A DNA stretch of 64,000 nucleotides from an uncultured Candidatus Saccharibacteria bacterium (GTDB lineage Bacteria; Patescibacteriota; Minisyncoccia; Phycocordibacterales; JAKAEA01), in contig CAZHGQ010000005.1 of assembly GCA_964532205.1 (NCBI GenBank), positions 1,520 to 65,519 on the forward strand. Direction: 5' to 3'. The position numbers were made by a program, and so were the translations under genes. Shown piece by piece: positions 1-64,000 of this stretch. Under the pieces are notes generated by a model. That model was not told the origin of the DNA. It saw only the letters and a program-made list of their open reading frames with translations, and did no database searches. How positions within the stretch are numbered: the first letter of the stretch is position 1; each line of letters begins with the position of its first letter.

Positions 1-66
1 TTCCCACGAGAACTTTCAGAAAAAGGTTTTCAGTCAGTTATTTCATTAGCTCCTGAAGTAGTATAA
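1..66 (+). CDS. rplN: ribosomal protein L14, C-terminal fragment (gene starts upstream of window)
   Basis: Frame 1 reads FPRELSEKGFQSVISLAPEVV* which matches the conserved L14 C-terminus. It lies directly upstream of L24, in spc-operon order. Confidence 0.6.
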   Translation, partial: FPRELSEKGFQSVISLAPEVV

Positions 67-71
67 ACGTT

Positions 72-290
72 ATGAATATCAAGAAAGGCGACAACATCAT
101 AGTGCTCTCGGGTAAGGACAAGGGCAAGAAAGGCCAGGTAGTTAAGGCATTTCCAAAACTCAACAAAGTAATTATTGAGGGTGTTAACATGCGCAAGCGC
201 CACAAGCGTTCAACACGCCAGGGTGCTAAGGGTACAATCGTCGACATTGCACATCCAATTGATGCTTCAAACGTCCGCAAAGATAAATAA
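72..290 (+). CDS. rplX: 50S ribosomal protein L24 (short form)
   Basis: The track ORF starts MNIKKGDNIIVLSGKDKGKKGQVVKAFPKLNKVIIEGVNM, a KOW-domain L24 signature. It sits between L14 and L5. Confidence 0.85.
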   Translation: MNIKKGDNIIVLSGKDKGKKGQVVKAFPKLNKVIIEGVNMRKRHKRSTRQGAKGTIVDIAHPIDASNVRKDK

Positions 291-291
291 C

Positions 292-831
292 ATGCAATCA
301 GTAAAAGAAAAAAATAATAAGTCATTCGAAAACTTGAAGTCTCAGTTGGGTTTCAAGAATAAGATGCAGGCACCTCGCTTGGTGAAAGTAATTGTTTCAT
401 CAGGTGTTGGTTCTATCAAAGACAAAAAGCGCATCGAGCTCATCAGCAAGCGTATTGCTGAAATCACTGGTCAGAAAGCTGCACCTCGCGGCGCTAAGCA
501 GTCCATCTCAAACTTCAAAACCCGTCAGGGTGATGTTGTTGGCTACCAGGTAACCCTCCGTGGTCAGCGCATGTATGATTTCCTCGATCGTTTGCTCAAT
601 GTGGCTTTGCCTCGTACTCGTGACTTCCGCGGTATTTCGGCTAAGTCTGTTGATGACGTGGGCAATTACAGCCTCGGCATCAAGGAACACACTGTGTTCC
701 CAGAGACAGCCGACGAAGATATCAAGGATGTTTTCGGGGTAGGGATTACGGTTGTAACCACGTCGAAAGACAAAAAGGTAACCAAAGCCTTCTTGGAATA
801 CCTTGGTTTTCCGTTCAAAAAGGCAGAATAG
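292..831 (+). CDS. rplE: 50S ribosomal protein L5
   Basis: An internal ATG at 292 directly after the L24 stop gives MQSVKEKNNKSFENLKSQLGFKNKMQAPRLVKVIVSSGVG, an L5-like N-terminus. The track ORF 175..831 is extended 5' through the L24 overlap. Confidence 0.9.
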   Translation: MQSVKEKNNKSFENLKSQLGFKNKMQAPRLVKVIVSSGVGSIKDKKRIELISKRIAEITGQKAAPRGAKQSISNFKTRQGDVVGYQVTLRGQRMYDFLDRLLNVALPRTRDFRGISAKSVDDVGNYSLGIKEHTVFPETADEDIKDVFGVGITVVTTSKDKKVTKAFLEYLGFPFKKAE

Positions 832-918
832 CCTTAGTTTTAGGAGGTTTTATTGACAGTGGCCATTCTTCCTGATAGGATAGGCCACGAGCTCCGCAAG
901 AGCTTTTTACTTATCATT

Positions 919-1104
919 ATGGCAAAAACATCAACAGTTGCACGATCAAAAAAGACACCGAAATTCGCCAGCCGGGTAGTTCGACGATGTTTTCGTTGTG
1001 GTCGTAAGCGCGGTTACATGCGTGAATTCGATATGTGCCGTATCTGCTTCCGCGAACTTGCCAATGAAGGTATGATCCCGGGTATTAAGAAGTCATCGTG
1101 GTAA
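919..1104 (+). CDS. rpsZ: 30S ribosomal protein S14, zinc-binding type Z (61 aa)
   Basis: MAKTSTVARSKKTPKFASRVVRRCFRCGRKRGYMREFDMCRICFRELA carries the C-x2-C...C-x2-C zinc ribbon of short-type S14. It sits between L5 and S8. Confidence 0.9.
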   Translation: MAKTSTVARSKKTPKFASRVVRRCFRCGRKRGYMREFDMCRICFRELANEGMIPGIKKSSW

Positions 1105-1107
1105 TTT

Positions 1108-1491
1108 ATGGATACAATTTCTGACCTCATCATCAATATTAAGAACGCCAGCGCTGTTGGTAAAGAAACCACAACCGTGCCGTATTCAAAGCTCAAGGAA
1201 TCGATCCTCGAAGTCTTGTCAGCTGAAGGTTTTATTGCGCCTTTCAAAAAAGCTAAGAAAGATGCACGCACATTGGAAATCGGTTTGGTCTACGATGAAT
1301 ATGGTCCTCGCGTTAAAGGTGTTGAACGTGTTTCAAAACTTTCAAAGCGTCTTTACAGCGATGTGAAGAGTTTGAAACCTGTTAAGAATGGTCATGGTCT
1401 CATGATCCTCACAACTCCAAAGGGTATCATGACTGATGCTCAGGCTCGCAAGGCTAATGTCGGTGGTGAGCTCTTGTTTAAAATCTGGTAA
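1108..1491 (+). CDS. rpsH: 30S ribosomal protein S8
   Basis: The 127-aa ORF starts MDTISDLIINIKNASAVGKE, which is S8-like, and sits in the spc-operon position. Confidence 0.9.
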   Translation: MDTISDLIINIKNASAVGKETTTVPYSKLKESILEVLSAEGFIAPFKKAKKDARTLEIGLVYDEYGPRVKGVERVSKLSKRLYSDVKSLKPVKNGHGLMILTTPKGIMTDAQARKANVGGELLFKIW

Positions 1492-1495
1492 TTAT

Positions 1496-2023
1496 ATGTC
1501 ACGAATTGGAAAAAAAATCATAGCGATCCCTGCTAAGACTGAAGTAGCTGTTTCAGGTTCTAAAGTCTCAGTAAAGGGTCCAAAGGGTGCTCTCGAACGC
1601 GAATTCAATTCGTTCGTGACTGTAGCTGTGGCTGACGGTAAGGTTACGGTGACTCCAAAGAATGAAGAGGCTAATGCTCTCTGGGGTTCAGTCGCTTCAC
1701 ATCTTGAAAACATGGTAGAAGGTGTTAACCAGTTGTTCGTTAAGAAATTGATCCTCGAAGGTATTGGCTATAAAGCTGATGTGCGTGGTACAGAATTGGT
1801 TATGGCTTTGGGTTACTCACACCCAGTTCACATGAAAATTCCAACTGGTCTCACAGTTACTTCAGATAAAGGCATTGTGACAATTTCAGGTATCGACAAA
1901 GATGCAGTTGGTCAATTTGCTGCCGAAATCCGCGCTTGGAAAAAGCCTGAACCTTACAAGGGTAAAGGTTTCCGATATGAAGACGAAGTTATTCGCCGCA
2001 AGCAGGGTAAGAAGTCTGTATAG
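1496..2023 (+). CDS. rplF: 50S ribosomal protein L6
   Basis: An ATG at 1496 gives MSRIGKKIIAIPAKTEVAVSGSKVSVKGPKG, an L6-like start. The track ORF 1436.. is a 5' extension that overlaps S8. Confidence 0.9.
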   Translation: MSRIGKKIIAIPAKTEVAVSGSKVSVKGPKGALEREFNSFVTVAVADGKVTVTPKNEEANALWGSVASHLENMVEGVNQLFVKKLILEGIGYKADVRGTELVMALGYSHPVHMKIPTGLTVTSDKGIVTISGIDKDAVGQFAAEIRAWKKPEPYKGKGFRYEDEVIRRKQGKKSV

Positions 2024-2026
2024 TAT

Positions 2027-2377
2027 ATGAAAACACGTAATCCAAAAACAGAAAAACGAGAACGACGTCATCGTCGAATCCGCGCTAAGGTTCGTGGTAC
2101 TTCTGACATGCCACGTCTTTCAGTCTATAAGTCAAACAAGTTCATCTATGCTCAGCTCATCAACGATGACGCCGGTGCAACACTTGCCCATGTCTCGACT
2201 GCCGCTGTTTCTGGAAAGGGTTTGGTAGAAAAGGCCAAGCAGGCTGGTGCAGCTTTGGCCAAACTGGCTAAGGCTAAGAACATTACAAAGGTTGTCTTTG
2301 ATCGCGGTGGTTTCATTTACACTGGTCGAATCAAGGCATTGGCAGATGGCGCTCGAGAGGGTGGTCTAACATTTTAA
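2027..2377 (+). CDS. rplR: 50S ribosomal protein L18
   Basis: The 116-aa basic protein with ...[25 protein letters not shown] is L18-like. Confidence 0.9.
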
Positions 2378-2382
2378 TATTT

Positions 2383-3000
2383 ATGGCAGAAGAAAACGTA
2401 CAACAGAAAACTCCAGCTCCAGCAGCACCTACAGCACCTCAGCACGCTGGCCCTCGCGCACCTCGTGGTGAATTCCGCAAGAATCCTCGCCGCGCTCCTC
2501 GTTCAGATGCCAAGGTTAAACCTGAATTCGATCAGAAAATTATCGACATTCGTCGTGTGACTCGTGTGGTTTCAGGTGGTCGCCGTTTCAGTTTCTCAGT
2601 TGCTCTTGTAGCCGGGGACAAGAAAGGTTCAGTTGGTGTCGGTATCGGTAAGGCAGGTGATACATCTCTTGCTATCGACAAGGCTTTGAAGAATGCAAAA
2701 AAGCATATGGTCAAAGTGCCTACCACAAAGGACATGTCAATTCCTTACGAAGTTACAGCTAAGTATGCCAGTGCTGTAGTGACTATGGCGCCAAATCCAG
2801 GCCGTGGAGTTGTGGCTGGTAGCTCAGTTCGTACTGTTATCGAATTAGCTGGTATCAAAAATATTGGTGCTAAGCTCCGCTCAGGTTCAAAGAATCGTCT
2901 CAACAATGCTCGTGTAGCGATTGCTGCTTTGAAACAGCTTACTCCTCACCGCCGTGTCCTACTCTCACGCCGAAACGCGTCAACGGTTGAAGCTAAATAA
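2383..3000 (+). CDS. rpsE: 30S ribosomal protein S5
   Basis: IDIRRVTRVVSGGRRFSFSVALVAGDKKGSVGVGIGKA matches the S5 dsRBD/S5 domain-2 signature. Confidence 0.9.
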   Translation: MAEENVQQKTPAPAAPTAPQHAGPRAPRGEFRKNPRRAPRSDAKVKPEFDQKIIDIRRVTRVVSGGRRFSFSVALVAGDKKGSVGVGIGKAGDTSLAIDKALKNAKKHMVKVPTTKDMSIPYEVTAKYASAVVTMAPNPGRGVVAGSSVRTVIELAGIKNIGAKLRSGSKNRLNNARVAIAALKQLTPHRRVLLSRRNASTVEAK

Positions 3001-3010
3001 TTGTAAAACC

Positions 3011-3454
3011 ATGCAGATCAATAATCTCAAAAGAAAAACACCTAATCGCAAGCGCATGATTGTCGCTCGTTGTGGTAAGAGTGGCAAGACAGCGGGCCGT
3101 GGTACGAAGGGTCAGAAGGCGCGTGCTGGTCACAAAATCCGTCCTGAACTTCGCGATATCATTAAGCGAATTCCAAAGATGCGTGGCCGTGGTAAAAATA
3201 GCAACGTATCATTTTACGAAAAGCCAGTTGTACTCAATCTCGATGCTATCGAATTACTCTTTGCTAATGGTGAGACAGTTTCTCGAACAACCCTTATTGA
3301 AAAAGGTCTTGTTTCAATGCGTAATGGTAAAGTGCCAGCCCTAAAGATTCTTGGGGATGGTACACTTACCAAGAAGGTCACAATTAAAGGCCTCCCAGTC
3401 TCACAGTCTGCTAAAGCCAAGATTGAAAAGGCAGGAGGAGTAATCAATGAATAA
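3011..3454 (+). CDS. rplO: 50S ribosomal protein L15
   Basis: An ATG at 3011 gives MQINNLKRKTPNRKRMIVARCGKSGKTAGRGTKGQKARAGH, an L15-like start. It lies only ~10 nt after the S5 stop, so no L30 gene lies between them. Confidence 0.85.
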   Translation: MQINNLKRKTPNRKRMIVARCGKSGKTAGRGTKGQKARAGHKIRPELRDIIKRIPKMRGRGKNSNVSFYEKPVVLNLDAIELLFANGETVSRTTLIEKGLVSMRNGKVPALKILGDGTLTKKVTIKGLPVSQSAKAKIEKAGGVINE

Positions 3455-4718
3455 ATTTTCAGAAAAACTTCGACTCATCCTTGCGGATCGGACTCTCGTT
3501 AAGCGAATTTTTATAACCATAGTTTTGCTCGTTGTCTTCCGACTTCTAGCAGCTATTCCTATTCCTGGTATTGATGCAATTCGCCTCAATCAGCTTTTTA
3601 GTGGCAACCAGTTCCTAGGCTTGCTCAACGTTTTCTCTGGTGGCGGTCTTTCAAACCTGTCGATCGTGATGCTCGGTGTTGGTCCATACATCACGTCAAC
3701 AATTATCATGCAGTTGTTGACGTTACTCTCACCACGTCTCAAGGCTATGTATCAGGAAGAAGGTCAGCTTGGCCGACGTAAGTTTGCTCAATACTCACGC
3801 ATGCTCTCTGTACCTCTGGCTATCTTGCAAGCTTTCGGTTTTCTTATTTTGTTCCAGAAGCAGGGTATTCTCGATCCACTTGGTTCATTTGAACTCATTC
3901 GAAATATTTTGATCGTGACTGCCGGTTCAATCTTCTTGATGTGGCTCGGTGAACGCATCAGCGAATTCGGTATTGGTAATGGCCTCTCGCTTATCATCTT
4001 CGGTGGTATCGTAGCTTCATTCCCACTTTCTGTTGGTCGCCAGATTTATTCATACGATCCATCACAGTTGCCAATGTATTTAGCAATCATTGCCGGTGCT
4101 ATTGTTGTTATCTATGCTGTGGTAGTTATCACTGAAGCTGAACGACCAATTCCCGTAACGTACGCCAAGCAGGTGAGGGGTAATAAAGTCTACGGTGGTG
4201 TTTCAACATATTTGCCATTACGACTCAACCAGGCCGGTGTGATCCCAATTATCTTTGCATTGTCTTTGATGCTTTTCCCTCAAGTTATCTTCGGTTTCTT
4301 GGCCCAGGTTAAGAATGCCACACTAGCCGCATGGGCTCTTAAGGGCGAGCAATTGCTGCAAAATCAGTGGGTCTACAATATTGCTTACTTCTTACTGGTA
4401 TTCGTCTTCACATACTTCTACACAGCGGTAACATTTGATCCAAACAGCATTTCAGAAAATTTGCAGAAGAATGGCGCTTTCATTCCAGGTGTGCGCCCAG
4501 GTCAGTCGACAGCCGCTCACATCTCACGAATTCTGACGCGCCTCACTGCGTTCGGCGCCCTCTTCCTGGCTATCATTGCTATCTTGCCGCTGGTTGTCCG
4601 AGCCACAACTGGTTTCACTTCGGTGGCGATCGGTGGTACTGCATTGCTCATCGTCGTCTCAGTGGTTATCGATTTGATCCGACGTACTGACGCTCAGATC
4701 TCGATGCGGGAGTATTAA
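3447..4718 (+). CDS. secY: preprotein translocase subunit SecY
   Basis: The 423-aa multi-TM protein is in the canonical position after L15 and overlaps the L15 stop by 8 nt (ATGAATAA). Confidence 0.95.
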   Translation: MNKFSEKLRLILADRTLVKRIFITIVLLVVFRLLAAIPIPGIDAIRLNQLFSGNQFLGLLNVFSGGGLSNLSIVMLGVGPYITSTIIMQLLTLLSPRLKAMYQEEGQLGRRKFAQYSRMLSVPLAILQAFGFLILFQKQGILDPLGSFELIRNILIVTAGSIFLMWLGERISEFGIGNGLSLIIFGGIVASFPLSVGRQIYSYDPSQLPMYLAIIAGAIVVIYAVVVITEAERPIPVTYAKQVRGNKVYGGVSTYLPLRLNQAGVIPIIFALSLMLFPQVIFGFLAQVKNATLAAWALKGEQLLQNQWVYNIAYFLLVFVFTYFYTAVTFDPNSISENLQKNGAFIPGVRPGQSTAAHISRILTRLTAFGALFLAIIAILPLVVRATTGFTSVAIGGTALLIVVSVVIDLIRRTDAQISMREY

Positions 4719-4735
4719 AATTTTGATTATAAAAA

Positions 4736-4768
4736 GAAAAACACCTCAACTTGTGGGGTGTTTTTTTG
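4736..4768. terminator. rho-independent terminator (bidirectional) after secY
   Basis: Hairpin ACACC..GGTGT followed by T7 at 4761-4767; the reverse complement has an A/T run on the other side. Confidence 0.6.
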
Positions 4769-4776
4769 TTTGAGAA

Positions 4777-5172
4777 CTAGAAATAATCTTGAACTGCATC
4801 GGTAAATTTTTTTGCTAGATTTTTTCCTTTGCTAGTGAGGGTAATAATGTGGGACCGAGCATCCTGCTTGCACATGGTACGAATAGCAAATCCCTTTTGG
4901 ATGAGTCGTCTGATATGTGTGCTCGCAGTATTGTGTGGAATCTCCAAGGTGTTGCACATCAACTTGACCCGGCACGAACCATCAAGATGGAAAACCAGCA
5001 ACAATATGACTGCCTCACGAAGTGATAGGCTGTGTTTTGTCGAAAGTAGCATAACGTCGGCCATTGTGCAGTAGAGAAGTTTTGCTTGCAACTGAGGATC
5101 CATAGCGTCTCCCAAAGAACGAGTCGTTAAATAAAACTTTGCAAACATTACCACGTATTTAGAAACATACAA
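4777..5172 (-). CDS. MarR-family winged-helix transcriptional regulator (putative)
   Basis: 131 aa; the central segment ...TASTHIRRLIQKGFAIRTMCKQDARSHIITLTSKGKNLAKKF resembles the MarR recognition helix plus wing. Confidence 0.55.
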   Translation of the reverse strand: MYVSKYVVMFAKFYLTTRSLGDAMDPQLQAKLLYCTMADVMLLSTKHSLSLREAVILLLVFHLDGSCRVKLMCNTLEIPHNTASTHIRRLIQKGFAIRTMCKQDARSHIITLTSKGKNLAKKFTDAVQDYF

Positions 5173-5223
5173 GTAGACGTAAAAAGCCGCTGGATGAAAT
5201 CCAGCGGCTTTGGTTTTTGGGTG

Positions 5224-5346
5224 TCAGCCACTTATTAACATTACACAGATTGCGAATACTACTAATGCTACTGCCAGTAGGCCGGCAATCAAAGCGTATT
5301 CGATAGTGTCACTGTTAATCCCACACCGTTTCCAGAAAGAACTCAT
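5224..5346 (-). CDS. Flp/Fap-family pilin-like micro-protein (40 aa)
   Basis: Not in the ORF track because it is under 60 aa. It reads MSSFWKRCGINSDTIEYALIAGLLAVALVVFAICVMLISG*. An RBS AAGGAGAA lies upstream, and the TIEYALIAGLLAVAL core is Flp-like. Confidence 0.45.
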   Translation of the reverse strand: MSSFWKRCGINSDTIEYALIAGLLAVALVVFAICVMLISG

Positions 5347-5366
5347 GTTTCTCCTTGTGTTCGTTG

Positions 5367-5531
5367 TTATCGATCGTTCTGTTGGATGGTCTGCGTAGAG
5401 TGCTGATTCAGGATTTTCCGACCTACGGTCAGATAAACCGCCAAAAGGGCAACGGCCACTAGGCCGAGAATCAGTGCGTACTCAAGGATTTCTCCTCCCC
5501 AGGGCCGCATCTTTGGACGGTAATTGGTCAT
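5367..5531 (-). CDS. Flp/Fap-family pilin (54 aa)
   Basis: It reads MTNYRPKMRPWGGEILEYALILGLVAVALLAVYLTVGRKILNQHSTQTIQQNDR*. The G-x4-EY motif (G/EILEY) followed by a hydrophobic helix is the Flp prepilin signature. An RBS AAGGAA lies upstream. Confidence 0.55.
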   Translation of the reverse strand: MTNYRPKMRPWGGEILEYALILGLVAVALLAVYLTVGRKILNQHSTQTIQQNDR

Positions 5532-5628
5532 AAGTTCCTTTCGTTTAGTCTGCTAGTATTATAGCATATATATAGCCTATGTGTCAAGGACTATAATAGG
5601 GCCTAAAAATAGGGTATTATGGCCATAT

Positions 5629-6219
5629 ATGAAACCTCAAACATTCATCTTTTTCGGTCGTTCAGGCTGTGGCAAAGGCACTCAAGCCCAGCTTATAATG
5701 GACCGTCTGCACAAGGCAGATCCTAGTCATAAAGTCATTTATATCGAGTCAGGTGCCAAATTACGTGAGTTTGCGGATGAGGTCGGCCTCTCAGCAGAAT
5801 TGACTCGCGATACCATGGCTAAAGGCGGTTTATTGCCTTCATTTATTCCAATCTGGATTTGGGCTAATACCTTCGTGCGTCACATGACGGGCGCTGAGCA
5901 CGTGGTCATGGATGGTCTGTCACGCCGTATTTATGAAGCGCCAGTTTTGGATGATGCGCTCAAGTTTTATAAGCGCGAGCAGCCGATTGTGATTTCTATG
6001 GAAGTTAGCCGCGACTGGTCGCGCAATCGGCTGCTCGCGCGTGGCCGAGCCGACGACAATAAGCAAGACATTGAAGAGCGCCTAAACTGGTACGATGAAA
6101 ATGTTTTGCCAACAATTGAATACTTTAAAACAAATCCGTACTACAAATTTATCAGCGTAAATGGCGAACAGTCTATAGAACAGGTTGCTGAAGAAATTAA
6201 AGCCAAAACCGGAATTTAA
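5629..6219 (+). CDS. adk: adenylate kinase-like nucleoside monophosphate kinase
   Basis: A start at MKPQTFIFFGRSGCGKGTQAQLI gives the P-loop GxxGxGKGTQ. It sits between secY and map as in the conserved spc/alpha region. Confidence 0.8.
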   Translation: MKPQTFIFFGRSGCGKGTQAQLIMDRLHKADPSHKVIYIESGAKLREFADEVGLSAELTRDTMAKGGLLPSFIPIWIWANTFVRHMTGAEHVVMDGLSRRIYEAPVLDDALKFYKREQPIVISMEVSRDWSRNRLLARGRADDNKQDIEERLNWYDENVLPTIEYFKTNPYYKFISVNGEQSIEQVAEEIKAKTGI

Positions 6220-6983
6220 TGGTTACGATTAAGACAAAAGAAGAAATTGAAATATTGCGTGAGGGCGGGAAGCGCCTGGCGCGGATTTTGGCCGCCGTCG
6301 CGGCTGAGGCTAAGGCGGGTGTATCTGCTGATGTCCTCGATAAGTTAGCTGAAAAACTCATCCGCGATGGCGGTGACACCCCAGCCTTTCTCGGTCACAA
6401 AGGCAAAACAGAAAAAGTGGGCTACCCAGCTTCATTGTGTGTATCAGTCAATGATGAAGTTGTGCATGGTTTGCCGCTTAAATCAAAAGTTTTTAAAGAT
6501 GGTGACGTAGTTGGTCTTGATCTCGGTCTTATTCACAAAGGCCTTTACACCGATCATGCTGTGACTGTTGCTATTGGCGATATTTCACCTGAGGTCAAGA
6601 CATTACTGGAAATGACCAAGAAAGCACTTAATGTTGGCATTAAAGCTGCAAAGCCCGGCAAGAAAACAGGTGATGTCGGCTGGGCGATAGAGCAAGCAGT
6701 GCGCGGTCATAACTACGGCATCATTGAAGAATTGTCTGGCCACGGCGTAGGTTATGCTGTGCACGAAGATCCGTTTGTGCCAAACTTTGGCGTCAAAAAT
6801 GAAGGTGTAGAGCTCAAGCCAGGTATGGTCATAGCCATTGAGCCAATGTTTACACTTGGCTCTGCGGATATTGAAATCGGCAAAGATGGTTATGCGTATC
6901 GTACCGTTGATGGTTCAATCGGTGCGCATTTTGAACATACGATTGTGATTACGGAAAAAGGTTCTGAAATTTTGACACAATAG
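6219..6983 (+). CDS. map: type I methionine aminopeptidase
   Basis: 254-aa protein with the MetAP-I metal ligands (D..D...H..E..E context: VGLDLG..., HGVGYAVHEDP, IAIEPMF). Confidence 0.95.
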   Translation: MVTIKTKEEIEILREGGKRLARILAAVAAEAKAGVSADVLDKLAEKLIRDGGDTPAFLGHKGKTEKVGYPASLCVSVNDEVVHGLPLKSKVFKDGDVVGLDLGLIHKGLYTDHAVTVAIGDISPEVKTLLEMTKKALNVGIKAAKPGKKTGDVGWAIEQAVRGHNYGIIEELSGHGVGYAVHEDPFVPNFGVKNEGVELKPGMVIAIEPMFTLGSADIEIGKDGYAYRTVDGSIGAHFEHTIVITEKGSEILTQ

Positions 6984-7026
6984 TAGGATCAAGATATATC
7001 AAAGCTGATATTGTTATAAAGAGAAA

Positions 7027-7061
7027 CCGGCAAGGTAGGCGACCTACCTTGCCGGTTTTTT
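7027..7061 (+). terminator. rho-independent terminator after map
   Basis: A 13-bp stem CCGGCAAGGTAGG/CCTACCTTGCCGG is followed by T6. Confidence 0.8.
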
Positions 7062-7179
7062 GCTACTATATCCAATCTGATATAAAGTTCGATGTTTGCC
7101 AGAACAGTCTCATACTTAGAGTATTTTCTATTGGCAATTTCATTTCGACTACCGCTCTTTAAAGCAATAAATTATAAAT

Positions 7180-7284
7180 ATATCGATTTGGATATAATGA
7201 CCAAAATCAGAAAAGTCGTGTGTCCGGACTTTATTTGAAAACACCTTTTTATATCAACAAAGATACCTATATCAAATTTGATAT
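7180..7284. promoter_or_regulatory. two ATATC-N6-GATAT palindromic operator-like sites upstream of the 7370 gene
   Basis: ATATCGATTTGGATAT at 7180-7195 and ATATCAAATTTGATAT at 7269-7284 (within the 20-bp perfect palindrome 7267-7286). A half-site ATATCAACAAAGATAC lies at 7251-7266. A -10 box TATAAT at 7356-7361 sits 8 nt before the ATG, so the mRNA may be leaderless. Confidence 0.55.
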
Positions 7285-7369
7285 AGTCAGCGCTCTGGAC
7301 AGGCTTACTAATTGTTTAATACAAATTATCCCTACGAACAGACATAGTACTGTTGTATAATGGCTCTAT

Positions 7370-10135
7370 ATGGAGCACGTGGCTTCGCATGCTGAACATT
7401 CTTTTACCAACCCTGATGAGGAGTTGGCCTATTTACGTGAACAGGTTGCTGTCCGGGAGCGCGAATTAGCCGCTCGTGGTGCGGAGGTTGTGAAGGATCA
7501 TGTCGTCTCTGACACGATTAAGGATTATAGTTATCGGCCAACAGGCAAAACACTTGATGCTGGCTTTGCTGAAAAGAAAACCGTTCTGGCTGAATTGGCT
7601 TTGAACTTGGCACCTGAGGCCCACGACACAAAAATTTCTGAACTAGCAGCAATGCTCACGGAAAAGGGTTTTAAAAATACCTTGGCAGTAGTGGAGGCCA
7701 TGAAAGATCCACATGTAGCCGATGACTTCCATCGTTTTTTGGTGCAGTTTGTGAAGAAGGGTCATGAAGTGCCGGGTCTGCCAATGAAGTCGGAAGTCTT
7801 TAGTGAACTTTCCATGACGCTGTATGAAGTTTCATTGCCGGCTGGTTCTGAGGCCGATAAACAAAAAGGTTTAAAGGAATTGGTTTCGGCCATGGAGCAG
7901 TTTTATGCCGGTATGTTGTCTTTGGGATCAGATAAGAGCGGTCGTTACTTTAGCTTGGAGATTGCCAACCCAAATCATAGCTCAGAATTTATCATTTATG
8001 TTTCCGTACCTGATGAGAAAAAAGATTTGTTCGAGAAGCAAATTCTTTCACTCTTTAGTAATGCCAAGATCAAAGAAGTTCCCGATGACTACAATATTTT
8101 TCATGAGGGTGGCACAACTGTTGGGGCGGTAGCACACTTGAAGAAACATCCGATTTTTCCAGTTAAAACATATGAGCAATTTGATCACGATCCATTTAAT
8201 GTTTTGGTCAATACATTTTCTAAGATCAAAAAAGATGGTGAGGGTGCAGCCGTGCAAGTGGTCTTTAGACCAAGTCAGCATGATTATTTAGACGAGTACA
8301 AAGTTAGTCTCAAAAAGATAAAGGAAGGGGAGTCGGTCGGTAAAGCCTTGCCAAAAACATTGACCAAAGAAATTCTTTCAAGCTTCGGTGAGTTTATTGT
8401 TGGCGTTAAAAAGAAAAAAGACGAAGAGAAAGACAAACCAAAGGTTATTGATGAAGCGGTCGTTAAGAATATTGAACATAAGATTTCGTCTCAGATTGCT
8501 GAGGTCAATATCCGTATTTTGGCTTCGGCGCCGGATGCTGGCGATGCTAACCGTATTCTCGACGACATTGCCTCAAGCTTCCATCAATTTGAAAACACAT
8601 CTGGCAATGGCATTGAATTCAAGCGACTTTCGGGTAGCAAGCTGGCAGCACTTGATCACGATTTTTCATATCGAGCCTTTACTAAAAGTGATTTGCTACC
8701 ATTATCATTTAAAGAATTAACCACCATCTTCCATTTTCCTGGCGCGACGGTAACGTCGTCACCTCAGCTCAAGCAGGCCAAGGCGGGTTCAGCTGCAGCG
8801 CCGCTCGATCTACCACAAGAGGGCACACTGCTTGGCGTGAACCGATTCCGCAACATTGAGACTAAAGTCTTTATGACCAAAGAAGATCGCTTGCGCCACT
8901 TCTACACAATAGGTCAGACCGGTACAGGTAAATCGACGCTGCTCAAAAATATGATCGCTCAGGACATCCTGCAGGGTGAGGGTGTATGCATGATCGATCC
9001 GCACGGCGTCGATATCTTGGATATTTTGGCTATGATCCCGAAAGAGCGTTACGAAGATGTGATTTACTTTGATCCGAGTTATACTGCCCGACCAATGGGT
9101 CTTAATATGCTCGAATATGATGCTCGCTATCCGGAGCAGAAGACATTCGTGGTTAACGAAATGCTCTCAATTTTCAATAAGTTGTTTGATATGAAGGTGG
9201 CTGGAGGGCCGATGTTTGAACAATATTTCCGAAATGCTGTGTTGCTGGCGATTGATGATCCGAATGATGGCGCGACATTGCTCGATATTTCCAAGATTTT
9301 GGCTAATAAGCCGTACCGCGAGCAGAAGTTGGCTAAATGTACCAATCCGATCGTGGTGCAGTTTTGGAAAGAAGTGGCCGACAAAGCCGGTGGTGAAGCG
9401 TCATTAGCCAACATCGTGCCGTACATCACCTCAAAGTTCGATGTCTTTTTGTCGAACGATATTATGCGACCAATTATTGCTCAGGAAAAATCCTCATTCA
9501 ATTTCCGCGAAGTCATGGATAATAAAAAGATTTTGCTGGTCAATTTGGCCAAGGGTCGTCTCGGAGATCTCAATGCCAACCTGATTGGTCTGATTTTGGT
9601 GGGTAAAATTTTGATGGCCGCGCTTTCGCGTGCTGACTCGATCGGCCAGGATTTACCACCGTTCTATTTGTATATTGATGAGTTCCAGAATGTCACTACA
9701 GATTCAATTGCCACAATTCTTTCCGAAGCACGTAAGTATAAATTGTCACTCAATGTGGCTCACCAATTTATCGCTCAGCTTGAAGAAAAGATTCGCGATG
9801 CGGTGTTTGGAAACGTAGGTTCATTGGCAGTCTTTAGGGTAGGGGCCGATGATGCTGAATACTTGGAAAAACAATTTTCACCTGTCTTTACTGCCAATGA
9901 CATAATTAATATTGAAAATCGTAATGCCTATGTGAAGATGCTCGTGCATGGGCGGCCGGCGGTGCCATTTAATATTGAGACATTGCCACCGCCGGCCGGC
10001 AAGAAAGAACACCTCGAGAAACTCAAAGAACTTTCATATTTAAAATTTGGTAAAGCGCGTTCACAGATTGAGTCGGTGATACATTCTAAATACAAAAAAG
10101 AGCCGCCAGTTGCTCCATTGACAAATACTAAATAA
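7370..10135 (+). CDS. 921-aa soluble P-loop NTPase; the C-terminal half is an FtsK/HerA / type-IV-coupling-protein (TraG/TraD/VirD4, AAA_10-like) ATPase; the N-terminal ~450 aa are unassigned
   Basis: Walker A is TIGQTGTGKSTLL and Walker B is FYLYIDEFQN. The downstream R-K-x5-L-x3-AHQ-x3-QL motif (RKYKLSLNVAHQFIAQL) is typical of conjugative VirD4/VirB4-type ATPases. No N-terminal TM helices are present. Confidence 0.6.
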   Translation: MEHVASHAEHSFTNPDEELAYLREQVAVRERELAARGAEVVKDHVVSDTIKDYSYRPTGKTLDAGFAEKKTVLAELALNLAPEAHDTKISELAAMLTEKGFKNTLAVVEAMKDPHVADDFHRFLVQFVKKGHEVPGLPMKSEVFSELSMTLYEVSLPAGSEADKQKGLKELVSAMEQFYAGMLSLGSDKSGRYFSLEIANPNHSSEFIIYVSVPDEKKDLFEKQILSLFSNAKIKEVPDDYNIFHEGGTTVGAVAHLKKHPIFPVKTYEQFDHDPFNVLVNTFSKIKKDGEGAAVQVVFRPSQHDYLDEYKVSLKKIKEGESVGKALPKTLTKEILSSFGEFIVGVKKKKDEEKDKPKVIDEAVVKNIEHKISSQIAEVNIRILASAPDAGDANRILDDIASSFHQFENTSGNGIEFKRLSGSKLAALDHDFSYRAFTKSDLLPLSFKELTTIFHFPGATVTSSPQLKQAKAGSAAAPLDLPQEGTLLGVNRFRNIETKVFMTKEDRLRHFYTIGQTGTGKSTLLKNMIAQDILQGEGVCMIDPHGVDILDILAMIPKERYEDVIYFDPSYTARPMGLNMLEYDARYPEQKTFVVNEMLSIFNKLFDMKVAGGPMFEQYFRNAVLLAIDDPNDGATLLDISKILANKPYREQKLAKCTNPIVVQFWKEVADKAGGEASLANIVPYITSKFDVFLSNDIMRPIIAQEKSSFNFREVMDNKKILLVNLAKGRLGDLNANLIGLILVGKILMAALSRADSIGQDLPPFYLYIDEFQNVTTDSIATILSEARKYKLSLNVAHQFIAQLEEKIRDAVFGNVGSLAVFRVGADDAEYLEKQFSPVFTANDIINIENRNAYVKMLVHGRPAVPFNIETLPPPAGKKEHLEKLKELSYLKFGKARSQIESVIHSKYKKEPPVAPLTNTK

Positions 10136-10174
10136 GTGCTATAATACTAGTGTTCTTTACAGAAAGGAGCAGAC

Positions 10175-10942
10175 GTGAAAAATCTGCTTGTTTGCTTGAT
10201 TTGTACCCTGCTTTGCAGCCAGGTATTGGCCGAGCAGAATGGAAACTTCCTGCTGGACTGCACGAAAACAAAGTCGGTCAGCGTTTCCACGGTGTACCGA
10301 TCCCAATATGTGCTTTCAAGTGGGGTTGTTTGCAAAGATGAAGGCGTCGTGCAAGCCGACCTCTTTGTTCAAATGAAGTCTGGTTTGACACTTGATTTGT
10401 GGGCTTCAGCGCCCATCGATGTCTCAGACTTCAACAAGGACTTCGGCACTGAACTCGACGGCACTGTTGGGTATACCAACAAGTTCGGCGACTATTGCAC
10501 CAGCTTTGGTCTGTCATTTTATGATATGAAAAAGGTTGGTACATTGTCCGGATCGGATTTGTTCTGCGCATACCTGGAAGTCTCCCGGGATTTCCTGGTA
10601 CGGCCGGATATCACCATCACGCCTTATCTGCGGTTGGAACTTGATTTCACCACAGATGGCACAGTCGGCAGCGATTTGTTGCCACAACTCGGTTCACGAG
10701 TGGCGTGGCACGCAAATGATCGTTTGACTGTGGTTGGCAAAGGCTATCTTCTCTATGATCCAGGTATGTTCGGTGCTGACACCGCGCTTATCGGGGGTGT
10801 TGAGGGGAAGCTGTGCTGGAAGCTCGCTGAACACGTATCGCTCGAGCTACCGTATCTGCGGGTTGTCGCGCCCTTGACTGATGTCTCAGACAATCGGGAT
10901 ACCGAGTTTGTCTGGGGCATAGGACTAACGTTTAGTTTCTAG
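10175..10942 (+). CDS. secreted beta-rich protein with an outer-membrane-protein-like C-terminus (ends ...VWGIGLTFSF)
   Basis: GTG start with RBS AAAGGAG and a signal peptide MKNLLVCLICTLLCSQVLA. The C-terminal aromatic Phe matches the beta-barrel OMP signature. The gene looks noticeably GC-richer than its flanks. Confidence 0.45.
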   Translation: MKNLLVCLICTLLCSQVLAEQNGNFLLDCTKTKSVSVSTVYRSQYVLSSGVVCKDEGVVQADLFVQMKSGLTLDLWASAPIDVSDFNKDFGTELDGTVGYTNKFGDYCTSFGLSFYDMKKVGTLSGSDLFCAYLEVSRDFLVRPDITITPYLRLELDFTTDGTVGSDLLPQLGSRVAWHANDRLTVVGKGYLLYDPGMFGADTALIGGVEGKLCWKLAEHVSLELPYLRVVAPLTDVSDNRDTEFVWGIGLTFSF

Positions 10943-11023
10943 ATCTTTTTACGAAGAGCGAATCGCTGTGCGATTCGCTCTTTTTTGTTTGCCAAAAATT
11001 TCTTGAAGGAGTACAGTGTGCTC

Positions 11024-11632
11024 ATGAAAACTCATGCAAAGACGGAACGTACACTCGTTATTATTAAACCCGACGGCATTCAGCGCTCGCTGATTGGCGA
11101 AATTATTAAGCGGTACGAACGGGCCGGTCTTAAATTGGCAGCCATGAAAATGGTGGTGCCAACCGGCGCTCAAGTGGTCAAACACTACACACTCGACCCA
11201 CAATGGCGTCGGGTAACAGGTGAGAAGACCATTAAAGGTTATTTGGATAAAGGTTTGACTCCACCAGTCAAAGATCCGCTTGAAGTTACGCGCATTTTAT
11301 TGGAAAAACTTCAAAGATATATGACTTCCGGTCCGGTCTTGGTCATGATTTGGCAGGGTGCCCATGCAGTTAAGATTGTTCGGAAGCTCACAGGTGGTAC
11401 GGAGCCGCTGATGAGCGATGTTGGTACGATCCGCGGCGACTACGTGCTCGATTCATATGAAATGTCAGATAGCGACGGTCGCTCAATTCGAAATTTGGTC
11501 CATGCTTCTGGCTCGGTCAAGGAAGCTGAGCAGGAAATCAAACACTGGTTCAAAAAAGGTGAAATTTACAACTACAGACTTGTTCAAGAACAGATTTTGT
11601 ACGATGTAAATATAGACGGCATTTTTGAGTAA
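11024..11632 (+). CDS. ndk: nucleoside diphosphate kinase with a C-terminal extension
   Basis: MKTHAKTERTLVIIKPDGIQRSLIGEIIKRYERAGLKLAAMKM and NLVHASGS are NDK motifs. At ~200 aa it is longer than the usual ~140 aa. Confidence 0.8.
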   Translation: MKTHAKTERTLVIIKPDGIQRSLIGEIIKRYERAGLKLAAMKMVVPTGAQVVKHYTLDPQWRRVTGEKTIKGYLDKGLTPPVKDPLEVTRILLEKLQRYMTSGPVLVMIWQGAHAVKIVRKLTGGTEPLMSDVGTIRGDYVLDSYEMSDSDGRSIRNLVHASGSVKEAEQEIKHWFKKGEIYNYRLVQEQILYDVNIDGIFE

Positions 11633-11842
11633 CTTATAATGATAGTAGGTCTCCTGTAATATTCCTTTAGATTAAAGGTATATTCAGGGAGTTCAACATC
11701 GAACGATTCCAATGCGAAGCGACGCACGTCAATTTACAGACGAATTGTTTCTGAGGGCACCCACCTAGCTTAAAACTAGGGAGAATATTCGGGGGACCAC
11801 TAAAGAACAGCCATCAGGCTGTTTTTTAGTTATAATAAATGT

Positions 11843-12226
11843 ATGAACGTCCGAACATCACTGTATGCTACACTCTTTTTGCTACTCATCGTGGCAATTT
11901 TGCATATCAGCGGTATTCGATTTTATTTTTATTGGCGTATTGGCTGGTATGATAAAGTCGTTCATGTGTTAGCTGGAGCAGCCGTAGTATTTTTTATGTA
12001 CTATGTTATTCGGTCGCTCGATATTTTTCCTCGCTCATATACGCTAGTATTGGCAATGATTGCGGCAATATTGATCGGTATTGGCTGGGAAATTTTCGAA
12101 ATCCAGAGCGGCTACACATCAGTACACAAGCTTGGTTATGCGTTTAGCACAATGGCTGATTTGTTATCTGATGTGATCGGTGGCACGGTGGCAGTTTTAT
12201 ACATTTTACAAAAACAACTTTCATGA
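11843..12226 (+). CDS. small integral membrane protein (4 predicted TM), unknown function
   Basis: The 127-aa hydrophobic ORF is followed by the next gene with an ATGA overlap. Confidence 0.45.
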   Translation: MNVRTSLYATLFLLLIVAILHISGIRFYFYWRIGWYDKVVHVLAGAAVVFFMYYVIRSLDIFPRSYTLVLAMIAAILIGIGWEIFEIQSGYTSVHKLGYAFSTMADLLSDVIGGTVAVLYILQKQLS

Positions 12227-13584
12227 AAGGTACCTTAACATTTGCTGGGGGAACGGGCACTGTGACTGGTGCTAATTTTTTGCTCGAAGTTCTCGATAAA
12301 AAGATTTTGATTGATTGTGGTATGGAGCAAGGCTCTGATTTTGCTGATGCCTCAAACCGCGAGGCGTTTCCGTATGAACCGAGTGAGATAGACATGCTGC
12401 TTGTGACTCATGCTCACATCGACCATATCGGCCGGATCCCAAAGCTTGTTAAAGAAGGTTTTAAGGGTGTGATTTACTCAAGTCCAGCCACATATGATTT
12501 ATCTAAATTGATGTTGCCTGACGCTGCGCGCTTACTCGAAGATGATGCACGACGCAAAGGGGTATTGCCGCTGTATGAACAAGCTGATGTCGCACCAGTA
12601 TTTACCAATTGGAAAACTATAAACTACTACGAAAATTTTGAATTGGCACCGGGCATTTCAGTATATCTGAAAGACTCAGGTCATATTCTAGGTGCGGTGA
12701 TGTATGAAATTACTATCAATGGCAGCAAGATTGTTTTCACAGGTGATTTGGGTAATTCGCCATCATTGTTTTTGCGTGATACCGATAAAATCACCGATGC
12801 CAAGTATATGGTTATGGAATCTGTCTATGGTGATCGTAACCATGAGTCAAAAGAGGTGCGTCAACAAAAGCTATCTGATGCTATTTTGGATACTATCAAG
12901 CGCAATCGCACGTTGATTATCCCAGCCTTTTCACTTGAGCGAACCCAGGATATTTTGTTTGAAATCAATGAATTGGTAGAGCGACAGCATATGCCGCATG
13001 TGCGGGTATTTATCGATTCGCCACTCGCGACGAACGTGACCGAAGTCTACCGACGATACACAAAAGATTTCAACGACCGTGCGCACCAACTCATCGCGAG
13101 CGGCGACGACATCTTCGATTTCAAAAAACTTAAATTCACCATGCAAAAGCATGAGTCCGATCGTATTGATCACCTCGATAATCCAAAAATTATTATGGCT
13201 GGCTCAGGCATGTCCAACGGTGGTCGTATTGTGAAGCATGAAAAATATTTTTTGCCCGATCCAAATGCTACATTGCTCTTGGTGGGTTACCAGTCTCTCG
13301 GTACACTGGGCCGACAGATTCAAGATGGCGCCAAGACCGTTATGATTGAGGGGGAGAAGGTCAAAATCAATGCCGAAGTTCGTACGATTTTGGGCTACTC
13401 GTCACATAAAGACTCTGAACACTTACTTGAATTTGCTGCCGACACCGCTGAATCAATCAAAACAATTTTCGTGGCCATGGGTGAACCAAAATCTGGATTG
13501 TTTCTGGTGCAACGACTCCGTGACTACTTAGGAGTTAATGCCACGTTTCCAAAGAAAGGGGATACAATCGAACTCGAGTTTTAA
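12223..13584 (+). CDS. MBL-fold beta-CASP RNA-metabolising hydrolase (RNase J-like)
   Basis: The HAHIDHIGRIP (HxHxDH) metallo-beta-lactamase motif with beta-CASP-type C-terminal motifs; 453 aa. Confidence 0.7.
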   Translation: MKGTLTFAGGTGTVTGANFLLEVLDKKILIDCGMEQGSDFADASNREAFPYEPSEIDMLLVTHAHIDHIGRIPKLVKEGFKGVIYSSPATYDLSKLMLPDAARLLEDDARRKGVLPLYEQADVAPVFTNWKTINYYENFELAPGISVYLKDSGHILGAVMYEITINGSKIVFTGDLGNSPSLFLRDTDKITDAKYMVMESVYGDRNHESKEVRQQKLSDAILDTIKRNRTLIIPAFSLERTQDILFEINELVERQHMPHVRVFIDSPLATNVTEVYRRYTKDFNDRAHQLIASGDDIFDFKKLKFTMQKHESDRIDHLDNPKIIMAGSGMSNGGRIVKHEKYFLPDPNATLLLVGYQSLGTLGRQIQDGAKTVMIEGEKVKINAEVRTILGYSSHKDSEHLLEFAADTAESIKTIFVAMGEPKSGLFLVQRLRDYLGVNATFPKKGDTIELEF

Positions 13585-13588
13585 AATA

Positions 13589-13616
13589 AAAAAACCGCCG
13601 AAGCGGTTTTTTTATT
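13589..13616. terminator. bidirectional rho-independent terminator between the RNase J-like gene and rplT
   Basis: AAAAAACCGCCGAAGCGGTTTTTTT, flanked by A-run and T-run. Confidence 0.8.
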
Positions 13617-13956
13617 TTGCTGAAGCAATGATTCGCTTGAAGCTTTCTGGGTTCTGAGCGGCGATCTGAGAGAGAACTTTACGATCGAGTGTGCTCTTTA
13701 CCTTTTTCAAATTACCAATGAATTTGCTGTATGAAACACCTTCTTTTTCCAAAGCGGCATTGATGCGAACATTCCAAACTCGGCGAGCCTCACCCTTCTT
13801 GTCGCGTCGGTGTGCGAAGGCGTAAGTACCGGCGTGTGAGATGGCTTCGTAAGCCTGTCGTTCCTTGGTACCACGACCAAAACGGTAGCCCTTAACCATT
13901 TTAAGGACATTGCGTCGTGTTTTTAATGCATTAACTCCTTTTTTTACTCGTGCCAT
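13612..13956 (-). CDS. rplT: 50S ribosomal protein L20
   Basis: MARVKKGVNALKTRRNVLKMVKGYRFGRGTKERQAYEAISHAGTYAFAHRR is L20-like. Confidence 0.9.
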   Translation of the reverse strand: MARVKKGVNALKTRRNVLKMVKGYRFGRGTKERQAYEAISHAGTYAFAHRRDKKGEARRVWNVRINAALEKEGVSYSKFIGNLKKVKSTLDRKVLSQIAAQNPESFKRIIASAK

Positions 13957-13967
13957 ATTATGTTTAA

Positions 13968-14159
13968 TTAAATTGAACTGGTTGCCAAGAATCGAGACTT
14001 AGCCTTGTTTTTCATGATCATGATCATGGTGCGATTGCGCTTCAACTGTGAACGACCACCTTCCTTGGCGTTGAAGTGATTTTGGCCTGCTTTACGCATA
14101 ACCAACTTTCCATTTTTAGTGACTTTGAGTCGCTTTGTGTATGATTTGTTTGTTTTCAT
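13968..14159 (-). CDS. rpmI: 50S ribosomal protein L35
   Basis: MKTNKSYTKRLKVTKNGKLVMRKAGQNHF is L35-like; the gene lies between infC and rplT. Confidence 0.85.
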   Translation of the reverse strand: MKTNKSYTKRLKVTKNGKLVMRKAGQNHFNAKEGGRSQLKRNRTMIMIMKNKAKSRFLATSSI

Positions 14160-14163
14160 TGTT

Positions 14164-14697
14164 TTAGGCTTTCTCGATTACTACGGTGAGGCCTTTCGGA
14201 CTCTTTTTAGGAGAATCGGCAATTCGATACTCTTCGCTGATGAGGTGGAGGATTCGCTCCATGCGCTCTTTTAAGAAGTTGAAGTCCATGTACTTTGATC
14301 GGCCGGTCAAGAATAATTCAATCTTGATGCGATGACCTTCTTTGAGCCATTCTGAAGCCTTTTTAGCTTTGAGGTTCAAATCGTGGTCACCAGTACCAAT
14401 TTTCACCTGAACGTTCTTGGTTTCGGTGGTCTTGGACTTGGCTTTGGCCGCCTTCAATTTCTTATTTTCAGTGTACTGAAATTTACCATAATCCATCAGT
14501 TTTGCAATGGGCGGAACGGCATTGGGTGAGATCTCAATGAGGTCAACACCGGCCGCATGAGCCTGCTGCAAGGCTTCGGTAAGGCTTAAAATACCAAGAT
14601 TTTCGCCATTTTCACCGATAACTCGCAATTCGCGAGCCTGGATCTGCTGATTTATACGTGTACGTTGAGTATTCAGAGTATGCGTGATTAATTGATA
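14164..14697 (-). CDS. infC: translation initiation factor IF-3 (5' end / start codon uncertain, probably non-AUG)
   Basis: The track ORF starts at a TTG (14628). The same frame stays open upstream as ...TQRTRINQQIQARELRVIGENGE, matching the IF3 N-terminus (RINGEIRAQEVRL in E. coli), back to a stop at 14704-14706. Candidate starts are ATT (14697), ATC (14688) and ATA (14655). Confidence 0.75.
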   Translation of the reverse strand, partial: YQLITHTLNTQRTRINQQIQARELRVIGENGENLGILSLTEALQQAHAAGVDLIEISPNAVPPIAKLMDYGKFQYTENKKLKAAKAKSKTTETKNVQVKIGTGDHDLNLKAKKASEWLKEGHRIKIELFLTGRSKYMDFNFLKERMERILHLISEEYRIADSPKKSPKGLTVVIEKA

Positions 14698-14753
14698 ATA
14701 TGGCTAGAAATATAGCACATTTTAGAATAGCTGGCAATAGAGAAACGAGGGAA

Positions 14754-16460
14754 TTATGAGCCGAATTTAATAGGCAGTTTATTGAGGACTTCAGGGCTAA
14801 GTAGAGCGGTCAGGAGCGTGGTGACAATGAGCCAAGCTGAAAGAAGGATAACAAAGCCAATGAGAACCATTTTGAACACATACTTGGCTCGAGTGGTTTT
14901 TGCAACATCACCAGCCGAGGTGAGATAGAGCCAGCCCGCGTAGGCAAATGATACTGCTGCTAGGGGAGCGGCGATAATGAAGAAGGCGTTGATAACATTT
15001 TTAACCAATCTAATGAAGGCATTGAAATCACAATCTGAAGCACCGTTACATGGAATTAGGCCACCGGCACCATGAGGGGTGATTGTTGGAGTTGGAGGTT
15101 GAGTGTAGCCACCCGATGAACCAGATGGCGTGCCTGTATACTGGTCGATAAAATCTTCTTTACACTGAGTGACATTTGTTGAGTCCTTACAATTTTCGGT
15201 TGCAATTACATCAACACAACTTGAAGGGTCGCTAGCATCAATACACATCATTAGAGGACCAGTATATTCACCTTGATTGATATCTGTGCGGTCGGTGCCC
15301 GTCGCATTGCTGTTGTCATCGCCGATGCCGCCACCTGTATAATCACCAATATCAATATCGCCGCCGCTACCACCGTCGTCGGTTGGATTGCCACCTCCAC
15401 CAGAATTACCACCAGTACCACCAGTCGAACCACCAGAATTACCACCATCGCCGCTGACACCACCACCCGCACCACCAGTAATTTTTTTGTATGTTGAATA
15501 GAAGGGTTCGTTAGCACTTGAGCCATCAGCTGTTCGTAAACCTGCTGGGCCGGCCATTGAATCTGGTCGGTATTTGCTTGGGTAATACCAAATACCCTGG
15601 ACGTAATTTTTTATACCATTATAGGCAATCGGCAATTGAGCCGCCCACTTTGCTTTATCGAAACTAAAATCGGTTTTATCTTTTCGATAGTGAACATTCC
15701 ACTCAGTCAGGAACATTGGTTTTGTGGAGCCAATGTTAGCGCGAGCTTGCTTGATGCGACTAATTTGTTGTTCGGCTGAATTTTCACCTGAGCCACCATA
15801 CGGGTGGAAACCGATAATATCAGCATATGAAGTTAGACCAGGTGTTTTCAAAGCATTGGCATCCCAAGAAACAGAACCACTAATAGTGATTTCACCAAGG
15901 GGGTGGAGGGCATCCCAGGCACCTTTTTGTAGAATATCAACATACTGTTTCATGGAGCCGCTCCAGTATGTACAGAGATTCGGTTCGTTGCCGATTTCCC
16001 AATAGTCAACTGCGCCATTTGCAGCTGCCGCAGCCTTTTTGAAATAATTATAGACTTGGTTGTAATTTGGGATTGGTACGGATTTTACACAACTACCATT
16101 AACTTTTTTGTTTTCAGTTGGTGTGAATACGACAACTGTTTTAATGCCTTCTGCCTGGAGTTTGCGCATATTACTGAATTCCGAAGAGGAAGGGGGATTA
16201 TCCCAATCACGAACCTCTTTCCAAATACGAGCACTGGTTAGGTTGAGACCTTTCAAAAACGAAGTGCTTATTGTTTCACTGGCCGTGACACCAAAAATGA
16301 AACCACCGGGTACCAAGGCAGACGCGGCAGTCTGGTTTATTGATTGCGATTTGGCGGTTTGTTGAAGATTTGAATTATTAAAATATAAAAAAAGTGTTGA
16401 GGCGAAGGTGATAACAACGAGAAAACCACCTAATGCATTCGCCAGAGAATGTTTATTCAT
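14754..16460 (-). CDS. secreted clan GH-A (GH5-like) glycoside hydrolase with a Gly-rich linker, a Cys-rich module and a C-terminal two-helix membrane anchor
   Basis: N-terminal TM/signal. It has the YWEIGNEPN (acid/base NEP) and FLTEWN (nucleophile TE) motifs. The linker reads GGAGGGVSGDGGNSGGSTGGTGGNSGGGG. The C-terminus AAPLAAVSFAYAGWLYL...MVLIGFVILLSAWLIV is a helix-loop-helix hydrophobic pair. Confidence 0.55.
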   Translation of the reverse strand: MNKHSLANALGGFLVVITFASTLFLYFNNSNLQQTAKSQSINQTAASALVPGGFIFGVTASETISTSFLKGLNLTSARIWKEVRDWDNPPSSSEFSNMRKLQAEGIKTVVVFTPTENKKVNGSCVKSVPIPNYNQVYNYFKKAAAAANGAVDYWEIGNEPNLCTYWSGSMKQYVDILQKGAWDALHPLGEITISGSVSWDANALKTPGLTSYADIIGFHPYGGSGENSAEQQISRIKQARANIGSTKPMFLTEWNVHYRKDKTDFSFDKAKWAAQLPIAYNGIKNYVQGIWYYPSKYRPDSMAGPAGLRTADGSSANEPFYSTYKKITGGAGGGVSGDGGNSGGSTGGTGGNSGGGGNPTDDGGSGGDIDIGDYTGGGIGDDNSNATGTDRTDINQGEYTGPLMMCIDASDPSSCVDVIATENCKDSTNVTQCKEDFIDQYTGTPSGSSGGYTQPPTPTITPHGAGGLIPCNGASDCDFNAFIRLVKNVINAFFIIAAPLAAVSFAYAGWLYLTSAGDVAKTTRAKYVFKMVLIGFVILLSAWLIVTTLLTALLSPEVLNKLPIKFGS

Positions 16461-16499
16461 GTGTACAGTATATCACTGGGTGTGGTGTATAATATCCAC

Positions 16500-16778
16500 A
16501 TGTCTGTTGAATTTGATGAGAATGACGGATCAGCTCAATTATCCACTGATCCATTACGTCAACCTAAACCCAGTTTTCTAATTCGTTTAGTTCTGAAATT
16601 TAGAATAGCCAAGAACGAATATGCTGCCAGAGCAATTCTGTTGATAACCGCCCTTATTTTTTTCGTTGGTTCCATAGTATTATTTGCAGTAAGTTCAATT
16701 AAGCCGCGAGTTATAGTGTTAGAACGTTCACAAGATCCAAACGCTTATAAAATTAGCCCAGACTCATTTACAAAATAA
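16500..16778 (+). CDS. small membrane protein (start uncertain; track ORF 16449..16778)
   Basis: One TM helix (AILLITALIFFVGSIVLFAV). Its stop overlaps the start of the downstream pilin-like gene (ATGA). Confidence 0.3.
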   Translation: MSVEFDENDGSAQLSTDPLRQPKPSFLIRLVLKFRIAKNEYAARAILLITALIFFVGSIVLFAVSSIKPRVIVLERSQDPNAYKISPDSFTK

Positions 16779-17572
16779 TGAAAGTCAATTTAAAAAAAGG
16801 TTTTACATTGGTTGAGATCATGGTCGTGGTTTCGATCATTAGCTTTATTAGTAGTATTCTTTCACTCAACCTGGCTCAAGCCAGAGCTAAGGCTCAGGAT
16901 ACAGTGCGTGTGGCTGATGTGCGCTCACTTAAAACTGCCGTAGCGGCATACAAATTGGATCATGATGGTTCAGCGCCACCGATGCCAGCCGGTGTTTCCG
17001 TACCAATTACAGATTCGAGTCCAAGTTTTGCTTCCACACTTGCTCCTTTGATTAGTGGTAAATATTTATCATCGCTACCAAGTGGTCAAGGTGTCTTTTA
17101 CTTTAATGCCGGGAAGGGTAGTGGTAATGAAGATGCAGTAGTTATTGGTACAACACTGAGCACTGTGCCACCATCTACGACTGGTACTGGCGGTACCTGC
17201 CGACCTTTCAATCAGGGTGGTAATAATATTGCTTCAAATTGTACCGTTAGTTACGGGTATATTACCTGTACACCACAACAAAATCAGAATCCAAATCCAG
17301 AATGTAACAATAGTGTTCCAAACAATGGTGATGGAAATCCACTCGATCAAGTTGCTCAGGAAGCTTGTTTATATGATCAGGAGTATGTGCAAAATTACGA
17401 CAGTGAAACACCGACCCAGTGTAATGACGGCATGGATAATGACAGCGATGGCAAAATAGATTACCCACTCGATACTGGCTGCGCTTCTATCAATGATAAT
17501 AATGAAACTGATGTTCCAGCGGCTTACTGCAGCAATTCAGTAGCTAATACTGACTATTGTCTATGTCTATAA
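16778..17572 (+). CDS. type IV pilin-like protein (prepilin class III signal) with a Cys-rich, Ca-binding-like C-terminus
   Basis: MKVNLKKGFTLVEIMVVVSIISFI carries the G/FTLVE prepilin peptidase site and an N-terminal hydrophobic helix. The C-terminal CNDGMDNDSDGKIDYPLDTGC resembles DGxDNDxDG Ca-binding motifs. Confidence 0.55.
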   Translation: MKVNLKKGFTLVEIMVVVSIISFISSILSLNLAQARAKAQDTVRVADVRSLKTAVAAYKLDHDGSAPPMPAGVSVPITDSSPSFASTLAPLISGKYLSSLPSGQGVFYFNAGKGSGNEDAVVIGTTLSTVPPSTTGTGGTCRPFNQGGNNIASNCTVSYGYITCTPQQNQNPNPECNNSVPNNGDGNPLDQVAQEACLYDQEYVQNYDSETPTQCNDGMDNDSDGKIDYPLDTGCASINDNNETDVPAAYCSNSVANTDYCLCL

Positions 17573-17584
17573 CATTTTAATCTC

Positions 17585-17803
17585 ATGAAAAAACATCTTA
17601 AACACCATATCCACAAACATCGCCAGCGTTCAGCTAAGGCGGAAGGGTTGCTGGTTGTGTTGACGGTAATTCTTTTCGCAGCTTCATTTGTGATCTTTTC
17701 GTACACCAATGTTTATATAAATTCACCTCAGCAAGGGAGATTGATGGATCCGAAGGTCTACAAACAGTTAACGGCTAAAAATTACGTGACACCACAAAAT
17801 TAA
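17585..17803 (+). CDS. small single-TM protein, unknown
   Basis: 72-aa ORF that starts His-rich and basic, then has a TM helix; it is followed directly by a terminator. Confidence 0.3.
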   Translation: MKKHLKHHIHKHRQRSAKAEGLLVVLTVILFAASFVIFSYTNVYINSPQQGRLMDPKVYKQLTAKNYVTPQN

Positions 17804-17809
17804 CTAAAA

Positions 17810-17836
17810 CCGCGCGGCGCAGCCGCGCGGTTTTTT
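17810..17836 (+). terminator. rho-independent terminator
   Basis: CCGCGCGGC GCA GCCGCGCGG followed by T6. Confidence 0.85.
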
Positions 17837-17909
17837 ATGTCCACAGCGGTTTACCTCTAAGCTAAGGTATAATTATAAGGTTAGATTATTGTCAATTTAT
17901 CATTAATCC

Positions 17910-20831
17910 ATGAGACAAAAATTAATTATTGGCCTCAGTATCGCAGTTGTGCTTTTTGTTGGTTTTATTACGACGTACACATTCAGTCTAAAGTTAAAAG
18001 AGGGCGCAGTGCCGTCATCGTCACTCACGGCGAGTGTTGCTGAAGCTCTACAACTTCAACTCAATGTTGGTTGGAGTCGTTTTTCACCACAAGGCGGTCA
18101 GAATGTGATCTATGTCTCAAGTTCACAAGGTAATGACAATAACGACGGTCTCTCTCAGTTAACCCCTGTCAAAACTCTGGCCAAAGGCCAGTCACTGATT
18201 CGCTCAAATCACAGTGACTGGATGGTCTTGCGGCGTGGCGATGTTTGGGATGAAAGTTTTGGCACGTGGACTCGCAGTGGTACGTCAGCCGATAACCCAG
18301 TCGTAATTTCAAGTTATGGCACAGGTCCACGTCCGCTGGTGAATGTTCGCAACGGTCAAAGCGCTTTGGCACTTAGAAATGCCGGCGTCAACAATTTTGC
18401 CATGATCGGTATTCACATTCGTTCTTATCAGGAAAAGAATAAAAAACAAGAGAAGGGTATTAGTTTGCCTGGTAATTACCAAAATATTTACCTTGATGAC
18501 ATGTTCATCGAAGGCTTTACTGGTAATGTTGTGACAGAAACCTGCGAGACGTGTGTGCGAAAAAATCTAGTCATCACTCACTCAATTATTGCCAATGCCT
18601 ATAACCCAGAGGGTAATGCCAGTGGTATTTTTATCACCTCAACAGATGGCATCAAAGTTGAAGACAGTATCTTCTATCATAATGGTTGGAATAACGGTAA
18701 TGTAAGTTATGATCCTACAGCGCGTAGAACTGCCGCAACAGAATTTAATCAAGGTCTCTATCTTTCACACAACAATACAGCCAATACAATCGTTCGTAAT
18801 AATGTTATTGCTGATACTGCCAATGGCGGTGTTTGGTTGCGTCGTGGTGGTTTGGCTGAAAACAACTTCTTTGTTCGCAATACTAACGCACTACTCGTGG
18901 CCATTGGTCCAAACACGGTGCGTAACAACGTTATTGTTGAGGGTGTAAATAATATTGATGGAAATAAGGTTGGTGGTATTGAAACTAAGCCAACAAATAC
19001 AGGTACAGTTTTTGAAAATAACTTGATTGTCAATTCTGCCAAAAACACCGGAAGTGGGTTTAAGGCCGTCGGGTCATTCGATTTCGGTTATGGTGAAGAC
19101 TATGCTAAATCATTGATTACTCGTTACAGTTTTACCTTTAAAAATAATACTATCTATAATGCTGGTGTTGGTCTAAATGTTGGTACTCGCTCTATTGCCG
19201 GTGGTGATATTTTGGGTAATATATTTATCGAAAAGCGAGATCAGGCGCCCGTACCGACTGGTTACGCACCGGTTGGTGCCTGTTCGGATCTTGGCGGCGG
19301 CGGTCTGCATTTAACCGTAGCTGGCAACACATTCTATTGTCCAAATTCAACAAACAAGTTCGTGATTACGAACGTACCGAAAACATTTAGCGAATATTCA
19401 ACTGCAGTCGGTGATACGACAAACCGTGAAGCGGATGTGACATTCGCTGATCCAAACCGCAGTATTAATAACTATGTTTCCGGTGGTTATGATGCATTCG
19501 TCCGAGGGTTACTGAATCAGTCGATAGATCGTTGGGATGAGAAATTCAGTGCCGCATCTCTTAATACATATTTCCGTGAAGCTTTTAAAACCAAATCAAA
19601 GACAGATAATCCGAAAGAGCCCGATGGTACAACTACACCACCGACTAAGCCTAGTTCAATTACCTTACTTACTCCAAACGGTGGTGAAACAATTTCAATT
19701 GGCGATACAGTGAATGTGACCTGGAAATCAACAGAACTTCCGGCTGACTCTACAGTTCGCATCTCACTCTATAAGGGTGTGGAATTGGTAAGTACTTTGG
19801 CCACGGTAACAAATAGCGGTAGTTATTCATGGCAAGTTGGCGAACGACCCGAGGGTTTTGATTACTCTATCCGCGTGACTTCGACTAAATCCGATATGCT
19901 GAAAGATAATAGCGACCGACCGTTCATGATAAATAAGTTGGCACCACCAGAAACAAAAATTACTGTTACATCACCAAACGGAAATGAAAACGTGACAGTT
20001 GGTAGTACTGTCAATATTACCTGGAGCTCACTGACATTTGATAAAGACGCTCATGTCCGAATTAGTTTGTACAAAGCTGGTGTACAAGTAAGTACTATTG
20101 TTGCTGACACATATAACTATGGTACATATACTTGGACTGTTGGGGATCGCGAAACAGCAAGTGATTACAAGATTCGAATCACTTCAATCTCAAAACCAAC
20201 TGTTTACGATGAGAGTGATTTAGTATTCACAATTACCAAACCATTACCGCCAAGTATTACAGTACAATCACCGAATGGTGGGGAAGCCTGGTCAATTGGT
20301 GATGCTGTCCAAATTCGTTGGTCAACAGTAAGTCTGCCTTCAACTGCTACTGTCAGAATTAGTTTGTACAAAGCTGGTGTACAGGTTTCAACTCTAGTTG
20401 ATAGCTATGCCAATGTCGGTGTCTTCAATTGGAACATTGCTGATCGCCCAACAGGCAGTGATTACACAGTACGTGTGACGTCGACATCTGACACAACTAT
20501 CAAGGATGAAAGTAATGCAACATTTACCATCAATCCCGCACCTCAGCCGTCGATCACTGTCACATCACCAAATGGTGGCGAAACAATTAAGATTGGCTCA
20601 ACCGTACCTATTAGCTGGACATCAACTCGAGTTTCAAACAATGTCCGTATTAGTTTGTACAAAAATGGTACATATGTAAAAACCATTGCTTCCGATGTGG
20701 CAAACAATGGTTCATACTCATGGACTGTTGGTAGTGAAACTGCAACGTCAGGTTATGCAATTCGCGTGACATCAAGTGCTGATGATCAGCTTCGTGATAT
20801 GAGTAATGGTACGTTTACCATTACGAAGTAG
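17910..20831 (+). CDS. large secreted right-handed beta-helix (pectate-lyase-fold-like) protein with 4 C-terminal ~100-aa tandem Kre9/KNH-like repeats
   Basis: N-terminal TM/signal. Repetitive NN(V/F)I...N turns (NNVIADTANGGVWLRRGG, NNFFVRNTNAL, NNVIVEGVNN) suggest a beta-helix. Four repeats carry I-T-(V/L)-x-S/T-PNGGE...W...VRISLYK...Y-W-VG...YxIRVTS. Confidence 0.55.
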   Translation: MRQKLIIGLSIAVVLFVGFITTYTFSLKLKEGAVPSSSLTASVAEALQLQLNVGWSRFSPQGGQNVIYVSSSQGNDNNDGLSQLTPVKTLAKGQSLIRSNHSDWMVLRRGDVWDESFGTWTRSGTSADNPVVISSYGTGPRPLVNVRNGQSALALRNAGVNNFAMIGIHIRSYQEKNKKQEKGISLPGNYQNIYLDDMFIEGFTGNVVTETCETCVRKNLVITHSIIANAYNPEGNASGIFITSTDGIKVEDSIFYHNGWNNGNVSYDPTARRTAATEFNQGLYLSHNNTANTIVRNNVIADTANGGVWLRRGGLAENNFFVRNTNALLVAIGPNTVRNNVIVEGVNNIDGNKVGGIETKPTNTGTVFENNLIVNSAKNTGSGFKAVGSFDFGYGEDYAKSLITRYSFTFKNNTIYNAGVGLNVGTRSIAGGDILGNIFIEKRDQAPVPTGYAPVGACSDLGGGGLHLTVAGNTFYCPNSTNKFVITNVPKTFSEYSTAVGDTTNREADVTFADPNRSINNYVSGGYDAFVRGLLNQSIDRWDEKFSAASLNTYFREAFKTKSKTDNPKEPDGTTTPPTKPSSITLLTPNGGETISIGDTVNVTWKSTELPADSTVRISLYKGVELVSTLATVTNSGSYSWQVGERPEGFDYSIRVTSTKSDMLKDNSDRPFMINKLAPPETKITVTSPNGNENVTVGSTVNITWSSLTFDKDAHVRISLYKAGVQVSTIVADTYNYGTYTWTVGDRETASDYKIRITSISKPTVYDESDLVFTITKPLPPSITVQSPNGGEAWSIGDAVQIRWSTVSLPSTATVRISLYKAGVQVSTLVDSYANVGVFNWNIADRPTGSDYTVRVTSTSDTTIKDESNATFTINPAPQPSITVTSPNGGETIKIGSTVPISWTSTRVSNNVRISLYKNGTYVKTIASDVANNGSYSWTVGSETATSGYAIRVTSSADDQLRDMSNGTFTITK
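19659..20828 (+). repeat. four tandem ~297-300-bp coding repeats
   Basis: Repeat units start at 19659, 19959, 20256 and 20553. The protein-level identity is clear; the units have diverged at the DNA level. Confidence 0.7.
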
Positions 20832-21326
20832 TTAAGAACTTTTAAAGCCATTTAGCAAAGCTTCGGCTTGGCTGGCTAAGTCCATAAAGCCCCCCATTTC
20901 TTGAATTGTGAGATGGCGGGGCTTTGTGTCTTTAATGCAAAACACACCTAAGGGTAATCCTGAGACTGAATCAATAAGAGCCATGCCAGCATAGAATCGA
21001 ATGTGAGGTTCCCCAGTCACGTAGGGGTTATTCTTGAATCGCTCATCAAGTAGGGTGTCTTCTACAACGAACACGTCTTCTGCAAGCATGGCGTAGCTAC
21101 AGAAAGCAATTTCACGCGGCCCTTCCTTATTTGAAATTCCCTGACACGACTTATACCACTCTCGATCTTTATCGATAATTGAGATTGTTGAAATTGGTAC
21201 ACTGAGGAGTTTTGTGGCTTGTGAGGTAATAGCGTCAAAACGCGGATCTTGTTTTGAGTCTAAAATACCTTTGGCATAAAGAGCCTTAAGGCGTTGTGAC
21301 TCATGCGGATGGAGTAGTGTTGTCAT
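20832..21326 (-). CDS. GAF domain protein
   Basis: Classic GAF consensus: DERFKNNPYVTGEPHIRFYAGMALIDSVSGLPLGVFCIKDTKPRHLT. It overlaps the upstream gene by 4 nt. Confidence 0.65.
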   Translation of the reverse strand: MTTLLHPHESQRLKALYAKGILDSKQDPRFDAITSQATKLLSVPISTISIIDKDREWYKSCQGISNKEGPREIAFCSYAMLAEDVFVVEDTLLDERFKNNPYVTGEPHIRFYAGMALIDSVSGLPLGVFCIKDTKPRHLTIQEMGGFMDLASQAEALLNGFKSS

Positions 21327-21835
21327 GTTTTTTTAGGATTATTAATAACTGTTTCAACTCCTACAAAAAAACGGATTTCGCCAGTAGTATCCAAGACAGG
21401 GGAAATTTGTAAAAGTGCGTCATATATTGTTCCGTCTTTATGTTTGTTTTTAACAGTAACTTTATACGATTCCTTTTTAACCTTTATGGTATGCCACAAA
21501 ACTTTGTAAAATTCTGGTGACATTTGTCCACCCCACAGTGACGGTTTTTGACCAATCACTTCTGAGAGGGAGTAGCCGGTTGTGCGCTCAACTGCGCCGT
21601 TGGTGTAAAGAATTACACCCTCTGGATTAGTTACAATAACTTGCTCATCCATTTTCTCGCACATGATATTGAGCGAGCCGCAGCGGGTGCATTTAATCTC
21701 AATAGCACCGTGACCTTGGTCTTTAGCCAAAAGTTTGCCGCATTTGGTGCAGCGAATATCAAGATCTTTTTGAGGAGTTGTCATCTTTGCTCTTTTTAGA
21801 GCTTCGTGAGCTTCTTGTTTTTGAGTATAACACAT
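21323..21835 (-). CDS. Mu Com-like zinc-ribbon fused to a PAS sensor domain
   Basis: The N-terminus IRCTKCGKLLAKDQGHGAIEIKCTRCGSLNIM closely parallels phage Mu Com (IRCKNCNKLLFKADSFDHIEIRCPRCKRHIIM). It is followed by a PAS-like segment QVIVTNPEGVILYTNGAVERTTGYSLSEVIGQ. Confidence 0.6.
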   Translation of the reverse strand: MCYTQKQEAHEALKRAKMTTPQKDLDIRCTKCGKLLAKDQGHGAIEIKCTRCGSLNIMCEKMDEQVIVTNPEGVILYTNGAVERTTGYSLSEVIGQKPSLWGGQMSPEFYKVLWHTIKVKKESYKVTVKNKHKDGTIYDALLQISPVLDTTGEIRFFVGVETVINNPKKT

Positions 21836-21854
21836 TGGTTATATATGCCTAGTT

Positions 21855-21913
21855 ACGCAACAGCTTTACTGTTGCGTATGTAAAACCCCGGCAGCGCGTA
21901 TGCGCTGCCGGGG
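21855..21913 (-). terminator. two hairpins; the 12-bp GC-rich stem at 21886-21913 acts as the terminator for the minus-strand gene 21920..22237
   Basis: CCCCGGCAGCGC GTAT GCGCTGCCGGGG, with a T-run on the minus strand. Confidence 0.65.
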
Positions 21914-21919
21914 TTGGTG

Positions 21920-22237
21920 TTAGGCCTCAATCCCGTAATTGTCCCAGTCATTCATCCGTTCCAAGTTTGTGGTGGTATCGTTGCGTTGAATTTTGTACGC
22001 ACCTTGGAACGATTTCTTGCCGACGAGATTCACTCTGATAAACAGAGCTTCAGTCTCGTGGACGGTATCGGTAAAGATCGAGATGTTGTGGATCTGGTAG
22101 AACTTTTTGGGTAACAAGTGTTCGTTGACCAAATTAGTAACGGCCATCCAGACCAGCTCGTCATGTTCTTTCAACGAATTGTCACGAATGACAGTAACAT
22201 CATGAAGCCAATCTTGTGGTGAGAGAAACTTGGGCAT
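21920..22237 (-). CDS. hypothetical protein (105 aa)
   Basis: The ORF ends at a terminator and has an RBS-like AAGGAGG upstream (from the reverse complement of 22240-22250); no recognisable motif. Confidence 0.4.
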   Translation of the reverse strand: MPKFLSPQDWLHDVTVIRDNSLKEHDELVWMAVTNLVNEHLLPKKFYQIHNISIFTDTVHETEALFIRVNLVGKKSFQGAYKIQRNDTTTNLERMNDWDNYGIEA

Positions 22238-22300
22238 ATTGCCTCCTTTAAAAGATAAAATCCTGGGCTATAGTAGCGCGTTTGATATACTTAGTCCAGT

Positions 22301-23134
22301 ATGAAAAACTCTAAGCAGGGAATAGCTCCATTATTAGTAATAGTCGTTGGTTTGGTAATTATTGGTGCGGGGTATTTATTTTTTCAAAAACAATCTCCTC
22401 AAAATGAAATTGAGAACGTGAAGAAATATTTTCCAGATGCGATCGGTAGTTTCACGCTCTATGGTCGTAATCCAGAAAAAATTCGAATGACTATTGAATG
22501 TGAAAAATTGCAAGATCACCCCGACTCAAAGGGTTCGGGTTTGCAAGGTGAAATTTGTGGCAGGTCAATAATTGGTGAATATCGTGACTCCAATACAAAC
22601 AAGGTTGTGTTTGTGCATTTAGCTCAATTTACATCGGGTAAGAGGGTGTATAAAGAATTTATTGAGAAGTCGGTAAAAAAAGATGTATTAAATGGCCAAA
22701 ATATTTTTCGAATTGAGCGCCCAGAAATTGGTTGGTTTCCAGCACAGACGTTTGGCGCAATAATTACCCAGGAAGGAGTAGTAAAAACTGAAGCCGATGG
22801 TGGTGAAAATATTGGATATAGTTACACAGGTGTCGCAACTGGCAATAATCCAGTGCTTAAATATTTTATTGAAAAGTATCCGCCAGGCACTTCTGATTCA
22901 GACAGCGATATACCTGAACGAGTACTCAGCAGTCTTATGTGTAAAGACAGCGATGATGGTTTGGATTACTACACCAAAGGTACCGTAAGGTGCCCTGGAT
23001 CAACATATACCGATTACTGCCAAGTAAATGACGTACCCAACACATTGATTGAATATGTTTCAAATGGTAATAGTGTCGGTACGCCATCATATGTTTGTCC
23101 AAATGGCTGTCGTGATGGTGCGTGTGTTAAATAA
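22301..23134 (+). CDS. secreted/anchored protein with a Cys-rich C-terminal module
   Basis: N-terminal TM MKNSKQGIAPLLVIVVGLVIIGAGYLFF; the C-terminus holds 8 Cys within ~60 aa. Confidence 0.45.
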   Translation: MKNSKQGIAPLLVIVVGLVIIGAGYLFFQKQSPQNEIENVKKYFPDAIGSFTLYGRNPEKIRMTIECEKLQDHPDSKGSGLQGEICGRSIIGEYRDSNTNKVVFVHLAQFTSGKRVYKEFIEKSVKKDVLNGQNIFRIERPEIGWFPAQTFGAIITQEGVVKTEADGGENIGYSYTGVATGNNPVLKYFIEKYPPGTSDSDSDIPERVLSSLMCKDSDDGLDYYTKGTVRCPGSTYTDYCQVNDVPNTLIEYVSNGNSVGTPSYVCPNGCRDGACVK

Positions 23135-23140
23135 TTTTTG

Positions 23141-23527
23141 TGGAGATGGCGGGAATCGAACCCGCGTGCATGAGGTGTTCTTAGATATATCTACAGCGTC
23201 TAGTTTATCTCTTTGACCAAAGTCAATTTAAGTTAGTCGGATATGGGATAAACAAAATTTCCGAAAAACCGATTCTCATTTAGTTCGGCAGAAACAGAGA
23301 ACAGAAGCTGCCTAACCTGGCTTGATTACACCGGGACTAAACGCACCAGATTTGCGCTTAGGCGATGTCGCTTAGGCTAAAGCGTAAGCGAATTGAAAGT
23401 TCTTACTTGAAAAGTAAGGTGACTTTACAGAAGATTTTGCACTTCAGATTTCCGTCAGATTTAAGAGTTAACGGTGCTCTACGTTGCATAGATAAGATAC
23501 GGACTCATGTCTAGGCCGATCATCCCC
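23141..23527 (-). ncRNA. ssrA: tmRNA (transfer-messenger RNA)
   Basis: On the minus strand the 5' end is GGGGAUGAUCGGCC and the 3' end is GGUUCGAUUCCCGCCAUCUCCA, giving a tRNA-Ala-like acceptor/T-arm. An internal tag frame reads ...QFAYALA followed by UAA. It lies immediately downstream of smpB. Confidence 0.8.
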
Positions 23528-23580
23528 AGTATGTTTTCAATCGTTTTGTTTTTGTGTAGGCCACGGGTATATATGTGGTG

Positions 23581-23625
23581 GCAACCTCGCAAAAGTGACA
23601 ACTTTTTTGTCACTTTTGCGAGGTT
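23581..23625. other. perfect 20-bp inverted repeat (hairpin, 5-nt loop) between smpB and ssrA
   Basis: CAACCTCGCAAAAGTGACAA cTTTT TTGTCACTTTTGCGAGGTTG. Confidence 0.7.
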
Positions 23626-23711
23626 GCGAAAAGGTGTCTGCCAAACCTACAGCAAAATAATGCAGATTAAAAAAATACTACGAATGATCGAAACTAACAC
23701 GTATTCAATTT

Positions 23712-24149
23712 TCAACGATCTGTGAATTCGCGGCGAACATCACGCTCGACATCTCTCTTCTTAATAGACTCGCGTTTGTCGAATTTCTTTTTGCCGCGAA
23801 CGGTAGCAATTTCTACCTTAATGTGACGCCCTTTATTATACACTAAAAGTGGCACTATTGTCAAACCTTGTTCATGGCCAACTAGAGCCTTAATTTCGGC
23901 TTTTGTTAAAAGCAGTTTACGTGGGCGTAAAGGATCGGATTCGGGACCGTTATTTTGCTGGTAGGGTGAAACATACATGTTTTGCAGCCAGACTTGTGTG
24001 CCTTCGACTATAATATATGAGCCATCGAGCGAACCTTGACCAGCACGAATAGACTTGACCTCGGTGCCGGTCAATTCGATGCCGGCTTCGTAACGGTTAA
24101 GTATTTCGTAGTTAAAAGTAGCTTTGCGGTTGTGAATCAGGGTACTCAT
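23712..24149 (-). CDS. smpB: SsrA-binding protein SmpB
   Basis: MSTLIHNRKATFNYEILNRYEAGIELTGTEVKSIR is the SmpB signature; the track ORF is extended 5' to 24197. Confidence 0.9.
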   Translation of the reverse strand: MSTLIHNRKATFNYEILNRYEAGIELTGTEVKSIRAGQGSLDGSYIIVEGTQVWLQNMYVSPYQQNNGPESDPLRPRKLLLTKAEIKALVGHEQGLTIVPLLVYNKGRHIKVEIATVRGKKKFDKRESIKKRDVERDVRREFTDR

Positions 24150-24217
24150 GCGTCTATCATAGCAAATAGGGGAAATTAATGTATAATAACACTTCAATTA
24201 ACCATTAACGTAATATT

Positions 24218-26131
24218 ATGAACGAACCTCAGTTAAAGAGCCCAAAACCGGCCCCTCAGAAAGGTGGTCAGTTCGCGCGAAACCTGATTTTGGGCATATT
24301 TATATTGCTTATTTTGGCTAGCCTCTACTCAGTTATTGTTGATGGTCGAAGTAAAACGACTGAGATCTCAATTTCTCAATTAGCCTCTGATATTTCGGCT
24401 GGTAAGGTGGTGAGTGTGACGGTCAGTGGTACGGATTTGGAAGTTCACTACGATACCAAGGGTGAAGTGGTTAAAAAAGCCAAAAAAGAAACTGAAACAT
24501 CGTTGACAGATACGTTGGTGAATTATGGTGTGACACCGGCTCAGCTTTCGAAGGTGGCAATTGGTGTACAAGGGGATTCTGGTTTTAGTTACTGGTTATC
24601 CAATTTATTGTTGCCGATAATTTTGCCACTTATTTTGATTATTGTGATTGCTTGGTTCATTACTCGACAGGTACGCGGGGCTGGTATGCAAGCTTTTACC
24701 TTCGGTCAATCGAAAGCCCGCATTATTTCGCCTGACGATAAAAAACAGCGCGTGACGTTTAAGGATGTGGCGGGCGCTAAGGAGGCGAAAGAGGAACTAG
24801 CCGAGATCGTGGATTTTTTGCGCAACCCAAAGAAGTTTTTGGAAATTGGCGCCCGCATTCCAAAAGGTATTTTGCTCATGGGTGCGCCGGGTACTGGTAA
24901 AACACTGCTCGCTCGAGCGGTTGCCGGTGAAGCTCAGGTGGCATTCTTCTCAATTTCAGGTTCTGAATTCGTAGAAATGTTCGTGGGTGTCGGCGCTTCA
25001 CGTGTGCGCGATCTGTTTAAATTAGCTAAACAAGCAGCACCAGCCATTATTTTCGTTGATGAAATTGATGCTGTGGGTCGTGTACGTGGTACTGGTGTTG
25101 GTGGTGGTAATGATGAACGTGAACAAACGCTCAATCAGATTCTGGTAGAAATGGATGGTTTTGAACCAAATGAAAAAGTGATCGTTATGGCTGCAACTAA
25201 CCGTCCTGATGTTCTTGACCCAGCCTTGCTTCGTCCAGGCCGCTTTGACCGTCGTGTAACTATTGATCCGCCAGATCGCCACGATCGCGAAGAAATTTTG
25301 AAAATACACGCTCGAGAAAAACCATTTGCTGAAGATGTGAATTTGTCAGTTATTGCTGAGCGCACACCTGGTTTTTCTGGTGCTGATTTGTACTCACTTA
25401 TGAATGAAGGTGCAATCTTGGCAGCTCGGGAAAATCGCAAAAAGGTTTCGCAGTATGACCTTATTCGCTCAATTGAAAAAGTAATGCTCGGACCAGAACG
25501 TCGCAGTCATATTTTGAGCAAGAAGGAAAAAGAGGTCACGGCTTATCATGAAGCTGGTCACGCTTTGGTGGCGTCAGTTTTGGCAAATGCTGATCCGGTT
25601 CATAAAATCTCGATCATCTCTCGTGGTCGCGCGGCTGGTTATACATTGAAGTTACCGCTTGAAGATCGAAAATTGCAAACCAAAAAAGAATTTTTGGATG
25701 ATATAGCTATGAGTTTGGGTGGTTATGTGACTGAAAAGATGGTCTTTGGTGATGTGACAACTGGTCCGTCAAATGACCTGCAGGTTTCAACGGCTATGGC
25801 TCGTAGCATGGTCGCTCGTTACGGTATGTCTGAAAAACTTGGTGCCATGGCTTTTGAAGGTGATGGTGGCCGTGGGGCTTTCGGTGGTCGGGCTATCGAA
25901 GGTAAAGAGTACTCAGAAAAAACCGGCAATGACATTGATGATGAGGTTTCGCGCATTATGACTGAAGCTTATAAGCGGGCTGAAGAGGCAATTACTACTC
26001 ATCGTGGTCTGTTGGATGTCATTGCTAAACGTCTCATTGAAGTTGAAACTATTGAACGTGAAGAATTTGATAAAATTCTGGTTGCTCACGGTATTCAATT
26101 AAAAAAGAAATCGGAGGTTGAAACGTCTTAG
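24218..26131 (+). CDS. ftsH: ATP-dependent zinc metalloprotease FtsH
   Basis: N-terminal TM, an AAA Walker [22 protein letters not shown], and the HEAGHAL zinc motif. Confidence 0.95.
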
Positions 26132-26153
26132 CAAACAGAGTATAGTGATCGCT

Positions 26154-26471
26154 ATGGAAACAAAAAATCCATCAGAAACAAATCAGTTCGATACTCACCA
26201 TATTCAGGGTAAGATTGAATTGATCGAAAAAGGTTTACCAATTGATATTTCCGAAGAAGAATTGCGTGCCTTAGAAGATTCGCTGCGTGGAGCGCGAAGT
26301 TTTTACTTGGACATCTTAACACCATTGCAAACTGCGATGGAGAAGGGAGATACAAGCGTTGAGGCTGATTACGTAGAGGAAAGCAAGAACTTAACAGCCG
26401 TGGAGGTGGCCTTGAGAAAGATTGACGAATTTCGTTCGCTACATTGGAAGCAGATTAAGAATGCGGCTTAG
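26154..26471 (+). CDS. hypothetical protein (start uncertain; track ORF from 26118)
   Basis: Acidic ~105-aa ORF that overlaps the ftsH end; a terminator follows. Confidence 0.35.
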   Translation: METKNPSETNQFDTHHIQGKIELIEKGLPIDISEEELRALEDSLRGARSFYLDILTPLQTAMEKGDTSVEADYVEESKNLTAVEVALRKIDEFRSLHWKQIKNAA

Positions 26472-26488
26472 GTAGTGAGAGAGTGTAA

Positions 26489-26518
26489 CCGCGCGTCCCT
26501 TCGGGACGCGCGGTTTTT
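26489..26518 (+). terminator. rho-independent terminator
   Basis: CCGCGCGTCCC TTCG GGGACGCGCGG followed by T5. Confidence 0.85.
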
Positions 26519-26562
26519 GATTGCTTAAAGGGCCTCATTGCAGTATAAATACGTATATCCAC

Positions 26563-26637
26563 GCGCCCGTAGCTCAGTTGGTAGAGCAGCCGTCTTATAC
26601 ACGGCCGGTCCATGGTTCGAGTCCATGCGGGCGCACA
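26563..26637 (+). tRNA. tRNA-Ile (anticodon UAU)
   Basis: Cloverleaf: acceptor GCGCCCG/CGGGCGC, D-arm TAGCTCAGTTGGTAGAGCA, anticodon stem GCCGT/ACGGC with loop CTTATAC (U33, TAT, A37), and T-arm CATGG TTCGAGT CCATG. Confidence 0.8.
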
Positions 26638-26685
26638 ATATTCCATCTGTTACCTCAAAAGACCCCGGGCCGTAGTATATATGTT

Positions 26686-28116
26686 ATGAAGAAAATATAT
26701 ACATTTGTTATTATAGCGGCCTTGCTTTTTAGCTCGCCTCTAGTCTTAGCTCAATCAGATCATTCAACCACATCGTCAAATCGAAGTGCTTTTTGTTTCG
26801 CCTTGACCCGTGGTTTAAAAATCGGTGTTCGTGGACAGGAAGTGTTGTTACTTCAGCGTTATTTGAACTCTGACAACGACACTCGCATTGCTGCGTTCGG
26901 TGCAGGTTCACCAGGTAATGAAACTGAATATTTTGGTCCGGCCACTGCTCGGGCAGTTTCAAAGTTTCAGGAAAAATATCGCGATGAAATTTTGACACCG
27001 ATTGGTTTGCGATACGGTACAGGTACATTTAGCCATGGTTCGTGGAAAAAATTAGTTAAGTTGTTACGTTGTGACGATGGTGGCAATCAACCACCTGTAG
27101 TGGCAAATAGAATTACTGCTATTTCTCCAAGCTTAGGCGCAGTTGGTACACAGGTTTCTATCACCGTCTCAAAGCTCAGTACTCTCAAAGGGATTACATT
27201 CGGTAACGGTGTCATCTATCCTTCAAATATTTCTGTCTCACGAGCCATTGAAAGCGGAAGTGCAATTCTAACATTCAATGTGCCAGAGTACATCACTCCA
27301 ACTCCGGCTTCATGTTTGAACGCAACTCCAGCATGTATGGTTCCGCAAATTGCTCAAATTGTGACACCGGGTAATTACTCAGTCTCTGTTGTTACGTCTG
27401 ATGGTACAAGTAATGCAGTTACATTCACTGTCACAAACGGTACAACAAATAATGATTACAAAGTTCTCTCACCGAGTGCTAATGAAAACTGGGTGAAGGG
27501 TACAACTCGAACTATTCGTTGGCAGTCACCAAATGTAACATACATTCAGGCGCCTCGATTCAATATTTACCTTGCTCCAATTGAATATTGCACCACAAAT
27601 AGCTTTGGTATTTGTACGACTGCTGTAAAGCCCTACACTATAGCGCAAAATGTTATTGGTTCAGCTGGCCTCTCAACATACGATTGGAATGTGGGCTCAA
27701 CTATTGAAAATGCCAATGTATCAAATGGTCTGTATCAGGTGCGAGTATGTACACAGGGTGATGGTCAGTGTTTCAACAGTGAAACATTCAACATTTCATC
27801 TAATGCAACAAACAAAGCCCCGGTAATTAATGGCATTGATACACCAACAACAGTTCGGGTTGGTCAAAATGCAACCTGGACTATCCGAGCTTCAGATCCA
27901 GAAAATCAATCACTCTCATACTATGTAGTTTGGGGTGATGAGAATATCGGTTCAATGTATGCTTCGGCGAGTGTGCCTCCAGCATCGGCTTATGTTCAGA
28001 GTACAACATTTACTCACACATACAATTATGTCGGTAACTTCACACCAAAATTCTATGTGAAGGATGCACAGGGTAATGTGGCTTGGGTCTCTGCTAATGT
28101 TCAGGTCACACAATAA
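26686..28116 (+). CDS. secreted protein: peptidoglycan-binding (PG_binding_1-like) domain plus Ig/Kre9-like beta domains
   Basis: The true start is likely MKKIYTFVIIAALLFSSPLVLAQ (signal peptide); the track ORF is extended 5' across the tRNA. LLLQRYLNSDNDTRIAAFGAGSPGNETEYFGPATARAVSKFQEKY resembles the PG-binding repeat. A Kre9-like segment is VLSPSANENWVKGTTRTIRW...YDWNVG...LYQVRV. Confidence 0.55.
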   Translation: MKKIYTFVIIAALLFSSPLVLAQSDHSTTSSNRSAFCFALTRGLKIGVRGQEVLLLQRYLNSDNDTRIAAFGAGSPGNETEYFGPATARAVSKFQEKYRDEILTPIGLRYGTGTFSHGSWKKLVKLLRCDDGGNQPPVVANRITAISPSLGAVGTQVSITVSKLSTLKGITFGNGVIYPSNISVSRAIESGSAILTFNVPEYITPTPASCLNATPACMVPQIAQIVTPGNYSVSVVTSDGTSNAVTFTVTNGTTNNDYKVLSPSANENWVKGTTRTIRWQSPNVTYIQAPRFNIYLAPIEYCTTNSFGICTTAVKPYTIAQNVIGSAGLSTYDWNVGSTIENANVSNGLYQVRVCTQGDGQCFNSETFNISSNATNKAPVINGIDTPTTVRVGQNATWTIRASDPENQSLSYYVVWGDENIGSMYASASVPPASAYVQSTTFTHTYNYVGNFTPKFYVKDAQGNVAWVSANVQVTQ

Positions 28117-28129
28117 TTATTAAATAGCG

Positions 28130-30286
28130 TTACTCAAAATGAATCTCCTCCGTTTCGGTGGAGATTTGTTGTATCAGGAGTGGATGATTGGTGAGTTCTG
28201 GGTCGTGAGTTAACATGTCGCGAGCTTCATTACGAGCCGCTTCAACCATCTTAATGTTCTTAAGTGCTTCCATGGCTACGTCAGAGATGCCCCATTGTTT
28301 ACGGCCATAGAGTTCGCCGGAACCACGGAGCTGTAAATCGAATTCAGAAAGTTCAAAACCATTCTTAGCAGTCTTAAGTGCATTGAGGCGATCAAGTGAT
28401 TTTTGAGACTTGGTTTCAGAAAAGACAAAGCAGTAGGCTTGATGGTTTGAGCGAATGACACGACCGCGGAGTTGGTGAAGCTGAGACAGACCAAAGCGCT
28501 CGGCACCTTCCAGAAGAATGAGTGTAGCGTTCGGCACATTCACGCCGACTTCGACGAGGGAAGTGGCGACAAGAATAGTGATTCGGCCAGTGGCAAAAGC
28601 ATTCATGATCGATTCCTTTTCTGTTGGTTTCATTTTGCTGTGCAGAATACCAATCTCGTATTCTGGAAAAATGTCTTTTTTGAGACGCTTAGCTTCTTCT
28701 TTTACTGATTTAGCATTGAGTGACAATTCTTTTTCTGGATCTGGTTCGTCGATGCGAGGGCAGATGACGTAGGCTTGGCGGCCGGCCGCTAGTTCGCTGC
28801 GAACTTTTTCGTAGGTGACATCACGTTGGTTGGGTTTAATGATTTCCGTAATGATCGGTTTGCGGCCGGCCGGCATCTCATCAAGCAATGTCAAATCCAA
28901 ATCACCATACACCGTTAAAGCTAGGGTGCGGGGAATCGGTGTGGCAGTCATGGAAAGGAGGTGCGGCATGAATTCGTTTTTTCTCACCAATGCCGCACGT
29001 TGATTTGTGCCGAAGCGGTGTTGCTCATCGATAATGACATAGGCCAAATGTTTGAACCTCACATTTTTTTGAATCAAAGAATGCGTACCGATAACGATTG
29101 GGATCTCGCCATTGGCTACCCATTTTAAAAGTTGGGTGCGAGAAATGTCAGTGTAGCCACCCGGATTTACTTTTGAAGGAAATTTTTTGCAGCCTGATGA
29201 GGTAATGAGAGCGACTGATATACCAGCGTGTTTGAAATATTTAATGAATGATTCGAAATGTTGCTTAGCTAAAATTTCTGTTGGACACATATAGGCGACT
29301 TGTAAGGTGCCAAAATGTTGTCCCTTCGGTCGTGTGGTAACCGTAGCAAAAGCTGTTGTTGCCGCCACCGCTGTTTTACCGGAACCCACATCACCTTCAA
29401 GTAGGCGGGACATTGGCCGACCTGTTTTAAAATCGTTCAAAATCTGCTCAATTGCTCGATGTTGGGCATTTGTTTCTTTGAAAGGGAAACGTTCCGTAAA
29501 CTTTTGAATTTCTGCTTCAGTTTTTTCAATAACAAAGGCCGGATTTTGCTCCAATTCACGACGTTCTTTTTGTTTACGCAATTGAATCAAAAAAACTTCT
29601 TCAAAAGCAAAACGTTTGCGTGCCATGTCCGCATCGCTAAGCTTTTTAGGGGTGTGAATCCAAATTAAAGCTGTCTTCAAGCTAGGTAAACTATATTTTT
29701 TCAAAATCTCTTCGGGAATTGGATCGGTGATTTCATCCAGTAAGCCGCTACCAAATATTTTTTGCAGGGCATGGTAAATCCACTTTGAGCTGATGCTTTT
29801 TGTTTCAGGATAAATCGGCAACGATAAAATTTCCTGACCACCTTCGGTAAATAGGGAAGCGCCACCAGCTATTGGCATTTTGTCGATGCGTTCGAATTCC
29901 GGATTTGTAATATAGAGACCAGCTTTATTTTGTGAGATACGGCCGGTAAATTTGGCTGATGTGCCAGCCTGAATCATTTTGGCAATGTATGGCTGGTGAA
30001 ACCAAACAGCTTTGATTTTACCAGTATTATCTTCGATGGTGGCGCTGGCCATGGCGATTTTTGTGCGAAAACCTTTACCGAGTTTAATACCCTCAATGCG
30101 ACCATATATTGAAACCGTGTCGCCGGATACAACATCAGCAATATTTACAATTGAGGCCGAGTCACCATACCGATTAGGAAAATAGAAAAGGAGATCACGA
30201 ACTTTTTTCAAACCCAGACGTTTTAAACCAGACTTTTGTTCAGCTGTCAGGCGAAAGATTTTATCAAGAGTGATGGAGGGATCCAT
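28130..30286 (-). CDS. recG: ATP-dependent DNA helicase RecG
   Basis: 718 aa with an N-terminal wedge/OB region and the SF2 helicase motifs (GDVGSGKT, DEQHRFG, and others). Confidence 0.9.
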   Translation of the reverse strand: MDPSITLDKIFRLTAEQKSGLKRLGLKKVRDLLFYFPNRYGDSASIVNIADVVSGDTVSIYGRIEGIKLGKGFRTKIAMASATIEDNTGKIKAVWFHQPYIAKMIQAGTSAKFTGRISQNKAGLYITNPEFERIDKMPIAGGASLFTEGGQEILSLPIYPETKSISSKWIYHALQKIFGSGLLDEITDPIPEEILKKYSLPSLKTALIWIHTPKKLSDADMARKRFAFEEVFLIQLRKQKERRELEQNPAFVIEKTEAEIQKFTERFPFKETNAQHRAIEQILNDFKTGRPMSRLLEGDVGSGKTAVAATTAFATVTTRPKGQHFGTLQVAYMCPTEILAKQHFESFIKYFKHAGISVALITSSGCKKFPSKVNPGGYTDISRTQLLKWVANGEIPIVIGTHSLIQKNVRFKHLAYVIIDEQHRFGTNQRAALVRKNEFMPHLLSMTATPIPRTLALTVYGDLDLTLLDEMPAGRKPIITEIIKPNQRDVTYEKVRSELAAGRQAYVICPRIDEPDPEKELSLNAKSVKEEAKRLKKDIFPEYEIGILHSKMKPTEKESIMNAFATGRITILVATSLVEVGVNVPNATLILLEGAERFGLSQLHQLRGRVIRSNHQAYCFVFSETKSQKSLDRLNALKTAKNGFELSEFDLQLRGSGELYGRKQWGISDVAMEALKNIKMVEAARNEARDMLTHDPELTNHPLLIQQISTETEEIHFE

Positions 30287-30306
30287 GAGGCAATTATACT
30301 CGTTTT

Positions 30307-31107
30307 CTAGATCAAAAATACTTGACCTTTTTGTTTAATGAAGCCTTCTTTTTGCAGAGCTGATAAATTCATGTCGATTTTATCTTTATCAACGGTAATC
30401 AGCCTTTTGCGTAGTTGAGCAGCTGTTGCTGAAGTCTGTTGAAGCTCTTTTAAAATCATGGAACGAACTTCACGATTTGAACCTTTGAAAGGTGTCTGTT
30501 TAATGTAATGGCGACTTTTAGTATTGAGATTGCCGATGGTTTTTTTGAGCATTACGCCATAATCCATTAACGCGTAATACCACTCACGCGGATTTTCTGT
30601 ATCTAATGTTTCTTTAACACGTTTTAAAATATCTTTGTCATGCACGCTGTGTTTGTCATTGAAAAAGAAATGAATAAAAACAGTTCGGATATTGGTTTCG
30701 ATAATGGGGAAGGGTTGGTTGTAGGCAAAAGCCATGATTGCCCCGGCAGTATATGGACCAATGCCAGGCAATTCTAAAATTTCTTCGTATGTCTTTGGAA
30801 ATCGGCCGTGATACTTTTTTACTACAACCTCGGCAGTTTTTTTCAAAGCCAAAGCCCGGCGGTTGTAGCCTAAGCCTTGCCACTCTTGTAATACATCTGC
30901 CACTGGTGCGGCGGCTAGCTGTTCAACGTTCGGAAATTTTTTAAGCCACGAATCATATTTATTGACGACCCGGGCAGTCTGAGTTTGCTGCAACATGATT
31001 TCCGAAACCAAGACCCTATAGGGATTTTTAGTTTTTCGCCAGGCAAACGGTCGCTTATTTGCTCGGTAATATGAATATATAGTATTTACAAAGTCAGCTT
31101 TTTTCAT
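30307..31107 (-). CDS. HhH-GPD superfamily DNA glycosylase (Nth/MutY-like, no Fe-S cysteines seen)
   Basis: LELPGIGPYTAGAIMAFAYNQP is the HhH-GPD helix-hairpin-helix motif. The C-terminal ~70 aa lack the Cys4 cluster. Confidence 0.7.
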   Translation of the reverse strand: MKKADFVNTIYSYYRANKRPFAWRKTKNPYRVLVSEIMLQQTQTARVVNKYDSWLKKFPNVEQLAAAPVADVLQEWQGLGYNRRALALKKTAEVVVKKYHGRFPKTYEEILELPGIGPYTAGAIMAFAYNQPFPIIETNIRTVFIHFFFNDKHSVHDKDILKRVKETLDTENPREWYYALMDYGVMLKKTIGNLNTKSRHYIKQTPFKGSNREVRSMILKELQQTSATAAQLRKRLITVDKDKIDMNLSALQKEGFIKQKGQVFLI

Positions 31108-31204
31108 TCTGTCATTTTTTCCACACGGTTTCGTCTATAGCGTATATGATATACTACTTGAGTAAAAATTATAAATTGTAGTATATCGATTAAATCAAAA
31201 TTCT

Positions 31205-31300
31205 ATGGAGGCAGAACAAAACACCCAAGCTTCAGTCAAACAACCATTTGTTTGTCCAACCGATCCGGCAGAATTAGCTCAGTGCGACAGCTGTCAGTAG
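31205..31300 (+). CDS. 31-aa Cys-containing micro-protein with its own promoter-like A/T box and terminator
   Basis: MEAEQNTQASVKQPFVCPTDPAELAQCDSCQ* is not in the ORF track. A strong terminator starts 5 nt after the stop. Confidence 0.4.
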   Translation: MEAEQNTQASVKQPFVCPTDPAELAQCDSCQ

Positions 31301-31304
31301 AAAA

Positions 31305-31328
31305 GGCCACCCCCACGGGTGGTTTTTT
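31305..31328 (+). terminator. rho-independent terminator
   Basis: GGCCACCC CCAC GGGTGG followed by T6. Confidence 0.8.
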
Positions 31329-31432
31329 GTTGCTCTTGAAAAGGATTAATATGTGTGGTATTCTCACCGCCAGATATTGGTTTTAACTGTTGTGCGACAG
31401 TGAGCCAATAAACTGTTTGCTACGGAGGTAGT

Positions 31433-31741
31433 ATGTCAGTACGGATATGGCTACGAATCGTCATGGTCGTTGCTTGCGCTGCCTTTATGATCCCTGCATT
31501 AGTTGCTTCGGCTGGCTCGGCGCCACCCTCGGGTCGATACTCATGTGGGGTCGATAATCCAAGCTCGACCCAGTGCGCGCGAATGACGTCGAATTCACCC
31601 CTCGACTGCACGTCGACCATTAACGTCAAAACCGGCGCGGTAACCTATGCCTGCACGGTGCGTCAGCCACCAAAGAAAAATGGTGGCACGATGGCTTTTG
31701 AGGTGATCCGGCGGACTGATTTTGTTTACTCCCAGCAGTAG
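31433..31741 (+). CDS. small secreted 6-Cys protein
   Basis: Signal peptide MSVRIWLRIVMVVACAAFMIPALVASA. The mature ~75 aa carry 6 Cys; a terminator follows. Confidence 0.5.
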   Translation: MSVRIWLRIVMVVACAAFMIPALVASAGSAPPSGRYSCGVDNPSSTQCARMTSNSPLDCTSTINVKTGAVTYACTVRQPPKKNGGTMAFEVIRRTDFVYSQQ

Positions 31742-31756
31742 CGCGGCGTCCAGCGT

Positions 31757-31790
31757 AAAAGGCTGTCACCTTCGGTGACAGCCTTTTCTC
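31757..31790 (+). terminator. rho-independent terminator
   Basis: GGCTGTCACC TTCG GGTGACAGCC followed by TTTT. Confidence 0.85.
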
Positions 31791-31879
31791 ATGCCAATCC
31801 TACTATTGCGTAACACCAATATTTGTGGTATATTTTTAATAGGGTCCTTTGACATTTTACTTCTTGAAAGGAGATCGAT

Positions 31880-32725
31880 ATGAAGCGCGCAACACGCATG
31901 TGTACTATTGTCGCGGTGTTTCTTATCGCTACAACAGTCATGGCTGTGATTCGATATGTTCGAACGCCGCCAACACCGCATGGTCTGACGACTGTGCAGG
32001 TTGAAGGTTTCACTGCTCAAAACGAAGATACTGACAGTATCTTCAAAACGTTCTCGTTTGTGCCGATCACCGACGATCCGCAGGTGATTGAGTCGTTGGT
32101 GTTCCAAGCGGCTCGCAAAGAAATTTTCGAGCGGCAACAACAACGTTCTCTGTTATCAGAGCCTGACTTGCGTGATGCTTGTCGGGTTCTGGCCTGTGCC
32201 ATCACCAGCGATGCTGGCCGATCACGTCAGGATATGGAAAAAGATTTGGCCTATGCCAAACCTTTACCCATTCCAGTTTCGTTGGGTGAAAAGCTCGACA
32301 AACTGACGCCGGCCGAACAGTTCAAAGAATGTTTTGACCGAAAGCTGATTGAGAACCCACGACTTGTCGGTGTGTGTCTTAATGCACCAACGCAGTGTGT
32401 GATGTTTGTTGATCAGTGTGAGGTTTCGGCAGATTTGGCCCGCGGCTTTGCTCAAGTGAAAAGTCCGCCAGGTTTTTATCTGACGGAAACAATTTGTAGT
32501 CCGGCGTACGTGTTTCATCACGACCCGGATTACAAACAAATCGTGGACATGCCAATCCAAGTTCGCAGTCTAAGTTGCAGTATCCCAGTCAAAGACCAGG
32601 AAGGGAATATGTATCCGCTCAATCTGACGGTGTACAAAAGCCCAATCAATGGTCGCTGGTGGCTGCACCGAGCCTGGCGCACGGTGAACATGAAGGTTCA
32701 GGACTTCTGGCCGATTATTTTTTAG
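31880..32725 (+). CDS. secreted/anchored Cys-rich protein, unknown function
   Basis: N-terminal TM MCTIVAVFLIATTVMAVI; 10 Cys in total; no recognisable domain. Confidence 0.45.
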   Translation: MKRATRMCTIVAVFLIATTVMAVIRYVRTPPTPHGLTTVQVEGFTAQNEDTDSIFKTFSFVPITDDPQVIESLVFQAARKEIFERQQQRSLLSEPDLRDACRVLACAITSDAGRSRQDMEKDLAYAKPLPIPVSLGEKLDKLTPAEQFKECFDRKLIENPRLVGVCLNAPTQCVMFVDQCEVSADLARGFAQVKSPPGFYLTETICSPAYVFHHDPDYKQIVDMPIQVRSLSCSIPVKDQEGNMYPLNLTVYKSPINGRWWLHRAWRTVNMKVQDFWPIIF

Positions 32726-32736
32726 CTGGAGGTGCC

Positions 32737-33195
32737 ATGAAACGGAGTTTGCTCAATAGCGGTGTGCCACTGTTCGTGGTAGTACTGTTCGTGATTACAG
32801 GTTGTGCCAAAATCTTCAACATGTCCGAATTTAGGCATGACACTGACCAGTTTTGGTTGATGCCAACCTGGCTTCGAACATTGTTGCCGTTAATCGTGCC
32901 GGTCGCTGAAATCTGGGTGGCTTGTTTGATTCTACTACCAGTTACTCGACGGCCGGCCATGATGTGTGCGGGTCTGATGTTTATCGTGTTTGCCGGATAT
33001 CACATCTGGAACATCAAATACGGTACGGCAGCGTGTCATTGTTTGGGTGGTAATGTCTGGCTCGGGCTTTCCAAAAAAACTGCCGGCCTGTACATGATTG
33101 CCTTCAACGTGATGGCGTTGTGGTTGATTATGGAATGGTTGCTTGCACAACGAAAGGAGTTGTATGAAAAGGCTACGAGCATTCACGCTTGTTGA
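32737..33195 (+). CDS. MauE/DoxX-like 4-TM membrane protein (thiol-redox-associated family, tentative)
   Basis: An ATG at 32737 follows a good GGAGG RBS. The 152 aa form four hydrophobic helices with a CHCLGG motif in the last loop/helix. The track ORF is extended 5'. Confidence 0.45.
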   Translation: MKRSLLNSGVPLFVVVLFVITGCAKIFNMSEFRHDTDQFWLMPTWLRTLLPLIVPVAEIWVACLILLPVTRRPAMMCAGLMFIVFAGYHIWNIKYGTAACHCLGGNVWLGLSKKTAGLYMIAFNVMALWLIMEWLLAQRKELYEKATSIHAC

Positions 33196-34000
33196 GTTGC
33201 TGGTGGCCATCGGCATTATCAGCATACTCATTTCGATTTTGGTGCCGACGACAGTTTCGGCTCGTCGCCGAGCTCAACGCGCTGGTTGCTTGAGTAACTT
33301 GCGGCAAATTGCCCAGCTCGCTAATACATATGCCAGCCACAACAAGGGTCACTTGCCGGTGAATTCGATTTTGTTCAACACGCCCTCGAATCAGATCAAG
33401 GAAGATCTGTTGCCACCGCCATTCTTTATTTGTGTAGTGCAACAGGCGGCGGCCAAAGATCAGCTGGCATCACCAGCACCATGGCATTCAGTTATTGAAA
33501 AGAATGTTAAGGCTGCGCAAATTCTGCGTTGTCCGGCCGATTCTGTTCAAATGATTGAAGGTGGTGAAGGAGCCCTGGCTCGCTACTTTGTTTCGTTAAA
33601 CAATAGCGAATACCTGTGGTCGAATTCCCAGTGGTATATCGGTTCGAGTTACGTGCTCAACGGCGGCTTTGTGAATGAAAGCCGAGACCCGCGATTTCAA
33701 CATCGTTGGTACGGCAGCAATCCGGCCAAAGTGAAACGCTCATCAACAATGGTTCTGGCCGGTGATAGCTTTGTCAGCAAAGCGATGCAGATGTATTGGA
33801 CGCCTGAGCTGTTCAATTCGGCGACTACCATGACCTTGCTCGATGTTTATGAGGCGAATGACAATACGCTGTCGAATTTTCGATTGCGTAATCCATTCGA
33901 TGAACGACATCAGGGTATGGTCAACATTGTGTTCGTTGATGGTCATGCTGAAGCAATTGCAGTGAAAGATCTCAAGTGGTGCGATCTGCTGCAGAAGTAA
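33164..34000 (+). CDS. prepilin-type N-terminal cleavage/methylation domain protein with a C-terminal H-X9-DG (DUF1559) domain
   Basis: MKRLRAFTLVELLVAIGIISILISIL is a class-III signal. CLSNLRQIAQLANTYASHNKGHLP matches the DUF1559 head. The C-terminal HQGMVNIVFVDGHAE is His, then 9 residues, then DG. Confidence 0.7.
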   Translation: MKRLRAFTLVELLVAIGIISILISILVPTTVSARRRAQRAGCLSNLRQIAQLANTYASHNKGHLPVNSILFNTPSNQIKEDLLPPPFFICVVQQAAAKDQLASPAPWHSVIEKNVKAAQILRCPADSVQMIEGGEGALARYFVSLNNSEYLWSNSQWYIGSSYVLNGGFVNESRDPRFQHRWYGSNPAKVKRSSTMVLAGDSFVSKAMQMYWTPELFNSATTMTLLDVYEANDNTLSNFRLRNPFDERHQGMVNIVFVDGHAEAIAVKDLKWCDLLQK

Positions 34001-34019
34001 ATGTTTGTTCTATTTAAAA

Positions 34020-34047
34020 GCCCCGACGCTACGCGTCGGGGCTTTTT
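34020..34047 (+). terminator. rho-independent terminator
   Basis: GCCCCGACGC TAC GCGTCGGGGC followed by T5. Confidence 0.85.
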
Positions 34048-34053
34048 GTGTGC

Positions 34054-34341
34054 TCAAGGTGCTTGGTGTCCTTTCTTTCCATCGACGTAGTTCTGAAGTT
34101 TCCATTCTTCGACAGCATTACGGAATGCGTGTCGCAGACGTGACAGATTGGCCTCGTAATTTGGTGCCGCTTCGTCCTGGAAAACCTCCATATAGTCGGC
34201 ATAAATCTCCTGGACTTTAGGTGACATTTTAGCCACCCGTTGGGCCACGGTTAGCGACCGATCATCTTCGTCGTCTGGAACGGTATTGGGGATGGATTCG
34301 GGCACAAATCCTCCTTGGTACGAATTTACAAATCGACCCAT
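34054..34341 (-). CDS. hypothetical acidic protein (95 aa)
   Basis: ORF only; no convincing RBS. Confidence 0.3.
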   Translation of the reverse strand: MGRFVNSYQGGFVPESIPNTVPDDEDDRSLTVAQRVAKMSPKVQEIYADYMEVFQDEAAPNYEANLSRLRHAFRNAVEEWKLQNYVDGKKGHQAP

Positions 34342-34397
34342 ACAGCACGGGTCTTCTGAAGGAGACTATATACTATATATACAAGAGTATCAATGTG

Positions 34398-34486
34398 CGG
34401 AGACGCAGGGATTCGAACCCTGGAAGCCGTTTAAAGGGCTTACCTCGTTAGCAGTGAGGCGCTTTCGACCACTCAGCCACGTCTCC
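34398..34486 (-). tRNA. tRNA-Ser (anticodon GCU)
   Basis: The minus strand reads GGAGACGTGGCTGAGTGGTCGAAAGCGCCTCACTGCTAACGAGG...long variable arm...GGGTTCGAATCCCTGCGTCTCCG. The anticodon loop CUGCUAA gives GCU. Confidence 0.85.
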
Positions 34487-34540
34487 GTGGGTTTCAACTT
34501 ATCATATTTTTTTAAATTCGGCGAGCGTATAATATAACAT

Positions 34541-34972
34541 ATGCACCACGTCGCCATCATGAACAAATCCTGGCATTTGATTGAGAAAATTCTCAGCGGT
34601 GAAAAAACGATTGAATCACGCTGGTATGCTGCGCGTCGGTCACCGTGGAATATGGTAAAGGCTGGCGACACAATTTATTTTAAAAATTCGGGTGAAGATA
34701 TAACTGCGACTGCTAAGGTAAAAGCGGTGGAGCAATTTGAAATATCATCTTTGAAAGAGGTAAGGGATATAATAAAAAAATACGGTCAAGAAATTTGTTT
34801 GGTGAATACCACACCTGAAATGTGGGGCAAAATAGTTAAATACTGTGTATTAATGTGGTTGATTGAGCCGCGTGAACTGAAACCATTCGCTATTACCAAG
34901 AAGGGGTTTGGTAGTGCCGCAGCTTGGTTGAGTGTTTCCAATATTAATAAAATAAAAATGAGATATAATTAA
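34541..34972 (+). CDS. ASCH (PUA-like) domain protein
   Basis: LSGEKTIESRW matches the ASCH GxKxxExR motif; 143 aa. Confidence 0.55.
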   Translation: MHHVAIMNKSWHLIEKILSGEKTIESRWYAARRSPWNMVKAGDTIYFKNSGEDITATAKVKAVEQFEISSLKEVRDIIKKYGQEICLVNTTPEMWGKIVKYCVLMWLIEPRELKPFAITKKGFGSAAAWLSVSNINKIKMRYN

Positions 34973-34975
34973 GGT

Positions 34976-35707
34976 ATGAATCTAACATCAGACACAAAAT
35001 CATCGCTCGGTTTTATTATTAGTATCGGCCTCGTCATCAGCGCCATTATTTTTGGCAGCTTCTATTATCTTGCTCAAACCTCAACATCAAACAACTCTTT
35101 GTCAGTCACTGGCTCAGCAAAAGTTCACGTCACATCAGATCAGGCTAAATTGGTAGTTGGCATTGTGCACACAGTTCCCGTCAGTGGTTTGTCTGGTGGA
35201 TATGCTTCTGTGGCAAAAGATTTGGCAGCAACAAAAGCTCTGTTAACTCAGCAGGGTATTGAGACAAAAGATATTGTGGAAAGTCCGGTCTTAATGAATC
35301 AGGTGTATGATTCAAATAGTTCGGCTGAGACACGCTATGATTTGCGCCAGACTGTGACACTGCAATCAAATGATGTGCAAAAGTTAACAAACATTTCAAA
35401 GAAAATTCCTAGTTTGGCTTCTCAGGGTGCAATTGTTTCAATTCAGTCTTTAGAGTATTACTATTCTAAACTGCCTGATTTGCGAGTTTCATTATTGGGT
35501 GAAGCGATCAAGGATGCTAAGGCTCGAGCCGAAGAAATTGCTAAGGGTACAGGTCGTCATGTGGGCACTGTTCGATCGGCTTCGACTGGTGTAGTGCAGG
35601 TTCTACCATTAAATTCTGTTGATATTTCTGATTATGGTACATACGATACCTCAAGCATTGAAAAAGAGATTATGGTTACGACCAAAGCGACATTCGGACT
35701 AAAATAA
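34976..35707 (+). CDS. SIMPL/DUF541-like secreted protein (tentative)
   Basis: N-terminal TM; VTGSAKVHVTSDQAKLVVGI...YSKLPDLRVSLLGEAIKDAKARAEEIAK resembles BP26/SIMPL organisation. Confidence 0.5.
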   Translation: MNLTSDTKSSLGFIISIGLVISAIIFGSFYYLAQTSTSNNSLSVTGSAKVHVTSDQAKLVVGIVHTVPVSGLSGGYASVAKDLAATKALLTQQGIETKDIVESPVLMNQVYDSNSSAETRYDLRQTVTLQSNDVQKLTNISKKIPSLASQGAIVSIQSLEYYYSKLPDLRVSLLGEAIKDAKARAEEIAKGTGRHVGTVRSASTGVVQVLPLNSVDISDYGTYDTSSIEKEIMVTTKATFGLK

Positions 35708-35719
35708 AAAGATAAAAAA

Positions 35720-35750
35720 GGCCCCCGAGCGCGTAGCGCTCGGGGGTTTT
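35720..35750. terminator. bidirectional rho-independent terminator
   Basis: GCCCCCGAGCGC GTA GCGCTCGGGGG followed by TTTT, with an A-run upstream. Confidence 0.85.
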
Positions 35751-35780
35751 ATCTGCCATGTACCGACCGGACACGACAGA

Positions 35781-36023
35781 CTAGCGGGGTAGTTCGTCAA
35801 TAACAACGTCTGATAGGGCCATGCCGCGCTCAGCGAAGTAATGTTCGTAGGACTTTTGGTCGGAAAAGATCTTGGTAGTAACACTACTACCGCTCATGAA
35901 GCCGGCGATGATCTGGGCTTCCGGGTGGGCTTGGCGTTGAGTCTGAATTTCTGTCTCAATGCATTTAAGCAGTGGGGCAGGAATTTCTTTGGTATAACCC
36001 GGAATCAATTGCATGATAGGCAT
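35781..36023 (-). CDS. hypothetical protein (80 aa)
   Basis: ORF only. Confidence 0.3.
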   Translation of the reverse strand: MPIMQLIPGYTKEIPAPLLKCIETEIQTQRQAHPEAQIIAGFMSGSSVTTKIFSDQKSYEHYFAERGMALSDVVIDELPR

Positions 36024-36069
36024 CGTTCCTCCATGTTAAACAACTGATCATTAGCTTAACACTATTTTA

Positions 36070-36717
36070 TTAATGAGCAAGGGTGAAGGCTAAGATTGCC
36101 TTGGCTCCAACTTGTTGTAAGGTGTGCCTGGCTTCGTTGATAGTGCTGCCGGTGGTGGTCACATCATCAAGTAAGATTATATTTTTATATTTTAATTTTT
36201 CTGGGTTACTTATCTCAAAACAATTTTTAAGATTAATCAGGCGTTCGGCCCGATTGAGTGTAGTTTGTGGTACGGTGTGTCTGGTTTTGAGTAAACAGTC
36301 TGTACAGACAGTCAGATGATTGTCGAGTTTAGCAATTTCTGTTGCTAAGATTTCTGACTGATTCCAACCGCGTTCTTTGAAACGTTCTTTGGAAATGGGT
36401 AAGGGGATGATTAGAAAATCATGAAGTAGGAGATTGTGACTAATAAGATGTTCAGTAATTGTGTCGTAGAGGGCATGGGCCAGCAGGCGGCCGATCGTGG
36501 TGTCACCGTGATATTTAAGTTGCCACACGGCCGCCTGCACCAGTTCATCTTTATAAGCAAATCGGCTGATGATACCGGGAATTTGTTCCTTGGCCGGCTG
36601 GGCTAGATGCAGAAATTCGGCCAGACTCATATCGGCCAGCCGACCCACTGTCTCATCGGGCGGAAATAGCCAATCCAACCAACTGTGGAGCGCTTTGTTT
36701 ACAACATTCATGCCCAA
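36070..36717 (-). CDS. comFC: ComF family phosphoribosyltransferase-domain protein
   Basis: The C-terminal PRTase motif IILLDDVTTTGSTINEARHTLQQVGA, on a ~215-aa protein, is typical of ComFC. It lies divergent from pilM. Confidence 0.75.
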   Translation of the reverse strand: MGMNVVNKALHSWLDWLFPPDETVGRLADMSLAEFLHLAQPAKEQIPGIISRFAYKDELVQAAVWQLKYHGDTTIGRLLAHALYDTITEHLISHNLLLHDFLIIPLPISKERFKERGWNQSEILATEIAKLDNHLTVCTDCLLKTRHTVPQTTLNRAERLINLKNCFEISNPEKLKYKNIILLDDVTTTGSTINEARHTLQQVGAKAILAFTLAH

Positions 36718-36800
36718 GTTTAGATCGCTGTGTATGAATTCCTGATCAAAACCGTTTAAATAGATTGTCGTTTAGGTAATATGATATAATAACCAACAAT

Positions 36801-37910
36801 ATGGGCATTCTTAGCAATCTTTTTACCAAGAAATCTGGCAGCGTCGTTGGCGTTGATATCGGCTCATCATCTATTAAAGTTGTGCAGCTCGCTCGCCTAG
36901 GTGGTAAAGCTGTCCTTGAAACATACGGCGAGCTCGCCTTAGGTACATACGGCGGCGTTGAAATTGGCCGCTCAACAAATTTAACTCCTGAAAAAATTGC
37001 TGAGGCACTTAAAGATGTCATGCGTGAATCAAAAATCACGACAACAAACGCTGGTTTCGCTATTCCATTCGGCGCCAGTTTGATCACGGCTATGGATATG
37101 CCAGCTGTTTCAGACAAGCAACTCGAACAGATGATTCCAATCGAAGCCCGCAAATATATTCCGGTACCGATTACCGAAGTCACTCTAGACTGGTCTGTGG
37201 TGCCCAAGACTGCTTCAAAACCGATTGATTTTTCAAGCGATGAAAAACAAACCGATCAGGGCGACAAGGTTGAAGTCATGATGGTGGCCATTCATAATGA
37301 TGTGCTCAATAAATTTCAGACCATTGTTCAACAAAGTGGTGTCAACGCTTCATTTTTTGAAATCGAAATCTTTAGCACGATTCGATCTGTGCTCGATCCT
37401 GAACTTGAAACTCAGATGATTGTTGATCTCGGAGCAGCAACAACCAAGCTGTATATTGTTGAGCAGGGAATTATCCGCACCTCACACATTGTAAATCGTG
37501 GCTCACAGGACATTACCTTAGCTCTTTCTAAGGCTCTAAACATTACCGTGGAAACCGCTGAGGCTTATAAGCGCGATCTGACTCAAGTGCCTGACGATCA
37601 GAAAGAAAACTTTGCTCAAATCGCTAACATTAGCCTCGATTTTATCTTTTCCGAGGTTAAACGTATCCTGCAGAACTATCAGAAGAAATATAATAAGGAT
37701 ATTCCAAAAGTTATCATGGTGGGTGGTGGTGCCCGACTCAACGGCGTGCTAAAAATCGCCGAAAATCATCTTGAAACACAAATTGTACTCGGTGATCCAT
37801 TCGAAAAGACTGAAGCCCCAGCTTTTTTGGAAGAAGTTCTTAAAAATACCGGCCCAGAATTCACGGTAGCCATGGGTACAGCCCTGCGAAAACTTCAAGA
37901 AATGAATTAA
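36801..37910 (+). CDS. pilM: type IV pilus assembly protein PilM (actin-like ATPase fold)
   Basis: SVVGVDIGSSSIKVVQLAR...; 369 aa; first gene of the pilus locus. Confidence 0.85.
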   Translation: MGILSNLFTKKSGSVVGVDIGSSSIKVVQLARLGGKAVLETYGELALGTYGGVEIGRSTNLTPEKIAEALKDVMRESKITTTNAGFAIPFGASLITAMDMPAVSDKQLEQMIPIEARKYIPVPITEVTLDWSVVPKTASKPIDFSSDEKQTDQGDKVEVMMVAIHNDVLNKFQTIVQQSGVNASFFEIEIFSTIRSVLDPELETQMIVDLGAATTKLYIVEQGIIRTSHIVNRGSQDITLALSKALNITVETAEAYKRDLTQVPDDQKENFAQIANISLDFIFSEVKRILQNYQKKYNKDIPKVIMVGGGARLNGVLKIAENHLETQIVLGDPFEKTEAPAFLEEVLKNTGPEFTVAMGTALRKLQEMN

Positions 37911-37960
37911 GTGGAAAACTTATTGCGCGCTTTACAAAATGATGTGCTAAAATAAGGGGA

Positions 37961-38653
37961 ATGGAGAATAAGTTTCAAACGTCGTTCATTCCACAAAAGC
38001 CGCTCACTCAGACTTTCAGTCAACCGCCTCGTACCACCAACTTCTTTACGCTGGTTTCTACCATCATATTTATCACTATTTTAGCCTTATGTGGCGGTGT
38101 TTTCGGTTATCAGAAATATTTGCAAAATCAAAATGCTAATTTTGCTGAGCAGCTGCGCAAAATTACGGCCGAATTCCAACCTAGTTTCTTGTCAGAAATG
38201 ACGCGTTTAGATAATCGTTTGGTCTCAACCAAAACCTTACTCGCTAATCACTTGGCAGTTTCCAAATTCTTTGATTTCTTGAGCAAAAATACCTTGAAAA
38301 ATGTCCGTTTCTCAAGTTTTTCATATGTCTCTGACGGTACAAAGATTACAGTTTCAATGAAGGGGCAGGCTAATGGTTTTGCGGCGGTGGCTTTGCAATC
38401 TATGGCCTTCGGTACGGCCGATAATCTCAAGGTGTTACGTAACCCAACCATTGGTGATCTCAATCTCGATGCTTCAGGCAATGTTTCATTCGGTTTTGCT
38501 ACGTATATTCAGCCAAACTCAATGTTGTATCGCAGTGCGTTAGTCCCTGCACCTGTTGTTCCAGCTGCGACAATTGCTCCTGGTACAACAACAGCTTCAA
38601 CTACACCGTCACAAACAGCAAGTACAACATCGACAACAACCAAAAAACGCTAA
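37961..38653 (+). CDS. pilN: PilN-like bitopic pilus assembly protein
   Basis: A single TM after ~30 aa, a coiled/periplasmic domain, and a Thr/Ser-rich tail; position after pilM. Confidence 0.55.
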   Translation: MENKFQTSFIPQKPLTQTFSQPPRTTNFFTLVSTIIFITILALCGGVFGYQKYLQNQNANFAEQLRKITAEFQPSFLSEMTRLDNRLVSTKTLLANHLAVSKFFDFLSKNTLKNVRFSSFSYVSDGTKITVSMKGQANGFAAVALQSMAFGTADNLKVLRNPTIGDLNLDASGNVSFGFATYIQPNSMLYRSALVPAPVVPAATIAPGTTTASTTPSQTASTTSTTTKKR

Positions 38654-38654
38654 T

Positions 38655-39194
38655 ATGAAATTTCTAACCCCACTCATTCTCATAGGTCTTTCTGTCGCAG
38701 CGTTTTTCTTCTATATTAATCCGACCTACACCAATATTGGCGCCCTGCGAAAAGATAATGCTCAATATAAAGAGGCTTTGGCCAATGCTCAAGTTGCTCA
38801 GGAACACTGGAATCAATTGCGTTCACGATATGATAGTTTGACCGGTGATCAGTTGATTCGTTTGAAGAAGTTTATGCCGGATAAAGTTGATACGATTAAA
38901 TTAGCAGTAGATTTGAATGCTGTTGCTGAAAAATATGGTAAGGGTGTACGCAACATTAAATTTGCTGATGCACTTGAGCCAGCTGGTGATGTCGGATCAG
39001 GCGGTAAGCCATATGGTACAACAGCCGTTAGTTACGATGTGACCATGACGTATGACAATTTCCTTCGATATTTAAAAGATTTGGAACAGAGTTTGCAATT
39101 TATTGATATTACAAACATTGGTTTCCAGCCGGCGTCGACAGCTGATGCGACATACAACTTTACTCTGACCCTTAAGACCTATTGGTTAAAATAA
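38655..39194 (+). CDS. pilO: PilO-like pilus assembly protein
   Basis: An ATG at 38655 follows the pilN stop. It gives MKFLTPLILIGLSVAAFFFY (TM) and then a coiled-coil. The track ORF is extended 5'. Confidence 0.55.
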   Translation: MKFLTPLILIGLSVAAFFFYINPTYTNIGALRKDNAQYKEALANAQVAQEHWNQLRSRYDSLTGDQLIRLKKFMPDKVDTIKLAVDLNAVAEKYGKGVRNIKFADALEPAGDVGSGGKPYGTTAVSYDVTMTYDNFLRYLKDLEQSLQFIDITNIGFQPASTADATYNFTLTLKTYWLK

Positions 39195-39195
39195 T

Positions 39196-39546
39196 ATGCC
39201 ACGTAAATCATACAAAGGAACAGTTTTCACTATCGTTGCTTTACTTATTGCTGCGGCTATTGGTTATGACACCGTAGTTGGTCCACCTGCATCAGCTCAA
39301 AACTTAGAGACGACAGATGTTAATGCGGCTGAAACTGGTGTGGTCAGTCAGCAATTCACCGATTTACTCAATCGGATTCAAGCGCTCAATCTCGATACAA
39401 GTATCCTTAATGATCCAGCTTTTGCCAGCTTGACTGATTATTCAGTTACGTTGGTACCGGTTGAGTCAGGTCGTCCTAATCCTTTCGCGCCACTTAGTTC
39501 TGCTGCACAATCTACCCAAACTACAAACACACCTAAGGGGCGATAA
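39196..39546 (+). CDS. small bitopic pilus-locus protein (PilP-position), unknown
   Basis: TM FTIVALLIAAAIGY followed by a Thr/Ser-rich tail. Confidence 0.4.
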   Translation: MPRKSYKGTVFTIVALLIAAAIGYDTVVGPPASAQNLETTDVNAAETGVVSQQFTDLLNRIQALNLDTSILNDPAFASLTDYSVTLVPVESGRPNPFAPLSSAAQSTQTTNTPKGR

Positions 39547-39552
39547 TTTTTC

Positions 39553-41292
39553 ATGACATTACTTGAGGCCCTGGTACAACAAAATATTTTGACTGCCAAA
39601 GAGGCAGCCAATGTTCAGAAGGAAATGAACGATACCGGCCAAACGGTTGAGACTATTTTGGCTGCCAAGGGTATTGATGCACAGGATGTGCTCAAAGTTA
39701 AAGGCTCATTGTTTGAAGTGCCAACAAAACATGTAGCAGCAGATGATGTGCCGTATAGTGTTTTGGAATATATTCCCGAAGAATCTGCTAAACATTATCG
39801 TTTTGTACCGCTCGGTGTTAAAGATGGTGTGCTCGAGGTTGGTGTGGTTGATCCTGACAGTATTGAAGCCCGCGATGCACTCAACTTTATCTCTTCGAAA
39901 ATTGGTTTACCATACAAAATTTTCTTAATCTCTGAAGCTGATTTTGAAAAAATTCTCGGCGTTTATCAAGGTCTGTCTGGTGAAGTGACCAAGGCGCTCG
40001 ATGAATTGGAAACAGAATTGAAACCCGATGCGATTTTAGCGCAAGACGAAGAGAAGGAGGAGCGGGAGGGGAATGATGTTACTGATAAAATCAAAACGGA
40101 AGCTAAAATTGTTGAGGATGCACCAGTTACAAAAATTGTGGCCACTGTTTTGCGATACGCTGCTGAAGGTAATGCCTCCGACATTCACATTGAACATATG
40201 CGTGACAATGTGCGCGTGCGTTTCCGCGTTGACGGTGTTTTGAATACAAGCTTGGTTTTACCGATTAAAGTTCATTCGGCTTTGACTGCCCGTATTAAAA
40301 TTTTGTCGAATATGCGTCTCGACGAAAAACGTAAGCCACAAGACGGTCGTTTTTCGGCAAAAATTGATGGTCGTAAAATCGACTTCCGTGTCTCAACATT
40401 CCCAACGTATTATGGCGAAAAAATCGTTATGCGTATTCTCGATCAGGAAAAGGGTGTAAAGGAATTGACGGAGATGGGTCTGACGGCTGAGGGGGTAGAG
40501 CGCATTAAAAAGGCCATCACTAAGCCATATGGCATGATTTTGATTTCTGGTCCAACTGGTTCCGGTAAAACGACCACATTGTATTCTATGCTTAACTTGG
40601 TTGACCGAGAAAAGAAGAACGTGCTTTCACTTGAAGATCCTATTGAATACAACATTGATGGTGTGAGTCAGTCACAAGTGCGTCCGGAAATTGGTTATAC
40701 CTTTGCCACGGGTTTGCGTACGACCTTGCGTCAAGACCCGAACGTTATCATGGTCGGCGAGATCCGAGATAAAGAAACAGCGCAGCTTGCTGTGCAAGCT
40801 GCGCTGACTGGTCACTTGGTGCTCTCCACTATCCACACCAACAACGCTGTAGGTGTCATTCCACGTCTAATTGATATGGGTATCGATCCGTACCTGATTG
40901 CACCCACACTTGTTTTGGCCATGGCTCAGCGTCTTTCTGCGACACTGTGTCCTGATGGTGGTAAAGATGTGCCGGTAGAAGGCAGTCTCGAGCTCATTAT
41001 TGAAAAACAATTCGCTGATTTACCTGAAGAATTTCGTAAGAATATTAAAATTCCAAAAACCGTTAAGGAAATTGCACCAACACCTGATTGTCCAACAGGC
41101 ACCCGTGGTCGTATTGCTGTCTTCGAAATGTTTGAAATTGATAAGGAAGTTGAGCATGCAATTTTAACCAATCCAACTGAGTTGGAAATTAACAAGATTT
41201 TGCGCAAAAAAGGTATGTTGACTATGCGTGAAGATGCCATGCTTAAGGCTTTCAAAGGCCAGATTCCATTCGAAGAGGTTAACAAATTATAG
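39553..41292 (+). CDS. pilB: type IV pilus assembly ATPase PilB (GspE family)
   Basis: Walker A ISGPTGSGKTTTLYSML, Asp/His boxes and a tetracysteine-like CPDGG...CPTGTRGR. Confidence 0.9.
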   Translation: MTLLEALVQQNILTAKEAANVQKEMNDTGQTVETILAAKGIDAQDVLKVKGSLFEVPTKHVAADDVPYSVLEYIPEESAKHYRFVPLGVKDGVLEVGVVDPDSIEARDALNFISSKIGLPYKIFLISEADFEKILGVYQGLSGEVTKALDELETELKPDAILAQDEEKEEREGNDVTDKIKTEAKIVEDAPVTKIVATVLRYAAEGNASDIHIEHMRDNVRVRFRVDGVLNTSLVLPIKVHSALTARIKILSNMRLDEKRKPQDGRFSAKIDGRKIDFRVSTFPTYYGEKIVMRILDQEKGVKELTEMGLTAEGVERIKKAITKPYGMILISGPTGSGKTTTLYSMLNLVDREKKNVLSLEDPIEYNIDGVSQSQVRPEIGYTFATGLRTTLRQDPNVIMVGEIRDKETAQLAVQAALTGHLVLSTIHTNNAVGVIPRLIDMGIDPYLIAPTLVLAMAQRLSATLCPDGGKDVPVEGSLELIIEKQFADLPEEFRKNIKIPKTVKEIAPTPDCPTGTRGRIAVFEMFEIDKEVEHAILTNPTELEINKILRKKGMLTMREDAMLKAFKGQIPFEEVNKL

Positions 41293-41310
41293 TGTGATAT
41301 ACTAAACCAT

Positions 41311-41709
41311 ATGGAACAAAAACCGTTATACAAAGTAATGTTGGTTGATGACGACTCGTTTCTCTTGAATATGTATTCGCTTAAGTTTACTAAAGCGAAT
41401 TGTGAGGTTAATGCCTGCCAAACTTCGGCTGATGCCCTAAAAAAGCTCAAGGAAGGCTACCAACCTGACATTATTATTTTGGATATCATCATGCCAGGTA
41501 TGGATGGTTTACAGTTGTTGGAAGAAATTCGTAAAGAAAAATTGGCGCCAGGTGCGACAGTGGTCATGCTAACAAATCAGAGTGACACGAATGATATCGA
41601 AAAGGCCAAGAAACTTAATATTAACGGTTACATAGTCAAAGCTACGACAATTCCGTCAGAAGTTATTGATGATGTGACAAAGATTCATAAACAAGCAAAA
41701 GGGTCATGA
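41311..41709 (+). CDS. CheY-like response regulator receiver domain (stand-alone)
   Basis: KVMLVDDDSF...DIIILDIIMPGMDGLQLL...VVMLTNQ...KATT has the receiver-domain D/D/T/K pattern. Confidence 0.8.
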   Translation: MEQKPLYKVMLVDDDSFLLNMYSLKFTKANCEVNACQTSADALKKLKEGYQPDIIILDIIMPGMDGLQLLEEIRKEKLAPGATVVMLTNQSDTNDIEKAKKLNINGYIVKATTIPSEVIDDVTKIHKQAKGS

Positions 41710-42773
41710 GTACAGACTACAAAAAGTTACTTGATGAGTTAGTGGAGATCATAGTTAAAGAAGGTGGTTCAGATTTACACCTCGGTCAAGGCCGTACACC
41801 GTATATTCGCGTGGCCGGTTTTTTGATTCCTTTGGTAAAAATGTCCGTATTGTCCTCAAATGATATGTACGGTTTGATTGACCATTTGATGACGCCGGAA
41901 AATAAGCAGATTTTTATTACTCAAAAAGAAATCGATTTTTCATTTGGTCATGCGAGCGGCGCACGTTTCCGTGGTAATGGTTATTTCCGACAGGGTATGC
42001 CCTCGATCGCTTTACGTCTTGTGCCAAAACACATTAAGACACTCGAAGAATTAAATTTGCCGACAATTTTGGAAAGTTTTACCCGCAAGAATCAAGGTTT
42101 CTTCTTGGTGGTCGGCCCAGTGGGTCATGGCAAATCAACAACATTGGCTTCGATGATTGACCTTATCAACTCTGATCGTCTCGAACACATCATCACTATT
42201 GAAGATCCGGTTGAGTATATTTACGAACCGAAGAAATCAATTATCGATCAGCGTGAAGTGCGCATGGATACCAAAGATTTCCATACCGGTCTTACAGAAA
42301 TGTTGCGTCAGGACATCAATGTGGCGTTGATTGGTGAAATGCGTGATTTGGAAACAATTTCAACTGCTGTAACTGCTGCGGAAACTGGCCACTTGGTCTT
42401 TTCAACGCTCCATACCAACAATGCTGCTCAGACCATTGAACGTGTCATTGACTCATTCCCAGCGGATCAGCAAGGTCAAATTCGTATGCAATTGGCGGGT
42501 AGCCTGACCGGCATTTTCTCACAGCGTCTTATCCCACGAGTTTCAGGCGGTCTAGTGCCAGCGTATGAATTGTTGATCAATAACAGTGCTGTTTCAAACT
42601 TGATTCGTGAACGCCGCACACACGAAATTCAGACGGTGATCGAAACAAGTTCTCAGCAGGGTATGATCGATATGAACCGATCTTTGGCCGAGCTTGTACG
42701 TTCAGGTGAAATTACTATTGAGAATGCTTATCGCTTCTCATTAAATCCAAAGATTTTGGAAAAACTGATTTAG
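41706..42773 (+). CDS. pilT: twitching-motility / pilus retraction ATPase PilT
   Basis: VVGPVGHGKSTTLASMI Walker A; 355 aa; GspE-family core without the N1 domain. Confidence 0.9.
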   Translation: MSTDYKKLLDELVEIIVKEGGSDLHLGQGRTPYIRVAGFLIPLVKMSVLSSNDMYGLIDHLMTPENKQIFITQKEIDFSFGHASGARFRGNGYFRQGMPSIALRLVPKHIKTLEELNLPTILESFTRKNQGFFLVVGPVGHGKSTTLASMIDLINSDRLEHIITIEDPVEYIYEPKKSIIDQREVRMDTKDFHTGLTEMLRQDINVALIGEMRDLETISTAVTAAETGHLVFSTLHTNNAAQTIERVIDSFPADQQGQIRMQLAGSLTGIFSQRLIPRVSGGLVPAYELLINNSAVSNLIRERRTHEIQTVIETSSQQGMIDMNRSLAELVRSGEITIENAYRFSLNPKILEKLI

Positions 42774-42774
42774 T

Positions 42775-43983
42775 ATGCTTTTTAATTACAAAGCCATTGA
42801 TAATACCGGGGTTGAACGAGAAGGTAGTATCGAAGCCCTCAACGTTGATATTGCTATTAATTCGTTGCAACGCCGTGGCCTGATTATTTCAACCATTAAA
42901 TCACCGGACGAACAGTCATCTGTTTTCAAGAAAAATATTTCTTTCCTCAGTCGCGTTTCAAATAAAGATGTTGTCATCTTGTCCCGTCAGATGGCGATTT
43001 TGTTCGAAGCTCAAGTTTCAGCATTACGTATTTTCCGCTTACTCGGCTCGGAAACAGAAAATCCAGAATTGCGAAAGAGTTTGTTGCAGGTTTCAGATGA
43101 TTTGCAGGGCGGTAGTTCAATTTCCAAAGCTTTGGAAAAACACCCAAAAATTTTCAGTTCGTTTTACGTCAACATGGTGAAATCCGGTGAAGAGTCGGGT
43201 AAACTTGATCAGATTTTCGCATACTTGGCTGACTATTTGGAACGCTCATATACTGTGACTACCAAAGCTCGCAATGCCTTGATCTACCCAGCCTTTGTCA
43301 TTGCCACATTCATTGGTGTGATGGTTTTGATGTTTACCATGGTTATTCCGAAAATCAGCGCAATTATCATCCAATCGGGCCAGGAAATGCCGATTTATAC
43401 CAAGATTGTGGTGGCGATTTCAGCTATTTTGGTTAATTACGGTCTCTATGTAATTATTGCGCTGGTTATTGGTAGTTTCTTTTTGATAAAATTCATTCGT
43501 ACACCCTCAGGTAAGCACTCATTTGATCAGTTTAAGATCGCTGTGCCGTATATCGGTAATTTGTACCGTAAACTCTACCTGTCACGTATTGCCGACAACA
43601 TGAACACTATGCTTATTTCCGGTATCCCAATGATTAAATCTTTGGAAATTACATCTTCAATTGTCGGTAACGATGTCTTTAAGGAAATTTTGGATCAAGC
43701 GCTTATCTCAGTGCGTGGCGGTAGCTCACTTTCAGATTCATTGCTCCAGCACCCAGAAATTCCGGGCATTATGATTCAAATGATGAAAGTCGGTGAGGAA
43801 ACAGGTGAACTTGGTAATATTTTGAAAACAATGTCGCGGTTCTATCAGGGTGAAGTGGTCAACGCTGTTGATACACTTGTCGGCCTCATCGAACCTATTA
43901 TGATCGTGGTACTTGGTGTCGGTGTTGGTATTCTCCTCGCTTCAGTGCTTGTACCTATCTACAATCTCGCAAGCTCATTCTAA
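42775..43983 (+). CDS. pilC: type IV pilus platform protein PilC (GspF family)
   Basis: 402 aa with three TMs and a duplicated GspF domain. Confidence 0.9.
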   Translation: MLFNYKAIDNTGVEREGSIEALNVDIAINSLQRRGLIISTIKSPDEQSSVFKKNISFLSRVSNKDVVILSRQMAILFEAQVSALRIFRLLGSETENPELRKSLLQVSDDLQGGSSISKALEKHPKIFSSFYVNMVKSGEESGKLDQIFAYLADYLERSYTVTTKARNALIYPAFVIATFIGVMVLMFTMVIPKISAIIIQSGQEMPIYTKIVVAISAILVNYGLYVIIALVIGSFFLIKFIRTPSGKHSFDQFKIAVPYIGNLYRKLYLSRIADNMNTMLISGIPMIKSLEITSSIVGNDVFKEILDQALISVRGGSSLSDSLLQHPEIPGIMIQMMKVGEETGELGNILKTMSRFYQGEVVNAVDTLVGLIEPIMIVVLGVGVGILLASVLVPIYNLASSF

Positions 43984-44129
43984 GGCCTTATTTAGGCACT
44001 TATCCACAACGTAAATATTGCGGAGTGCTTAAGTGGTATATAATTAAGCATATCGATTTAAAGCGGCCCGTCTCGCTCGAGAGATCAGGGACGAGTCGAT
44101 TAAATAAGTTAATTATTAATAGTAAAAAA

Positions 44130-44603
44130 ATGCGTAATACAAAACGAGGTTTCACACTCATCGAATTGTTGGTTGTGATTGCCATCATCGGTATCTTGTC
44201 AGCTATCGTCCTTGCATCTTTGAACACCGCCCGCTCAAAAGCAGGTGATGCTCGAGTTCAGGGTCAGCTTTCAAATATGCGATCAGCCGCAGAAGTTTAC
44301 TACGCAAGTAGTACTTCATACGGTACATTCGCTTCAGCAGCTTGTCCTACAACAGGTGGTGCAGCAAATGGCAGCAACATTTTCGTTGATACAACTTCAG
44401 GCGGTTATGGTATCGTAAGTACTTTGACAGCCGCTGGCGCAACAGTAACAAACTGTTATGCTAACGGTGCAAGTGGTTGGGCAGCTGCAGCCAGCCTGCC
44501 TTCAACATCAGGCGTGTACTGGTGTGTTGACTCAACAGGTAAGTCAGCAAAGGTAACCGGCACACTTACAGCAACAACTCTTACATCATCTCTCTGTCCG
44601 TAA
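44130..44603 (+). CDS. pilA: type IV major pilin (PilA-like)
   Basis: MRNTKRGFTLIELLVVIAIIGILSAIVLASL is a class-III signal with G/FTLIE; the C-terminal Cys pair forms the D-region; a terminator follows. Confidence 0.8.
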   Translation: MRNTKRGFTLIELLVVIAIIGILSAIVLASLNTARSKAGDARVQGQLSNMRSAAEVYYASSTSYGTFASAACPTTGGAANGSNIFVDTTSGGYGIVSTLTAAGATVTNCYANGASGWAAAASLPSTSGVYWCVDSTGKSAKVTGTLTATTLTSSLCP

Positions 44604-44623
44604 TCTGAGTGTTGTCTAAACAA

Positions 44624-44648
44624 AAAACCACCGCAAGGTGGTTTTTTG
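44624..44648 (+). terminator. rho-independent terminator after pilA
   Basis: CCACC GCAA GGTGG followed by T6. Confidence 0.8.
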
Positions 44649-44676
44649 TTACATGTATACATGATAGAATAAACCA

Positions 44677-45318
44677 ATGAAATCCTACAAAAAAGGCTTC
44701 ACGCTCATTGAACTATTAGTCGTAATTTTTATTATCGGTATTCTCTCCGCATTTATTATCATCAATGTTCAGGCTGCTCGCATGCGCAGCTTAGATCGTG
44801 CCGTTCAGTCAAACGTTGATTCAGTTCGAGCTCGAGCTGAAATTCTTTACGATAAAGACGGTGCAGACAACTATTCAGCTATATGTACAGATGATCAGAT
44901 CAAAAAAAGTTTGCAGCAAGCTCTCAATAGTGCCAAAAGTTCTGATGCGCCGAGTTCGCATTGTATAACAGGTACTGATAATTCTGGTGTGGCCTATTAC
45001 GTGGCTTGGGTGCCATTGGCGACGGCTGGTTTCTGGTGTGTTGATAATCGACGTACTTCAAGTGCCTATACTTCAACAACAGCTGTACCAACATCAGCTT
45101 CAACACAGTGCCCAACAACAGGTCAGACAACATTGGGTAATACTGGGGGTAGTAATGGTAACAATGGAAACACAGGTGGTCTTGGCGGTACGCGAGGTAA
45201 TTGGGATCAACAAATAGGTGATGAAAACATTCGTGAAATTGAGGAGGGTTCAATAAATGAAATTGAATTTCGAAATGTAGACTCCAATCTTCAGCAACAG
45301 GAATTTGAATCATTCTAA
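44677..45318 (+). CDS. type IV pilin-like protein with a Gly/Asn-rich C-terminal low-complexity tail
   Basis: MKSYKKGFTLIELLVVIFIIGILSAFII is a prepilin N-terminus. The tail reads GNTGGSNGNNGNTGGLGG. Confidence 0.7.
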   Translation: MKSYKKGFTLIELLVVIFIIGILSAFIIINVQAARMRSLDRAVQSNVDSVRARAEILYDKDGADNYSAICTDDQIKKSLQQALNSAKSSDAPSSHCITGTDNSGVAYYVAWVPLATAGFWCVDNRRTSSAYTSTTAVPTSASTQCPTTGQTTLGNTGGSNGNNGNTGGLGGTRGNWDQQIGDENIREIEEGSINEIEFRNVDSNLQQQEFESF

Positions 45319-45754
45319 TATGAAACGAGGTTTTACAATTGTTGAATTATTGATCGTGGTGGCCATCATTGGAATTATGGTTTCCATACTTTTAGTCCGT
45401 GGCGACACGGCTAAAGCCCGATCTCGCGACGCTCGACGTGTGGCTGATATTAGTCAGCTTCAATCGGCGCTTGAGGGTTATTTTGAGGGTGAGACGAAAA
45501 TTACTCAATCAAGTTCAACGACTATCACACCAAAATATCCAGCTACTCTTTCAAGTTTGGCGCCAAATTATATTGGCGTTATTCTAACAGATCCCGCTGA
45601 CAGCTCGGCGTACGGGTATCTTAAAATTTCTGATGAATCATATTGTTTAGGTGCAAAACTCGAGAAGGGTATACAGATTTCAGCTGGCACAATGCCAAGC
45701 TGTGATAATGGCGGCACATTCGATACGACATACAATTACCGAGTTAAACGCTAA
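45305..45754 (+). CDS. type IV pilin-like protein
   Basis: MKRGFTIVELLIVVAIIGIMVSILLV is a prepilin N-terminus. Confidence 0.7.
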   Translation: MNHSNMKRGFTIVELLIVVAIIGIMVSILLVRGDTAKARSRDARRVADISQLQSALEGYFEGETKITQSSSTTITPKYPATLSSLAPNYIGVILTDPADSSAYGYLKISDESYCLGAKLEKGIQISAGTMPSCDNGGTFDTTYNYRVKR

Positions 45755-46596
45755 TGACAATTATTCTGGCCACATTCTTTTTATTTCTCGGCATTGCCAT
45801 TGGTAGTTTTCTTAATGTAGTGATTTTGCGCTACAACACTGGCCTGTCATTTGCTGAAGGTCGCTCGGTTTGTTTCTCGTGTGGCAAGTCATTGCAATGG
45901 TATGAATTGATTCCGGTTATTAGCTATGTCTTTCAGGCTGGACGCTGTCGGGGTTGTCGTTCAAAAATCTCAATGCAGTACCCGGCTGTTGAACTAACTA
46001 CCGGTGTTTTATTTTTGGCTCTATTTGCCAAAATAAATCCTCAAACATTACCTGAACTAGGGTATTTGTTTTATATGCTCGTGATCTGGTCATTGCTGAT
46101 TGTAATTGCTGTGTATGATCTGCGTCACAAAATAATTCCCGATGGTATTGTGTATACATTTGCGGCATTGAGCTTTGGGCAACTCTTTTTTACACCCGAG
46201 AAATTTGTTATGCCGGGACTATGGGTACTTTTAGCCGGTCCGCTTATTGCGGCTCCATTTTTCTTGCTGTGGCTTGTCTCAAAGGGGACGTGGATGGGTC
46301 TTGGAGACGCAAAATTGGCCCTAGGCATCGGTTGGTTGTTGGGCCCAGTATTTGGTGCTTCGGCCATAATTCTAAGCTTCTGGCTCGGGGCAATCGTTGG
46401 TATTGCACTTTTGCTTCTTAAATATCTTTCACGACTTGGTTTTTTTCACAGAATCGCATTGTTCTTCGGTGCAACAACGATTATAATTAAGAGTGAACTA
46501 CCATTTGCGCCGTTTTTGATACTCGGCATGCTTATTGTTTACTTCTGCCGCCTTGATGTAACTGGTCTTTCATTATTGCTTTATGGCACGTTATAA
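45754..46596 (+). CDS. pilD: prepilin peptidase (A24 family) PilD
   Basis: A zinc-binding CFSCGKSLQWYELIPVISYVFQAGRCRGCRSKIS tetracysteine and a multi-TM aspartyl peptidase core. Confidence 0.85.
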   Translation: MTIILATFFLFLGIAIGSFLNVVILRYNTGLSFAEGRSVCFSCGKSLQWYELIPVISYVFQAGRCRGCRSKISMQYPAVELTTGVLFLALFAKINPQTLPELGYLFYMLVIWSLLIVIAVYDLRHKIIPDGIVYTFAALSFGQLFFTPEKFVMPGLWVLLAGPLIAAPFFLLWLVSKGTWMGLGDAKLALGIGWLLGPVFGASAIILSFWLGAIVGIALLLLKYLSRLGFFHRIALFFGATTIIIKSELPFAPFLILGMLIVYFCRLDVTGLSLLLYGTL

Positions 46597-47155
46597 AAAA
46601 GGTTTTACATTAATTGAAATGATGATCGTATTGGGTATTTTTGTGCTCATCACGACGTTACTCCTCTCAAATCAGAAAAAATTCGGAACAAATATTGAAG
46701 TTACAAACTTGGCCTACGATGTAGCGCTTTCAATTCGTCAGACGCAAACATATGGTTTGGCGGTTAAAAACTCTGGCTTAGCCACGGCAGATTTTACCAG
46801 TGCGTACGGTATTCATTTTGATAGTTCAACACCTAGTCAGTATATTATTTTCTTTGATCGGCTTGATCCGAATAATGGTACTCGAAATTATGTTATGGAT
46901 AGCGGTGAGGAGTCAGAAATTTACACCCTAAGAAATGGTTTTACGATTTCTGATTTATGTGCTGGCACATGTGGTTTGCAGAAAATGGATGTTGTGTTTG
47001 TTCGACCAAATCCTGAGGCACATATTACGTATACAAATGGCGGACAAACATTTTCGGCTACAGATGTTTATATGAAAGTTAGATCACCGCAAGGTAAAAT
47101 AAAATGGATTCGAGTTTTAAAGAGTGGTCAAATATCAGTTGAAGACAATCAATGA
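46583..47155 (+). CDS. minor pilin / pseudopilin
   Basis: MARYKKGFTLIEMMIVLGIFVLITTLLL is a prepilin N-terminus. Confidence 0.65.
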   Translation: MARYKKGFTLIEMMIVLGIFVLITTLLLSNQKKFGTNIEVTNLAYDVALSIRQTQTYGLAVKNSGLATADFTSAYGIHFDSSTPSQYIIFFDRLDPNNGTRNYVMDSGEESEIYTLRNGFTISDLCAGTCGLQKMDVVFVRPNPEAHITYTNGGQTFSATDVYMKVRSPQGKIKWIRVLKSGQISVEDNQ

Positions 47156-47697
47156 GGAACAAACGCTTACAACACGGCTTCAGTTTGGTAGAGATTATGG
47201 TCTCAGTTGGTATTTTTGCCTTTGTGGTTACAGCTGGTTTGGGCGCGGTTTTGGGCATTGTTGATGCCAATCAGAAAGCTCAGTCATTAAATTCTGTCAT
47301 GTCGAACCTCAACACGGCCTTGGAAGACATGGCCCGCAATATTCGTACGGGTTCGAATTATACGGCGACCGGTGCCGCGTGCGGCAGTGGGGCCACGGGC
47401 ATTCAGTTCACGCCGCAAAGCGGCACCGGTAGTGTCATCTACCAACTCAACAGCACAACGCATCGTTTAGAGGTGAATACGTCTGCTGATCCGGTCGGTA
47501 TTTTTACACCCATCACCGCCCCTGAGGTTTCTATTGACTCACTGTGTTTTTATTTTTATGGCAATGGTCAACCAAAGGCGGTGTTAACCATGAAGGGTCA
47601 TGTGCAGGCTCGAACTACTTCAGCTACGACGTTTTATTTGCAGACCACAATGTCCCAGCGCTTATTACCATCAGAAGAACCAGCTAAAGAATTTTAA
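47152..47697 (+). CDS. minor pilin / pseudopilin
   Basis: QHGFSLVEIMVSVGIFAFVVTAGL is a prepilin N-terminus. Confidence 0.65.
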   Translation: MRNKRLQHGFSLVEIMVSVGIFAFVVTAGLGAVLGIVDANQKAQSLNSVMSNLNTALEDMARNIRTGSNYTATGAACGSGATGIQFTPQSGTGSVIYQLNSTTHRLEVNTSADPVGIFTPITAPEVSIDSLCFYFYGNGQPKAVLTMKGHVQARTTSATTFYLQTTMSQRLLPSEEPAKEF

Positions 47698-48227
47698 TGA
47701 AATACTTACGTACAAAAGGTTTTACGCTTGTTGAGACGCTGGTTGCGATTCTGATTTTGTCGATTGCTATTGCGGCTGCTATGACGGCAGTTCAAGTTGG
47801 TTTGCAGTCTTCGTACTTTGCTCGAGACCAGATCGTGGCCTTCTATTTAGGTGAAGAGGCAATAGAGAATGTGCGTAATATCCGCGATCAGAATTGGAAT
47901 AGTAATCAGCCAGATTGGCTGAATGGTATGGATATTTGTATGGGCACGGGTGTGACATGTAAAATTGACGCTTCAAAAGCGGTGGCTACACTTGAAACGT
48001 GTAGCGGTACAACATGCCGATTAAGTTTTAATAAAGATACACAGCTGTATTCGCACGAGACAGTTGGTGGTAATATTGTCGCCTCAAAATTTACCCGCAC
48101 AATCCATATCGATCAGGTAACAGACGATAATATTTTAGTCACAGTCGTCGTGAGCTGGAATTCAGGCACATTTACCAATCGCTCACTGACATTTAAAGAG
48201 GAATTGTATAATTGGAATGGAAATTAA
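47697..48227 (+). CDS. minor pilin / pseudopilin (PilV/GspI-like)
   Basis: TKGFTLVETLVAILILSIAIAAAM is a prepilin N-terminus. Confidence 0.65.
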   Translation: MKYLRTKGFTLVETLVAILILSIAIAAAMTAVQVGLQSSYFARDQIVAFYLGEEAIENVRNIRDQNWNSNQPDWLNGMDICMGTGVTCKIDASKAVATLETCSGTTCRLSFNKDTQLYSHETVGGNIVASKFTRTIHIDQVTDDNILVTVVVSWNSGTFTNRSLTFKEELYNWNGN

Positions 48228-49572
48228 TATGAAAACACAACGCGGATTCACACTTTTGTTTGCTGTCGTGGCCACCAGTTTGCTGATGGGGGTTACGCTT
48301 GGCATTCTCAATTTAACAACTAAGCAGCTCATTCTTTCGTCGGTTGGCCGTGACTCACAATTGGCTTTTTACGCTGCAGATAGCGGTGCCGAATGTGCCC
48401 GCTACTGGGATTTGCGTAGCAATGCCTTCACACCGGATGCTACCACAACGATTCATTGCAATGGTCAGGACTTTATTGTCGGCGGTTCAGCGACCACACA
48501 ATTTACTTACAAACTCAGTCCATCCGATGCACAGTCAGCAGAGGTGACTGTGGTCGCTACTCGAAATGGTGCGACGGGTGTAACCACAATTCGTTCATAT
48601 GGTCACAATGTGCCCGTCAGTACAAATAATCCACGTATTGTTGAACGAGCGGTAAAAATTGATTATACCCGTTCACCAGACCCATCAAAGAGTTTGTCGT
48701 GTGCACCAGCCAATCAGACAGTTCAAAGAGGAGGTGTGGCCAATTTCACAGCTAATCTGATTCCTAATGACAGTAGTGCGCAGTATGCCTGGACAGTCAG
48801 TGGTGGTTTGCCGGGTGGCGGACCAAGCAAAAACTTCAGTGCGCAATTTTCTTCAAACGGTACATATACAGTGACTGTCGCTACGGGTTCTCTGACTGCT
48901 CAATGTACAGTCAATGTAACCGATGATGGTGGTGGAGGTGGTGATCCGGGTGACAACTGTACACCAAATTCTGATTTCGTGTTAGCACTCGACGGTTCGG
49001 GTAGTATCATGGGTTGGGGTGGTGTGCCACGATATTGGGAAACGGTTAAACAAAACGGTGTGAGTTTGATCGATGGTATCGGTAAGGTTGGATCTATGCG
49101 GTTTGGTGCTGAATGGTTCAATAGTGAAACTCATGAGTTGTGGTACGTAACATCAGATTTGAATCAAGTCAAAGCCCGAATTACGAATAACGCCAATCCA
49201 CCAGCCAACAGTGCCACAAACATTGGTTTGGCTGTTGATCATGCGGTTAGTTTATTGCAGGCAGCTAGTGGCTCACACCCAAAGGCAATCATTGCTATCA
49301 CGGACGGCGTGCCTCACATTGAAGGTATGACTGAGGCTCAGGCTAAAGCCGACTCAATTGCCAAAGCGCAAACAGCTAAAAATGCTGGTATTAAAGTTTT
49401 TACTATTGGTCTGCTCAAACAGGGTGATTCGGGATATGACAGCGCCAAGGAATTCCTCCAGTCTGTTTCATCGGGTACTGGTTACTTCTACAACACCAAC
49501 GATTACAATCCAAATGACCCAGCTGACGGCCTCAATAAAGTTGTCGCCGCACTCAGTTGTCCAACGAACTAA
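48217..49572 (+). CDS. pilin-like N-terminus fused to an Ig-like domain and a von Willebrand factor A (vWA) domain (putative pilus tip adhesin, PilX/PilY1-like role)
   Basis: QRGFTLLFAVVATSLLMGV is a pseudopilin-like N-terminus. DFVLALDGSGSIMGWGG is the MIDAS DxSxS motif of vWA; T...D residues lie further on. Confidence 0.6.
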   Translation: MEINMKTQRGFTLLFAVVATSLLMGVTLGILNLTTKQLILSSVGRDSQLAFYAADSGAECARYWDLRSNAFTPDATTTIHCNGQDFIVGGSATTQFTYKLSPSDAQSAEVTVVATRNGATGVTTIRSYGHNVPVSTNNPRIVERAVKIDYTRSPDPSKSLSCAPANQTVQRGGVANFTANLIPNDSSAQYAWTVSGGLPGGGPSKNFSAQFSSNGTYTVTVATGSLTAQCTVNVTDDGGGGGDPGDNCTPNSDFVLALDGSGSIMGWGGVPRYWETVKQNGVSLIDGIGKVGSMRFGAEWFNSETHELWYVTSDLNQVKARITNNANPPANSATNIGLAVDHAVSLLQAASGSHPKAIIAITDGVPHIEGMTEAQAKADSIAKAQTAKNAGIKVFTIGLLKQGDSGYDSAKEFLQSVSSGTGYFYNTNDYNPNDPADGLNKVVAALSCPTN

Positions 49573-49582
49573 ATCGGTGTAA

Positions 49583-51589
<2,007 letters not shown>

Positions 51590-51607
51590 TTAGGCTATAG
51601 TAACACT

Positions 51608-51889
51608 ATGATTACACAGGAAGACATAAAGAAATTGGCGGCTTTGGCCCGCATAAAACTCTCCGATGAGGAGGTGGTTGGTCTACAGAAAGATATGCAA
51701 AATATCTTGGGTTTTGTGACACAAATTCAACAAGCTTCTGGTTCACTGAAAGAGGGAGACAAAGAACGAGTACGCAATGTGTGGCGTGATGATATTAATC
51801 CACACGAAACAGGAGTGAATACTGAAACACTATTAGCTGAAGCCCCAGACCGTAAGGCTGATTGTGTGCGCGTAAAGAATATTTTATGA
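51608..51889 (+). CDS. gatC: Asp/Glu-tRNA amidotransferase subunit C
   Basis: 93 aa; ...LAALARIKLSDEEV...; immediately precedes and overlaps gatA. Confidence 0.8.
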   Translation: MITQEDIKKLAALARIKLSDEEVVGLQKDMQNILGFVTQIQQASGSLKEGDKERVRNVWRDDINPHETGVNTETLLAEAPDRKADCVRVKNIL

Positions 51890-53304
51890 TTGATGTAACG
51901 ACCTTAACAATTGAAACAGCTTCAAAGGCTCTGGCTGCCGGTGAATTTACAGCAGTTGAATTGGCCGAAACCTATTTGAAGGTTATCAAAGAAAAAAATA
52001 CTGAGCTTAATGCCTATCTAGAAGTCTATGATGATGTGATTGAACAAGCTAAGGTGGCAGATGCGCGTATCAAAGCCGGTCAGGCGACAGCTCTCACCGG
52101 TATCCCTTTTTCAATTAAAGATAATATTTTAATTAAAGGCAAAATTGCTTCATCGGCCTCAAAGATGCTCGAGAACTATCGTGCTACATATGACGCAACA
52201 GTGATTGTTAAGTTGAAGGAAGCGGGTGCAATTTTCTTAGGTCGCACCAACATGGATGAATTTGCCATGGGCGGTTCTACTGAAAACTCGGCGTTTGGTG
52301 TGGTCAAGAATCCACATGATGTGGGCCGGGTAGCTGGCGGATCGAGCGGTGGTGCAGCTTCAGCGCTGGCAGCAGATATGTGTTTGGCATCACTTGGCTC
52401 GGATACTGGTGGCTCGATCCGCCAGCCAGCTAGCCTCTGTGGCGTCGTCGGTTTGAAACCAACATACGGCGCCGTGTCTCGTTCGGGCGTCATGGCTATG
52501 GCCTCATCGCTCGACCAGATTGGTCCATTGGCTAAAACAGTGGATGATGCCGCGCTCATTTTTAATACCATTAAAGGTAAAGATATTTTGGATGCCACAA
52601 GCACGGACGTTCCACTTCAAACAGAAGACAAGAAATTAAAAATCGGTGTGCCATACGAACTCATGAAAGAGGGCGTTGATGAAGATGTCCGCAAAAACTT
52701 TGATGAAATGGTAGAGGGTTTGAAAAAGCAAGGTTATGAAATTGTTGATATCAAATTACCAAACGCTAAATATTCATTAGCAGCCTACTATGTCATTATG
52801 CCGGCTGAAGTTTCATCAAACTTGGCCCGTTTTGATGGTGTAAAGTACGGTTTTCACAAAGATGGTGAAAATTTATTGGGTGATTATTTGGAAACTCGCC
52901 ACGCTGGTTTTGGTAAAGAAGCTCGCCGACGAATTATGTTAGGCACATATGTCCTCTCCACAGGATACTATGATGCGTATTATAATAAAGCTAATACCGT
53001 CCGACGATTAATTGCTCAGGATTACGAACAGGCTTTCGAAACTGTCGATGCAATCCTCACGCCAACCTCACCAGTACCCGCATTTAAAATTGGTGAACGT
53101 TCAGAGGATCCGATTGCTATGTACTTGGCCGACATTTTCACTGTTTCTGCCAACCTGACAAGCTTGCCAGCCTTGTCTGTACCGTCCGGCTTTGCCGAGC
53201 GGGCAGGTAAGTCACTGCCGCTTGGTCTGCAATTCACCGCGCCGTATGGTAGAGAAGATCGATTGTTCAAGCTCGGCAAAGCCGTCGAATCAATTCGCTC
53301 TTAA
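51862..53304 (+). CDS. gatA: Asp/Glu-tRNA amidotransferase subunit A (amidase signature)
   Basis: GGSSGGAASALAADMCLASLGSDTGGSIRQPAS is the amidase-signature Ser-cisSer-Lys region; 480 aa. Confidence 0.9.
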   Translation: MCARKEYFMIDVTTLTIETASKALAAGEFTAVELAETYLKVIKEKNTELNAYLEVYDDVIEQAKVADARIKAGQATALTGIPFSIKDNILIKGKIASSASKMLENYRATYDATVIVKLKEAGAIFLGRTNMDEFAMGGSTENSAFGVVKNPHDVGRVAGGSSGGAASALAADMCLASLGSDTGGSIRQPASLCGVVGLKPTYGAVSRSGVMAMASSLDQIGPLAKTVDDAALIFNTIKGKDILDATSTDVPLQTEDKKLKIGVPYELMKEGVDEDVRKNFDEMVEGLKKQGYEIVDIKLPNAKYSLAAYYVIMPAEVSSNLARFDGVKYGFHKDGENLLGDYLETRHAGFGKEARRRIMLGTYVLSTGYYDAYYNKANTVRRLIAQDYEQAFETVDAILTPTSPVPAFKIGERSEDPIAMYLADIFTVSANLTSLPALSVPSGFAERAGKSLPLGLQFTAPYGREDRLFKLGKAVESIRS

Positions 53305-53307
53305 ACT

Positions 53308-53976
53308 ATGGCAGAAGAAATCCAAGAACAACCTCCAATAGACTACAACGACAGACTGCGTGCTCGCACGATTGAAATTATCCTTCTCATTTTACTTGTG
53401 CTGTTTTTGGCCAATAATTTTCGACCGTACTTTACTGGTCAGTCGCCAGTCAGCATTCAGCAGGCCATTATGAATTATTTGGTTGCGCATGGCTGGTGGG
53501 AAGCTATCAGAAAGTTCGCAATTTGGTACATTGTCCTGGCCAACATTCTGTCTCTCTTTTTCTTGGCCGGTATTGTTTACTGTGCTGTGCGCGTGCGCCA
53601 AATTGCTGATGAGTGGTATAAACGACTTCATCCAGAAGCTCCGGAACTTGAAGAGAAACCAAAGAATGAAAAATGGGAGCGTGTCGTGGCTCATGCCAGC
53701 TCAGCCAATCCAAGTGACTGGCGCTTGGCGATTCTGGAATCAGATATTATTCTTTCCGACCTACTCGATCATCTCAATTACATTGGTGACACCATTAGTG
53801 AAAAATTAAAGAAAGTAAATCCGGGTGATATGCTGACGCTCAACAACGCCTGGGAAGCTCACAAGATCCGAAATGCCATTGCTCACGAAGGTTCTGACTT
53901 TATGCTTACTCAACGTGAATCACAACGGGTGATTGGTCTCTACGAAACCGTCTTTCGTGAGTTTGACTACATTTAG
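53308..53976 (+). CDS. hypothetical membrane protein (2 TM)
   Basis: ORF with two hydrophobic helices; no motif recognised. Confidence 0.4.
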   Translation: MAEEIQEQPPIDYNDRLRARTIEIILLILLVLFLANNFRPYFTGQSPVSIQQAIMNYLVAHGWWEAIRKFAIWYIVLANILSLFFLAGIVYCAVRVRQIADEWYKRLHPEAPELEEKPKNEKWERVVAHASSANPSDWRLAILESDIILSDLLDHLNYIGDTISEKLKKVNPGDMLTLNNAWEAHKIRNAIAHEGSDFMLTQRESQRVIGLYETVFREFDYI

Positions 53977-54021
53977 TTTGCTGGTATAATAACCACCACT
54001 ACTGTCTTATTTCCGCTATAT

Positions 54022-54095
54022 AGCGGGGTGGTGGACCGGTTACCACGTCAGGCTCATAACCTGAAAAAGGAGGTTCAATTCCTCCCCCCGCAACA
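54022..54095 (+). tRNA. initiator tRNA-fMet (anticodon CAU)
   Basis: It aligns position-by-position with E. coli tRNA-fMet: (A)GCGGGG UG GUGG ACCGGUUA CCAC G UCAGG CUCAUAA CCUGA AAAAG GGAGG UUCAAUU CCUCC CCCCGCA A. The 1:72 pair is unpaired (A x A); the CUCAUAACC anticodon loop matches. Confidence 0.7.
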
Positions 54096-54103
54096 TCGAT
54101 GCA

Positions 54104-54137
54104 AAGAAAAAGAGCGACTCGTAAACGAGTCGCTCTT
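54104..54137. terminator. bidirectional hairpin terminator
   Basis: AGAGCGACTCG TAAA CGAGTCGCTCT with an A-run 5' and a T-containing tract 3'. Confidence 0.6.
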
Positions 54138-54154
54138 TGCGTGCTGGTGTGCTG

Positions 54155-54445
54155 TTAAGCGACACGCAGCATGGCGTACTTGAGGGGCAGGGCACGGTGG
54201 CGCCGGTGTTCGTTGTTCCGGTGCCAGCTGGGCCGCTCGCGCACATCATCGGGGTCCGGGGTGGTGCGCCGCATGCTCACCTTGGCCGGAGCCTGGTGAA
54301 TGGCATTGTCCGCCCGGTCGAAGCGCTGCTTCGGGCCGAGATTGCGCTGGGGGACAGTGATGAATTTGTGTTCAACGTCTACGAAAGGCGTGCAAACACT
54401 ATTTGAGTTTCCGAGATAGCGTCGGGTAAGTCGGGTCATGATCAT
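54155..54445 (-). CDS. hypothetical protein encoded on a strikingly GC-rich (~60% by eye) segment
   Basis: 96-aa ORF with a strong RBS (AGGAGATGATCATG). It ends at the hairpin terminator. Its composition differs from the surrounding genes. Confidence 0.35.
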   Translation of the reverse strand: MIMTRLTRRYLGNSNSVCTPFVDVEHKFITVPQRNLGPKQRFDRADNAIHQAPAKVSMRRTTPDPDDVRERPSWHRNNEHRRHRALPLKYAMLRVA

Positions 54446-54593
54446 CTCCTAAATTCTTCCTGTGCCACTGGCTCCATGCCAAATGGTCTGCTAGTATTAT
54501 ATCACAATATATGATAAAGTCAAGTATAGAAAAAAGCCTTATATGATATAGTAAAACCCGCTTTTTTCGGATAGAATAGAACGGACCAATTAT

Positions 54594-54666
54594 GTCAGGA
54601 TAGCTCAGTCGGTAGAGCACGGGACTCATAAGCCCGGGGTCGTGGGTTCGATCCCCACTCCTGACA
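54594..54666 (+). tRNA. tRNA-Met (elongator, anticodon CAU; Ile2/lysidine type not excluded)
   Basis: GTCAGGA TA GCTC AGTCGGTA GAGC A CGGGA CTCATAA GCCCG GGGTC GTGGG TTCGATC CCCAC TCCTGAC A. The G1-C72 pair and the anticodon stem are not initiator-like. Confidence 0.8.
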
Positions 54667-55079
54667 CATTTTTTTATTGACATCTAAGTAGGGTAGGCGT
54701 AGCATTTAAAAAAGATCGCACATGTAGTACAGGAACTATGTGTGGGCATGATCTAGTTCATTTCTTTTGGGAGAGTAGTATGGGCAGGAATCCATCTACA
54801 CACCGGGCAGGTCAGACAGACGGTCTCGTTTTCGGACAGGCCACCACTGTTGACCAACATCGTAAGGGGCAACACAAAGGAGTGGTTCGTGACCCATGTG
54901 TCACTAAGCAGCAACGGCGGGACCGCAAGTTGGTCCACCAGTTTCTGGTGACTCCTCTGACGTTTCTAACTCATTACTGACGCGGAGCGTCGGGTATGCA
55001 CAAATAAGGGTCGCGCTTCGCGCGACCCTTCATCGTCTGTTGCCCGACCCAAAAAAATCTGTTAGAGTACCATCACCAT

Positions 55080-55157
55080 GCGGTCATAGCTCAACTTGGT
55101 TAGAGCACTCGCCTGTCACGCGAGAGGTTGCCGGTTCAAGTCCGGTTGGCCGCGCCA
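55080..55157 (+). tRNA. tRNA-Asp (anticodon GUC), CCA encoded
   Basis: GCGGTCA TA GCTC AACTTGGTTA GAGC A CTCGC CTGTCAC GCGAG AGGTT GCCGG TTCAAGT CCGGT TGGCCGC G CCA. Confidence 0.9.
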
Positions 55158-55199
55158 GTTATTCCTTTTCTATATAAAGAGGTTTGAGATAATAGGGAT

Positions 55200-55520
55200 A
55201 TGAAAAAGTATTTTACATATCTAGTGTTCTCATACATCACCGCGTTAATTTTTGAAACCATTGCCAATACCATTGGCGACGGTCAGCTCTTTAAAAGTCC
55301 AAATGCCGTTGTCTTCTTTTTGGTTTGGTATGGTTTGCTCTACACTGTTTTGTATCTTATTTGCCGTGGTCGGCCGCTGTTGGTGCCGGTTATTGTGCTA
55401 GCGATTCTTGGTTCGGTGGCAGAAATTATTGTCTTTAAGCGTTCTAATTTAATTGTTGATCCAATCATATACGCTATCATGGGCTTCTTACCATTTTGGG
55501 CTTTGCGGAAAGTTTCATAA
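55200..55520 (+). CDS. small 3-TM membrane protein
   Basis: Hydrophobic 106-aa ORF; a hairpin terminator GAACCCTACTCGGGGTAGGGTTC follows at 55527-55549. Confidence 0.45.
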   Translation: MKKYFTYLVFSYITALIFETIANTIGDGQLFKSPNAVVFFLVWYGLLYTVLYLICRGRPLLVPVIVLAILGSVAEIIVFKRSNLIVDPIIYAIMGFLPFWALRKVS

Positions 55521-55772
55521 TGAAAGAACCCTACTCGGGGTAGGGTTCTGTGGTGCTCTCAAAAATTAATTTGCGAGCTTTTTCACGGGCATAGGGTGTA
55601 ACGAAGGTCCGATCAACAATATTCCACAAGCGCTGGCGTTCATCCACTGGCGTGTTGAGGATAAGATTGATGCACGAAGCCTCACTGGCTTCAATTTTTA
55701 CGCGGCCACGAGCTGGTTGATGAGTCATATACAATCCTCCCGTTAAACTAAGGGAACTATAAGAAATTTTAA

Positions 55773-56372
55773 TTATTTGCGCAAGATGATGGTGAAGTCG
55801 TGCTGGAGGTAGTCGGTGCGGAGGGTGGCGTGGGGCGTAAGCGTTTGGCCAAAAGCTAGCACTTCCTCGGGAGCGTATGTCGCAAATTCAGAGTCATCGA
55901 TGTGGTTGCCACGGCGCAGCATATTAAACGCTATGCCCTTGGTGCACAGTTCAAACATCCGGCGGATCATGTCGAAATAGAAATGTTGGTAGTTTTCAAT
56001 TTTGAAACTCAAAGCACCTGAAGCGACAACGTAGTCAAAGTGCTGGTTAATATCAAAGACGGTAGTTTGTTTAAATGTCAGGTCGGGGAAGTGTTGAGTT
56101 GCCAATTCAATAAATTCCGGAACGATGTCGATGCCTACGTATTGTACGCTTTTACCGTGGCGAGCTAAAAAGGCGTATAAATCGCCAAGGCCGCAGCCGA
56201 CATCGAGGACGGAGGAATTATTTTCAATAAGCGGCTCGATGATGCTAAAGCGGAGTTCCTGATTGTGGCGGTCTGTCCAATGAACGGCGCTGGCACTTTG
56301 GGGGCCATAATACTCTAAGGCTTCTTGATAAAACGCATGTAACCGGTTGTAATCGTGTTCGTTGAGCTGCAT
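55773..56372 (-). CDS. class I SAM-dependent methyltransferase
   Basis: VLDVGCGLGDLYAFLARHG is motif I of the Rossmann-fold MTases. Confidence 0.7.
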   Translation of the reverse strand: MQLNEHDYNRLHAFYQEALEYYGPQSASAVHWTDRHNQELRFSIIEPLIENNSSVLDVGCGLGDLYAFLARHGKSVQYVGIDIVPEFIELATQHFPDLTFKQTTVFDINQHFDYVVASGALSFKIENYQHFYFDMIRRMFELCTKGIAFNMLRRGNHIDDSEFATYAPEEVLAFGQTLTPHATLRTDYLQHDFTIILRK

Positions 56373-56411
56373 TGATCAATTATACCTGATATATTAGTAT
56401 GGATTCACGCT

Positions 56412-56484
56412 GCCATTGTAGCTCAGTTGGTAGAGCACTCCATTGGTAATGGGGAGGTCACCGGTTCAATCCCGGTCAATGGCT
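56412..56484 (+). tRNA. tRNA-Thr (anticodon GGU)
   Basis: GCCATTG TA GCTC AGTTGGTA GAGC A CTCCA TTGGTAA TGGGG AGGTC ACCGG TTCAATC CCGGT CAATGGC T. Confidence 0.9.
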
Positions 56485-56535
56485 CATTGATTATTTTTAT
56501 AAATGTGACAGACTTACTTATATAATACAAACTAT

Positions 56536-57435
56536 ATGGAACCAAACACACAACCACAGCCAGTAGAAGCACCAGTCGTTATCCCGCCATTGCCACCAGT
56601 TGGCGAGATTATTAGCCGCACATTCTCTCTCTTTAAGCGAAAGTGGGGCGCACTTTTTCCGTTGCTGGCAATCATGTTCATTGCCTCAGTACTTAATACA
56701 GCATCCGGTTACATTAAGGGCGGAGCTGGTTCAATTTTAGTTGGTATCATTTTTGTAGCCTACCTTGTCATTACGTATTTAACCTCGGTAGCTTTGATTA
56801 TGGCTTACAACGATGAGGAGGTTAAGCCGGTTGTTGATTATTATCAACGTGCCATCGACATCATCATTCCGTACTCGTGGGTTGTCGTCGCTGTGATTTT
56901 GGCTGTAATTGGTGGTATGGTTTTTCTCATCATTCCGGGTTTACTGTTAGCATTCTTTTTGACATACGCTTCATACGCTTTCTTGCTTGAAGGTAAAACA
57001 AAGATTGACGCTTTGGTTACGAGTTTTGAGTATGTAAAGGAAGCGTTCTGGGGTATTCTCTGGCGAGACATTGTCTTTGGTTTATTGGCTTGGTTAATTA
57101 TGTTCGGTGTTGGTATCTTGGCGGCAATTCCGACTGTCTTGCAATCTGGTGGCGTGAATCATTTGGTTAACGCTATTCGAGCAGGGGACACAAGTGGTTT
57201 ATTCTTAGGTCAAATCATTCATCAAATGGGTACCGTCTTTATTGCTACACCCCTCGGTATTGCCTTTGTCTACACTATGTACAACGCTCTCCGCGCTCGC
57301 CGCTCTGTATTTACGACCGAATCATCGACTGCCGCTTCACTCATTAAAATTGCTATCTACATTGGTGCCGCTATTCTCATCGTTGGCTTCATCATCTCCA
57401 TGGTCTACTTGTCTCGCTTTGCGATGACGCGCTAG
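56536..57435 (+). CDS. polytopic membrane protein (~6 TM), unknown function
   Basis: 299-aa hydrophobic ORF. Confidence 0.45.
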   Translation: MEPNTQPQPVEAPVVIPPLPPVGEIISRTFSLFKRKWGALFPLLAIMFIASVLNTASGYIKGGAGSILVGIIFVAYLVITYLTSVALIMAYNDEEVKPVVDYYQRAIDIIIPYSWVVVAVILAVIGGMVFLIIPGLLLAFFLTYASYAFLLEGKTKIDALVTSFEYVKEAFWGILWRDIVFGLLAWLIMFGVGILAAIPTVLQSGGVNHLVNAIRAGDTSGLFLGQIIHQMGTVFIATPLGIAFVYTMYNALRARRSVFTTESSTAASLIKIAIYIGAAILIVGFIISMVYLSRFAMTR

Positions 57436-57451
57436 GCAAAGGCCTAGTTAA

Positions 57452-57524
57452 GCCACCTTAGCTCAGTTGGTAGAGCACAGCTTTCGTAAAGCTGGGGTCC
57501 CGAGTTCGATCCTCGGAGGTGGCT
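57452..57524 (+). tRNA. tRNA-Thr (anticodon CGU)
   Basis: GCCACCT TA GCTC AGTTGGTA GAGC A CAGCT TTCGTAA AGCTG GGGTC CCGAG TTCGATC CTCGG AGGTGGC T. Confidence 0.9.
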
Positions 57525-57682
57525 CTTGCTTTTTCTGATAGTTATGTTATTTTACAGATAGAGCAGGTGGGGTCACAATTATCAAATCAATGATGCTTTG
57601 ATCTCCTTCCTGAGGTGGCCGTCGTACGTAAAAGTAGACGGTCGCCTTTTTTATTGGTTAGATTTTTTGTTATACTGGCCCC

Positions 57683-58558
57683 ATGAATAAAGAGCAGATC
57701 GAAGCGCGTATCGCGGAAATTGAAGCGGCTATGAATGCGGCTGATTTTTGGTCTGACAAAAATGCGGCTCAGGCTATGATTCGTGAACTGCAGGATTTAA
57801 AAGTGGCACGTGAGGGTGGTGGCAAATATGACAAAGGTGGGGCGGTCATCACAATTTTTTCCGGTGCTGGCGGTGATGATGCTGAAGATTTTTCTTCGAT
57901 TTTGTTTAGCATGTATCGCAAGTATATTGAAAGCCGCGGCTGGTCGTGGGCCATTGTGCATCAGAATGAAAATGATCATGGCGGCTATCGTAACCTAACA
58001 TTTGAAGTTGATGGCAAGGGTGTGTACGGTGATTTAAAGAATGAGTCAGGCGTGCATCGCTTGGTCCGCATTTCACCGTTTAATGCCAAGCAGCTTCGCC
58101 ACACTTCATTTTCTATGGTGGAAGTCATTCCGAAATTTGAAAAGATGGAGGAGATTGAGATTAAACCCGATGACATTGTGGTGGAATTTGCTAAAGCTGG
58201 CGGCCCGGGCGGGCAGAATGTAAATAAGCGTGAGACGGCGGTGCGTATCGTCCATAAGCCGACAAATTTGTCGGTGCATGTAACATCTGAACGTTCGCAG
58301 GCTCAGAATAAAGAAAAAGGCTTGCAAATTTTGAAAGGTAAATTGTTTAAGTTGGCCGAGGAGCAACGCATTGCCAAAGAGAAGGGTATGCAGATTTCGA
58401 AAACCACAGATATTGAATGGGGCAATCAGATTCGCTCGTATGTCTTTCATCCATACAAAATGATTAAGGATCACCGTACTGATGTGGAGGTGCGTGATAT
58501 CGACAAAGTGCTCGATGGTGGTCTCGATGACTTTATCGCCGCCGAAAAAAGTCTCTAA
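57683..58558 (+). CDS. prfB: peptide chain release factor 2 (short N-terminus, no programmed frameshift seen)
   Basis: SPF tripeptide (RISPFNAKQLRHTSFS) and GGQ (AGGPGGQNVNK) motifs; 291 aa in one continuous frame. Confidence 0.85.
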   Translation: MNKEQIEARIAEIEAAMNAADFWSDKNAAQAMIRELQDLKVAREGGGKYDKGGAVITIFSGAGGDDAEDFSSILFSMYRKYIESRGWSWAIVHQNENDHGGYRNLTFEVDGKGVYGDLKNESGVHRLVRISPFNAKQLRHTSFSMVEVIPKFEKMEEIEIKPDDIVVEFAKAGGPGGQNVNKRETAVRIVHKPTNLSVHVTSERSQAQNKEKGLQILKGKLFKLAEEQRIAKEKGMQISKTTDIEWGNQIRSYVFHPYKMIKDHRTDVEVRDIDKVLDGGLDDFIAAEKSL

Positions 58559-58628
58559 GTAAAAGAAACCTCTAAGTAAAAATTTCAGAAATTGAGTGTT
58601 CACATAAAAAGCACGAAATCATCAAAAG

Positions 58629-58813
58629 ATATCAATTAAGATATTTTTGTATGCATTTAGCTTGATTTAAAGCCTTATTTTGAGGTTTTTGCTCAGCGGG
58701 GGTAGGCTGACAACTTTTCTTGATTTTGCCACTATATCTATTTTGATATTTGCCACTTGTTATTACCTATAAGAAATATATGCAAAAGGATATTTTTATA
58801 TCACTTTTGATAT
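58629..58813. promoter_or_regulatory. three ATATC-N6-GATAT palindromic sites upstream of the XRE regulator gene, two of them nested in a larger inverted repeat
   Basis: ATATCAATTAAGATAT at 58629-58644, ATATCTATTTTGATAT at 58734-58749, and ATATCACTTTTGATAT at 58798-58813. The outer arms GCCACTATATC (58728-58738) and GATATAGTGGC (58809-58819) are exact reverse complements. Confidence 0.55.
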
Positions 58814-58920
58814 AGTGGCGAAAAACTCAAAAGTAACATGAAAAAGGAAGAGCAAAAGTTATCAATTTTTCTTTACCTGCTTTTCATCAGAATTTTAACG
58901 CTGTGTCTTATACTTTGCCC

Positions 58921-59331
58921 ATGACACACTTTATCAAACAGAAAGATGTTTTTGGTGACCCACTTTCCGATAATGCAACCTTCTCTGAAGCCTGGCACAA
59001 AAAGAATAAGACGTATTATATTCCTGATCATAAGAGTGGTGGTCAAAAGGGCAATGAAGAGCGAAATCGCAAAGACAAGAAGCAAATTCTTCAATGGAAA
59101 TGCCGCCGCGCCGCGCGGCGGCACACTGCATTTCTGATTTTGCACACCCGGCTTGTCAAAAAGCTAACGCAAAAACAACTGGCCGACCTCGTTGGCACAC
59201 AGCAGGGCAATATTGCCAGAATAGAACGTGGGCGGGCGGTACCGTCGTTGGAATTTCTGCTAAAAATGGCGGCGGTGCTGGACACGAAGCTTCTACTGCC
59301 GACATTTGCATTTTTGCGGCCAAAGGCATAA
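58921..59331 (+). CDS. XRE-family (Cro/C1-type HTH) transcriptional regulator; possibly leaderless
   Basis: LTQKQLADLVGTQQGNIARIERGRAVPSLEFLLKMAAVL is an HTH_XRE. The ATG at 58921 lies 8 nt after the -10-like TATACT at 58908-58913. The track ORF starts at a GTG at 58903. Confidence 0.65.
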   Translation: MTHFIKQKDVFGDPLSDNATFSEAWHKKNKTYYIPDHKSGGQKGNEERNRKDKKQILQWKCRRAARRHTAFLILHTRLVKKLTQKQLADLVGTQQGNIARIERGRAVPSLEFLLKMAAVLDTKLLLPTFAFLRPKA

Positions 59332-59415
59332 TCTAGGGGCAGATATTTCTGATCATTCTTTGTTTGTTTGATTCCTCACAACGTTAATTACTCACAACCC
59401 TTGAAAGGGGGTATT

Positions 59416-59718
59416 ATGCATATTAACGGTGAACATATTCGTGTGCTCCCACCGTGCGAAAAGCACCTGAAGGATACGCTCAAGCAGTACGATGCCAAGC
59501 TTCAAGAGTGCGAGTCTCTGACGCTGACGAATGACCTAAAGCTCATGCTGTTTGTGCGGCGGGAGCTCATCAGTCGTTTGCTCGACCAGCGCGACCTGGA
59601 AAAAGTTGCTAGTGAACATGCGCTCTGGAACCGGGTCAAGGAAGAAATCACCATGGACCAATTCAAGCCGGTCTTTGATCGGGCCTGGTTCCGGATCCAT
59701 GAGCATGCCACGCCGTAG
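59416..59718 (+). CDS. hypothetical protein (start uncertain; track ORF from 59368)
   Basis: ORF only; it lies downstream of the XRE gene. Confidence 0.3.
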   Translation: MHINGEHIRVLPPCEKHLKDTLKQYDAKLQECESLTLTNDLKLMLFVRRELISRLLDQRDLEKVASEHALWNRVKEEITMDQFKPVFDRAWFRIHEHATP

Positions 59719-59845
59719 CTTAAGCCAGTCGTGGTGAGAAAGCGCCTTATTTAAGGCGCTTTTCTTGTGGTTGAGACATGTGTGCGGGTGTGATATGTCT
59801 GTGGGTTGCAATATCGACGAAAGAGTCTACAATAGAAAGAACGGT

Positions 59846-60526
59846 ATGATTTATTTTGATAATGTTTCCAAAGTTTACCCAGATACTTCTGTAGCTCTAG
59901 ATAAAGTCAGCTTTACCATCGAACCCAATGAATTCGTCTCTGTCGTCGGCCACTCAGGCGCCGGCAAATCAACGCTGCTTAAAATGATTTTGGCCGAAGA
60001 AAAACCGACCGAAGGCACGGTCTTTTTTCAATCAACACCCATTCACGAACTCCGCCGCAACGAAATCAACCAATTCCGCCGCCGCATCGGTACTATTTTC
60101 CAAGACTTCCGACTCTTACCAAACAAAACTGCCTACGAAAACATTGCTTTTGCCATGGAAGTGGCTGGCAAGACAGATGAGGAGATTGAATCTGATGTAC
60201 CGCACGTCCTCGAACTCGTCGACCTCGGTCGCAAGATGTGGAGTTTTCCGCATCAGCTTTCGGGCGGTGAAAAGCAGCGCGTGGCAATTGCTCGAGCTAT
60301 TGTGAATCATCCAGACATTATTATTGCCGACGAACCGACCGGTAACCTTGACCCGATCAATACGTATGAAATTGTGCAGATCCTGAAAAAAATTAATGAC
60401 CTCGGTACAACGGTGGTGCTGACCACGCACAATAAAGGTGTGATTGATTCCTTGGGTCGCCGCGTTATTACATTAGAAAACGGCCGCATTGTTCGCGATG
60501 ATAAGTCGGGCCGCTATATTTTATAA
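59846..60526 (+). CDS. ftsE: cell-division ABC transporter ATP-binding protein FtsE
   Basis: MIYFDNVSKVYPD..., Walker A GHSGAGKST, the LSGGEKQRVAIARAI signature and Walker B IIIADEPTGNLD. Confidence 0.9.
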   Translation: MIYFDNVSKVYPDTSVALDKVSFTIEPNEFVSVVGHSGAGKSTLLKMILAEEKPTEGTVFFQSTPIHELRRNEINQFRRRIGTIFQDFRLLPNKTAYENIAFAMEVAGKTDEEIESDVPHVLELVDLGRKMWSFPHQLSGGEKQRVAIARAIVNHPDIIIADEPTGNLDPINTYEIVQILKKINDLGTTVVLTTHNKGVIDSLGRRVITLENGRIVRDDKSGRYIL

Positions 60527-60529
60527 TTT

Positions 60530-61456
60530 ATGTTGTGGACTAATACAAAACGAGTTATTCGAGCCGGTTTCGTCAATTTCTGGCGAAATGGCTTTGTGTC
60601 TATCGCTTCGATTTTAGTGATGGTGATTACACTCCTGTTCCTTGGCTCTGTTATTTTTACCGGTGTCTTACTCAAGACTACCTTGCAACAAGTGCAGGAT
60701 AAAGTTGATATTAATGTGTACTTTGTAACGAATGCTCAGGAAAATGACATTCTTTCAATTAAAAAATCCCTCGAGGGTCTGCCTGAAGTAGCCACAGTTA
60801 CATACACGACCCGCGAACAAGCTTTGGCGGAATTTAAAGCTCGCCACGAAAATGATCAGTTTACGATGCAGGCTTTGGATGAACTCAATGACAATCCACT
60901 TGGGGCAGTGCTCAATGTCAAAGCTAAGCAGCCGTCACAGTACGCTGGCATTGCCGACTTCTTGCAGCAGAAGAGTATTTCACAGCGTGATGGTTTGCCC
61001 ATTATCGACAAGATCAACTATCAGCAGAATAAAATTGCTATCGATAAACTCACTAAAATTATTTCTGTTGGCCAACGCTTGGGCTTCATCATTGTGCTCA
61101 TTTTGGTGGCTATGTCGATCATGATTACCTTCAATACCATTCGTCTGACCATTTACATCTCACGTGATGAAATTGCGGTCATGCGCTTGGTGGGTGCCAG
61201 CTCAAAATTTGTGCGTGGCCCATTCGTAATTGTGGGTATTATGTACGGCGCCTTTTCTGCCATTTTAGCCATGCTGATCTTCTACCCAGCGGCGTACTAC
61301 CTGGGACGTTACACTAAGGACTTTTTTGAAACAATTAATATCTATTCGTACTACATTCAGAATTTCGGTCAGATCTTCCTGCTGCTCTTGGGCGCAGGGG
61401 TGGTCATCGGGGCGATTTCAAGTTATTTAGCAGTACGGCGATATTTAATTGTTTAA
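60530..61456 (+). CDS. ftsX: cell-division permease FtsX
   Basis: 4-TM FtsX topology with a large first extracellular loop; immediately after ftsE. Confidence 0.85.
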   Translation: MLWTNTKRVIRAGFVNFWRNGFVSIASILVMVITLLFLGSVIFTGVLLKTTLQQVQDKVDINVYFVTNAQENDILSIKKSLEGLPEVATVTYTTREQALAEFKARHENDQFTMQALDELNDNPLGAVLNVKAKQPSQYAGIADFLQQKSISQRDGLPIIDKINYQQNKIAIDKLTKIISVGQRLGFIIVLILVAMSIMITFNTIRLTIYISRDEIAVMRLVGASSKFVRGPFVIVGIMYGAFSAILAMLIFYPAAYYLGRYTKDFFETINIYSYYIQNFGQIFLLLLGAGVVIGAISSYLAVRRYLIV

Positions 61457-61457
61457 C

Positions 61458-63194
61458 ATGAAGAAAAATCACAAATTCATTTTCGTCATTGGCGGAGTAA
61501 TGTCTGGCGTCGGCAAAGGCATCACCACCTCATCTATCGGCAAACTTCTCGTCGCAAAAGGTTTAAGGGTCAATCCAATCAAGATTGACCCTTATCTTAA
61601 TGTCGATGCTGGTACGATGAATCCGACTGAGCACGGCGAAGTTTTTGTGCTCGACTCTGGCCTCGAGACCGATCAAGACATGGGCAATTATGAACGCTTT
61701 TTGGAAATGGATTTGGCGCCTGAAGACTACATGACCAGCGGTTTGATTTACAAAACAGTCATCGACCGCGAACGAAATCTTGGCTACAAAGGTAAATGTG
61801 TCGAAGCCATTCCGCACATCACTCAAGAAATCACCAAACGCATTTTGGCCTCAGCCGAGAAAAACCAGTCCGACATCACACTTGTGGAAATTGGTGGCAC
61901 CATCGGTGACTTCCAGAATGCTATGTTTATCGAAGCCGCACGTATCCTCAAACTTAAACGTCCTCGCGACGTTATTTTTATGCTCGTGAGCTACCTGCCG
62001 GTGCCATCAAAGATTGGCGAAATGAAGACCAAACCAACTCAGACTGCCGTGCGCATGCTCAATGCCAATGGTATTCAGCCGGATTTTTTGATTGCTCGCT
62101 CAGCTGTGCCACTTGATCATAAGCGCAAAGAGAAACTTTCAATTTCATGTAATGTCTTTGAGCATCGCGTTATTTCAGCGCCTGACATTGAAAGTATTTA
62201 TGATGTGCCGCTCAATTTTGAAAAAGACAAACTAGCAGATGCTATTTTCGAAGCGCTCAATATTAAAAAGCGTAAGACCGGTGGTTTGGAACAATGGAAG
62301 AAATTTGTCAGCAAATCAAAACATCCAAAGAAGCAGTTGAATGTGGCAGTTGTAGGTAAATATTTTGAAACAGGGGACTTTGTGCTTTCAGATGCCTATG
62401 TCTCGGTCATTGAAGCTATTAAATTTTCGGCTTTTCATCAAAATGCTAAAGCCAATTTACACTGGCTTGATTCTGTCGAATTTGAAAAACATCCGTCCAA
62501 GGTTCGTGAGCTCTCGCAGTATGATGGTGTGATCGTGCCTGGCGGCTTCGGCGAACGCGGTATCGAAGGCAATATCAATGTCATTCGTTATTGTCGGGAA
62601 AACAAAATTCCATACTTTGGCCTGTGCTATGGCATGCAACTTATGGTTATTGAATACGCTCGTCACAAAACCAATCTCACCAATGCACACACGGCTGAAA
62701 TAAATCCCGAAGCCAAGCATGTGGTCATCGACATTATGCCGGATCAGAAGAAACATTTGGCCATGGGAAATTACGGCGCTTCAATGCGGCTCGGGGCCTA
62801 CCCAGCCTACCTAAAGAAGGGGACCGTGGCCCGAGCCGCCTACGGTAAAGAATTGGTATCCGAACGTCACCGCCACCGCTACGAAGTCTCACCACACTAC
62901 ATAAAGGAAATAGAAAATTCGGGCCTGGTATTCTCTGGCACATCACCTGACGGCCGCTTAATGGAAATTGCTGAATTGCCGCAGTCCGAACACCCATTCT
63001 TCCTCGGTACTCAATTTCACCCAGAATTTAAGGCTCGACCGCTGCATCCGCACCCACTGTTTTCCGCTTTTATCAAGGCAGCCATTACCTGCGCTAAGCC
63101 GGTACCCACGAAATTCACGCCGGAAATTGCTAAAAAGGAAACCCTCTCTAAACTGCCAACAGCCACCACAGTAGCCAAATCGAGCTTGAAATAA
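61458..63194 (+). CDS. pyrG: CTP synthase
   Basis: MKKNHKFIFVIGGVMSGVGKGITTSSIGKLL is the synthetase N-terminus. The C-terminal class-I glutamine amidotransferase has GLCYGMQ and the H/E dyad. Confidence 0.95.
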   Translation: MKKNHKFIFVIGGVMSGVGKGITTSSIGKLLVAKGLRVNPIKIDPYLNVDAGTMNPTEHGEVFVLDSGLETDQDMGNYERFLEMDLAPEDYMTSGLIYKTVIDRERNLGYKGKCVEAIPHITQEITKRILASAEKNQSDITLVEIGGTIGDFQNAMFIEAARILKLKRPRDVIFMLVSYLPVPSKIGEMKTKPTQTAVRMLNANGIQPDFLIARSAVPLDHKRKEKLSISCNVFEHRVISAPDIESIYDVPLNFEKDKLADAIFEALNIKKRKTGGLEQWKKFVSKSKHPKKQLNVAVVGKYFETGDFVLSDAYVSVIEAIKFSAFHQNAKANLHWLDSVEFEKHPSKVRELSQYDGVIVPGGFGERGIEGNINVIRYCRENKIPYFGLCYGMQLMVIEYARHKTNLTNAHTAEINPEAKHVVIDIMPDQKKHLAMGNYGASMRLGAYPAYLKKGTVARAAYGKELVSERHRHRYEVSPHYIKEIENSGLVFSGTSPDGRLMEIAELPQSEHPFFLGTQFHPEFKARPLHPHPLFSAFIKAAITCAKPVPTKFTPEIAKKETLSKLPTATTVAKSSLK

Positions 63195-63224
63195 AGTCGT
63201 TTTTGCAGTATGGTATATGGACAT

Positions 63225-63295
63225 TGCGGGATCGTCTAATGGTAGGACAGGCGACTCTGGATCGTCTAATCTAGGTTCGAGTCCTAGTCCCGCAG
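63225..63295 (+). tRNA. tRNA-Gln (anticodon CUG)
   Basis: TGCGGGA/TCCCGCA acceptor with the U1-A72 pair typical of bacterial tRNA-Gln; anticodon loop CTCTGGA; T-arm CTAGG TTCGAGT CCTAG. Confidence 0.8.
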
Positions 63296-63377
63296 CAGTC
63301 ATAATCTAATCTCAATATCAAGCTTATTGGAGTAAATAAGCTATAATATTGCTATTAAGATTAATGCTCCAAATATA

Positions 63378-64000
63378 ATGTTTGAACAATCCTTTAAGAA
63401 TATCGATAGAATACTTAGAAATGATAATGCGGGCGGGGCGATGGACTATATTGAGCAAACATCATGGATTATATTTCTAAAATACCTTGACGATCTTGAG
63501 ATAGAAAGAGAAAAAGCGGCAAAACTTTTAGGTAAGAAATATCAATTTATTATTGATAAACAATTTAGGTGGGCTTCATGGGCATACCCTCTGGATGGTA
63601 ACAATAAATTGAATCATAATTTAGCACTTACTGGTGCTGATTTACAATCTTTTGTCGATGAGCAACTTTTTCCATATCTTAAAAAATTTAGGTCTGAAAA
63701 TCCGAATTCAATTGAATATAAGATTGGTGAAATATTTAGTGAGCTTAAAAATAAGATAAAAAGTGGATATGCACTTCGTGAAATTCTCGATATTGTCAAT
63801 GGTCTGCACTTCCAATCAAGTAAAGAAAAACACGAGCTTTCTCATTTATATGAAAGTAAAATCGCTGAAATGGGTAACGCTGGACGTGATGGTGGACAAT
63901 ATTACACCCCCCGTCCTCTCATTCGTTCAATTGTTAAATTAGTAGATCCAAAGATTGGAGAAACTGTATACGATGGTGCCTGTGGATCTGCTGGCTTTCT
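63378..64000 (+). CDS. hsdM: type I restriction-modification system methyltransferase subunit HsdM, N-terminal part (runs off the window end)
   Basis: An ATG at 63378 gives MFEQSFKNIDRILRNDNAGGAMDYIEQTSWIIFLKYLDD (HsdM N-domain) ... GQYYTPRPLIRSIVKLVDPKIGETVYDGACGSAGF, the N6-adenine MTase motif I (DPACGSGGF-like). It is absent from the ORF track because no stop falls inside the window. The segment is very AT-rich. Confidence 0.75.
   Translation, partial: MFEQSFKNIDRILRNDNAGGAMDYIEQTSWIIFLKYLDDLEIEREKAAKLLGKKYQFIIDKQFRWASWAYPLDGNNKLNHNLALTGADLQSFVDEQLFPYLKKFRSENPNSIEYKIGEIFSELKNKIKSGYALREILDIVNGLHFQSSKEKHELSHLYESKIAEMGNAGRDGGQYYTPRPLIRSIVKLVDPKIGETVYDGACGSAGF

Follow-up and report, generated by a model that had tools for sequence, protein, structure and literature searches.

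The junction between secY and adk in this lineage of Patescibacteria raises the question of whether two very small open reading frames are genes and, if they are, whether they encode Flp-type pilins in an organism with a type IVa pilus system. The earlier note had placed ORFs of 40 and 54 aa, each with a good ribosome-binding site (RBS), on the minus strand beside a MarR gene, between secY and adk. We confirmed both small minus-strand ORFs at these positions in the window (the whole 64-kb stretch of DNA that was analysed), found a Shine-Dalgarno site in front of each, and identified the flanking genes as described. The genes of the locus, in order along the window, are:

3447-4718, plus strand, secY
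4777-5103, minus strand, MarR/SarA-Rot-type winged-helix regulator of 108 aa, with its own RBS
5224-5346, minus strand, ORF1, 40 aa (MSSFWKRCGINSDTIEYALIAGLLAVALVVFAICVMLISG)
5367-5531, minus strand, ORF2, 54 aa (MTNYRPKMRPWGGEILEYALILGLVAVALLAVYLTVGRKILNQHSTQTIQQNDR)
5629-6219, plus strand, adk, which in fact begins with the ATG of position 5629 and not with the GTG of position 5581

The 108-aa regulator matches the Pfam model Staph_reg_Sar_Rot (28.1 bits) as well as MarR_2, and its matches to MarR-type models of NCBIfam are weak. ORF1 corresponds to a called but unnamed protein (P0007) in the public protein collection.

The conservation of the two reading frames in a close relative bears directly on whether they are genes. 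A search with the MarR-like protein led to two short metagenome contigs from ENA, L084 and L085, which represent a sister population. These contigs are 99.9% identical to each other and carry the gene order adk-ORF2-ORF1-MarR-secY, as in the window. Both micro-ORFs are open in both contigs (54 and 39 codons), with matching start positions and RBSs; indeed, the frames, starts and RBSs of both ORFs survive 25-46% DNA divergence between the window and the sister population. Comparison of ORF2 with its sister allele yields a dN of 0.15 and a dS of 1.06 (dN/dS ∼0.14), and the synonymous excess has a binomial p value of 2e-5 to 4e-6. The ORF1 alleles are near saturation (pS 0.73, pN 0.43, p=0.035). 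A scan of positions 4600-5800 against Rfam found no family near threshold. Thus, based on the conserved frames and the purifying selection in the sister strain, together with the lack of an Rfam match, we conclude that ORF1 and ORF2 are protein-coding genes.

Open frames of 40-54 aa often arise by chance, and ORF2 has no record, and thus no gene call, in the public collection of 15 billion proteins, both of which would suit the view that these are chance open frames, or that the transcribed region is a non-coding RNA. However, a dN/dS of 0.14 for ORF2 (p ∼1e-5), the persistence of frames, starts and RBSs through such divergence, the significant homology to Flp pilins described below and the absence of any match in the Rfam scan all speak against that view, which we regard as very improbable; the pattern of conservation effectively refutes it.

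The two genes are flanked by signals that define a single unit of expression:

5558-5587, minus strand, sigma-70 promoter of the ORF2-ORF1 unit, TTGACA-N18-TATAAT, matching 12 of 12 consensus positions, with an extended -10 TG
5561-5580, promoter spacer, a 20-bp imperfect palindrome, an inverted repeat (ATAGCATATATATAGCCTAT) that is kept in L084
5183-5211, hairpin terminator 3′ of the ORF1 stop, with a 13-bp perfect stem, a 3-nt loop and a T-run on the minus strand
4741-4761, hairpin between the converging secY and MarR-like genes, likely a bidirectional terminator from its sequence

Three sites in the 64-kb window, this one among them, match the consensus perfectly (a rough estimate of the chance expectation is ∼0.02), and both hexamers of the promoter are kept in L084; we predict that it is a strong promoter of the constitutive type. 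The palindrome in its spacer is a candidate operator, and could plausibly be bound by the adjacent MarR-like regulator. Each gene is preceded by a Shine-Dalgarno sequence, AGGAA located 4 nt 5′ of the ATG of ORF2 and AAGGAG located 5 nt 5′ of the ATG of ORF1. The terminator that follows ORF1 is identical in L084 and L085, and the hairpin at 4741-4761 is inverted in the sister strain, in which it is the exact reverse complement of the version in the window. With a promoter, two RBSs and a terminator, ORF2 and ORF1 form one compact, self-contained transcription unit.

A Flp pilin has been defined as a prepilin of ∼50-80 aa with the cleavage motif G/XXXXEY (Gly at -1, Glu or Asp at +5, Tyr at +6) and, after the EY pair, a hydrophobic Flp motif of ∼20 aa (PMC3244431). 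The 54-aa ORF2 product contains the sequence G12 / G13-E-I-L-E17-Y18, that is, G/x4-EY, in which Gly occupies -1, Glu +5 and Tyr +6; the basic leader is 12 aa long, with cleavage predicted after G12. The predicted mature peptide has 42 aa (GEILEYALILGL...), in which a hydrophobic stretch of ∼19 aa comes after the EY and the tail carries VGxK. The best 19-aa Kyte-Doolittle windows of the 54-aa and 40-aa proteins, which start at residues 19-20, score 2.55 and 3.13, respectively. Since its size, its Gly -1, Glu +5 and Tyr +6 residues and its hydrophobic motif all conform to the published definition, the ORF2 product can be classed on its sequence as a canonical Flp prepilin. The cleavage motif of ORF2 is kept in L085, while L084 (2.8x coverage) has Ser at -1.

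The assignment to the Flp family is borne out by homology searches. The earlier note had suggested that the ORFs be compared with the Pfam model Flp_Fap (PF04964), and both match it with significant E values (8e-5 and 22.8 bits for ORF2, 2e-4 and 21.6 bits for ORF1), though both fall below its gathering score of 32.2; the sister alleles gave 14.2 bits and no match. Genuine flp genes located directly upstream of TadV are also below this threshold (21.9 bits for P0047 and 29.0 bits for P0019), and thus the score of ORF2 is typical of genuine members. In an exhaustive phmmer search of 1.84 billion representative proteins, ORF2 has three matches with E<=1e-3 (4e-4 to 8e-4), all of which are Flp proteins. 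These proteins (P0001-3) are 56-83 aa long, are 57-62% identical to ORF2 and all match Flp_Fap; they read ...GGEVLEYALI(L/A)GLIVVA...VGxK..., and the pattern in common is GGE(V/I)LEYALILGL...VGxK. Similarly, on two high-GC metagenome contigs (L081 and L082), tandem Flp arrays followed by a TadE-like gene encode pilins that are 48-49% identical to ORF2, two of which exceed the Pfam threshold (34.5 and 37.5 bits). A word-index homology search with ORF2 alone returned no match, and a scan against NCBIfam found no match to a Flp model for ORF1 or ORF2.

A profile built from four sequences, ORF1, ORF2 and their sister alleles (profile A2), retrieved 72 proteins, including ORF1 and its sister allele; nearly all of the others are annotated as PF04964 or as ‘Flp family type IVb pilin’, and they come from MAGs of Tepidisphaeraceae, Phycisphaerae, Blastocatellia and Bacillota. 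The two matches that we checked in context, P0047 and P0019, lie in tandem arrays directly upstream of TadV, an A24-only peptidase, and TadE, and the locus of P0047 continues with RcpC, a secretin, TadZ, TadA, TadB and TadC. At the homologous loci, flp genes usually come as several copies in tandem. In a further profile (A3), ORF1 and ORF2 both align with Flp pilins, and this profile, which includes ORF2, aligns weakly to solved Tad pilins (E=0.059 for 8u2b/8ucr and E=0.17 for 8u1k). The alignment places the Glu of the solved pilins at mature residue 5, matching the predicted +5 register of ORF2; the position of this Glu in the solved pilins fits cleavage of ORF2 after Gly12. Neither ORF1 nor ORF2 matches PF07963, the model of the type IVa N-methyl motif (of the G/FTLIE type), and neither matches the HMM of the VirB2-like T4SS_pilin family (PF18895), even at E<=10. 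As a separate observation, a T4SS_pilin match lies at 14754-16460 of the window, which also contains T4SS-type genes.

The 40-aa ORF1 is related to ORF2, with 52% identity over 23 aa and the core EYALIAGL common to both. The Gly of ORF1 is two residues further from the EY than in canonical Flp pilins, such that Asn (N11) occupies -1 and Gly occupies -3, and in the sister allele Ser replaces the conserved Glu. The protein ends with its transmembrane helix and has no C-terminal tail. We therefore classify ORF1, from its sequence features, as a truncated, atypical Flp-like paralogue. A Flp variant of 39 aa (P0069) is found elsewhere, so this locus is not alone in having so short a form. The description of the second ORF in the earlier note as a Flp pilin with the canonical motif and a hydrophobic helix, and of the first as its more divergent paralogue, thus holds in both parts: G12/x4-EY and Flp homologues were found for ORF2, and a Flp_Fap match, 52% identity to ORF2 and mis-spaced cleavage residues for ORF1. 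Overall, we consider it very probable that the two genes belong to the Flp family.

The Gly-Gly pair at residues 12-13 of ORF2, which precedes the hydrophobic core, could instead be read as the processing site of a C39 peptidase ABC exporter, in which case the genes would encode bacteriocins or signalling peptides with double-glycine leaders. ORF2 is indeed small, predicted to be strongly expressed, and variable between strains. Yet its 13-residue leader is not known to resemble the usual double-glycine consensus, ORF1 has no GG, and FtsE/FtsX is the sole ABC pair in the window. Moreover, every significant homologue is a Flp pilin encoded in a tad locus, and there the sequence GG-E-V-L-E-Y is the site for TadV. 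There is accordingly very little probability in our judgement that these are double-glycine peptides, and we return to the reading of them as Flp prepilins.

If the genes encode prepilins, a prepilin peptidase and an assembly platform would be expected to serve them. The earlier note had reported no tad or cpa assembly genes in the window and a visible pilus machinery resembling type IVa, and our Pfam and NCBIfam scans agree on both counts. Among the 60 ORFs scanned in the 64-kb window, we found no TadV, TadA/CpaF, TadB/C, TadZ, TadE/F or RcpC. A tblastn search of the window with a canonical Tad set (from L086) gave no match, but it is too insensitive to carry weight, since TadA missed even PilB and PilT; the absence of tad genes from the window is taken from the domain scans. 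The pilus genes that the window does contain are:

36801-49572, plus strand, type IVa pilus cluster with PilM, PilB, a response regulator, PilT, PilC, six N-methyl pilins, PilD and a VWA tip protein
45754-46596, plus strand, PilD-type prepilin peptidase (Pfam A24_N_bact and Peptidase_A24)

The NCBIfam matches in this cluster include pilT_fam (413.6 bits), PilB and PilC. The type IVa pilins of the window, which range from 149 to 285 aa, have leaders of the form KKG/FTL(I/V)E. PilD is the sole A24 peptidase in the 64-kb window, and it is a candidate for the enzyme that would process ORF2, by analogy with the PilD of Bdellovibrio bacteriovorus (see below). Patescibacteria are believed to depend mainly on type IV pili for host attachment and motility. 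The literature that we searched, the coverage of which was partial, held nothing specific on Flp or Tad in Patescibacteria or Parcubacteria, and the pili that it reported for Patescibacteria were of type IVa only.

The pilin genes differ from their surroundings in the extent to which they vary between strains. The DNA identity of each feature between the window and L084, a comparison of two alleles in all, is as follows, in order from adk to secY:

adk, 95.3%
adk-ORF2 intergenic region, with the promoter, 95.9%
ORF2, 75%
ORF1, 54%
ORF1-MarR intergenic region, with the terminator, 95.8%
MarR gene, 96.9%
secY, 87.8%

The divergence falls in two sharply bounded blocks, one comprising codons ∼12-47 of ORF2 and the other the whole of ORF1. 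The 40 nt between the blocks (5350-5389), which include the 3′ end of ORF2, the spacer and the RBS of ORF1, are 97.5% conserved. The dS of ORF2 (1.06) is ∼20x that of the adjacent MarR gene (0.057), which indicates an allele of long-standing divergence that entered by recombination or was maintained by balancing selection, and not a simple relaxation of constraint. A hypervariable cassette is the pattern that would be expected of a surface-exposed fibre subunit, although only two alleles are compared here, and the cassette is probably a site at which strains often replace or diversify their alleles.

Diversity-generating retroelements (DGRs) are common in Patescibacteria, and two sharply bounded variable blocks between conserved flanks are what such an element might leave, in place of recombination or selection. 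However, no second copy of the cassette, whether a silent pilS-like copy or a DGR template, was found in the 64-kb window, and Pfam scans of the window ORFs found no reverse transcriptase domain. Many of the differences, furthermore, are synonymous, third-position changes, as expected of an allele that diverged long ago and not of targeted mutagenesis. We consider the involvement of a retroelement to be extremely improbable, and take the variation to reflect the exchange or long maintenance of alleles.

We also examined the distribution of the insert beyond the sister strain. The best matches to SecY are 59-68% identical and come from Paceibacteria-type Patescibacteria MAGs (Zambryskibacteria, Nomurabacteria and Paceibacterota). 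Searches (tblastn) with ORF1, ORF2 and the MarR-like protein against 80 secY loci of Paceibacteria returned noise only, mostly SecY transmembrane segments, and a local Flp HMM applied to every ORF of 25 aa or more, in the window as well as in these 80 loci, found ORF1 and ORF2 alone. A scan of GTDB genomes with ORF2 gave 600 pattern matches, of which 0 were confirmed. Because neither the 80 loci nor the GTDB scan yielded a homologue, the Flp pair is not a conserved feature of the group. The earlier note would have counted the lack of a Flp_Fap match and of conservation in relatives against the genes; both ORFs do match the model and are kept under purifying selection in the sister strain, with the caveat that they are absent from the junction in the 56 other Paceibacteria that have both secY and adk there.

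In these 56 relatives, secY and adk are usually separated by <200 bp, and 14 of the 56 carry unrelated insertions of 570-3400 bp between the two genes, from which it follows that the secY-adk junction is a hot spot of insertion. The three genes inserted here, ORF2, ORF1 and the MarR-like gene, are part of the same insertion, which is lineage-specific in these comparisons. No compositional sign of recent transfer was seen, as the GC content of the insert (42-48%) is like that of its flanks. The nearest homologues are mostly from Planctomycetota and other diderm phyla, and the P0047 locus, the sole one measured, has 62% GC. The likeliest history would be horizontal acquisition followed by amelioration. 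A similar orphan pair is found after topA on a contig of 45% GC (L090), with no adjoining TadV; the match with the greatest coverage of ORF2 is the first gene of this pair, P0002 (...VRWGGEVLEYALIAGL...).

Taken as a whole, we favour, with moderate confidence, the reading that these genes encode Flp-family prepilins that act as processed pilus subunits. They form a two-gene operon, strongly promoted, that was inserted together with a MarR-type regulator, possibly their own, into the secY-adk junction of one Paceibacteria lineage. The short basic leader of ORF2 would anchor the prepilin N-in in the membrane, and an A24 aspartic prepilin peptidase would cut it after Gly12. This would expose a helix of 42 residues, bearing Glu +5 and Tyr +6, to be extracted and polymerised into, or added to, a thin pilus fibre. 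ORF1, essentially a transmembrane helix, would probably be an accessory, minor or priming subunit, or a partner that is retained in the membrane. The peptidase and platform could come from tad genes outside the window, or from PilD and the type IVa machinery within it. Several observations run against the pilus reading: the 64-kb window has no tad gene, and the closest homologues have a peptidase gene directly after their flp genes, which ORF1 and ORF2 do not; the Pfam scores are below the gathering score and NCBIfam gives no match; ORF1 has Asn at -1 and its sister allele Ser for the Glu; L084 has Ser at -1 of ORF2; neither the 80 Paceibacteria loci nor the GTDB scan yielded a homologue; and the literature searched names type IVa pili only for Patescibacteria.

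The genes could also be descendants of Flp pilins that no longer form pili, persisting as orphan single-pass membrane micro-proteins that are expressed independently of any Tad machinery and that, for example, modulate the type IVa platform or peptidase, or have some other role in the envelope. This would be in keeping with the lack of tad genes in the 64-kb window, with an ORF1 that consists of little beyond a transmembrane helix and whose cleavage residues are not canonically spaced, and with the similar orphan pair by topA on L090, which TadV does not adjoin. ORF2, on the other hand, keeps all of the defining residues (Gly -1, Glu +5, Tyr +6, the hydrophobic motif and VGxK), these residues are preserved across a dS of ∼1, and hypervariability is more readily understood in an exposed fibre than in a peptide buried in the membrane. 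We therefore judge a loss of pilus function to be unlikely, and retain the view that the products are processed pilus subunits. A more specific proposal is that the genome has no Tad system, and that the Flp micro-pilins are cleaved by PilD and polymerised by, or built into the fibres of, the PilB/PilC platform, a hybrid of Tad-class subunits and a type IVa machine in a monoderm episymbiont, with the variable cassette tuning interactions with the host or with phage; we hold this to be doubtful.

If the products are pilus subunits, at least one Patescibacteria lineage would have fibre subunits of a second class. If, in addition, the genome has no Tad genes, the lineage would provide a natural test case for cross-servicing, in which PilD cleaves Flp and the type IVa platform assembles it. 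Micro-genes of this kind are missed by gene callers, as seen in the absence of ORF2 from the public collection, and Flp pilins may thus be under-counted in small genomes.

The closest counterparts among characterised systems are the Flp/Fap pilins of Tad (tight adherence, type IVc) systems, for example Flp1 of Aggregatibacter, PilA of Caulobacter (PDB 8u1k) and the Flp pilin of 8u2b/8ucr. ORF2 is similar to these in size (42 aa for the predicted mature form versus 45 aa in the solved pilins), and it likewise combines a basic leader and the residues Gly -1, Glu +5 and Tyr +6 with a hydrophobic Flp motif that VGxK follows; tandem paralogous copies and significant sequence similarity are further points in common. 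In contrast to the Tad pilin genes, ORF2 and ORF1 adjoin a MarR-type gene in a ribosomal/secY-adk cluster, not TadV, TadE or TadA-C, and they occur in a Patescibacteria lineage that has a type IVa system. The ORF2 leader is also only 12 aa long and its Pfam score is below the cut-off, while ORF1 is truncated and without the canonical spacing.

The closest sequences of all are the Planctomycetota-type Flp pilins (GGEVLEYALILGLIVVA..., for example P0009, P0019 and P0047, from Tepidisphaeraceae and Phycisphaerae MAGs), which are 57-70% identical over the core and which share with ORF2 the cleavage context GG-E-(V/I)-L-E-Y and a length of 53-57 aa. At the P0019 and P0047 loci, 2-3 copies stand directly upstream of TadV-TadE, whereas the window genes are orphans; P0047 belongs to a complete diderm tad locus with a secretin, in DNA of 62% GC, whereas the window genes lie in DNA of 42-48% GC.

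Two systems offer parallels for particular features of the locus. Bdellovibrio bacteriovorus has a Tad system without TadV, in which the type IVa PilD cleaves Flp1 (bioRxiv 10.64898/2026.07.08.737194). As in Bdellovibrio, the window has Flp-type pilins without an adjoining TadV, and a PilD encoded with type IVa genes; Bdellovibrio, however, retains TadA, TadB, TadC and RcpA, while no Tad platform is visible in the 64-kb window. In Gram-positive bacteria, tad loci encode small ‘Flp-like’ pilins whose +5/+6 residues differ from the consensus (Imam et al. 2011, PMC3244431), as do those of ORF1 and its sister allele; the Gram-positive genes, unlike ORF1, are located inside tad operons. Two features stand out in the Flp pair described here: it is orphaned from tad genes across the 64-kb window, set within a cluster of core genes, and it is hypervariable between strains.

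Unrelated genes, spanning 570-3400 bp and lying just downstream of secY, separate secY from adk in 14 of the 56 Paceibacteria relatives that have both genes (among loci L001-L080), while in the remaining relatives the secY-adk distance is less than ~370 bp, and mostly <200 bp. The genes inserted at this junction include nucleotide kinases and HTH proteins; the insert in locus L015 carries an apparent reverse-transcriptase-like ORF, as judged by eye. The secY-adk junction of Paceibacteria is an insertion hot spot.

In the window, the insertion at this junction separates adk from the upstream secY transcript. The adk gene must be transcribed from a promoter of its own, within the 97 bp (5532-5628) between the divergently oriented adk and ORF2, the 54-aa Flp-like gene. 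The longest adk ORF begins at a GTG codon at 5581 and extends to 6219. The conserved P-loop N-terminus (MKPQTFIFFGRSGCGKGT), together with the 196-aa gene call in L084, one of two sister-strain metagenome contigs, indicates that adk actually begins at the ATG at 5629. Inspection of the sequence in and around this region gave two features:

~5592-5597, plus strand: TATAAT, next to the flp promoter's -35 box, at a distance of ~5 bp
5556-5578 and 5614-5637: direct repeat of ~24 nt

We also compared the window with L084 and the second sister contig, L085, beginning with the convergent junction of secY and the MarR regulator gene:

4741-4761, minus-strand sequence ACACCCCACAAGTTGAGGTGT: hairpin at the secY/MarR junction

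In L084 and L085 the hairpin reads ACACCTCAACTTGTGGGGTGT, exactly the reverse complement of the window version. This is a small hairpin inversion, set in surrounding DNA that is near-identical.

Adjacent genes differ strongly in synonymous divergence between the window (3447-6219) and L084: the values are 0.057 for MarR, 0.25 for adk, 0.61 for secY and 1.06 for ORF2. Divergence this uneven across adjacent genes suggests that the two strains come from a mosaic, recombining population. The two sister contigs show only two differences from each other. One of these lies in ORF2 (L084 734-899 and L085 6-171), where residue 12, predicted to occupy position -1 of the cleavage site, is Ser (AGT) in L084 and Gly (GGT) in L085. 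The Ser may be a sequencing error, since L084 has a coverage of only 2.8x.

Beyond adk, the window encodes several further proteins, two of them type IV secretion-like:

7370-10135, minus strand: VirD4/TraG-type coupling protein, 921 aa, type IV secretion-like
14754-16460, minus strand: protein of 568 aa carrying a T4SS_pilin domain at its C terminus, type IV secretion-like
17910-20831, minus strand: 973-aa protein with four Kre9/KNH-like Ig repeats
20832-21835, minus strand: a GAF protein and a PAS protein, both small and of sensor type, adjoining the 973-aa gene

An AT-rich (33% GC) intergenic region of 380 bp precedes the VirD4/TraG-type gene. The 973-aa protein is probably a surface protein, and the PAS protein has an N-terminal Com-like zinc ribbon.

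A second Flp-like pair is found on L090, a metagenome contig of 45% GC:

L090 1612-2185: tandem Flp-like gene pair after the 3' end of topA, encoding P0002, a homologue of ORF2, and a divergent 73-aa paralogue

P0002 contains ..VRWGGEVLEYALIAGL.. and its paralogue ..VRWGGELGDYGTAGVLLF.., and TadV was not found among the genes neighbouring the pair on the contig. L090 and the window share the same design, an orphan Flp-like pair adjoining a housekeeping gene.

Follow-up and report, generated by a model that had tools for sequence, protein, structure and literature searches.

Arrays of an 18-bp palindrome at a VirD4-like ATPase gene and an XRE-family gene of a Patescibacterium: candidate operators of an orphan HigA-like repressor

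The DNA analyzed here (a stretch of 64,000 nucleotides, termed the window herein) is assigned to the chromosome of a Patescibacterium of the Paceibacteria group. It carries the gene order secY-adk-map-ATPase-ndk-rnj, followed by the genes for L20 and IF3, which is kept in dozens of Paceibacteria genomes, and the ATPase gene is, on this comparison, a core syntenic gene of the group. This gene (7370-10135, plus strand) encodes a coupling-protein ATPase of 921 amino acids (aa) that is VirD4/TraG-like and has DUF8128 as its N-terminal part. The protein is a P-loop NTPase with the Walker A sequence GQTGTGKS and with TraG/VirD4 family signatures; it scores 26.9 against a Pfam cut-off of 22 for TraG-D_C (PF12696), 25.2 against 23.2 for DUF87 (PF01935), and 22.1 against 20.1 for T4SS-DNA_transf (PF02534), and its 1,547 homologues with E values of ≤1e-100 all come from Paceibacteria-group genomes. 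VirD4-like coupling-protein homologues are common in Patescibacteria and are usually encoded far from virB4, and the study reporting this describes no regulator for their genes (PMC12102498). The window ATPase belongs to these homologues; its gene comes after the ribosomal secY-adk-map cluster, and this genome is the only one in which an array of candidate operators precedes it.

A first-pass annotation of the window had noted at least five copies of the palindrome ATATC-N6-GATAT, lying only in front of the ATPase gene and of an XRE-family gene. An exact search of the 64-kb window found seven copies, starting at 6996, 7068, 7180, 7269, 58629, 58734, and 58798; the repeat is thus real and confined to the two places named, and the earlier count was too low, since it lacked the exact copies at 6996 and 7068. 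The occurrence of the repeat is highly nonrandom: in 100 dinucleotide-preserving shuffles of the window, the expectation was 0.06 ± 0.24 exact copies, and none of the 100 shuffles reached seven. The window contains 64 ATATC and 96 GATAT words, which gives about 0.1 pairs at any fixed spacing and agrees with the roughly 0.1 chance sites estimated before. The enrichment is confined to the N6 spacing, with 0 or 1 match in the window for each other gap from 0 to 20 nucleotides (nt). When up to one mismatch was allowed, 11 sites were found in the window versus 1.9 expected; of the four sites with one mismatch, those at 7251 and 58778 fall within the palindrome regions, each 2 to 4 bp from an exact site, and the remaining two (31137 and 31433) lie outside both regions. 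Extended alignment showed that the conserved unit is 18 bp long, TATATC-N6-GATATA. Its nine copies (seven exact and two with one mismatch) are all intergenic and fall into two regions, five between map and the ATPase gene (locus A) and four between prfB and the XRE gene (locus B).

Locus A extends from the map stop codon (6983) to the ATPase ATG (7370), and its five candidate operators are designated A1 to A5. A1 (TATATCAAAGCTGATATT, 6995-7012, no strand) is an exact core match of the 18-bp repeat family and is placed after the map stop codon and before a strong terminator hairpin (7024-7061; 16 bp, 3-nt loop, T-run) that ends the secY-adk-map operon. This hairpin also scored as terminator-like on the minus strand. 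A2 (TATATCCAATCTGATATA, 7067-7084), likewise exact, overlaps a minus-strand −10 box, TATAGT (7070 down to 7065; element 7065-7084), whose promoter reads into the hairpin. A3 (TATATCGATTTGGATATA, 7179-7196, plus strand) is exact and overlaps the −10 box TATAAT at 7193-7198 (element 7179-7198) of an upstream promoter, P_A1, that is directed at the ATPase gene; the A3 flank has 14 to 16 of 24 nt in common with the units of locus B. The sequence at 7251-7266 had been described as a half-site; it has the full palindrome geometry with one core mismatch and is listed here as the weak operator A4 (TATATCAACAAAGATACC, 7250-7267, no strand), which directly abuts A5. A5 (TATATCAAATTTGATATA, 7268-7285, plus strand) is exact and overlaps the extended −10 element TGATATAGT (7279-7287) of a second upstream promoter directed at the ATPase gene, P_A2. 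Closest to the gene, a proximal −10 box (TATAAT, 7356-7361, plus strand) stands 8 nt before the ATG and is free of operators, the last of which ends 71 bp upstream of it.

Locus B, between the prfB stop codon (58558) and the XRE ATG (58921), contains the candidate operators B1 to B4. The exact site B1 (GATATCAATTAAGATATT, 58628-58645, no strand) comes after the prfB stop codon and is followed by a weak terminator-like hairpin 3′ of prfB (58693-58710, plus strand). B2 (TATATCTATTTTGATATT, 58733-58750) is exact and overlaps a minus-strand −10 box, TATAGT (58736 down to 58731; element 58731-58750), with the promoter reading towards this hairpin. The weak operator B3 (TATATGCAAAAGGATATT, 58777-58794, no strand; one core mismatch) is separated by 2 bp from the exact site B4 (TATATCACTTTTGATATA, 58797-58814, plus strand), the centre-to-centre distance being 20 bp, and B4 overlaps the extended −10 element TGATATAGT at 58808-58816. 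The B4 promoter is directed at the XRE gene and is likely its autoregulated promoter, in line with the autoregulation proposed in the first-pass annotation. It reads through an open reading frame (ORF) of 28 codons that encodes a hydrophobic peptide (MKKEEQKLSIFLYLLFIRILTLCLILCP; 58838-58924, plus strand), begins 24 nt after B4, and overlaps the XRE start with its stop codon (ATGA). The status of this ORF is uncertain; it sits in the slot that the toxin gene takes in relatives (see below), and it was the only convincing small ORF in the spacers of the two intergenic regions. A possible proximal −10 box, TATACT (58909-58914, plus strand), is located 6 nt before the XRE ATG and is again operator-free, with the last operator of locus B ending 95 bp upstream.

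The XRE/HTH_3 gene itself (58921-59331, plus strand) encodes 136 aa and was assigned by its Pfam HTH_3 match (E value of 3e-11), family alignment, structural model, and matches to the Protein Data Bank (PDB). Directly after it lies an ORF of 100 aa (116 aa from a TTG start; 59416-59718, plus strand), which has no family match and may be cotranscribed with the XRE gene; its single-sequence model is all-helical and of low confidence (pLDDT of 62). No known RNA family scored above noise in either intergenic region in the Rfam search.

To place the palindromes among the promoters of this genome, TGnTAnnnT matches were listed in the intergenic regions of the window. The usual promoter is an extended −10 element close to TGATATAaT, and it stands 6 to 10 nt before the ATG of at least four other genes (22301, 36801, 44677, and 57683), which suggests that leaderless mRNAs are widespread in this genome. 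The ATPase and XRE genes had both been described as having a −10 box 7 to 8 nt before the ATG and as possibly giving leaderless mRNAs. The boxes were found (TATAAT at 8 nt and TATACT at 6 nt, respectively), and leaderless starts are plausible for both, given these four or more similar genes in the window and the −10 box kept before the ATPase ATG in the two nearest relatives (TATAAT-N9-ATG in L096 and TGCTATAAT-N8-ATG in L001). On this comparison, the proximal box at 7356-7361 is the ancestral, leaderless ATPase promoter.

At five palindromes (A2, A3, A5, B2, and B4), the right half-site continues into a −10 hexamer, GATATAGT or GATATAAT, and the right half-site GATAT(A) forms part of the extended −10 element TGATATAaT. 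The palindromes could thus be nothing but back-to-back −10 elements, that is, bidirectional promoter clusters serving RNA polymerase alone or some other protein. The identity of the right half-site to the extended −10 consensus TGATATAxT, the fact that ATATCA is the reverse complement of TGATAT, and the full −10 hexamer at five sites all fit this explanation. The ordinary promoters of the window have TGATATAxT in common and lack the ATATC left half-site (about a dozen other promoter-like sites have none at the N6 distance), which makes the palindrome more than just a promoter. In addition, several palindromes (6996 and 58629) have poor −10 hexamers on both strands, and in relatives, a 6-N6-6 palindrome occurs exactly once, in front of the operon of the XRE gene, and one of its bases changes with the protein's recognition helix (see below), which would be unexpected for a pure promoter. 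We regard the promoter-only explanation as very unlikely.

Four of the palindromes (A2, A3, B2, and B4) belong to promoter-operator units of about 42 nt that share 12 to 16 of the 24 nt following the palindrome, versus a background of 6.8 ± 2.3 nt, and form one divergent pair per locus (A2/A3 and B2/B4). The layout of the two loci is the same, with an upstream gene, an operator, a hairpin, an operator-covered minus-strand promoter facing the hairpin, a spacer, a weak and a strong operator over a plus-strand extended −10 element, 70 to 95 nt of further sequence, an operator-free −10 box, and the ATG. An alignment of loci A and B had a mean column identity of 67%, with long identical runs only in the palindromes and their immediate flanks. 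Overall homology of the two intergenic regions was considered and rejected, because beyond the palindromes and the ~24 nt flanking each of the four units their alignment is loose.

One explanation for the shared units is that both regions are copies of a MITE-like element with inverted repeats of about 40 nt, in which the palindromes would be sites for a transposase or recombinase. Each locus does contain an inverted pair of ~37- to 42-nt units that are 70 to 73% complementary, the flanks of the units resemble each other more than background, and comparison with other genomes shows locus A to be an insertion. Against this, neither target-site duplications nor a transposase were found, the interiors of the two regions align only loosely, there are just two such loci in 64 kb and no copies in 1.16 Mb of relatives, A1, A4, A5, and B1 lie outside the inverted pairs, and the palindrome is accounted for by the operator of the XRE family. 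A mobile-element origin of this kind is, in our view, very unlikely.

The XRE protein matches HTH_3 (PF01381) over residues 80 to 124 with 43.5 bits (cut-off of 23). In its AlphaFold model, residues 1 to 40 are of low confidence, residues 43 to 79 form a long helix, and the pLDDT exceeds 90 over residues 50 to 120; the fold is the five-helix fold of the lambda and 434 repressors, and Foldseek matches include HipB, C.BclI, C.AhdI, ClgR, and 434 Cro (root mean square deviations of 0.8 to 1.9 Å). The recognition helix of the model comprises residues 95 to 102 (QGNIARIE). Only the protein itself was matched in a word search of 5.8 billion proteins for a close orthologue, and a metagenome scan for homologues returned only distant matches limited to the helix-turn-helix (HTH). 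The HTH part (aa 68 to 133) is 39 to 59% identical to a Patescibacteria-wide XRE subfamily of ~140-aa proteins with the motif GTxQPSIARxExG...LPSLSFL...PxFAFL (HMMER scan), for which a profile search gave 862 matches at E values of ≤1e-8; all members with a named source are from Patescibacteria. Among solved structures, the family profile best matches the HigA antitoxin 6af3_B (E value of 4.5e-12), followed by PlcR, 434 repressor, and Cro. The window protein differs from the family in having ~40 to 45 additional N-terminal residues that are dissimilar to those of its relatives and in lacking the C-terminal tail of ~45 aa that the other members have.

Wherever a toxin gene was called in the relatives' loci that were fetched, it encodes a Gp49/RelE-type toxin of ~116 aa and immediately precedes the XRE gene; the toxin gene is degraded in loci L110 to L114 and was not called in L119/120. 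Gp49 (PF05973) was matched by six of the seven relatives' toxins that were aligned; we take this family to belong to the RelE/HigB toxin superfamily. A third gene of ~155 aa follows the XRE gene in all relatives' loci except those of the 89-aa P0370 proteins. Its product has only weak, subthreshold DUF6941 matches, and, as no solved protein was matched either, its identification as the SecB-like chaperone of a toxin-antitoxin-chaperone system was dropped. The module of one relative adjoins terminase and recombinase genes. When the whole 64-kb window, both loci included, was searched with the relatives' toxins (tblastn and six-frame hidden Markov model [HMM] searches), no toxin gene or remnant of one was detected, and the same two approaches detected no remnant of the third gene; the 100-aa ORF downstream of the window XRE gene is unrelated to that third gene.

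Each relative examined has one 18-bp palindrome of 6-N6-6 geometry, located 11 to 42 nt before the toxin start where this was called, and the pattern ATAnC-N6-GnTAT, where it matches in relatives, matches once per locus. Relatives with the helix QPSIAR have TATAACAATATTGTTATA (L103 and L104/105), cATAACAATATGGTTATA (L106/107), or, with one mismatch, TATAATAATATTGTTATA (L108/109). The helix QSNISR is accompanied by TATATCATATATGATATA (P0370 proteins, L110 to L114) or TATATCAATATTGATATA (L116), the helix QSNIAR by cATATCATTATTGATATg (L115) or TATATCATTATTGATATc (L117/118), QANIAR by gATATCATTATTGATATc (L119/120), QPNIAR by ATATC-N7-GATAT, with N7 spacing (L121), and QSVIAR by TATAGCAATTTTGCTATA (L069). 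Position 5 of the half-site thus covaries with the third residue of the recognition helix over 11 loci, a small set of paralogous family members that are not phylogenetically independent: PS helices go with TATAAC-N6-GTTATA (4/4 loci, L108 with one mismatch), SN, AN, and PN helices with TATATC...GATATA (6/6 loci, L121 with the N7 spacing), and the SV helix with TATAGC-N6-GCTATA (1/1 locus, L069). The helix of the window XRE (QQGNIARIE) is GN, that is, of the N type, and all nine window sites have T at position 5. The covariation and this N/T match argue directly that the XRE protein reads the palindrome, and the same-geometry palindromes of the relatives favor it, as proposed earlier, as the likely binder; the enrichment, the better conservation of the palindromes than of the sequence around them, and the helix-linked base in relatives together argue that the motif is an operator. 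With one operator per operon in the relatives, arrays of four to five sites are unprecedented in this family.

The array at locus A is peculiar to the lineage of the window. In the two nearest relatives, L096 and L001, whose ATPases are 82% and 68% identical to the window protein, only 15 to 21 bp separate the map stop codon from the ATPase start, and the extra ~360 bp of the window (6984 to about 7345) carry the terminator at 7024-7061 and all five palindromes; as judged by this comparison, the array sits in an insertion specific to this lineage, which the nearest relatives lack. Across the clade, the map-ATPase junction varies from 15 bp to >2 kb. ATATC-N6-GATAT occurs twice in 80 relatives' loci (1.16 Mb), neither time tied to the region upstream of the ATPase gene and once within a gene. 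Repeated palindromes, whatever their sequence, were not found upstream of the ATPase gene in these loci. The absence of such repeats from the ATPase upstream regions of the relatives marks the array as specific to the window's lineage. The idea that the motif is a conserved regulatory element of ATPase genes was rejected on the same 80 loci.

An insertion at a junction of such variable length might also be a passenger. The XRE protein would then bind its sites, and the array on the ATPase side would be the relic of a decayed toxin-antitoxin (TA) or other mobile cassette, leaving the ATPase gene unaffected and transcribed from its ancestral leaderless promoter. This fits the short gap in the closest relatives, the varying junction length, the operator-free state of the conserved promoter at 7356-7361, and the nature of the XRE family, which is of the mobile toxin-antitoxin type and has the one member beside terminase and recombinase genes. 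Yet four perfect palindromes and a weak one have been kept at locus A amid sequence that can be aligned only loosely with locus B, which points to selection on the sites, two of them overlap good −10 boxes directed at the ATPase gene, and the six-frame HMM searches revealed no remnant of a toxin or third gene. We consider a relic unlikely.

Among known systems, HigA antitoxins are closest to the window XRE. The HTH_3 domain is homologous (the family-profile match to 6af3_B given above), family members of the window XRE are encoded directly after a Gp49 toxin gene, and HigA systems have a palindromic operator in or next to their own core promoter, the arrangement also found at B4. The HigA2 protein of Mycobacterium tuberculosis (Rv2021c) binds ATATCAC-N6-GTGATAT and regulates eight further loci (PMC11205783). 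The window XRE differs from HigA in that it has no adjacent toxin gene or toxin remnant, in the missing C-terminal tail and the N-terminal extension, in having four to five operators per locus rather than one, and in its second target, which would be the core gene of a VirD4-like ATPase. In view of the HigA homology and the operator arrangement, the most fitting name for it is orphan HigA-like repressor; we use the label orphan because the defining feature, an adjacent toxin, is missing.

The repressor and Cro protein of phage 434 have the same fold and a similar helix 3, which reads TQQSIEQLENG in the phage and TQQGNIARIERG in the window XRE. They use short half-sites around a noncontacted 6-bp center, as in the geometry of the window palindrome, and their OR and OL regions contain several adjacent, graded operators overlapping promoters, comparable to the five (A) and four (B) sites here, each set with one one-mismatch site. 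The window XRE, by contrast, falls among antitoxins and not with cI or Cro, and neither a prophage nor a divergent repressor/cro pair nor lysis-lysogeny genes are present. Housekeeping genes lie on both sides (prfB and map, which are codirectional, upstream; ftsE, ftsX, and pyrG downstream), and the divergent promoters face only hairpins, so the suggestion of a cI/Cro-like switch was abandoned. A third comparison concerns the controller proteins C.BclI, C.AhdI, and C.Esp1396I, which are among the best structural matches to the XRE protein. These are small XRE dimers with two to three adjacent, promoter-overlapping palindromic operators and graded autoregulation; they differ in that no restriction or methylase genes lie near the window XRE, whose family is found in the neighborhood of toxin-antitoxin modules.

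Taken together, we think it quite probable that the 18-bp palindromes serve as operators to which the 136-aa XRE protein, an orphan relative of HigA-type proteins, binds as a dimer and through which it would control its own gene and additional promoters on the ATPase side. Each half-site would be read by the recognition helix (residues 95 to 102, QGNIARIE) of one subunit of the dimer, the two half-sites being 11 bp apart and presumably on the same face of the DNA. Since the right half-site is part of the extended −10 element, we infer that a bound dimer would obstruct RNA polymerase wherever its site overlaps a −10 box. At locus B, B4 and its weak neighbor B3, which probably binds cooperatively with B4, would cover the XRE promoter at 58808-58816 and produce negative autoregulation. 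At locus A, the terminator of the insertion would stop read-through from the ribosomal-protein operon, and the XRE protein would cover two promoters facing the ATPase gene (one at A3 and one at A4 plus A5) and a divergent one (A2), with A1 as a distal operator. Repression of the ATPase gene, as claimed in the first-pass annotation, is accordingly only partly upheld: it can be predicted for the upstream promoters overlapped by the sites, and this prediction does not extend to the leaderless promoters, which the sites do not overlap. The nearest operators end 71 bp (ATPase) and 95 bp (XRE) before the leaderless −10 boxes and therefore leave uncovered the promoter that is also kept in relatives, and the effect on ATPase output is uncertain. 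The XRE protein would control additional, leadered ATPase transcription on top of a basal level from the operator-free leaderless promoter. One possible inducing signal is proteolysis of the XRE protein through its disordered N terminus, by analogy with antitoxins.

A more far-reaching and tentative reading, which we regard as possible but rather doubtful as a whole, is that the XRE protein is a domesticated, toxin-less repressor whose control spread to the core secretion-system coupling ATPase by duplication and insertion of a ~40-nt operator-promoter cassette, together with a one-residue/one-base rule in which S, N, and V in the helix pair with A, T, and G in the half-site. A small insertion that placed a VirD4-like gene under a domesticated antitoxin is plausible, and it would suggest that the regulator of a TA system was reused for a host-interaction gene; if so, the setting of this domestication would be an ultrasmall episymbiotic bacterium. 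The principle is already known from antitoxins of the HigA and MqsA types, which have targets beyond their own operons. To our knowledge, gene regulation has hardly been described in Patescibacteria, for which the present data offer a concrete candidate repressor-operator pair, a promoter model (an extended −10 element, TGATATAaT, often leaderless), and a candidate family-wide rule linking one residue of the recognition helix to one operator base. Should the rule hold, it would provide ready-made orthogonal repressor-operator pairs for Patescibacteria genetics.

The outer parts of the arrays may have a role of their own. A1, B1, and the divergent promoters at A2 and B2 might serve looping or a higher-order assembly of bound dimers; alternatively, they could be by-products of the duplication of an inverted promoter-operator unit. 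A1 and B1 both lie between a stop codon and a terminator or hairpin, which is an odd position for an operator.

Many genes in the window have a -10 box that ends 6 to 10 nt upstream of the ATG (the boxes lie at positions 22283, 36782, 44662, 57668, 7356, and 58909) and are not preceded by a Shine-Dalgarno sequence, which suggests that transcripts in this genome are often leaderless. The promoter consensus looks like an extended -10 element, TGATATAaT, with no clear -35 element. The prfB open reading frame (ORF) (57683-58558), which starts 6 nt downstream of a -10 box, encodes only 291 amino acids, and the PCRF domain match in its product starts at profile position 95. The N-terminal part may therefore be absent or be located in a different frame, as in the programmed frameshift that is the usual arrangement for RF2.

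A strong extended -10 element (TGATATACT) at position 31147 is located upstream of a small Cys-containing ORF of 31 codons (31206-31299; MEAEQNTQASVKQPFVCPTDPAELAQCDSCQ), which is followed by a clear terminator-like hairpin and a T-run. The whole unit (31147-31330) is predicted to be a small peptide gene, for which there is no annotation. The palindrome proposed as the operator of the XRE protein (ATATC-N6-GATAT) is matched with one mismatch at 31137 (ATAGCGTATATGATAT), on the promoter of this ORF; this is probably a chance match.

The minus-strand promoter overlapping operator A2 (7067-7084) would start transcription at about position 7058 and lead straight into a bidirectional terminator hairpin (7024-7061), so that the resulting RNA would be at most ∼45 nt long (7058-7014, minus strand). 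A weak, sub-threshold Rfam match covering this region (Chlorobi-RRM; E = 0.047) is probably noise.

Among the relatives carrying XRE family members, locus L121 contains the two half-sites ATATC and GATAT at a spacing of N7 instead of N6 (68-84; ATATCAGTATGTGATAT), and the recognition helix of its XRE protein is QPNIAR. The spacing is either a natural variant or an assembly error in this 1.5-kb contig. The XRE genes of L121 and of loci L103, L104, L106, L108, L115, L116, L117, and L119 are located within three-gene modules, which consist of a Gp49 toxin gene (uncalled in L119), the XRE gene, whose product has a C-terminal tail of ∼45 amino acids, and a gene for a protein of ∼155 amino acids, in which DUF6941 was matched weakly in seven of the eight aligned members. 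This layout is reminiscent of toxin-antitoxin-chaperone modules; at the sequence level, however, the third protein matched neither SecB nor any solved structure.

The ribosomal-protein operon ends at the map-ATPase gene junction, which differs greatly in length among relatives (L001 to L045), ranging from 15 bp to >2 kb of inserted sequence, and appears to be an insertion hotspot. Between the ATPase gene and ndk, the plus strand encodes a 255-amino-acid protein (10175-10942) that matched no family in Pfam, NCBIfam, or PHROG. A gene of equal length and position is present in the closest relative (L096, 12808-13575), and no matching counterpart was found in L001. The protein has a signal peptide, a beta-rich sequence, and a C terminus (...GIGLTFSF) resembling those of outer-membrane proteins, which is odd for a Patescibacterium presumed to have a single membrane.

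Follow-up and report, generated by a model that had tools for sequence, protein, structure and literature searches.

Why does a large ATPase of the kind that drives conjugative transfer stand behind map, where bacteria usually continue with a string of ribosomal genes? Patescibacteria are ultra-small bacteria which live in dependence on host cells and account for a large part of the diversity of bacteria. In the window analysed here, a stretch of 64,000 nucleotides from an uncultured Candidatus Saccharibacteria bacterium, secY (3447-4718), adk (5581-6219) and map (6219-6983) are followed by an open reading frame which begins with ATG and codes for 921 residues. An initial annotation, made from the letters alone, had observed that the usual ribosomal continuation is missing, and indeed rpsM, rpsK, rpsD, rpoA and rplQ are not among the window ORFs scanned. 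It had also proposed that the protein, inserted at this place, might be a repressor-controlled factor in anti-phage defence or DNA translocation. The gene is confirmed as genuine. Searches recovered more than 1,558 homologues, the best 120 of them full-length and 59-82% identical, and at least 595 Patescibacteria species genomes have a relative of it.

The C-terminal half of the protein, as judged from its sequence, is an intact and strongly conserved motor of the T4CP (VirD4/TraD) type. Pfam, NCBIfam and PDB matches agree in placing it within the conjugative T4CP branch of the FtsK/HerA superfamily, as had been supposed from the outset. Pfam models TraG-D_C (26.9, for a cut-off of 22), T4SS-DNA_transf (22.1, cut-off 20.1) and DUF87 (25.2, cut-off 23.2) all match. 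The best NCBIfam matches are TraD and the VirD4-like CD1115, neither of which passes (47.4 bits against a cut-off of 366 and 41.5 against 250, respectively), and the VirB4 model TIGR00929, with a cut-off of 643, gives only 17.7 bits. TrwB_AAD_bind scores 19.1, below its cut-off, and 9.6e-11 in a short form of the family (see below). A phmmer search of PDB sequences, whether with the single sequence or with a 60-sequence profile, returned only TrwB and DotL, in the Walker A region, while Foldseek aligned the motor with TrwB at TMt 0.54-0.63. The Walker motifs read GQTGTGKST (residues 515-523) and YLYIDEFQN (766-774). A third motif, RKYKLSLNVAHQFIAQL (788-804), is present as announced, with the spacing RKx4Lx2AHQx3QL, one residue off the pattern first given for it. 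In the AF2 model, residues 589-717 form a helical block between the two Walker motifs. T4CPs have a helical insertion at that place; VirB4 has one too. An HMM of the C-terminal domain matched the DUF87 protein of a B. subtilis plasmid at 2e-45 and missed the VirB4-like ATPase of the same plasmid, a protein with which the profile comparison of the motor was also negative. Every annotated plasmid homologue bears a T4CP-type name.

What precedes the motor had been described as an unassigned domain. This remains correct for the N-terminal 480 residues searched against NCBIfam, PADLOC and the Pfam copy used, which lacks PF26449: there was no match. It does not extend to the family, since homologues 59-82% identical to the protein carry PF26449, that is, DUF8128, so that the architecture is DUF8128 followed by a DUF87/TraG-D_C motor. 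The AF2 model of the DUF8128 core (pLDDT 84, pTM 0.83) includes a disordered loop rich in K and E at residues 330-357. When this core was compared with the PDB by Foldseek, the top 14 matches were all TrwK/VirB4 (E 2e-7 to 5e-5, TMq 0.40-0.45), and VirB4 chains were the only significant ones; against BFVD the best match was gp156 of phage G (E 5e-18). The defence proposal called for a comparison with nuclease, SIR2 and TIR folds; the predicted fold is of a T4SS type, that of the VirB4 N-terminal domain. The N-core profile did not match the plasmid VirB4-like protein (E 0.11), and the Pfam domain CagE_TrbE_VirB has no match in the 921-residue ATPase; the likeness of DUF8128 to the VirB4 N-terminal domain appears, on the predicted model, confined to the level of the fold only. 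VirB4 itself uses its N-terminal domain for docking at the membrane, onto VirB3 and VirB8. The full-length predicted structure matches TrwK/VirB4 with a Foldseek E of 2e-16 across some 900 columns, and as the pTM of this model is only 0.59 the relative placement of the domains is uncertain.

The reported lack of an N-terminal membrane anchor is borne out: the N-terminus holds no hydrophobic 19-mer, and the sole hydrophobic stretch of the protein (734-752) lies within the ATPase core. Other Parcubacteria (P0232, P0281-P0399), in the same phylum, have short forms of about 800 residues, which have the core and the motor in common with it at ~39% identity, differ in genomic context, and carry a single N-terminal transmembrane helix where the long form has a helical module. 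Such a helix is found in 113 of 117 short forms and, with a hydrophobic segment sought in the first 60 residues, in none of 117 long forms. Directly upstream of the ATPase gene, in six short-form loci out of six, there is a small gene with a product of ~150 residues. This product is homologous to the module. By hhalign it aligns with long-form residues ~27-130 (probability 92%, E 5.8e-7; best of 20 shuffles, E 0.011), and an HMM of the small proteins, run against 1,223 ORFs, matches residues ~25-135 in 40 ATPases of the long form and no other ORF. Because the homologue of the module is a separate gene before the membrane-anchored forms, it would seem that a fused partner has replaced the membrane anchor. 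An HD-type metal site, which the invariant E83/H85/D86 and H115/D118/D119 of the module might evoke, was considered and rejected, there being no HD Pfam match and no conservation of these residues in the free-standing small proteins.

The gene can be called inserted as a statement of position only, for the arrangement is common across the lineage. Of 83 related loci, 54, belonging to different species, have the order map - ATPase - ndk; ndk is immediately downstream of the ATPase in 30 loci. The block also contains genes for ribosomal proteins and nucleotide kinases, with a PyrH-like AA_kinase between adk and map (19 loci) and a cytidylate kinase (6), and the genes for L20, L35 and IF3 belong to the conserved neighbourhood. 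Other recurrent neighbours are CYTH and HD proteins, a SLOG/LOG protein (21 loci), a beta-CASP nuclease (37) and the membrane protein DUF2238 (35). With a median identity of 53.6% (Map 54.9%, L20 57.9%, Adk 37.7%), the ATPase evolves at the slow pace of Map, L20 and the beta-CASP nuclease. Copies found outside this context were considered as an old paralogue clade, an idea rejected because in the tree they are scattered among the syntenic ones. The ATPase is a chromosomal, vertically inherited and slowly evolving core gene of one Patescibacteria group, not an insertion. The absence of relaxase and VirB partners had also been claimed. It holds near the gene for relaxase, VirB4 and VirB6 in the 64-kb window, for virB3, virB6 and virB8 neighbours in the window and the related loci, and for a relaxase or adjacent T4SS gene in the 83 related loci; an exception is found 4.6 kb away (14754-16460, minus strand), in the gene of a protein that ends in a VirB2-like T4SS_pilin domain.

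Upstream, the operator-like palindromes which the gene was said to have in common with an XRE regulator are well above chance. TATATC-N6-GATATA occurs seven times with at most one mismatch, for 0.13 copies expected, and at 13 sites with at most two, for 2.0 expected; four of the former lie at 6995-7285 before the ATPase and two at 58733-58814 before the HTH_3/XRE gene. The start of the latter (58921-59331) is overlapped, via ATGA, by the ORF of 28 residues in front of it (58838-58924). The weaker pair at 31136 and 31432 flanks a 31-residue ORF containing Cys and the start of a 102-residue ORF with a signal peptide. In the map-ATPase spacer, where no convincing small ORF and no Rfam element were found, the TATAAT may represent a promoter, from which a leaderless or near-leaderless mRNA would be made; no -35 element was found for it. 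Repressor control of the gene, as initially proposed, fits the palindromes at both the ATPase and the XRE gene. It does not generalize: the motif is absent from all 93 loci of relatives, so that such control is at most local to the source genome and conservation of the operator is unusable as evidence.

Features of the locus and of the ATPase, with positions in the 64,000-nucleotide window
Feature	Position	Strand	Basis
DUF8128 + T4CP-like ATPase gene, 921 residues, soluble	7370..10135	+	ORF and homologue searches
All-helical N-terminal extension, residues 1-130, long soluble form only	7370..7759	+	AF2 secondary structure, hhalign, HMM
DUF8128 core, residues ~140-461, alpha/beta, predicted VirB4-N-terminal-domain-like fold	7787..8752	+	PF26449 in homologues, AF2, Foldseek
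T4CP-type P-loop motor, residues ~488-880, helical insertion 589-717	8831..10009	+	Pfam, NCBIfam, PDB phmmer, Foldseek
Walker A GQTGTGKS, residues 515-522	8912..8935	+	invariant in 60 homologues
Walker B YLYIDE, residues 766-771	9665..9682	+	invariant in 60 homologues
RK..AHQ motif, residues 788-799	9731..9766	+	invariant in 60 homologues
Five 18-bp palindromes TATATC-N6-GATATA (6995, 7067, 7179, 7250, 7268) in the 386-bp map-ATPase spacer	6995..7285	.	motif scan
Intrinsic-terminator-like hairpin after map, 16-bp stem then T-run	7024..7064	+	sequence
Perfect TATAAT, 8 nt before ATG	7356..7361	+	sequence
Third, weaker palindrome pair (31136, 31432)	31136..31449	.	motif scan
Palindromes at 58628, 58733, 58777 and 58797, a second cluster, ahead of the XRE operon	58628..58814	.	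motif scan
Candidate regulator operon: 28-residue hydrophobic ORF and XRE/HTH_3 gene	58838..59331	+	ORFs, domain match

What might this protein do? The reading that we favour, and to which we would give somewhat better than even chances, is that it is a domesticated T4CP-like hexameric motor, a member of a chromosomal family of DUF8128 + T4CP-like ATPases. It would form a ring and, on the cytoplasmic side of a membrane channel, use ATP to take hold of a macromolecule, most likely a nucleic acid, and push it. The docking once provided by the lost transmembrane helix would now come from DUF8128 together with the fused module that was formerly a partner protein. A candidate for the channel is the T4SS of Patescibacteria, whose genes lie elsewhere in the genome, or else some other partner. 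In the source genome only, the motor would be expressed from a dedicated promoter, probably modulated by the XRE protein whose gene has the same 18-bp palindromes.

A 2025 survey of Patescibacteria counted 5,713 T4CP homologues in 2,918 genomes, about two per genome and mostly far from the virB4/T4SS locus, to be compared with 2,417 genomes for VirB4; in S. epibionticum the t4cp homologue is dispensable for epibiotic growth, while T4SS genes are essential (PMC12102498). These counts and this dispensability argue for an exapted role, independent of the T4SS. The absence of an adjacent T4SS gene, both from the window and from the 83 related loci, also counts against the favoured reading. As for the Tn-seq study published in Cell in 2023, the terms VirD4 and T4CP are absent from its main text.

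Such independence may be taken further, and the motor might import host DNA or RNA, which would be degraded and re-phosphorylated by the enzymes encoded next to it, a role in salvage that we consider possible, if on the unlikely side. FtsK/HerA/T4CP motors, as a class, are nucleic-acid pumps. The conserved neighbourhood, full of enzymes of nucleotide metabolism (adk, the PyrH-like AA_kinase, cytidylate kinase, ndk), with the beta-CASP nuclease and DUF2238 recurring nearby, would suit this role well, as would the wider spread of T4CP homologues compared with VirB4. However, adk and map are members of the universal spc operon and the genes for L20, L35 and IF3 are ordinary housekeeping genes, so that the block may be a mere housekeeping supercluster. 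Furthermore, the short-form loci do not have this nucleotide-gene context, and no channel protein was found. According to the summary given in PMC12857230, inactivation of comEC leaves the viability of S. epibionticum unaffected, so that the supply of nucleotides in this species does not depend on taking up DNA. A broader speculation, which we put forward as a doubtful one, would make the DUF8128 ATPases an old and separate lineage of T4SS-related motors, a living intermediate with the two-domain architecture of VirB4 and a VirD4-like motor, domesticated in Paceibacteria as a housekeeping, T4SS-independent nucleic-acid translocase for salvage of host nucleotides, its anchor replaced by a fused adaptor.

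A soluble chromosome translocase similar to FtsK or SftA, acting in segregation or division, is improbable. The protein is a soluble motor of the right superfamily, and its gene, a core gene in a housekeeping context, is subject to strong purifying selection. Yet its match to FtsK_SpoIIIE (PF01580), limited to residues 489-534, reaches 20.6 bits for a cut-off of 24, the gamma domain of FtsK is absent, and the motor is nearer to T4CPs, while its sister forms, with their single transmembrane helix and small partner gene, are unlike FtsK.

The defence role that had been proposed, that of a repressor-controlled anti-phage ATPase, is very improbable. In its favour one may quote the PADLOC match to mad8 (6e-13, residues 510-825), weak matches to HerA, the existence of phage homologues, the palindromes with their XRE gene, and the closest plasmid homologue outside Patescibacteria, from Bradyrhizobium (34.5% identity in the motor), encoded amid CHAT and TPR proteins. 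But the PADLOC matches are weak, partial and limited to the generic ATPase core, those to HerA having E-values of at least 2e-4 over ~40 residues; the Bradyrhizobium protein is without DUF8128; and the palindromes, as we saw, are missing from relatives. The gene keeps a fixed syntenic position across species with housekeeping-level conservation, largely the situation which the initial annotation had itself named as contrary to its proposal, and it is accompanied by neither a nuclease nor a SIR2 or TIR partner. HerA-type defence ATPases, moreover, have a HAS-barrel N-domain, where a VirB4-like alpha/beta fold is predicted here, and an effector partner (NurA, SIR2, DUF4297 etc.), of which the neighbourhood shows none. 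Finally, the idea that the gene was left behind by a conjugative element or prophage after a recent integration, to which plasmid and phage genes among the relatives and a variable map-ATPase spacer, with lineage-specific inserts in many of them, might have pointed, is effectively refuted by the synteny data (the same site in 54 loci of different species), the GC content of the gene (0.42-0.45) being that of its flanks, the tree being consistent with vertical descent, and no integrase, relaxase or att-like repeats being present around it.

To return to the domesticated motor, the analysis gives an anatomy to one of the T4CP homologues of Patescibacteria (a VirD4-like motor preceded by a VirB4-like domain, presumably for docking, and by a fused former partner in the place of an anchor) and locates it as a slowly evolving core gene at a fixed housekeeping position. 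It connects this ATPase to tractable relatives, in a B. subtilis plasmid operon and in Bacillus phages, and thereby opens the 'exapted' T4CP homologue of the survey (PMC12102498) to testable hypotheses. It also bears on the relationship between the two ATPases of the T4SS, VirB4 and VirD4.

How, then, does this ATPase compare with known systems? A literature search returned nothing for 'DUF8128', nor for the combination of DUF87, coupling protein and Bacillus. Our own DUF8128 HMM connects members from Patescibacteria, a Bacillus plasmid, haloarchaea, where plasmids carry relatives as split gene pairs, and phages. On mobile elements, relatives seem, from gene order, to occupy the position of the coupling protein in monoderm conjugation operons. 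On the Bacillus conjugative plasmid NZ_CP032854, the homologue (WP_121549396.1) comes first in the series DUF87 - replication-relaxation protein - conjugal transfer protein - TcpE - VirB4-like ATPase - conjugal transfer protein. It combines the same DUF8128 (2e-18 with our own HMM, hhalign probability 97.6%) with a T4CP-like motor and is also soluble, no transmembrane segment being found in it; it differs in being only ~27% identical in the motor, in having no N-terminal helical module, and in adjoining a relaxase-type gene and T4SS genes, which the Patescibacteria gene does not. The phage proteins of phrog_5156 (Bacillus phage G gp156, CP-51 gp91, Geobacillus TP-84), a family that matches the 921-residue ATPase at 4e-85 over residues 191-907, likewise have the DUF8128 core, with Foldseek TMq of 0.60-0.66 for the N-core, and the motor. 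They are 20-24% identical, encoded in phage early regions, and without the module.

With T4CPs proper (VirD4, TraD, TraG; TrwB of R388), the protein has in common the FtsK/HerA-type P-loop motor. These have an N-terminal transmembrane domain, absent here, whereas in our ATPase the motor comes after a helical module of ~130 residues and a VirB4-like domain of ~330 residues, and the gene is a chromosomal core gene without linkage to relaxase or T4SS. VirB4 (TrwK of R388) has the same two-domain layout, N-terminal alpha/beta then C-terminal motor, with no transmembrane segments, and TrwK is the best full-length Foldseek match, yet there is no match at the level of sequence. The locus differs too, canonical virB4 of Patescibacteria lying near dnaA and dnaN (PMC12102498). 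Finally, the TraJ/TraI pair of pIP501, in which a small partner anchors a soluble T4CP (PMC12857230), offers a likeness in concept: TraJ also does without a transmembrane domain and depends on its small partner. TraI, however, is a membrane protein, whereas the N-terminal module of the 921-residue ATPase is soluble and fused to its motor protein.

A large ATPase gene follows secY, adk and map, downstream of the ribosomal spc string, just as the initial annotation had it: reading frame, motifs, gene order and palindromes are all confirmed (see the table). The window ORFs scanned comprise no alpha-operon gene. The third ATPase motif is indeed present, with a spacing one residue off the pattern first proposed, and no hydrophobic segment lies outside the ATPase core. 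The N-terminal domain, initially left unassigned, corresponds in homologues to Pfam DUF8128.

Features of the ATPase gene and of the palindromes found in the window
Feature	Position	Strand	Remark
ATPase ORF	7370-10135	+	ATG start, 921 aa
Walker A, GQTGTGKS	residues 515-522		in the 921-aa ATPase
Walker B, YLYIDE	residues 766-771		in the 921-aa ATPase
Third motif, RKYKLSLNVAHQFIAQL	residues 788-804		in the 921-aa ATPase
Strong terminator hairpin	7024-7058		in the 386-bp map-ATPase spacer
Palindrome cluster 1	6995-7285		upstream of the ATPase gene
Palindrome cluster 2	58628-58814		directly upstream of a 28-aa hydrophobic ORF and HTH_3/XRE operon
Palindrome cluster 3, weaker pair	31136 and 31432		

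The sequence of the C-terminal half places it in the coupling-protein branch of the FtsK/HerA superfamily, the class to which it had rightly been assigned: Pfam, NCBIfam and PDB sequence matches are all of this type. TraG-D_C, T4SS-DNA_transf and DUF87 are above Pfam cut-offs in the motor; TraD and the CD1115 VirD4-like family are the best NCBIfam matches, with VirB4 models much lower; a PDB sequence search gave TrwB, the type IV coupling protein (T4CP) of R388, and DotL, and no others; all annotated plasmid homologues bear T4CP-type names. The best PDB matches of the full-length AlphaFold2 model (mean pLDDT 77) are to TrwK, the VirB4 of R388 (~900 aligned columns, E 2e-16), which outranks TrwB and HerA. 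When residues 127-461 are modelled alone (pLDDT 84, pTM 0.83), TrwK/VirB4 chains fill the first 14 places among the PDB matches of this N-core (E 2e-7 to 5e-5, probability 1.0, TMq 0.40-0.45), and what follows is noise. In a viral structure library the N-core matched gp156 of Bacillus phage G and phage JL (E ~1e-17, TMq 0.63-0.66), and in addition an entry named 'component of type IV transporter system'. A profile comparison of the ATPase against a VirB4-like protein from a plasmid turned out negative, and the predicted likeness of the N-core to VirB4 is at the level of the fold only. Fold matches to VirB4, combined with coupling-protein sequence matches, therefore point to an architecture shared with VirB4 that carries a motor shared with VirD4-type coupling proteins.

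The family is widespread, with more than 1,558 homologues of the ATPase, and with 986 clusters at the 50%-identity level when the N-domain alone is the query. The 120 top homologues are full-length and 59-82% identical; those named are from Patescibacteria (Parcubacteria/Paceibacteria). Other Parcubacteria, such as Portnoybacteria, have a short sister form (~800-850 aa, ~39% identical). An N-terminal transmembrane helix is present in 113 of 117 short forms, as against none of 117 long ones. Directly upstream of the short form, in six loci out of six (two of them reached by searching from the small protein itself), a gene codes for a protein of ~140-180 aa lacking any Pfam match. This small protein is homologous to long-form residues ~27-130 (hhalign probability 92%, E 5.8e-7; controls: 0.65 when reversed, 0.011 for the best of 20 column shuffles). 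Its HMM, run on 1,223 ORFs, matches 40 long-form ATPases, always at residues ~25-135, and otherwise only the small protein of locus L005, itself part of the HMM. The simplest reading is that of a gene fusion, the partner taking the place of the membrane anchor; fission, in the opposite direction, may have occurred instead. Some genomes have an ATPase-only copy as well: in a Nomurabacteria locus (L082, 780-2270, +), a 496-aa paralogue (L082_1), 36% identical to the motor and with neither DUF8128 nor transmembrane segment, lies four genes upstream of the full-length gene. Such a pair agrees with the figure of about two T4CP homologues per genome reported for Patescibacteria (PMC12102498).

Scanning one genome per species, we found relatives of the ATPase in at least 595 genomes. 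Among loci gathered from the best 80 of these relatives, together with four from long contigs, the gene sits between map and ndk in at least 54 of 83, a minimum, as some of the contigs are short. It is immediately 3' of map in 21 loci, with gaps down to -1 to 50 bp, and immediately 5' of ndk in 30. Non-syntenic copies are interspersed among syntenic ones in a distance tree, and therefore represent relocations rather than an old paralogue. In the 27 loci holding all markers, the ATPases are at a median of 53.6% identity to the window protein, next to 54.9% for Map, 53.0% for the beta-CASP nuclease, 57.9% for L20 and 60.0% for SecY, with lower values for Adk (37.7%) and Ndk (38.8%). The conserved block around the gene comprises a PyrH-like kinase, cytidylate kinase, CYTH and HD proteins, a SLOG/LOG protein, DUF2238 and the beta-CASP nuclease. 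This conserved position and an identity near that of Map do not support the view, first put forward, that the gene is an insertion.

The neighbourhood has its own peculiarities. A window-specific 255-aa ORF (10175-10942, +) separates the ATPase gene from ndk; it has a signal peptide, is beta-rich, with local GC (0.47) slightly above its flanks, and matches no family and no homologue in related loci. Its sequence closes with ...GIGLTFSF, resembling an outer-membrane beta-barrel, although the lineage is believed to be monoderm. The NDK (10985-11632, +; 215 aa) is matched by its Pfam model in two pieces (residues ~21-70 and ~106-194), and therefore has a ~35-aa insertion relative to ordinary ~140-aa NDKs. 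Between secY and adk, a MarR/SarA-type regulator gene on the opposite strand (4777-5172, -), with no homologue at that position in related loci, breaks an otherwise conserved operon.

In many relatives the map-ATPase spacer varies, and the terminator and palindromes that it contains here are specific to the window. The 18-bp palindromes TATATC-N6-GATATA occur in the whole window seven times with at most one mismatch (0.13 expected) and 13 times with at most two (2.0 expected), and in 0 of 93 loci fetched from other genomes. Clusters 1 and 2 bear out the early remark that palindromes preceding the ATPase gene, here 85-375 bp upstream of its ATG, are common to an XRE regulator. It is plausible, from these sites, that the XRE protein controls the ATPase gene in this genome, an arrangement that is not conserved. 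A perfect TATAAT 8 nt before the ATG, with no visible Shine-Dalgarno sequence (window 7356-7369), suggests that the transcript may be leaderless. The XRE operon (58838-59331, +) opens 24 bp downstream of a perfect palindrome with a very hydrophobic 28-aa ORF (MKKEEQKLSIFLYLLFIRILTLCLILCP), the stop of which overlaps the XRE/HTH_3 start through ATGA; this could be a toxin/antitoxin-like or peptide/regulator pair. The weaker palindromes flank two features, a 31-aa Cys-containing ORF (31205-31300) with a terminator behind it and the beginning of a 102-aa signal-peptide ORF (31433-31741); ORFs at 31136-31741 may form one regulon with the ATPase and XRE genes.

That no VirB partner lies near the ATPase gene holds with one caveat, a protein with a VirB2-like T4SS_pilin domain 4.6 kb away. 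This 568-aa protein (14754-16460, -), without homologue in 83 related loci, has a signal anchor, a GH5-like glycosidase region (WEIGNEPN), a Gly-rich linker and, at its C-terminus, the pilin domain with two hydrophobic helices (PF18895, 4e-9), an unusual fusion of hydrolase and T4SS pilin. A complete type IV pilus cluster (36801-48227: PilM, PilB-like and PilT-like ATPases, PilC, prepilin peptidase, at least five N_methyl pilins) is followed by a VWA-PKD protein (48217-49572). The window also has a 973-aa protein with four C-terminal Kre9/KNH-like Ig repeats (17910-20831, +), a tmRNA gene (23138-23527, -; 94.9 bits) and a tRNA-Ile with anticodon TAT (UAU), rare in bacteria (26563-26636, +). 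The latter shares sequence with the 5' end of ORF 26521-28116, a mechanical call, the real start of which must therefore be further downstream.

In the ATPase, a VirB4-like N-domain and a fused partner module accompany a T4CP-type motor that is intact and conserved, and its gene behaves as a core gene. We propose that it would form a hexameric ring on the cytoplasmic side of a membrane channel, where ATP would drive it to engage a macromolecule, in all likelihood nucleic acid, and translocate it; the DUF8128 domain and fused module would presumably dock the ring in place of a transmembrane helix. The N-terminal domain of VirB4 binds VirB3, VirB8 and the membrane, and a small protein, TraI, is believed to anchor TraJ, the soluble T4CP of pIP501 (PMC12857230). 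The channel could be the Patescibacteria T4SS; against this, the ATPase gene is not linked to T4SS genes, T4CP homologues are reported in 2,918 genomes versus 2,417 for VirB4, and in S. epibionticum the t4cp homologue is non-essential whereas the T4SS is essential (PMC12102498). Other explanations are taken here in decreasing order of our confidence. A T4SS-independent motor for nucleic-acid import or salvage, in line with the nucleotide-kinase neighbourhood, is the least unlikely of them; a soluble FtsK/SftA-like chromosome translocase seems to us improbable. The defence ATPase envisaged by the initial annotation is very doubtful indeed, since PADLOC matches are weak and limited to the generic ATPase core, with no effector gene present beside it. 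A remnant of a mobile element is hardly credible.

Returning to the proposed channel-associated motor, its family already has an entry as DUF8128, and the 'T4CP homologues' counted so far most likely include its Patescibacteria members. The literature searched describes no function, structure or architecture for it; nor did we find described elsewhere its VirB4-like fold, the small partner fused in place of the anchor, its fixed position in a housekeeping and nucleotide-kinase block, or its connection with phages and with a conjugation operon of Bacillus. Beyond Patescibacteria, plasmid proteins annotated as T4CPs share 27-35% identity with the motor; they come from Bradyrhizobium, Sulfitobacter, Streptomyces, haloarchaea, Bacillus, Staphylococcus and Sulfolobus. 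The closest (L087, Bradyrhizobium plasmid NZ_CP064708, 150073-152199; 708 aa, 34.5% identity, without DUF8128) is flanked by CHAT-domain and TPR proteins, in what looks like a conflict system. The profile phrog_5156, of unknown function, matches residues 191-907 (E 4e-85); its members include proteins of Bacillus phages G, CP-51, JL and Shanette and Geobacillus phage TP-84, encoded in early regions. On a 24.7-kb B. subtilis plasmid, an 886-aa soluble homologue, matched by our own DUF8128 HMM at residues 24-294 (2e-18; hhalign 97.6%), opens a conjugation operon, the place expected of a coupling protein; the genes after it encode a replication-relaxation protein, TcpE, a VirB4-like ATPase and further conjugal transfer proteins. 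On haloarchaeal plasmids, the DUF8128 part is a separate gene overlapping the start of the ATPase gene. This pattern of relatives parallels published work that traces the Patescibacteria T4SS back to monoderm conjugation machinery (PMC12102498).
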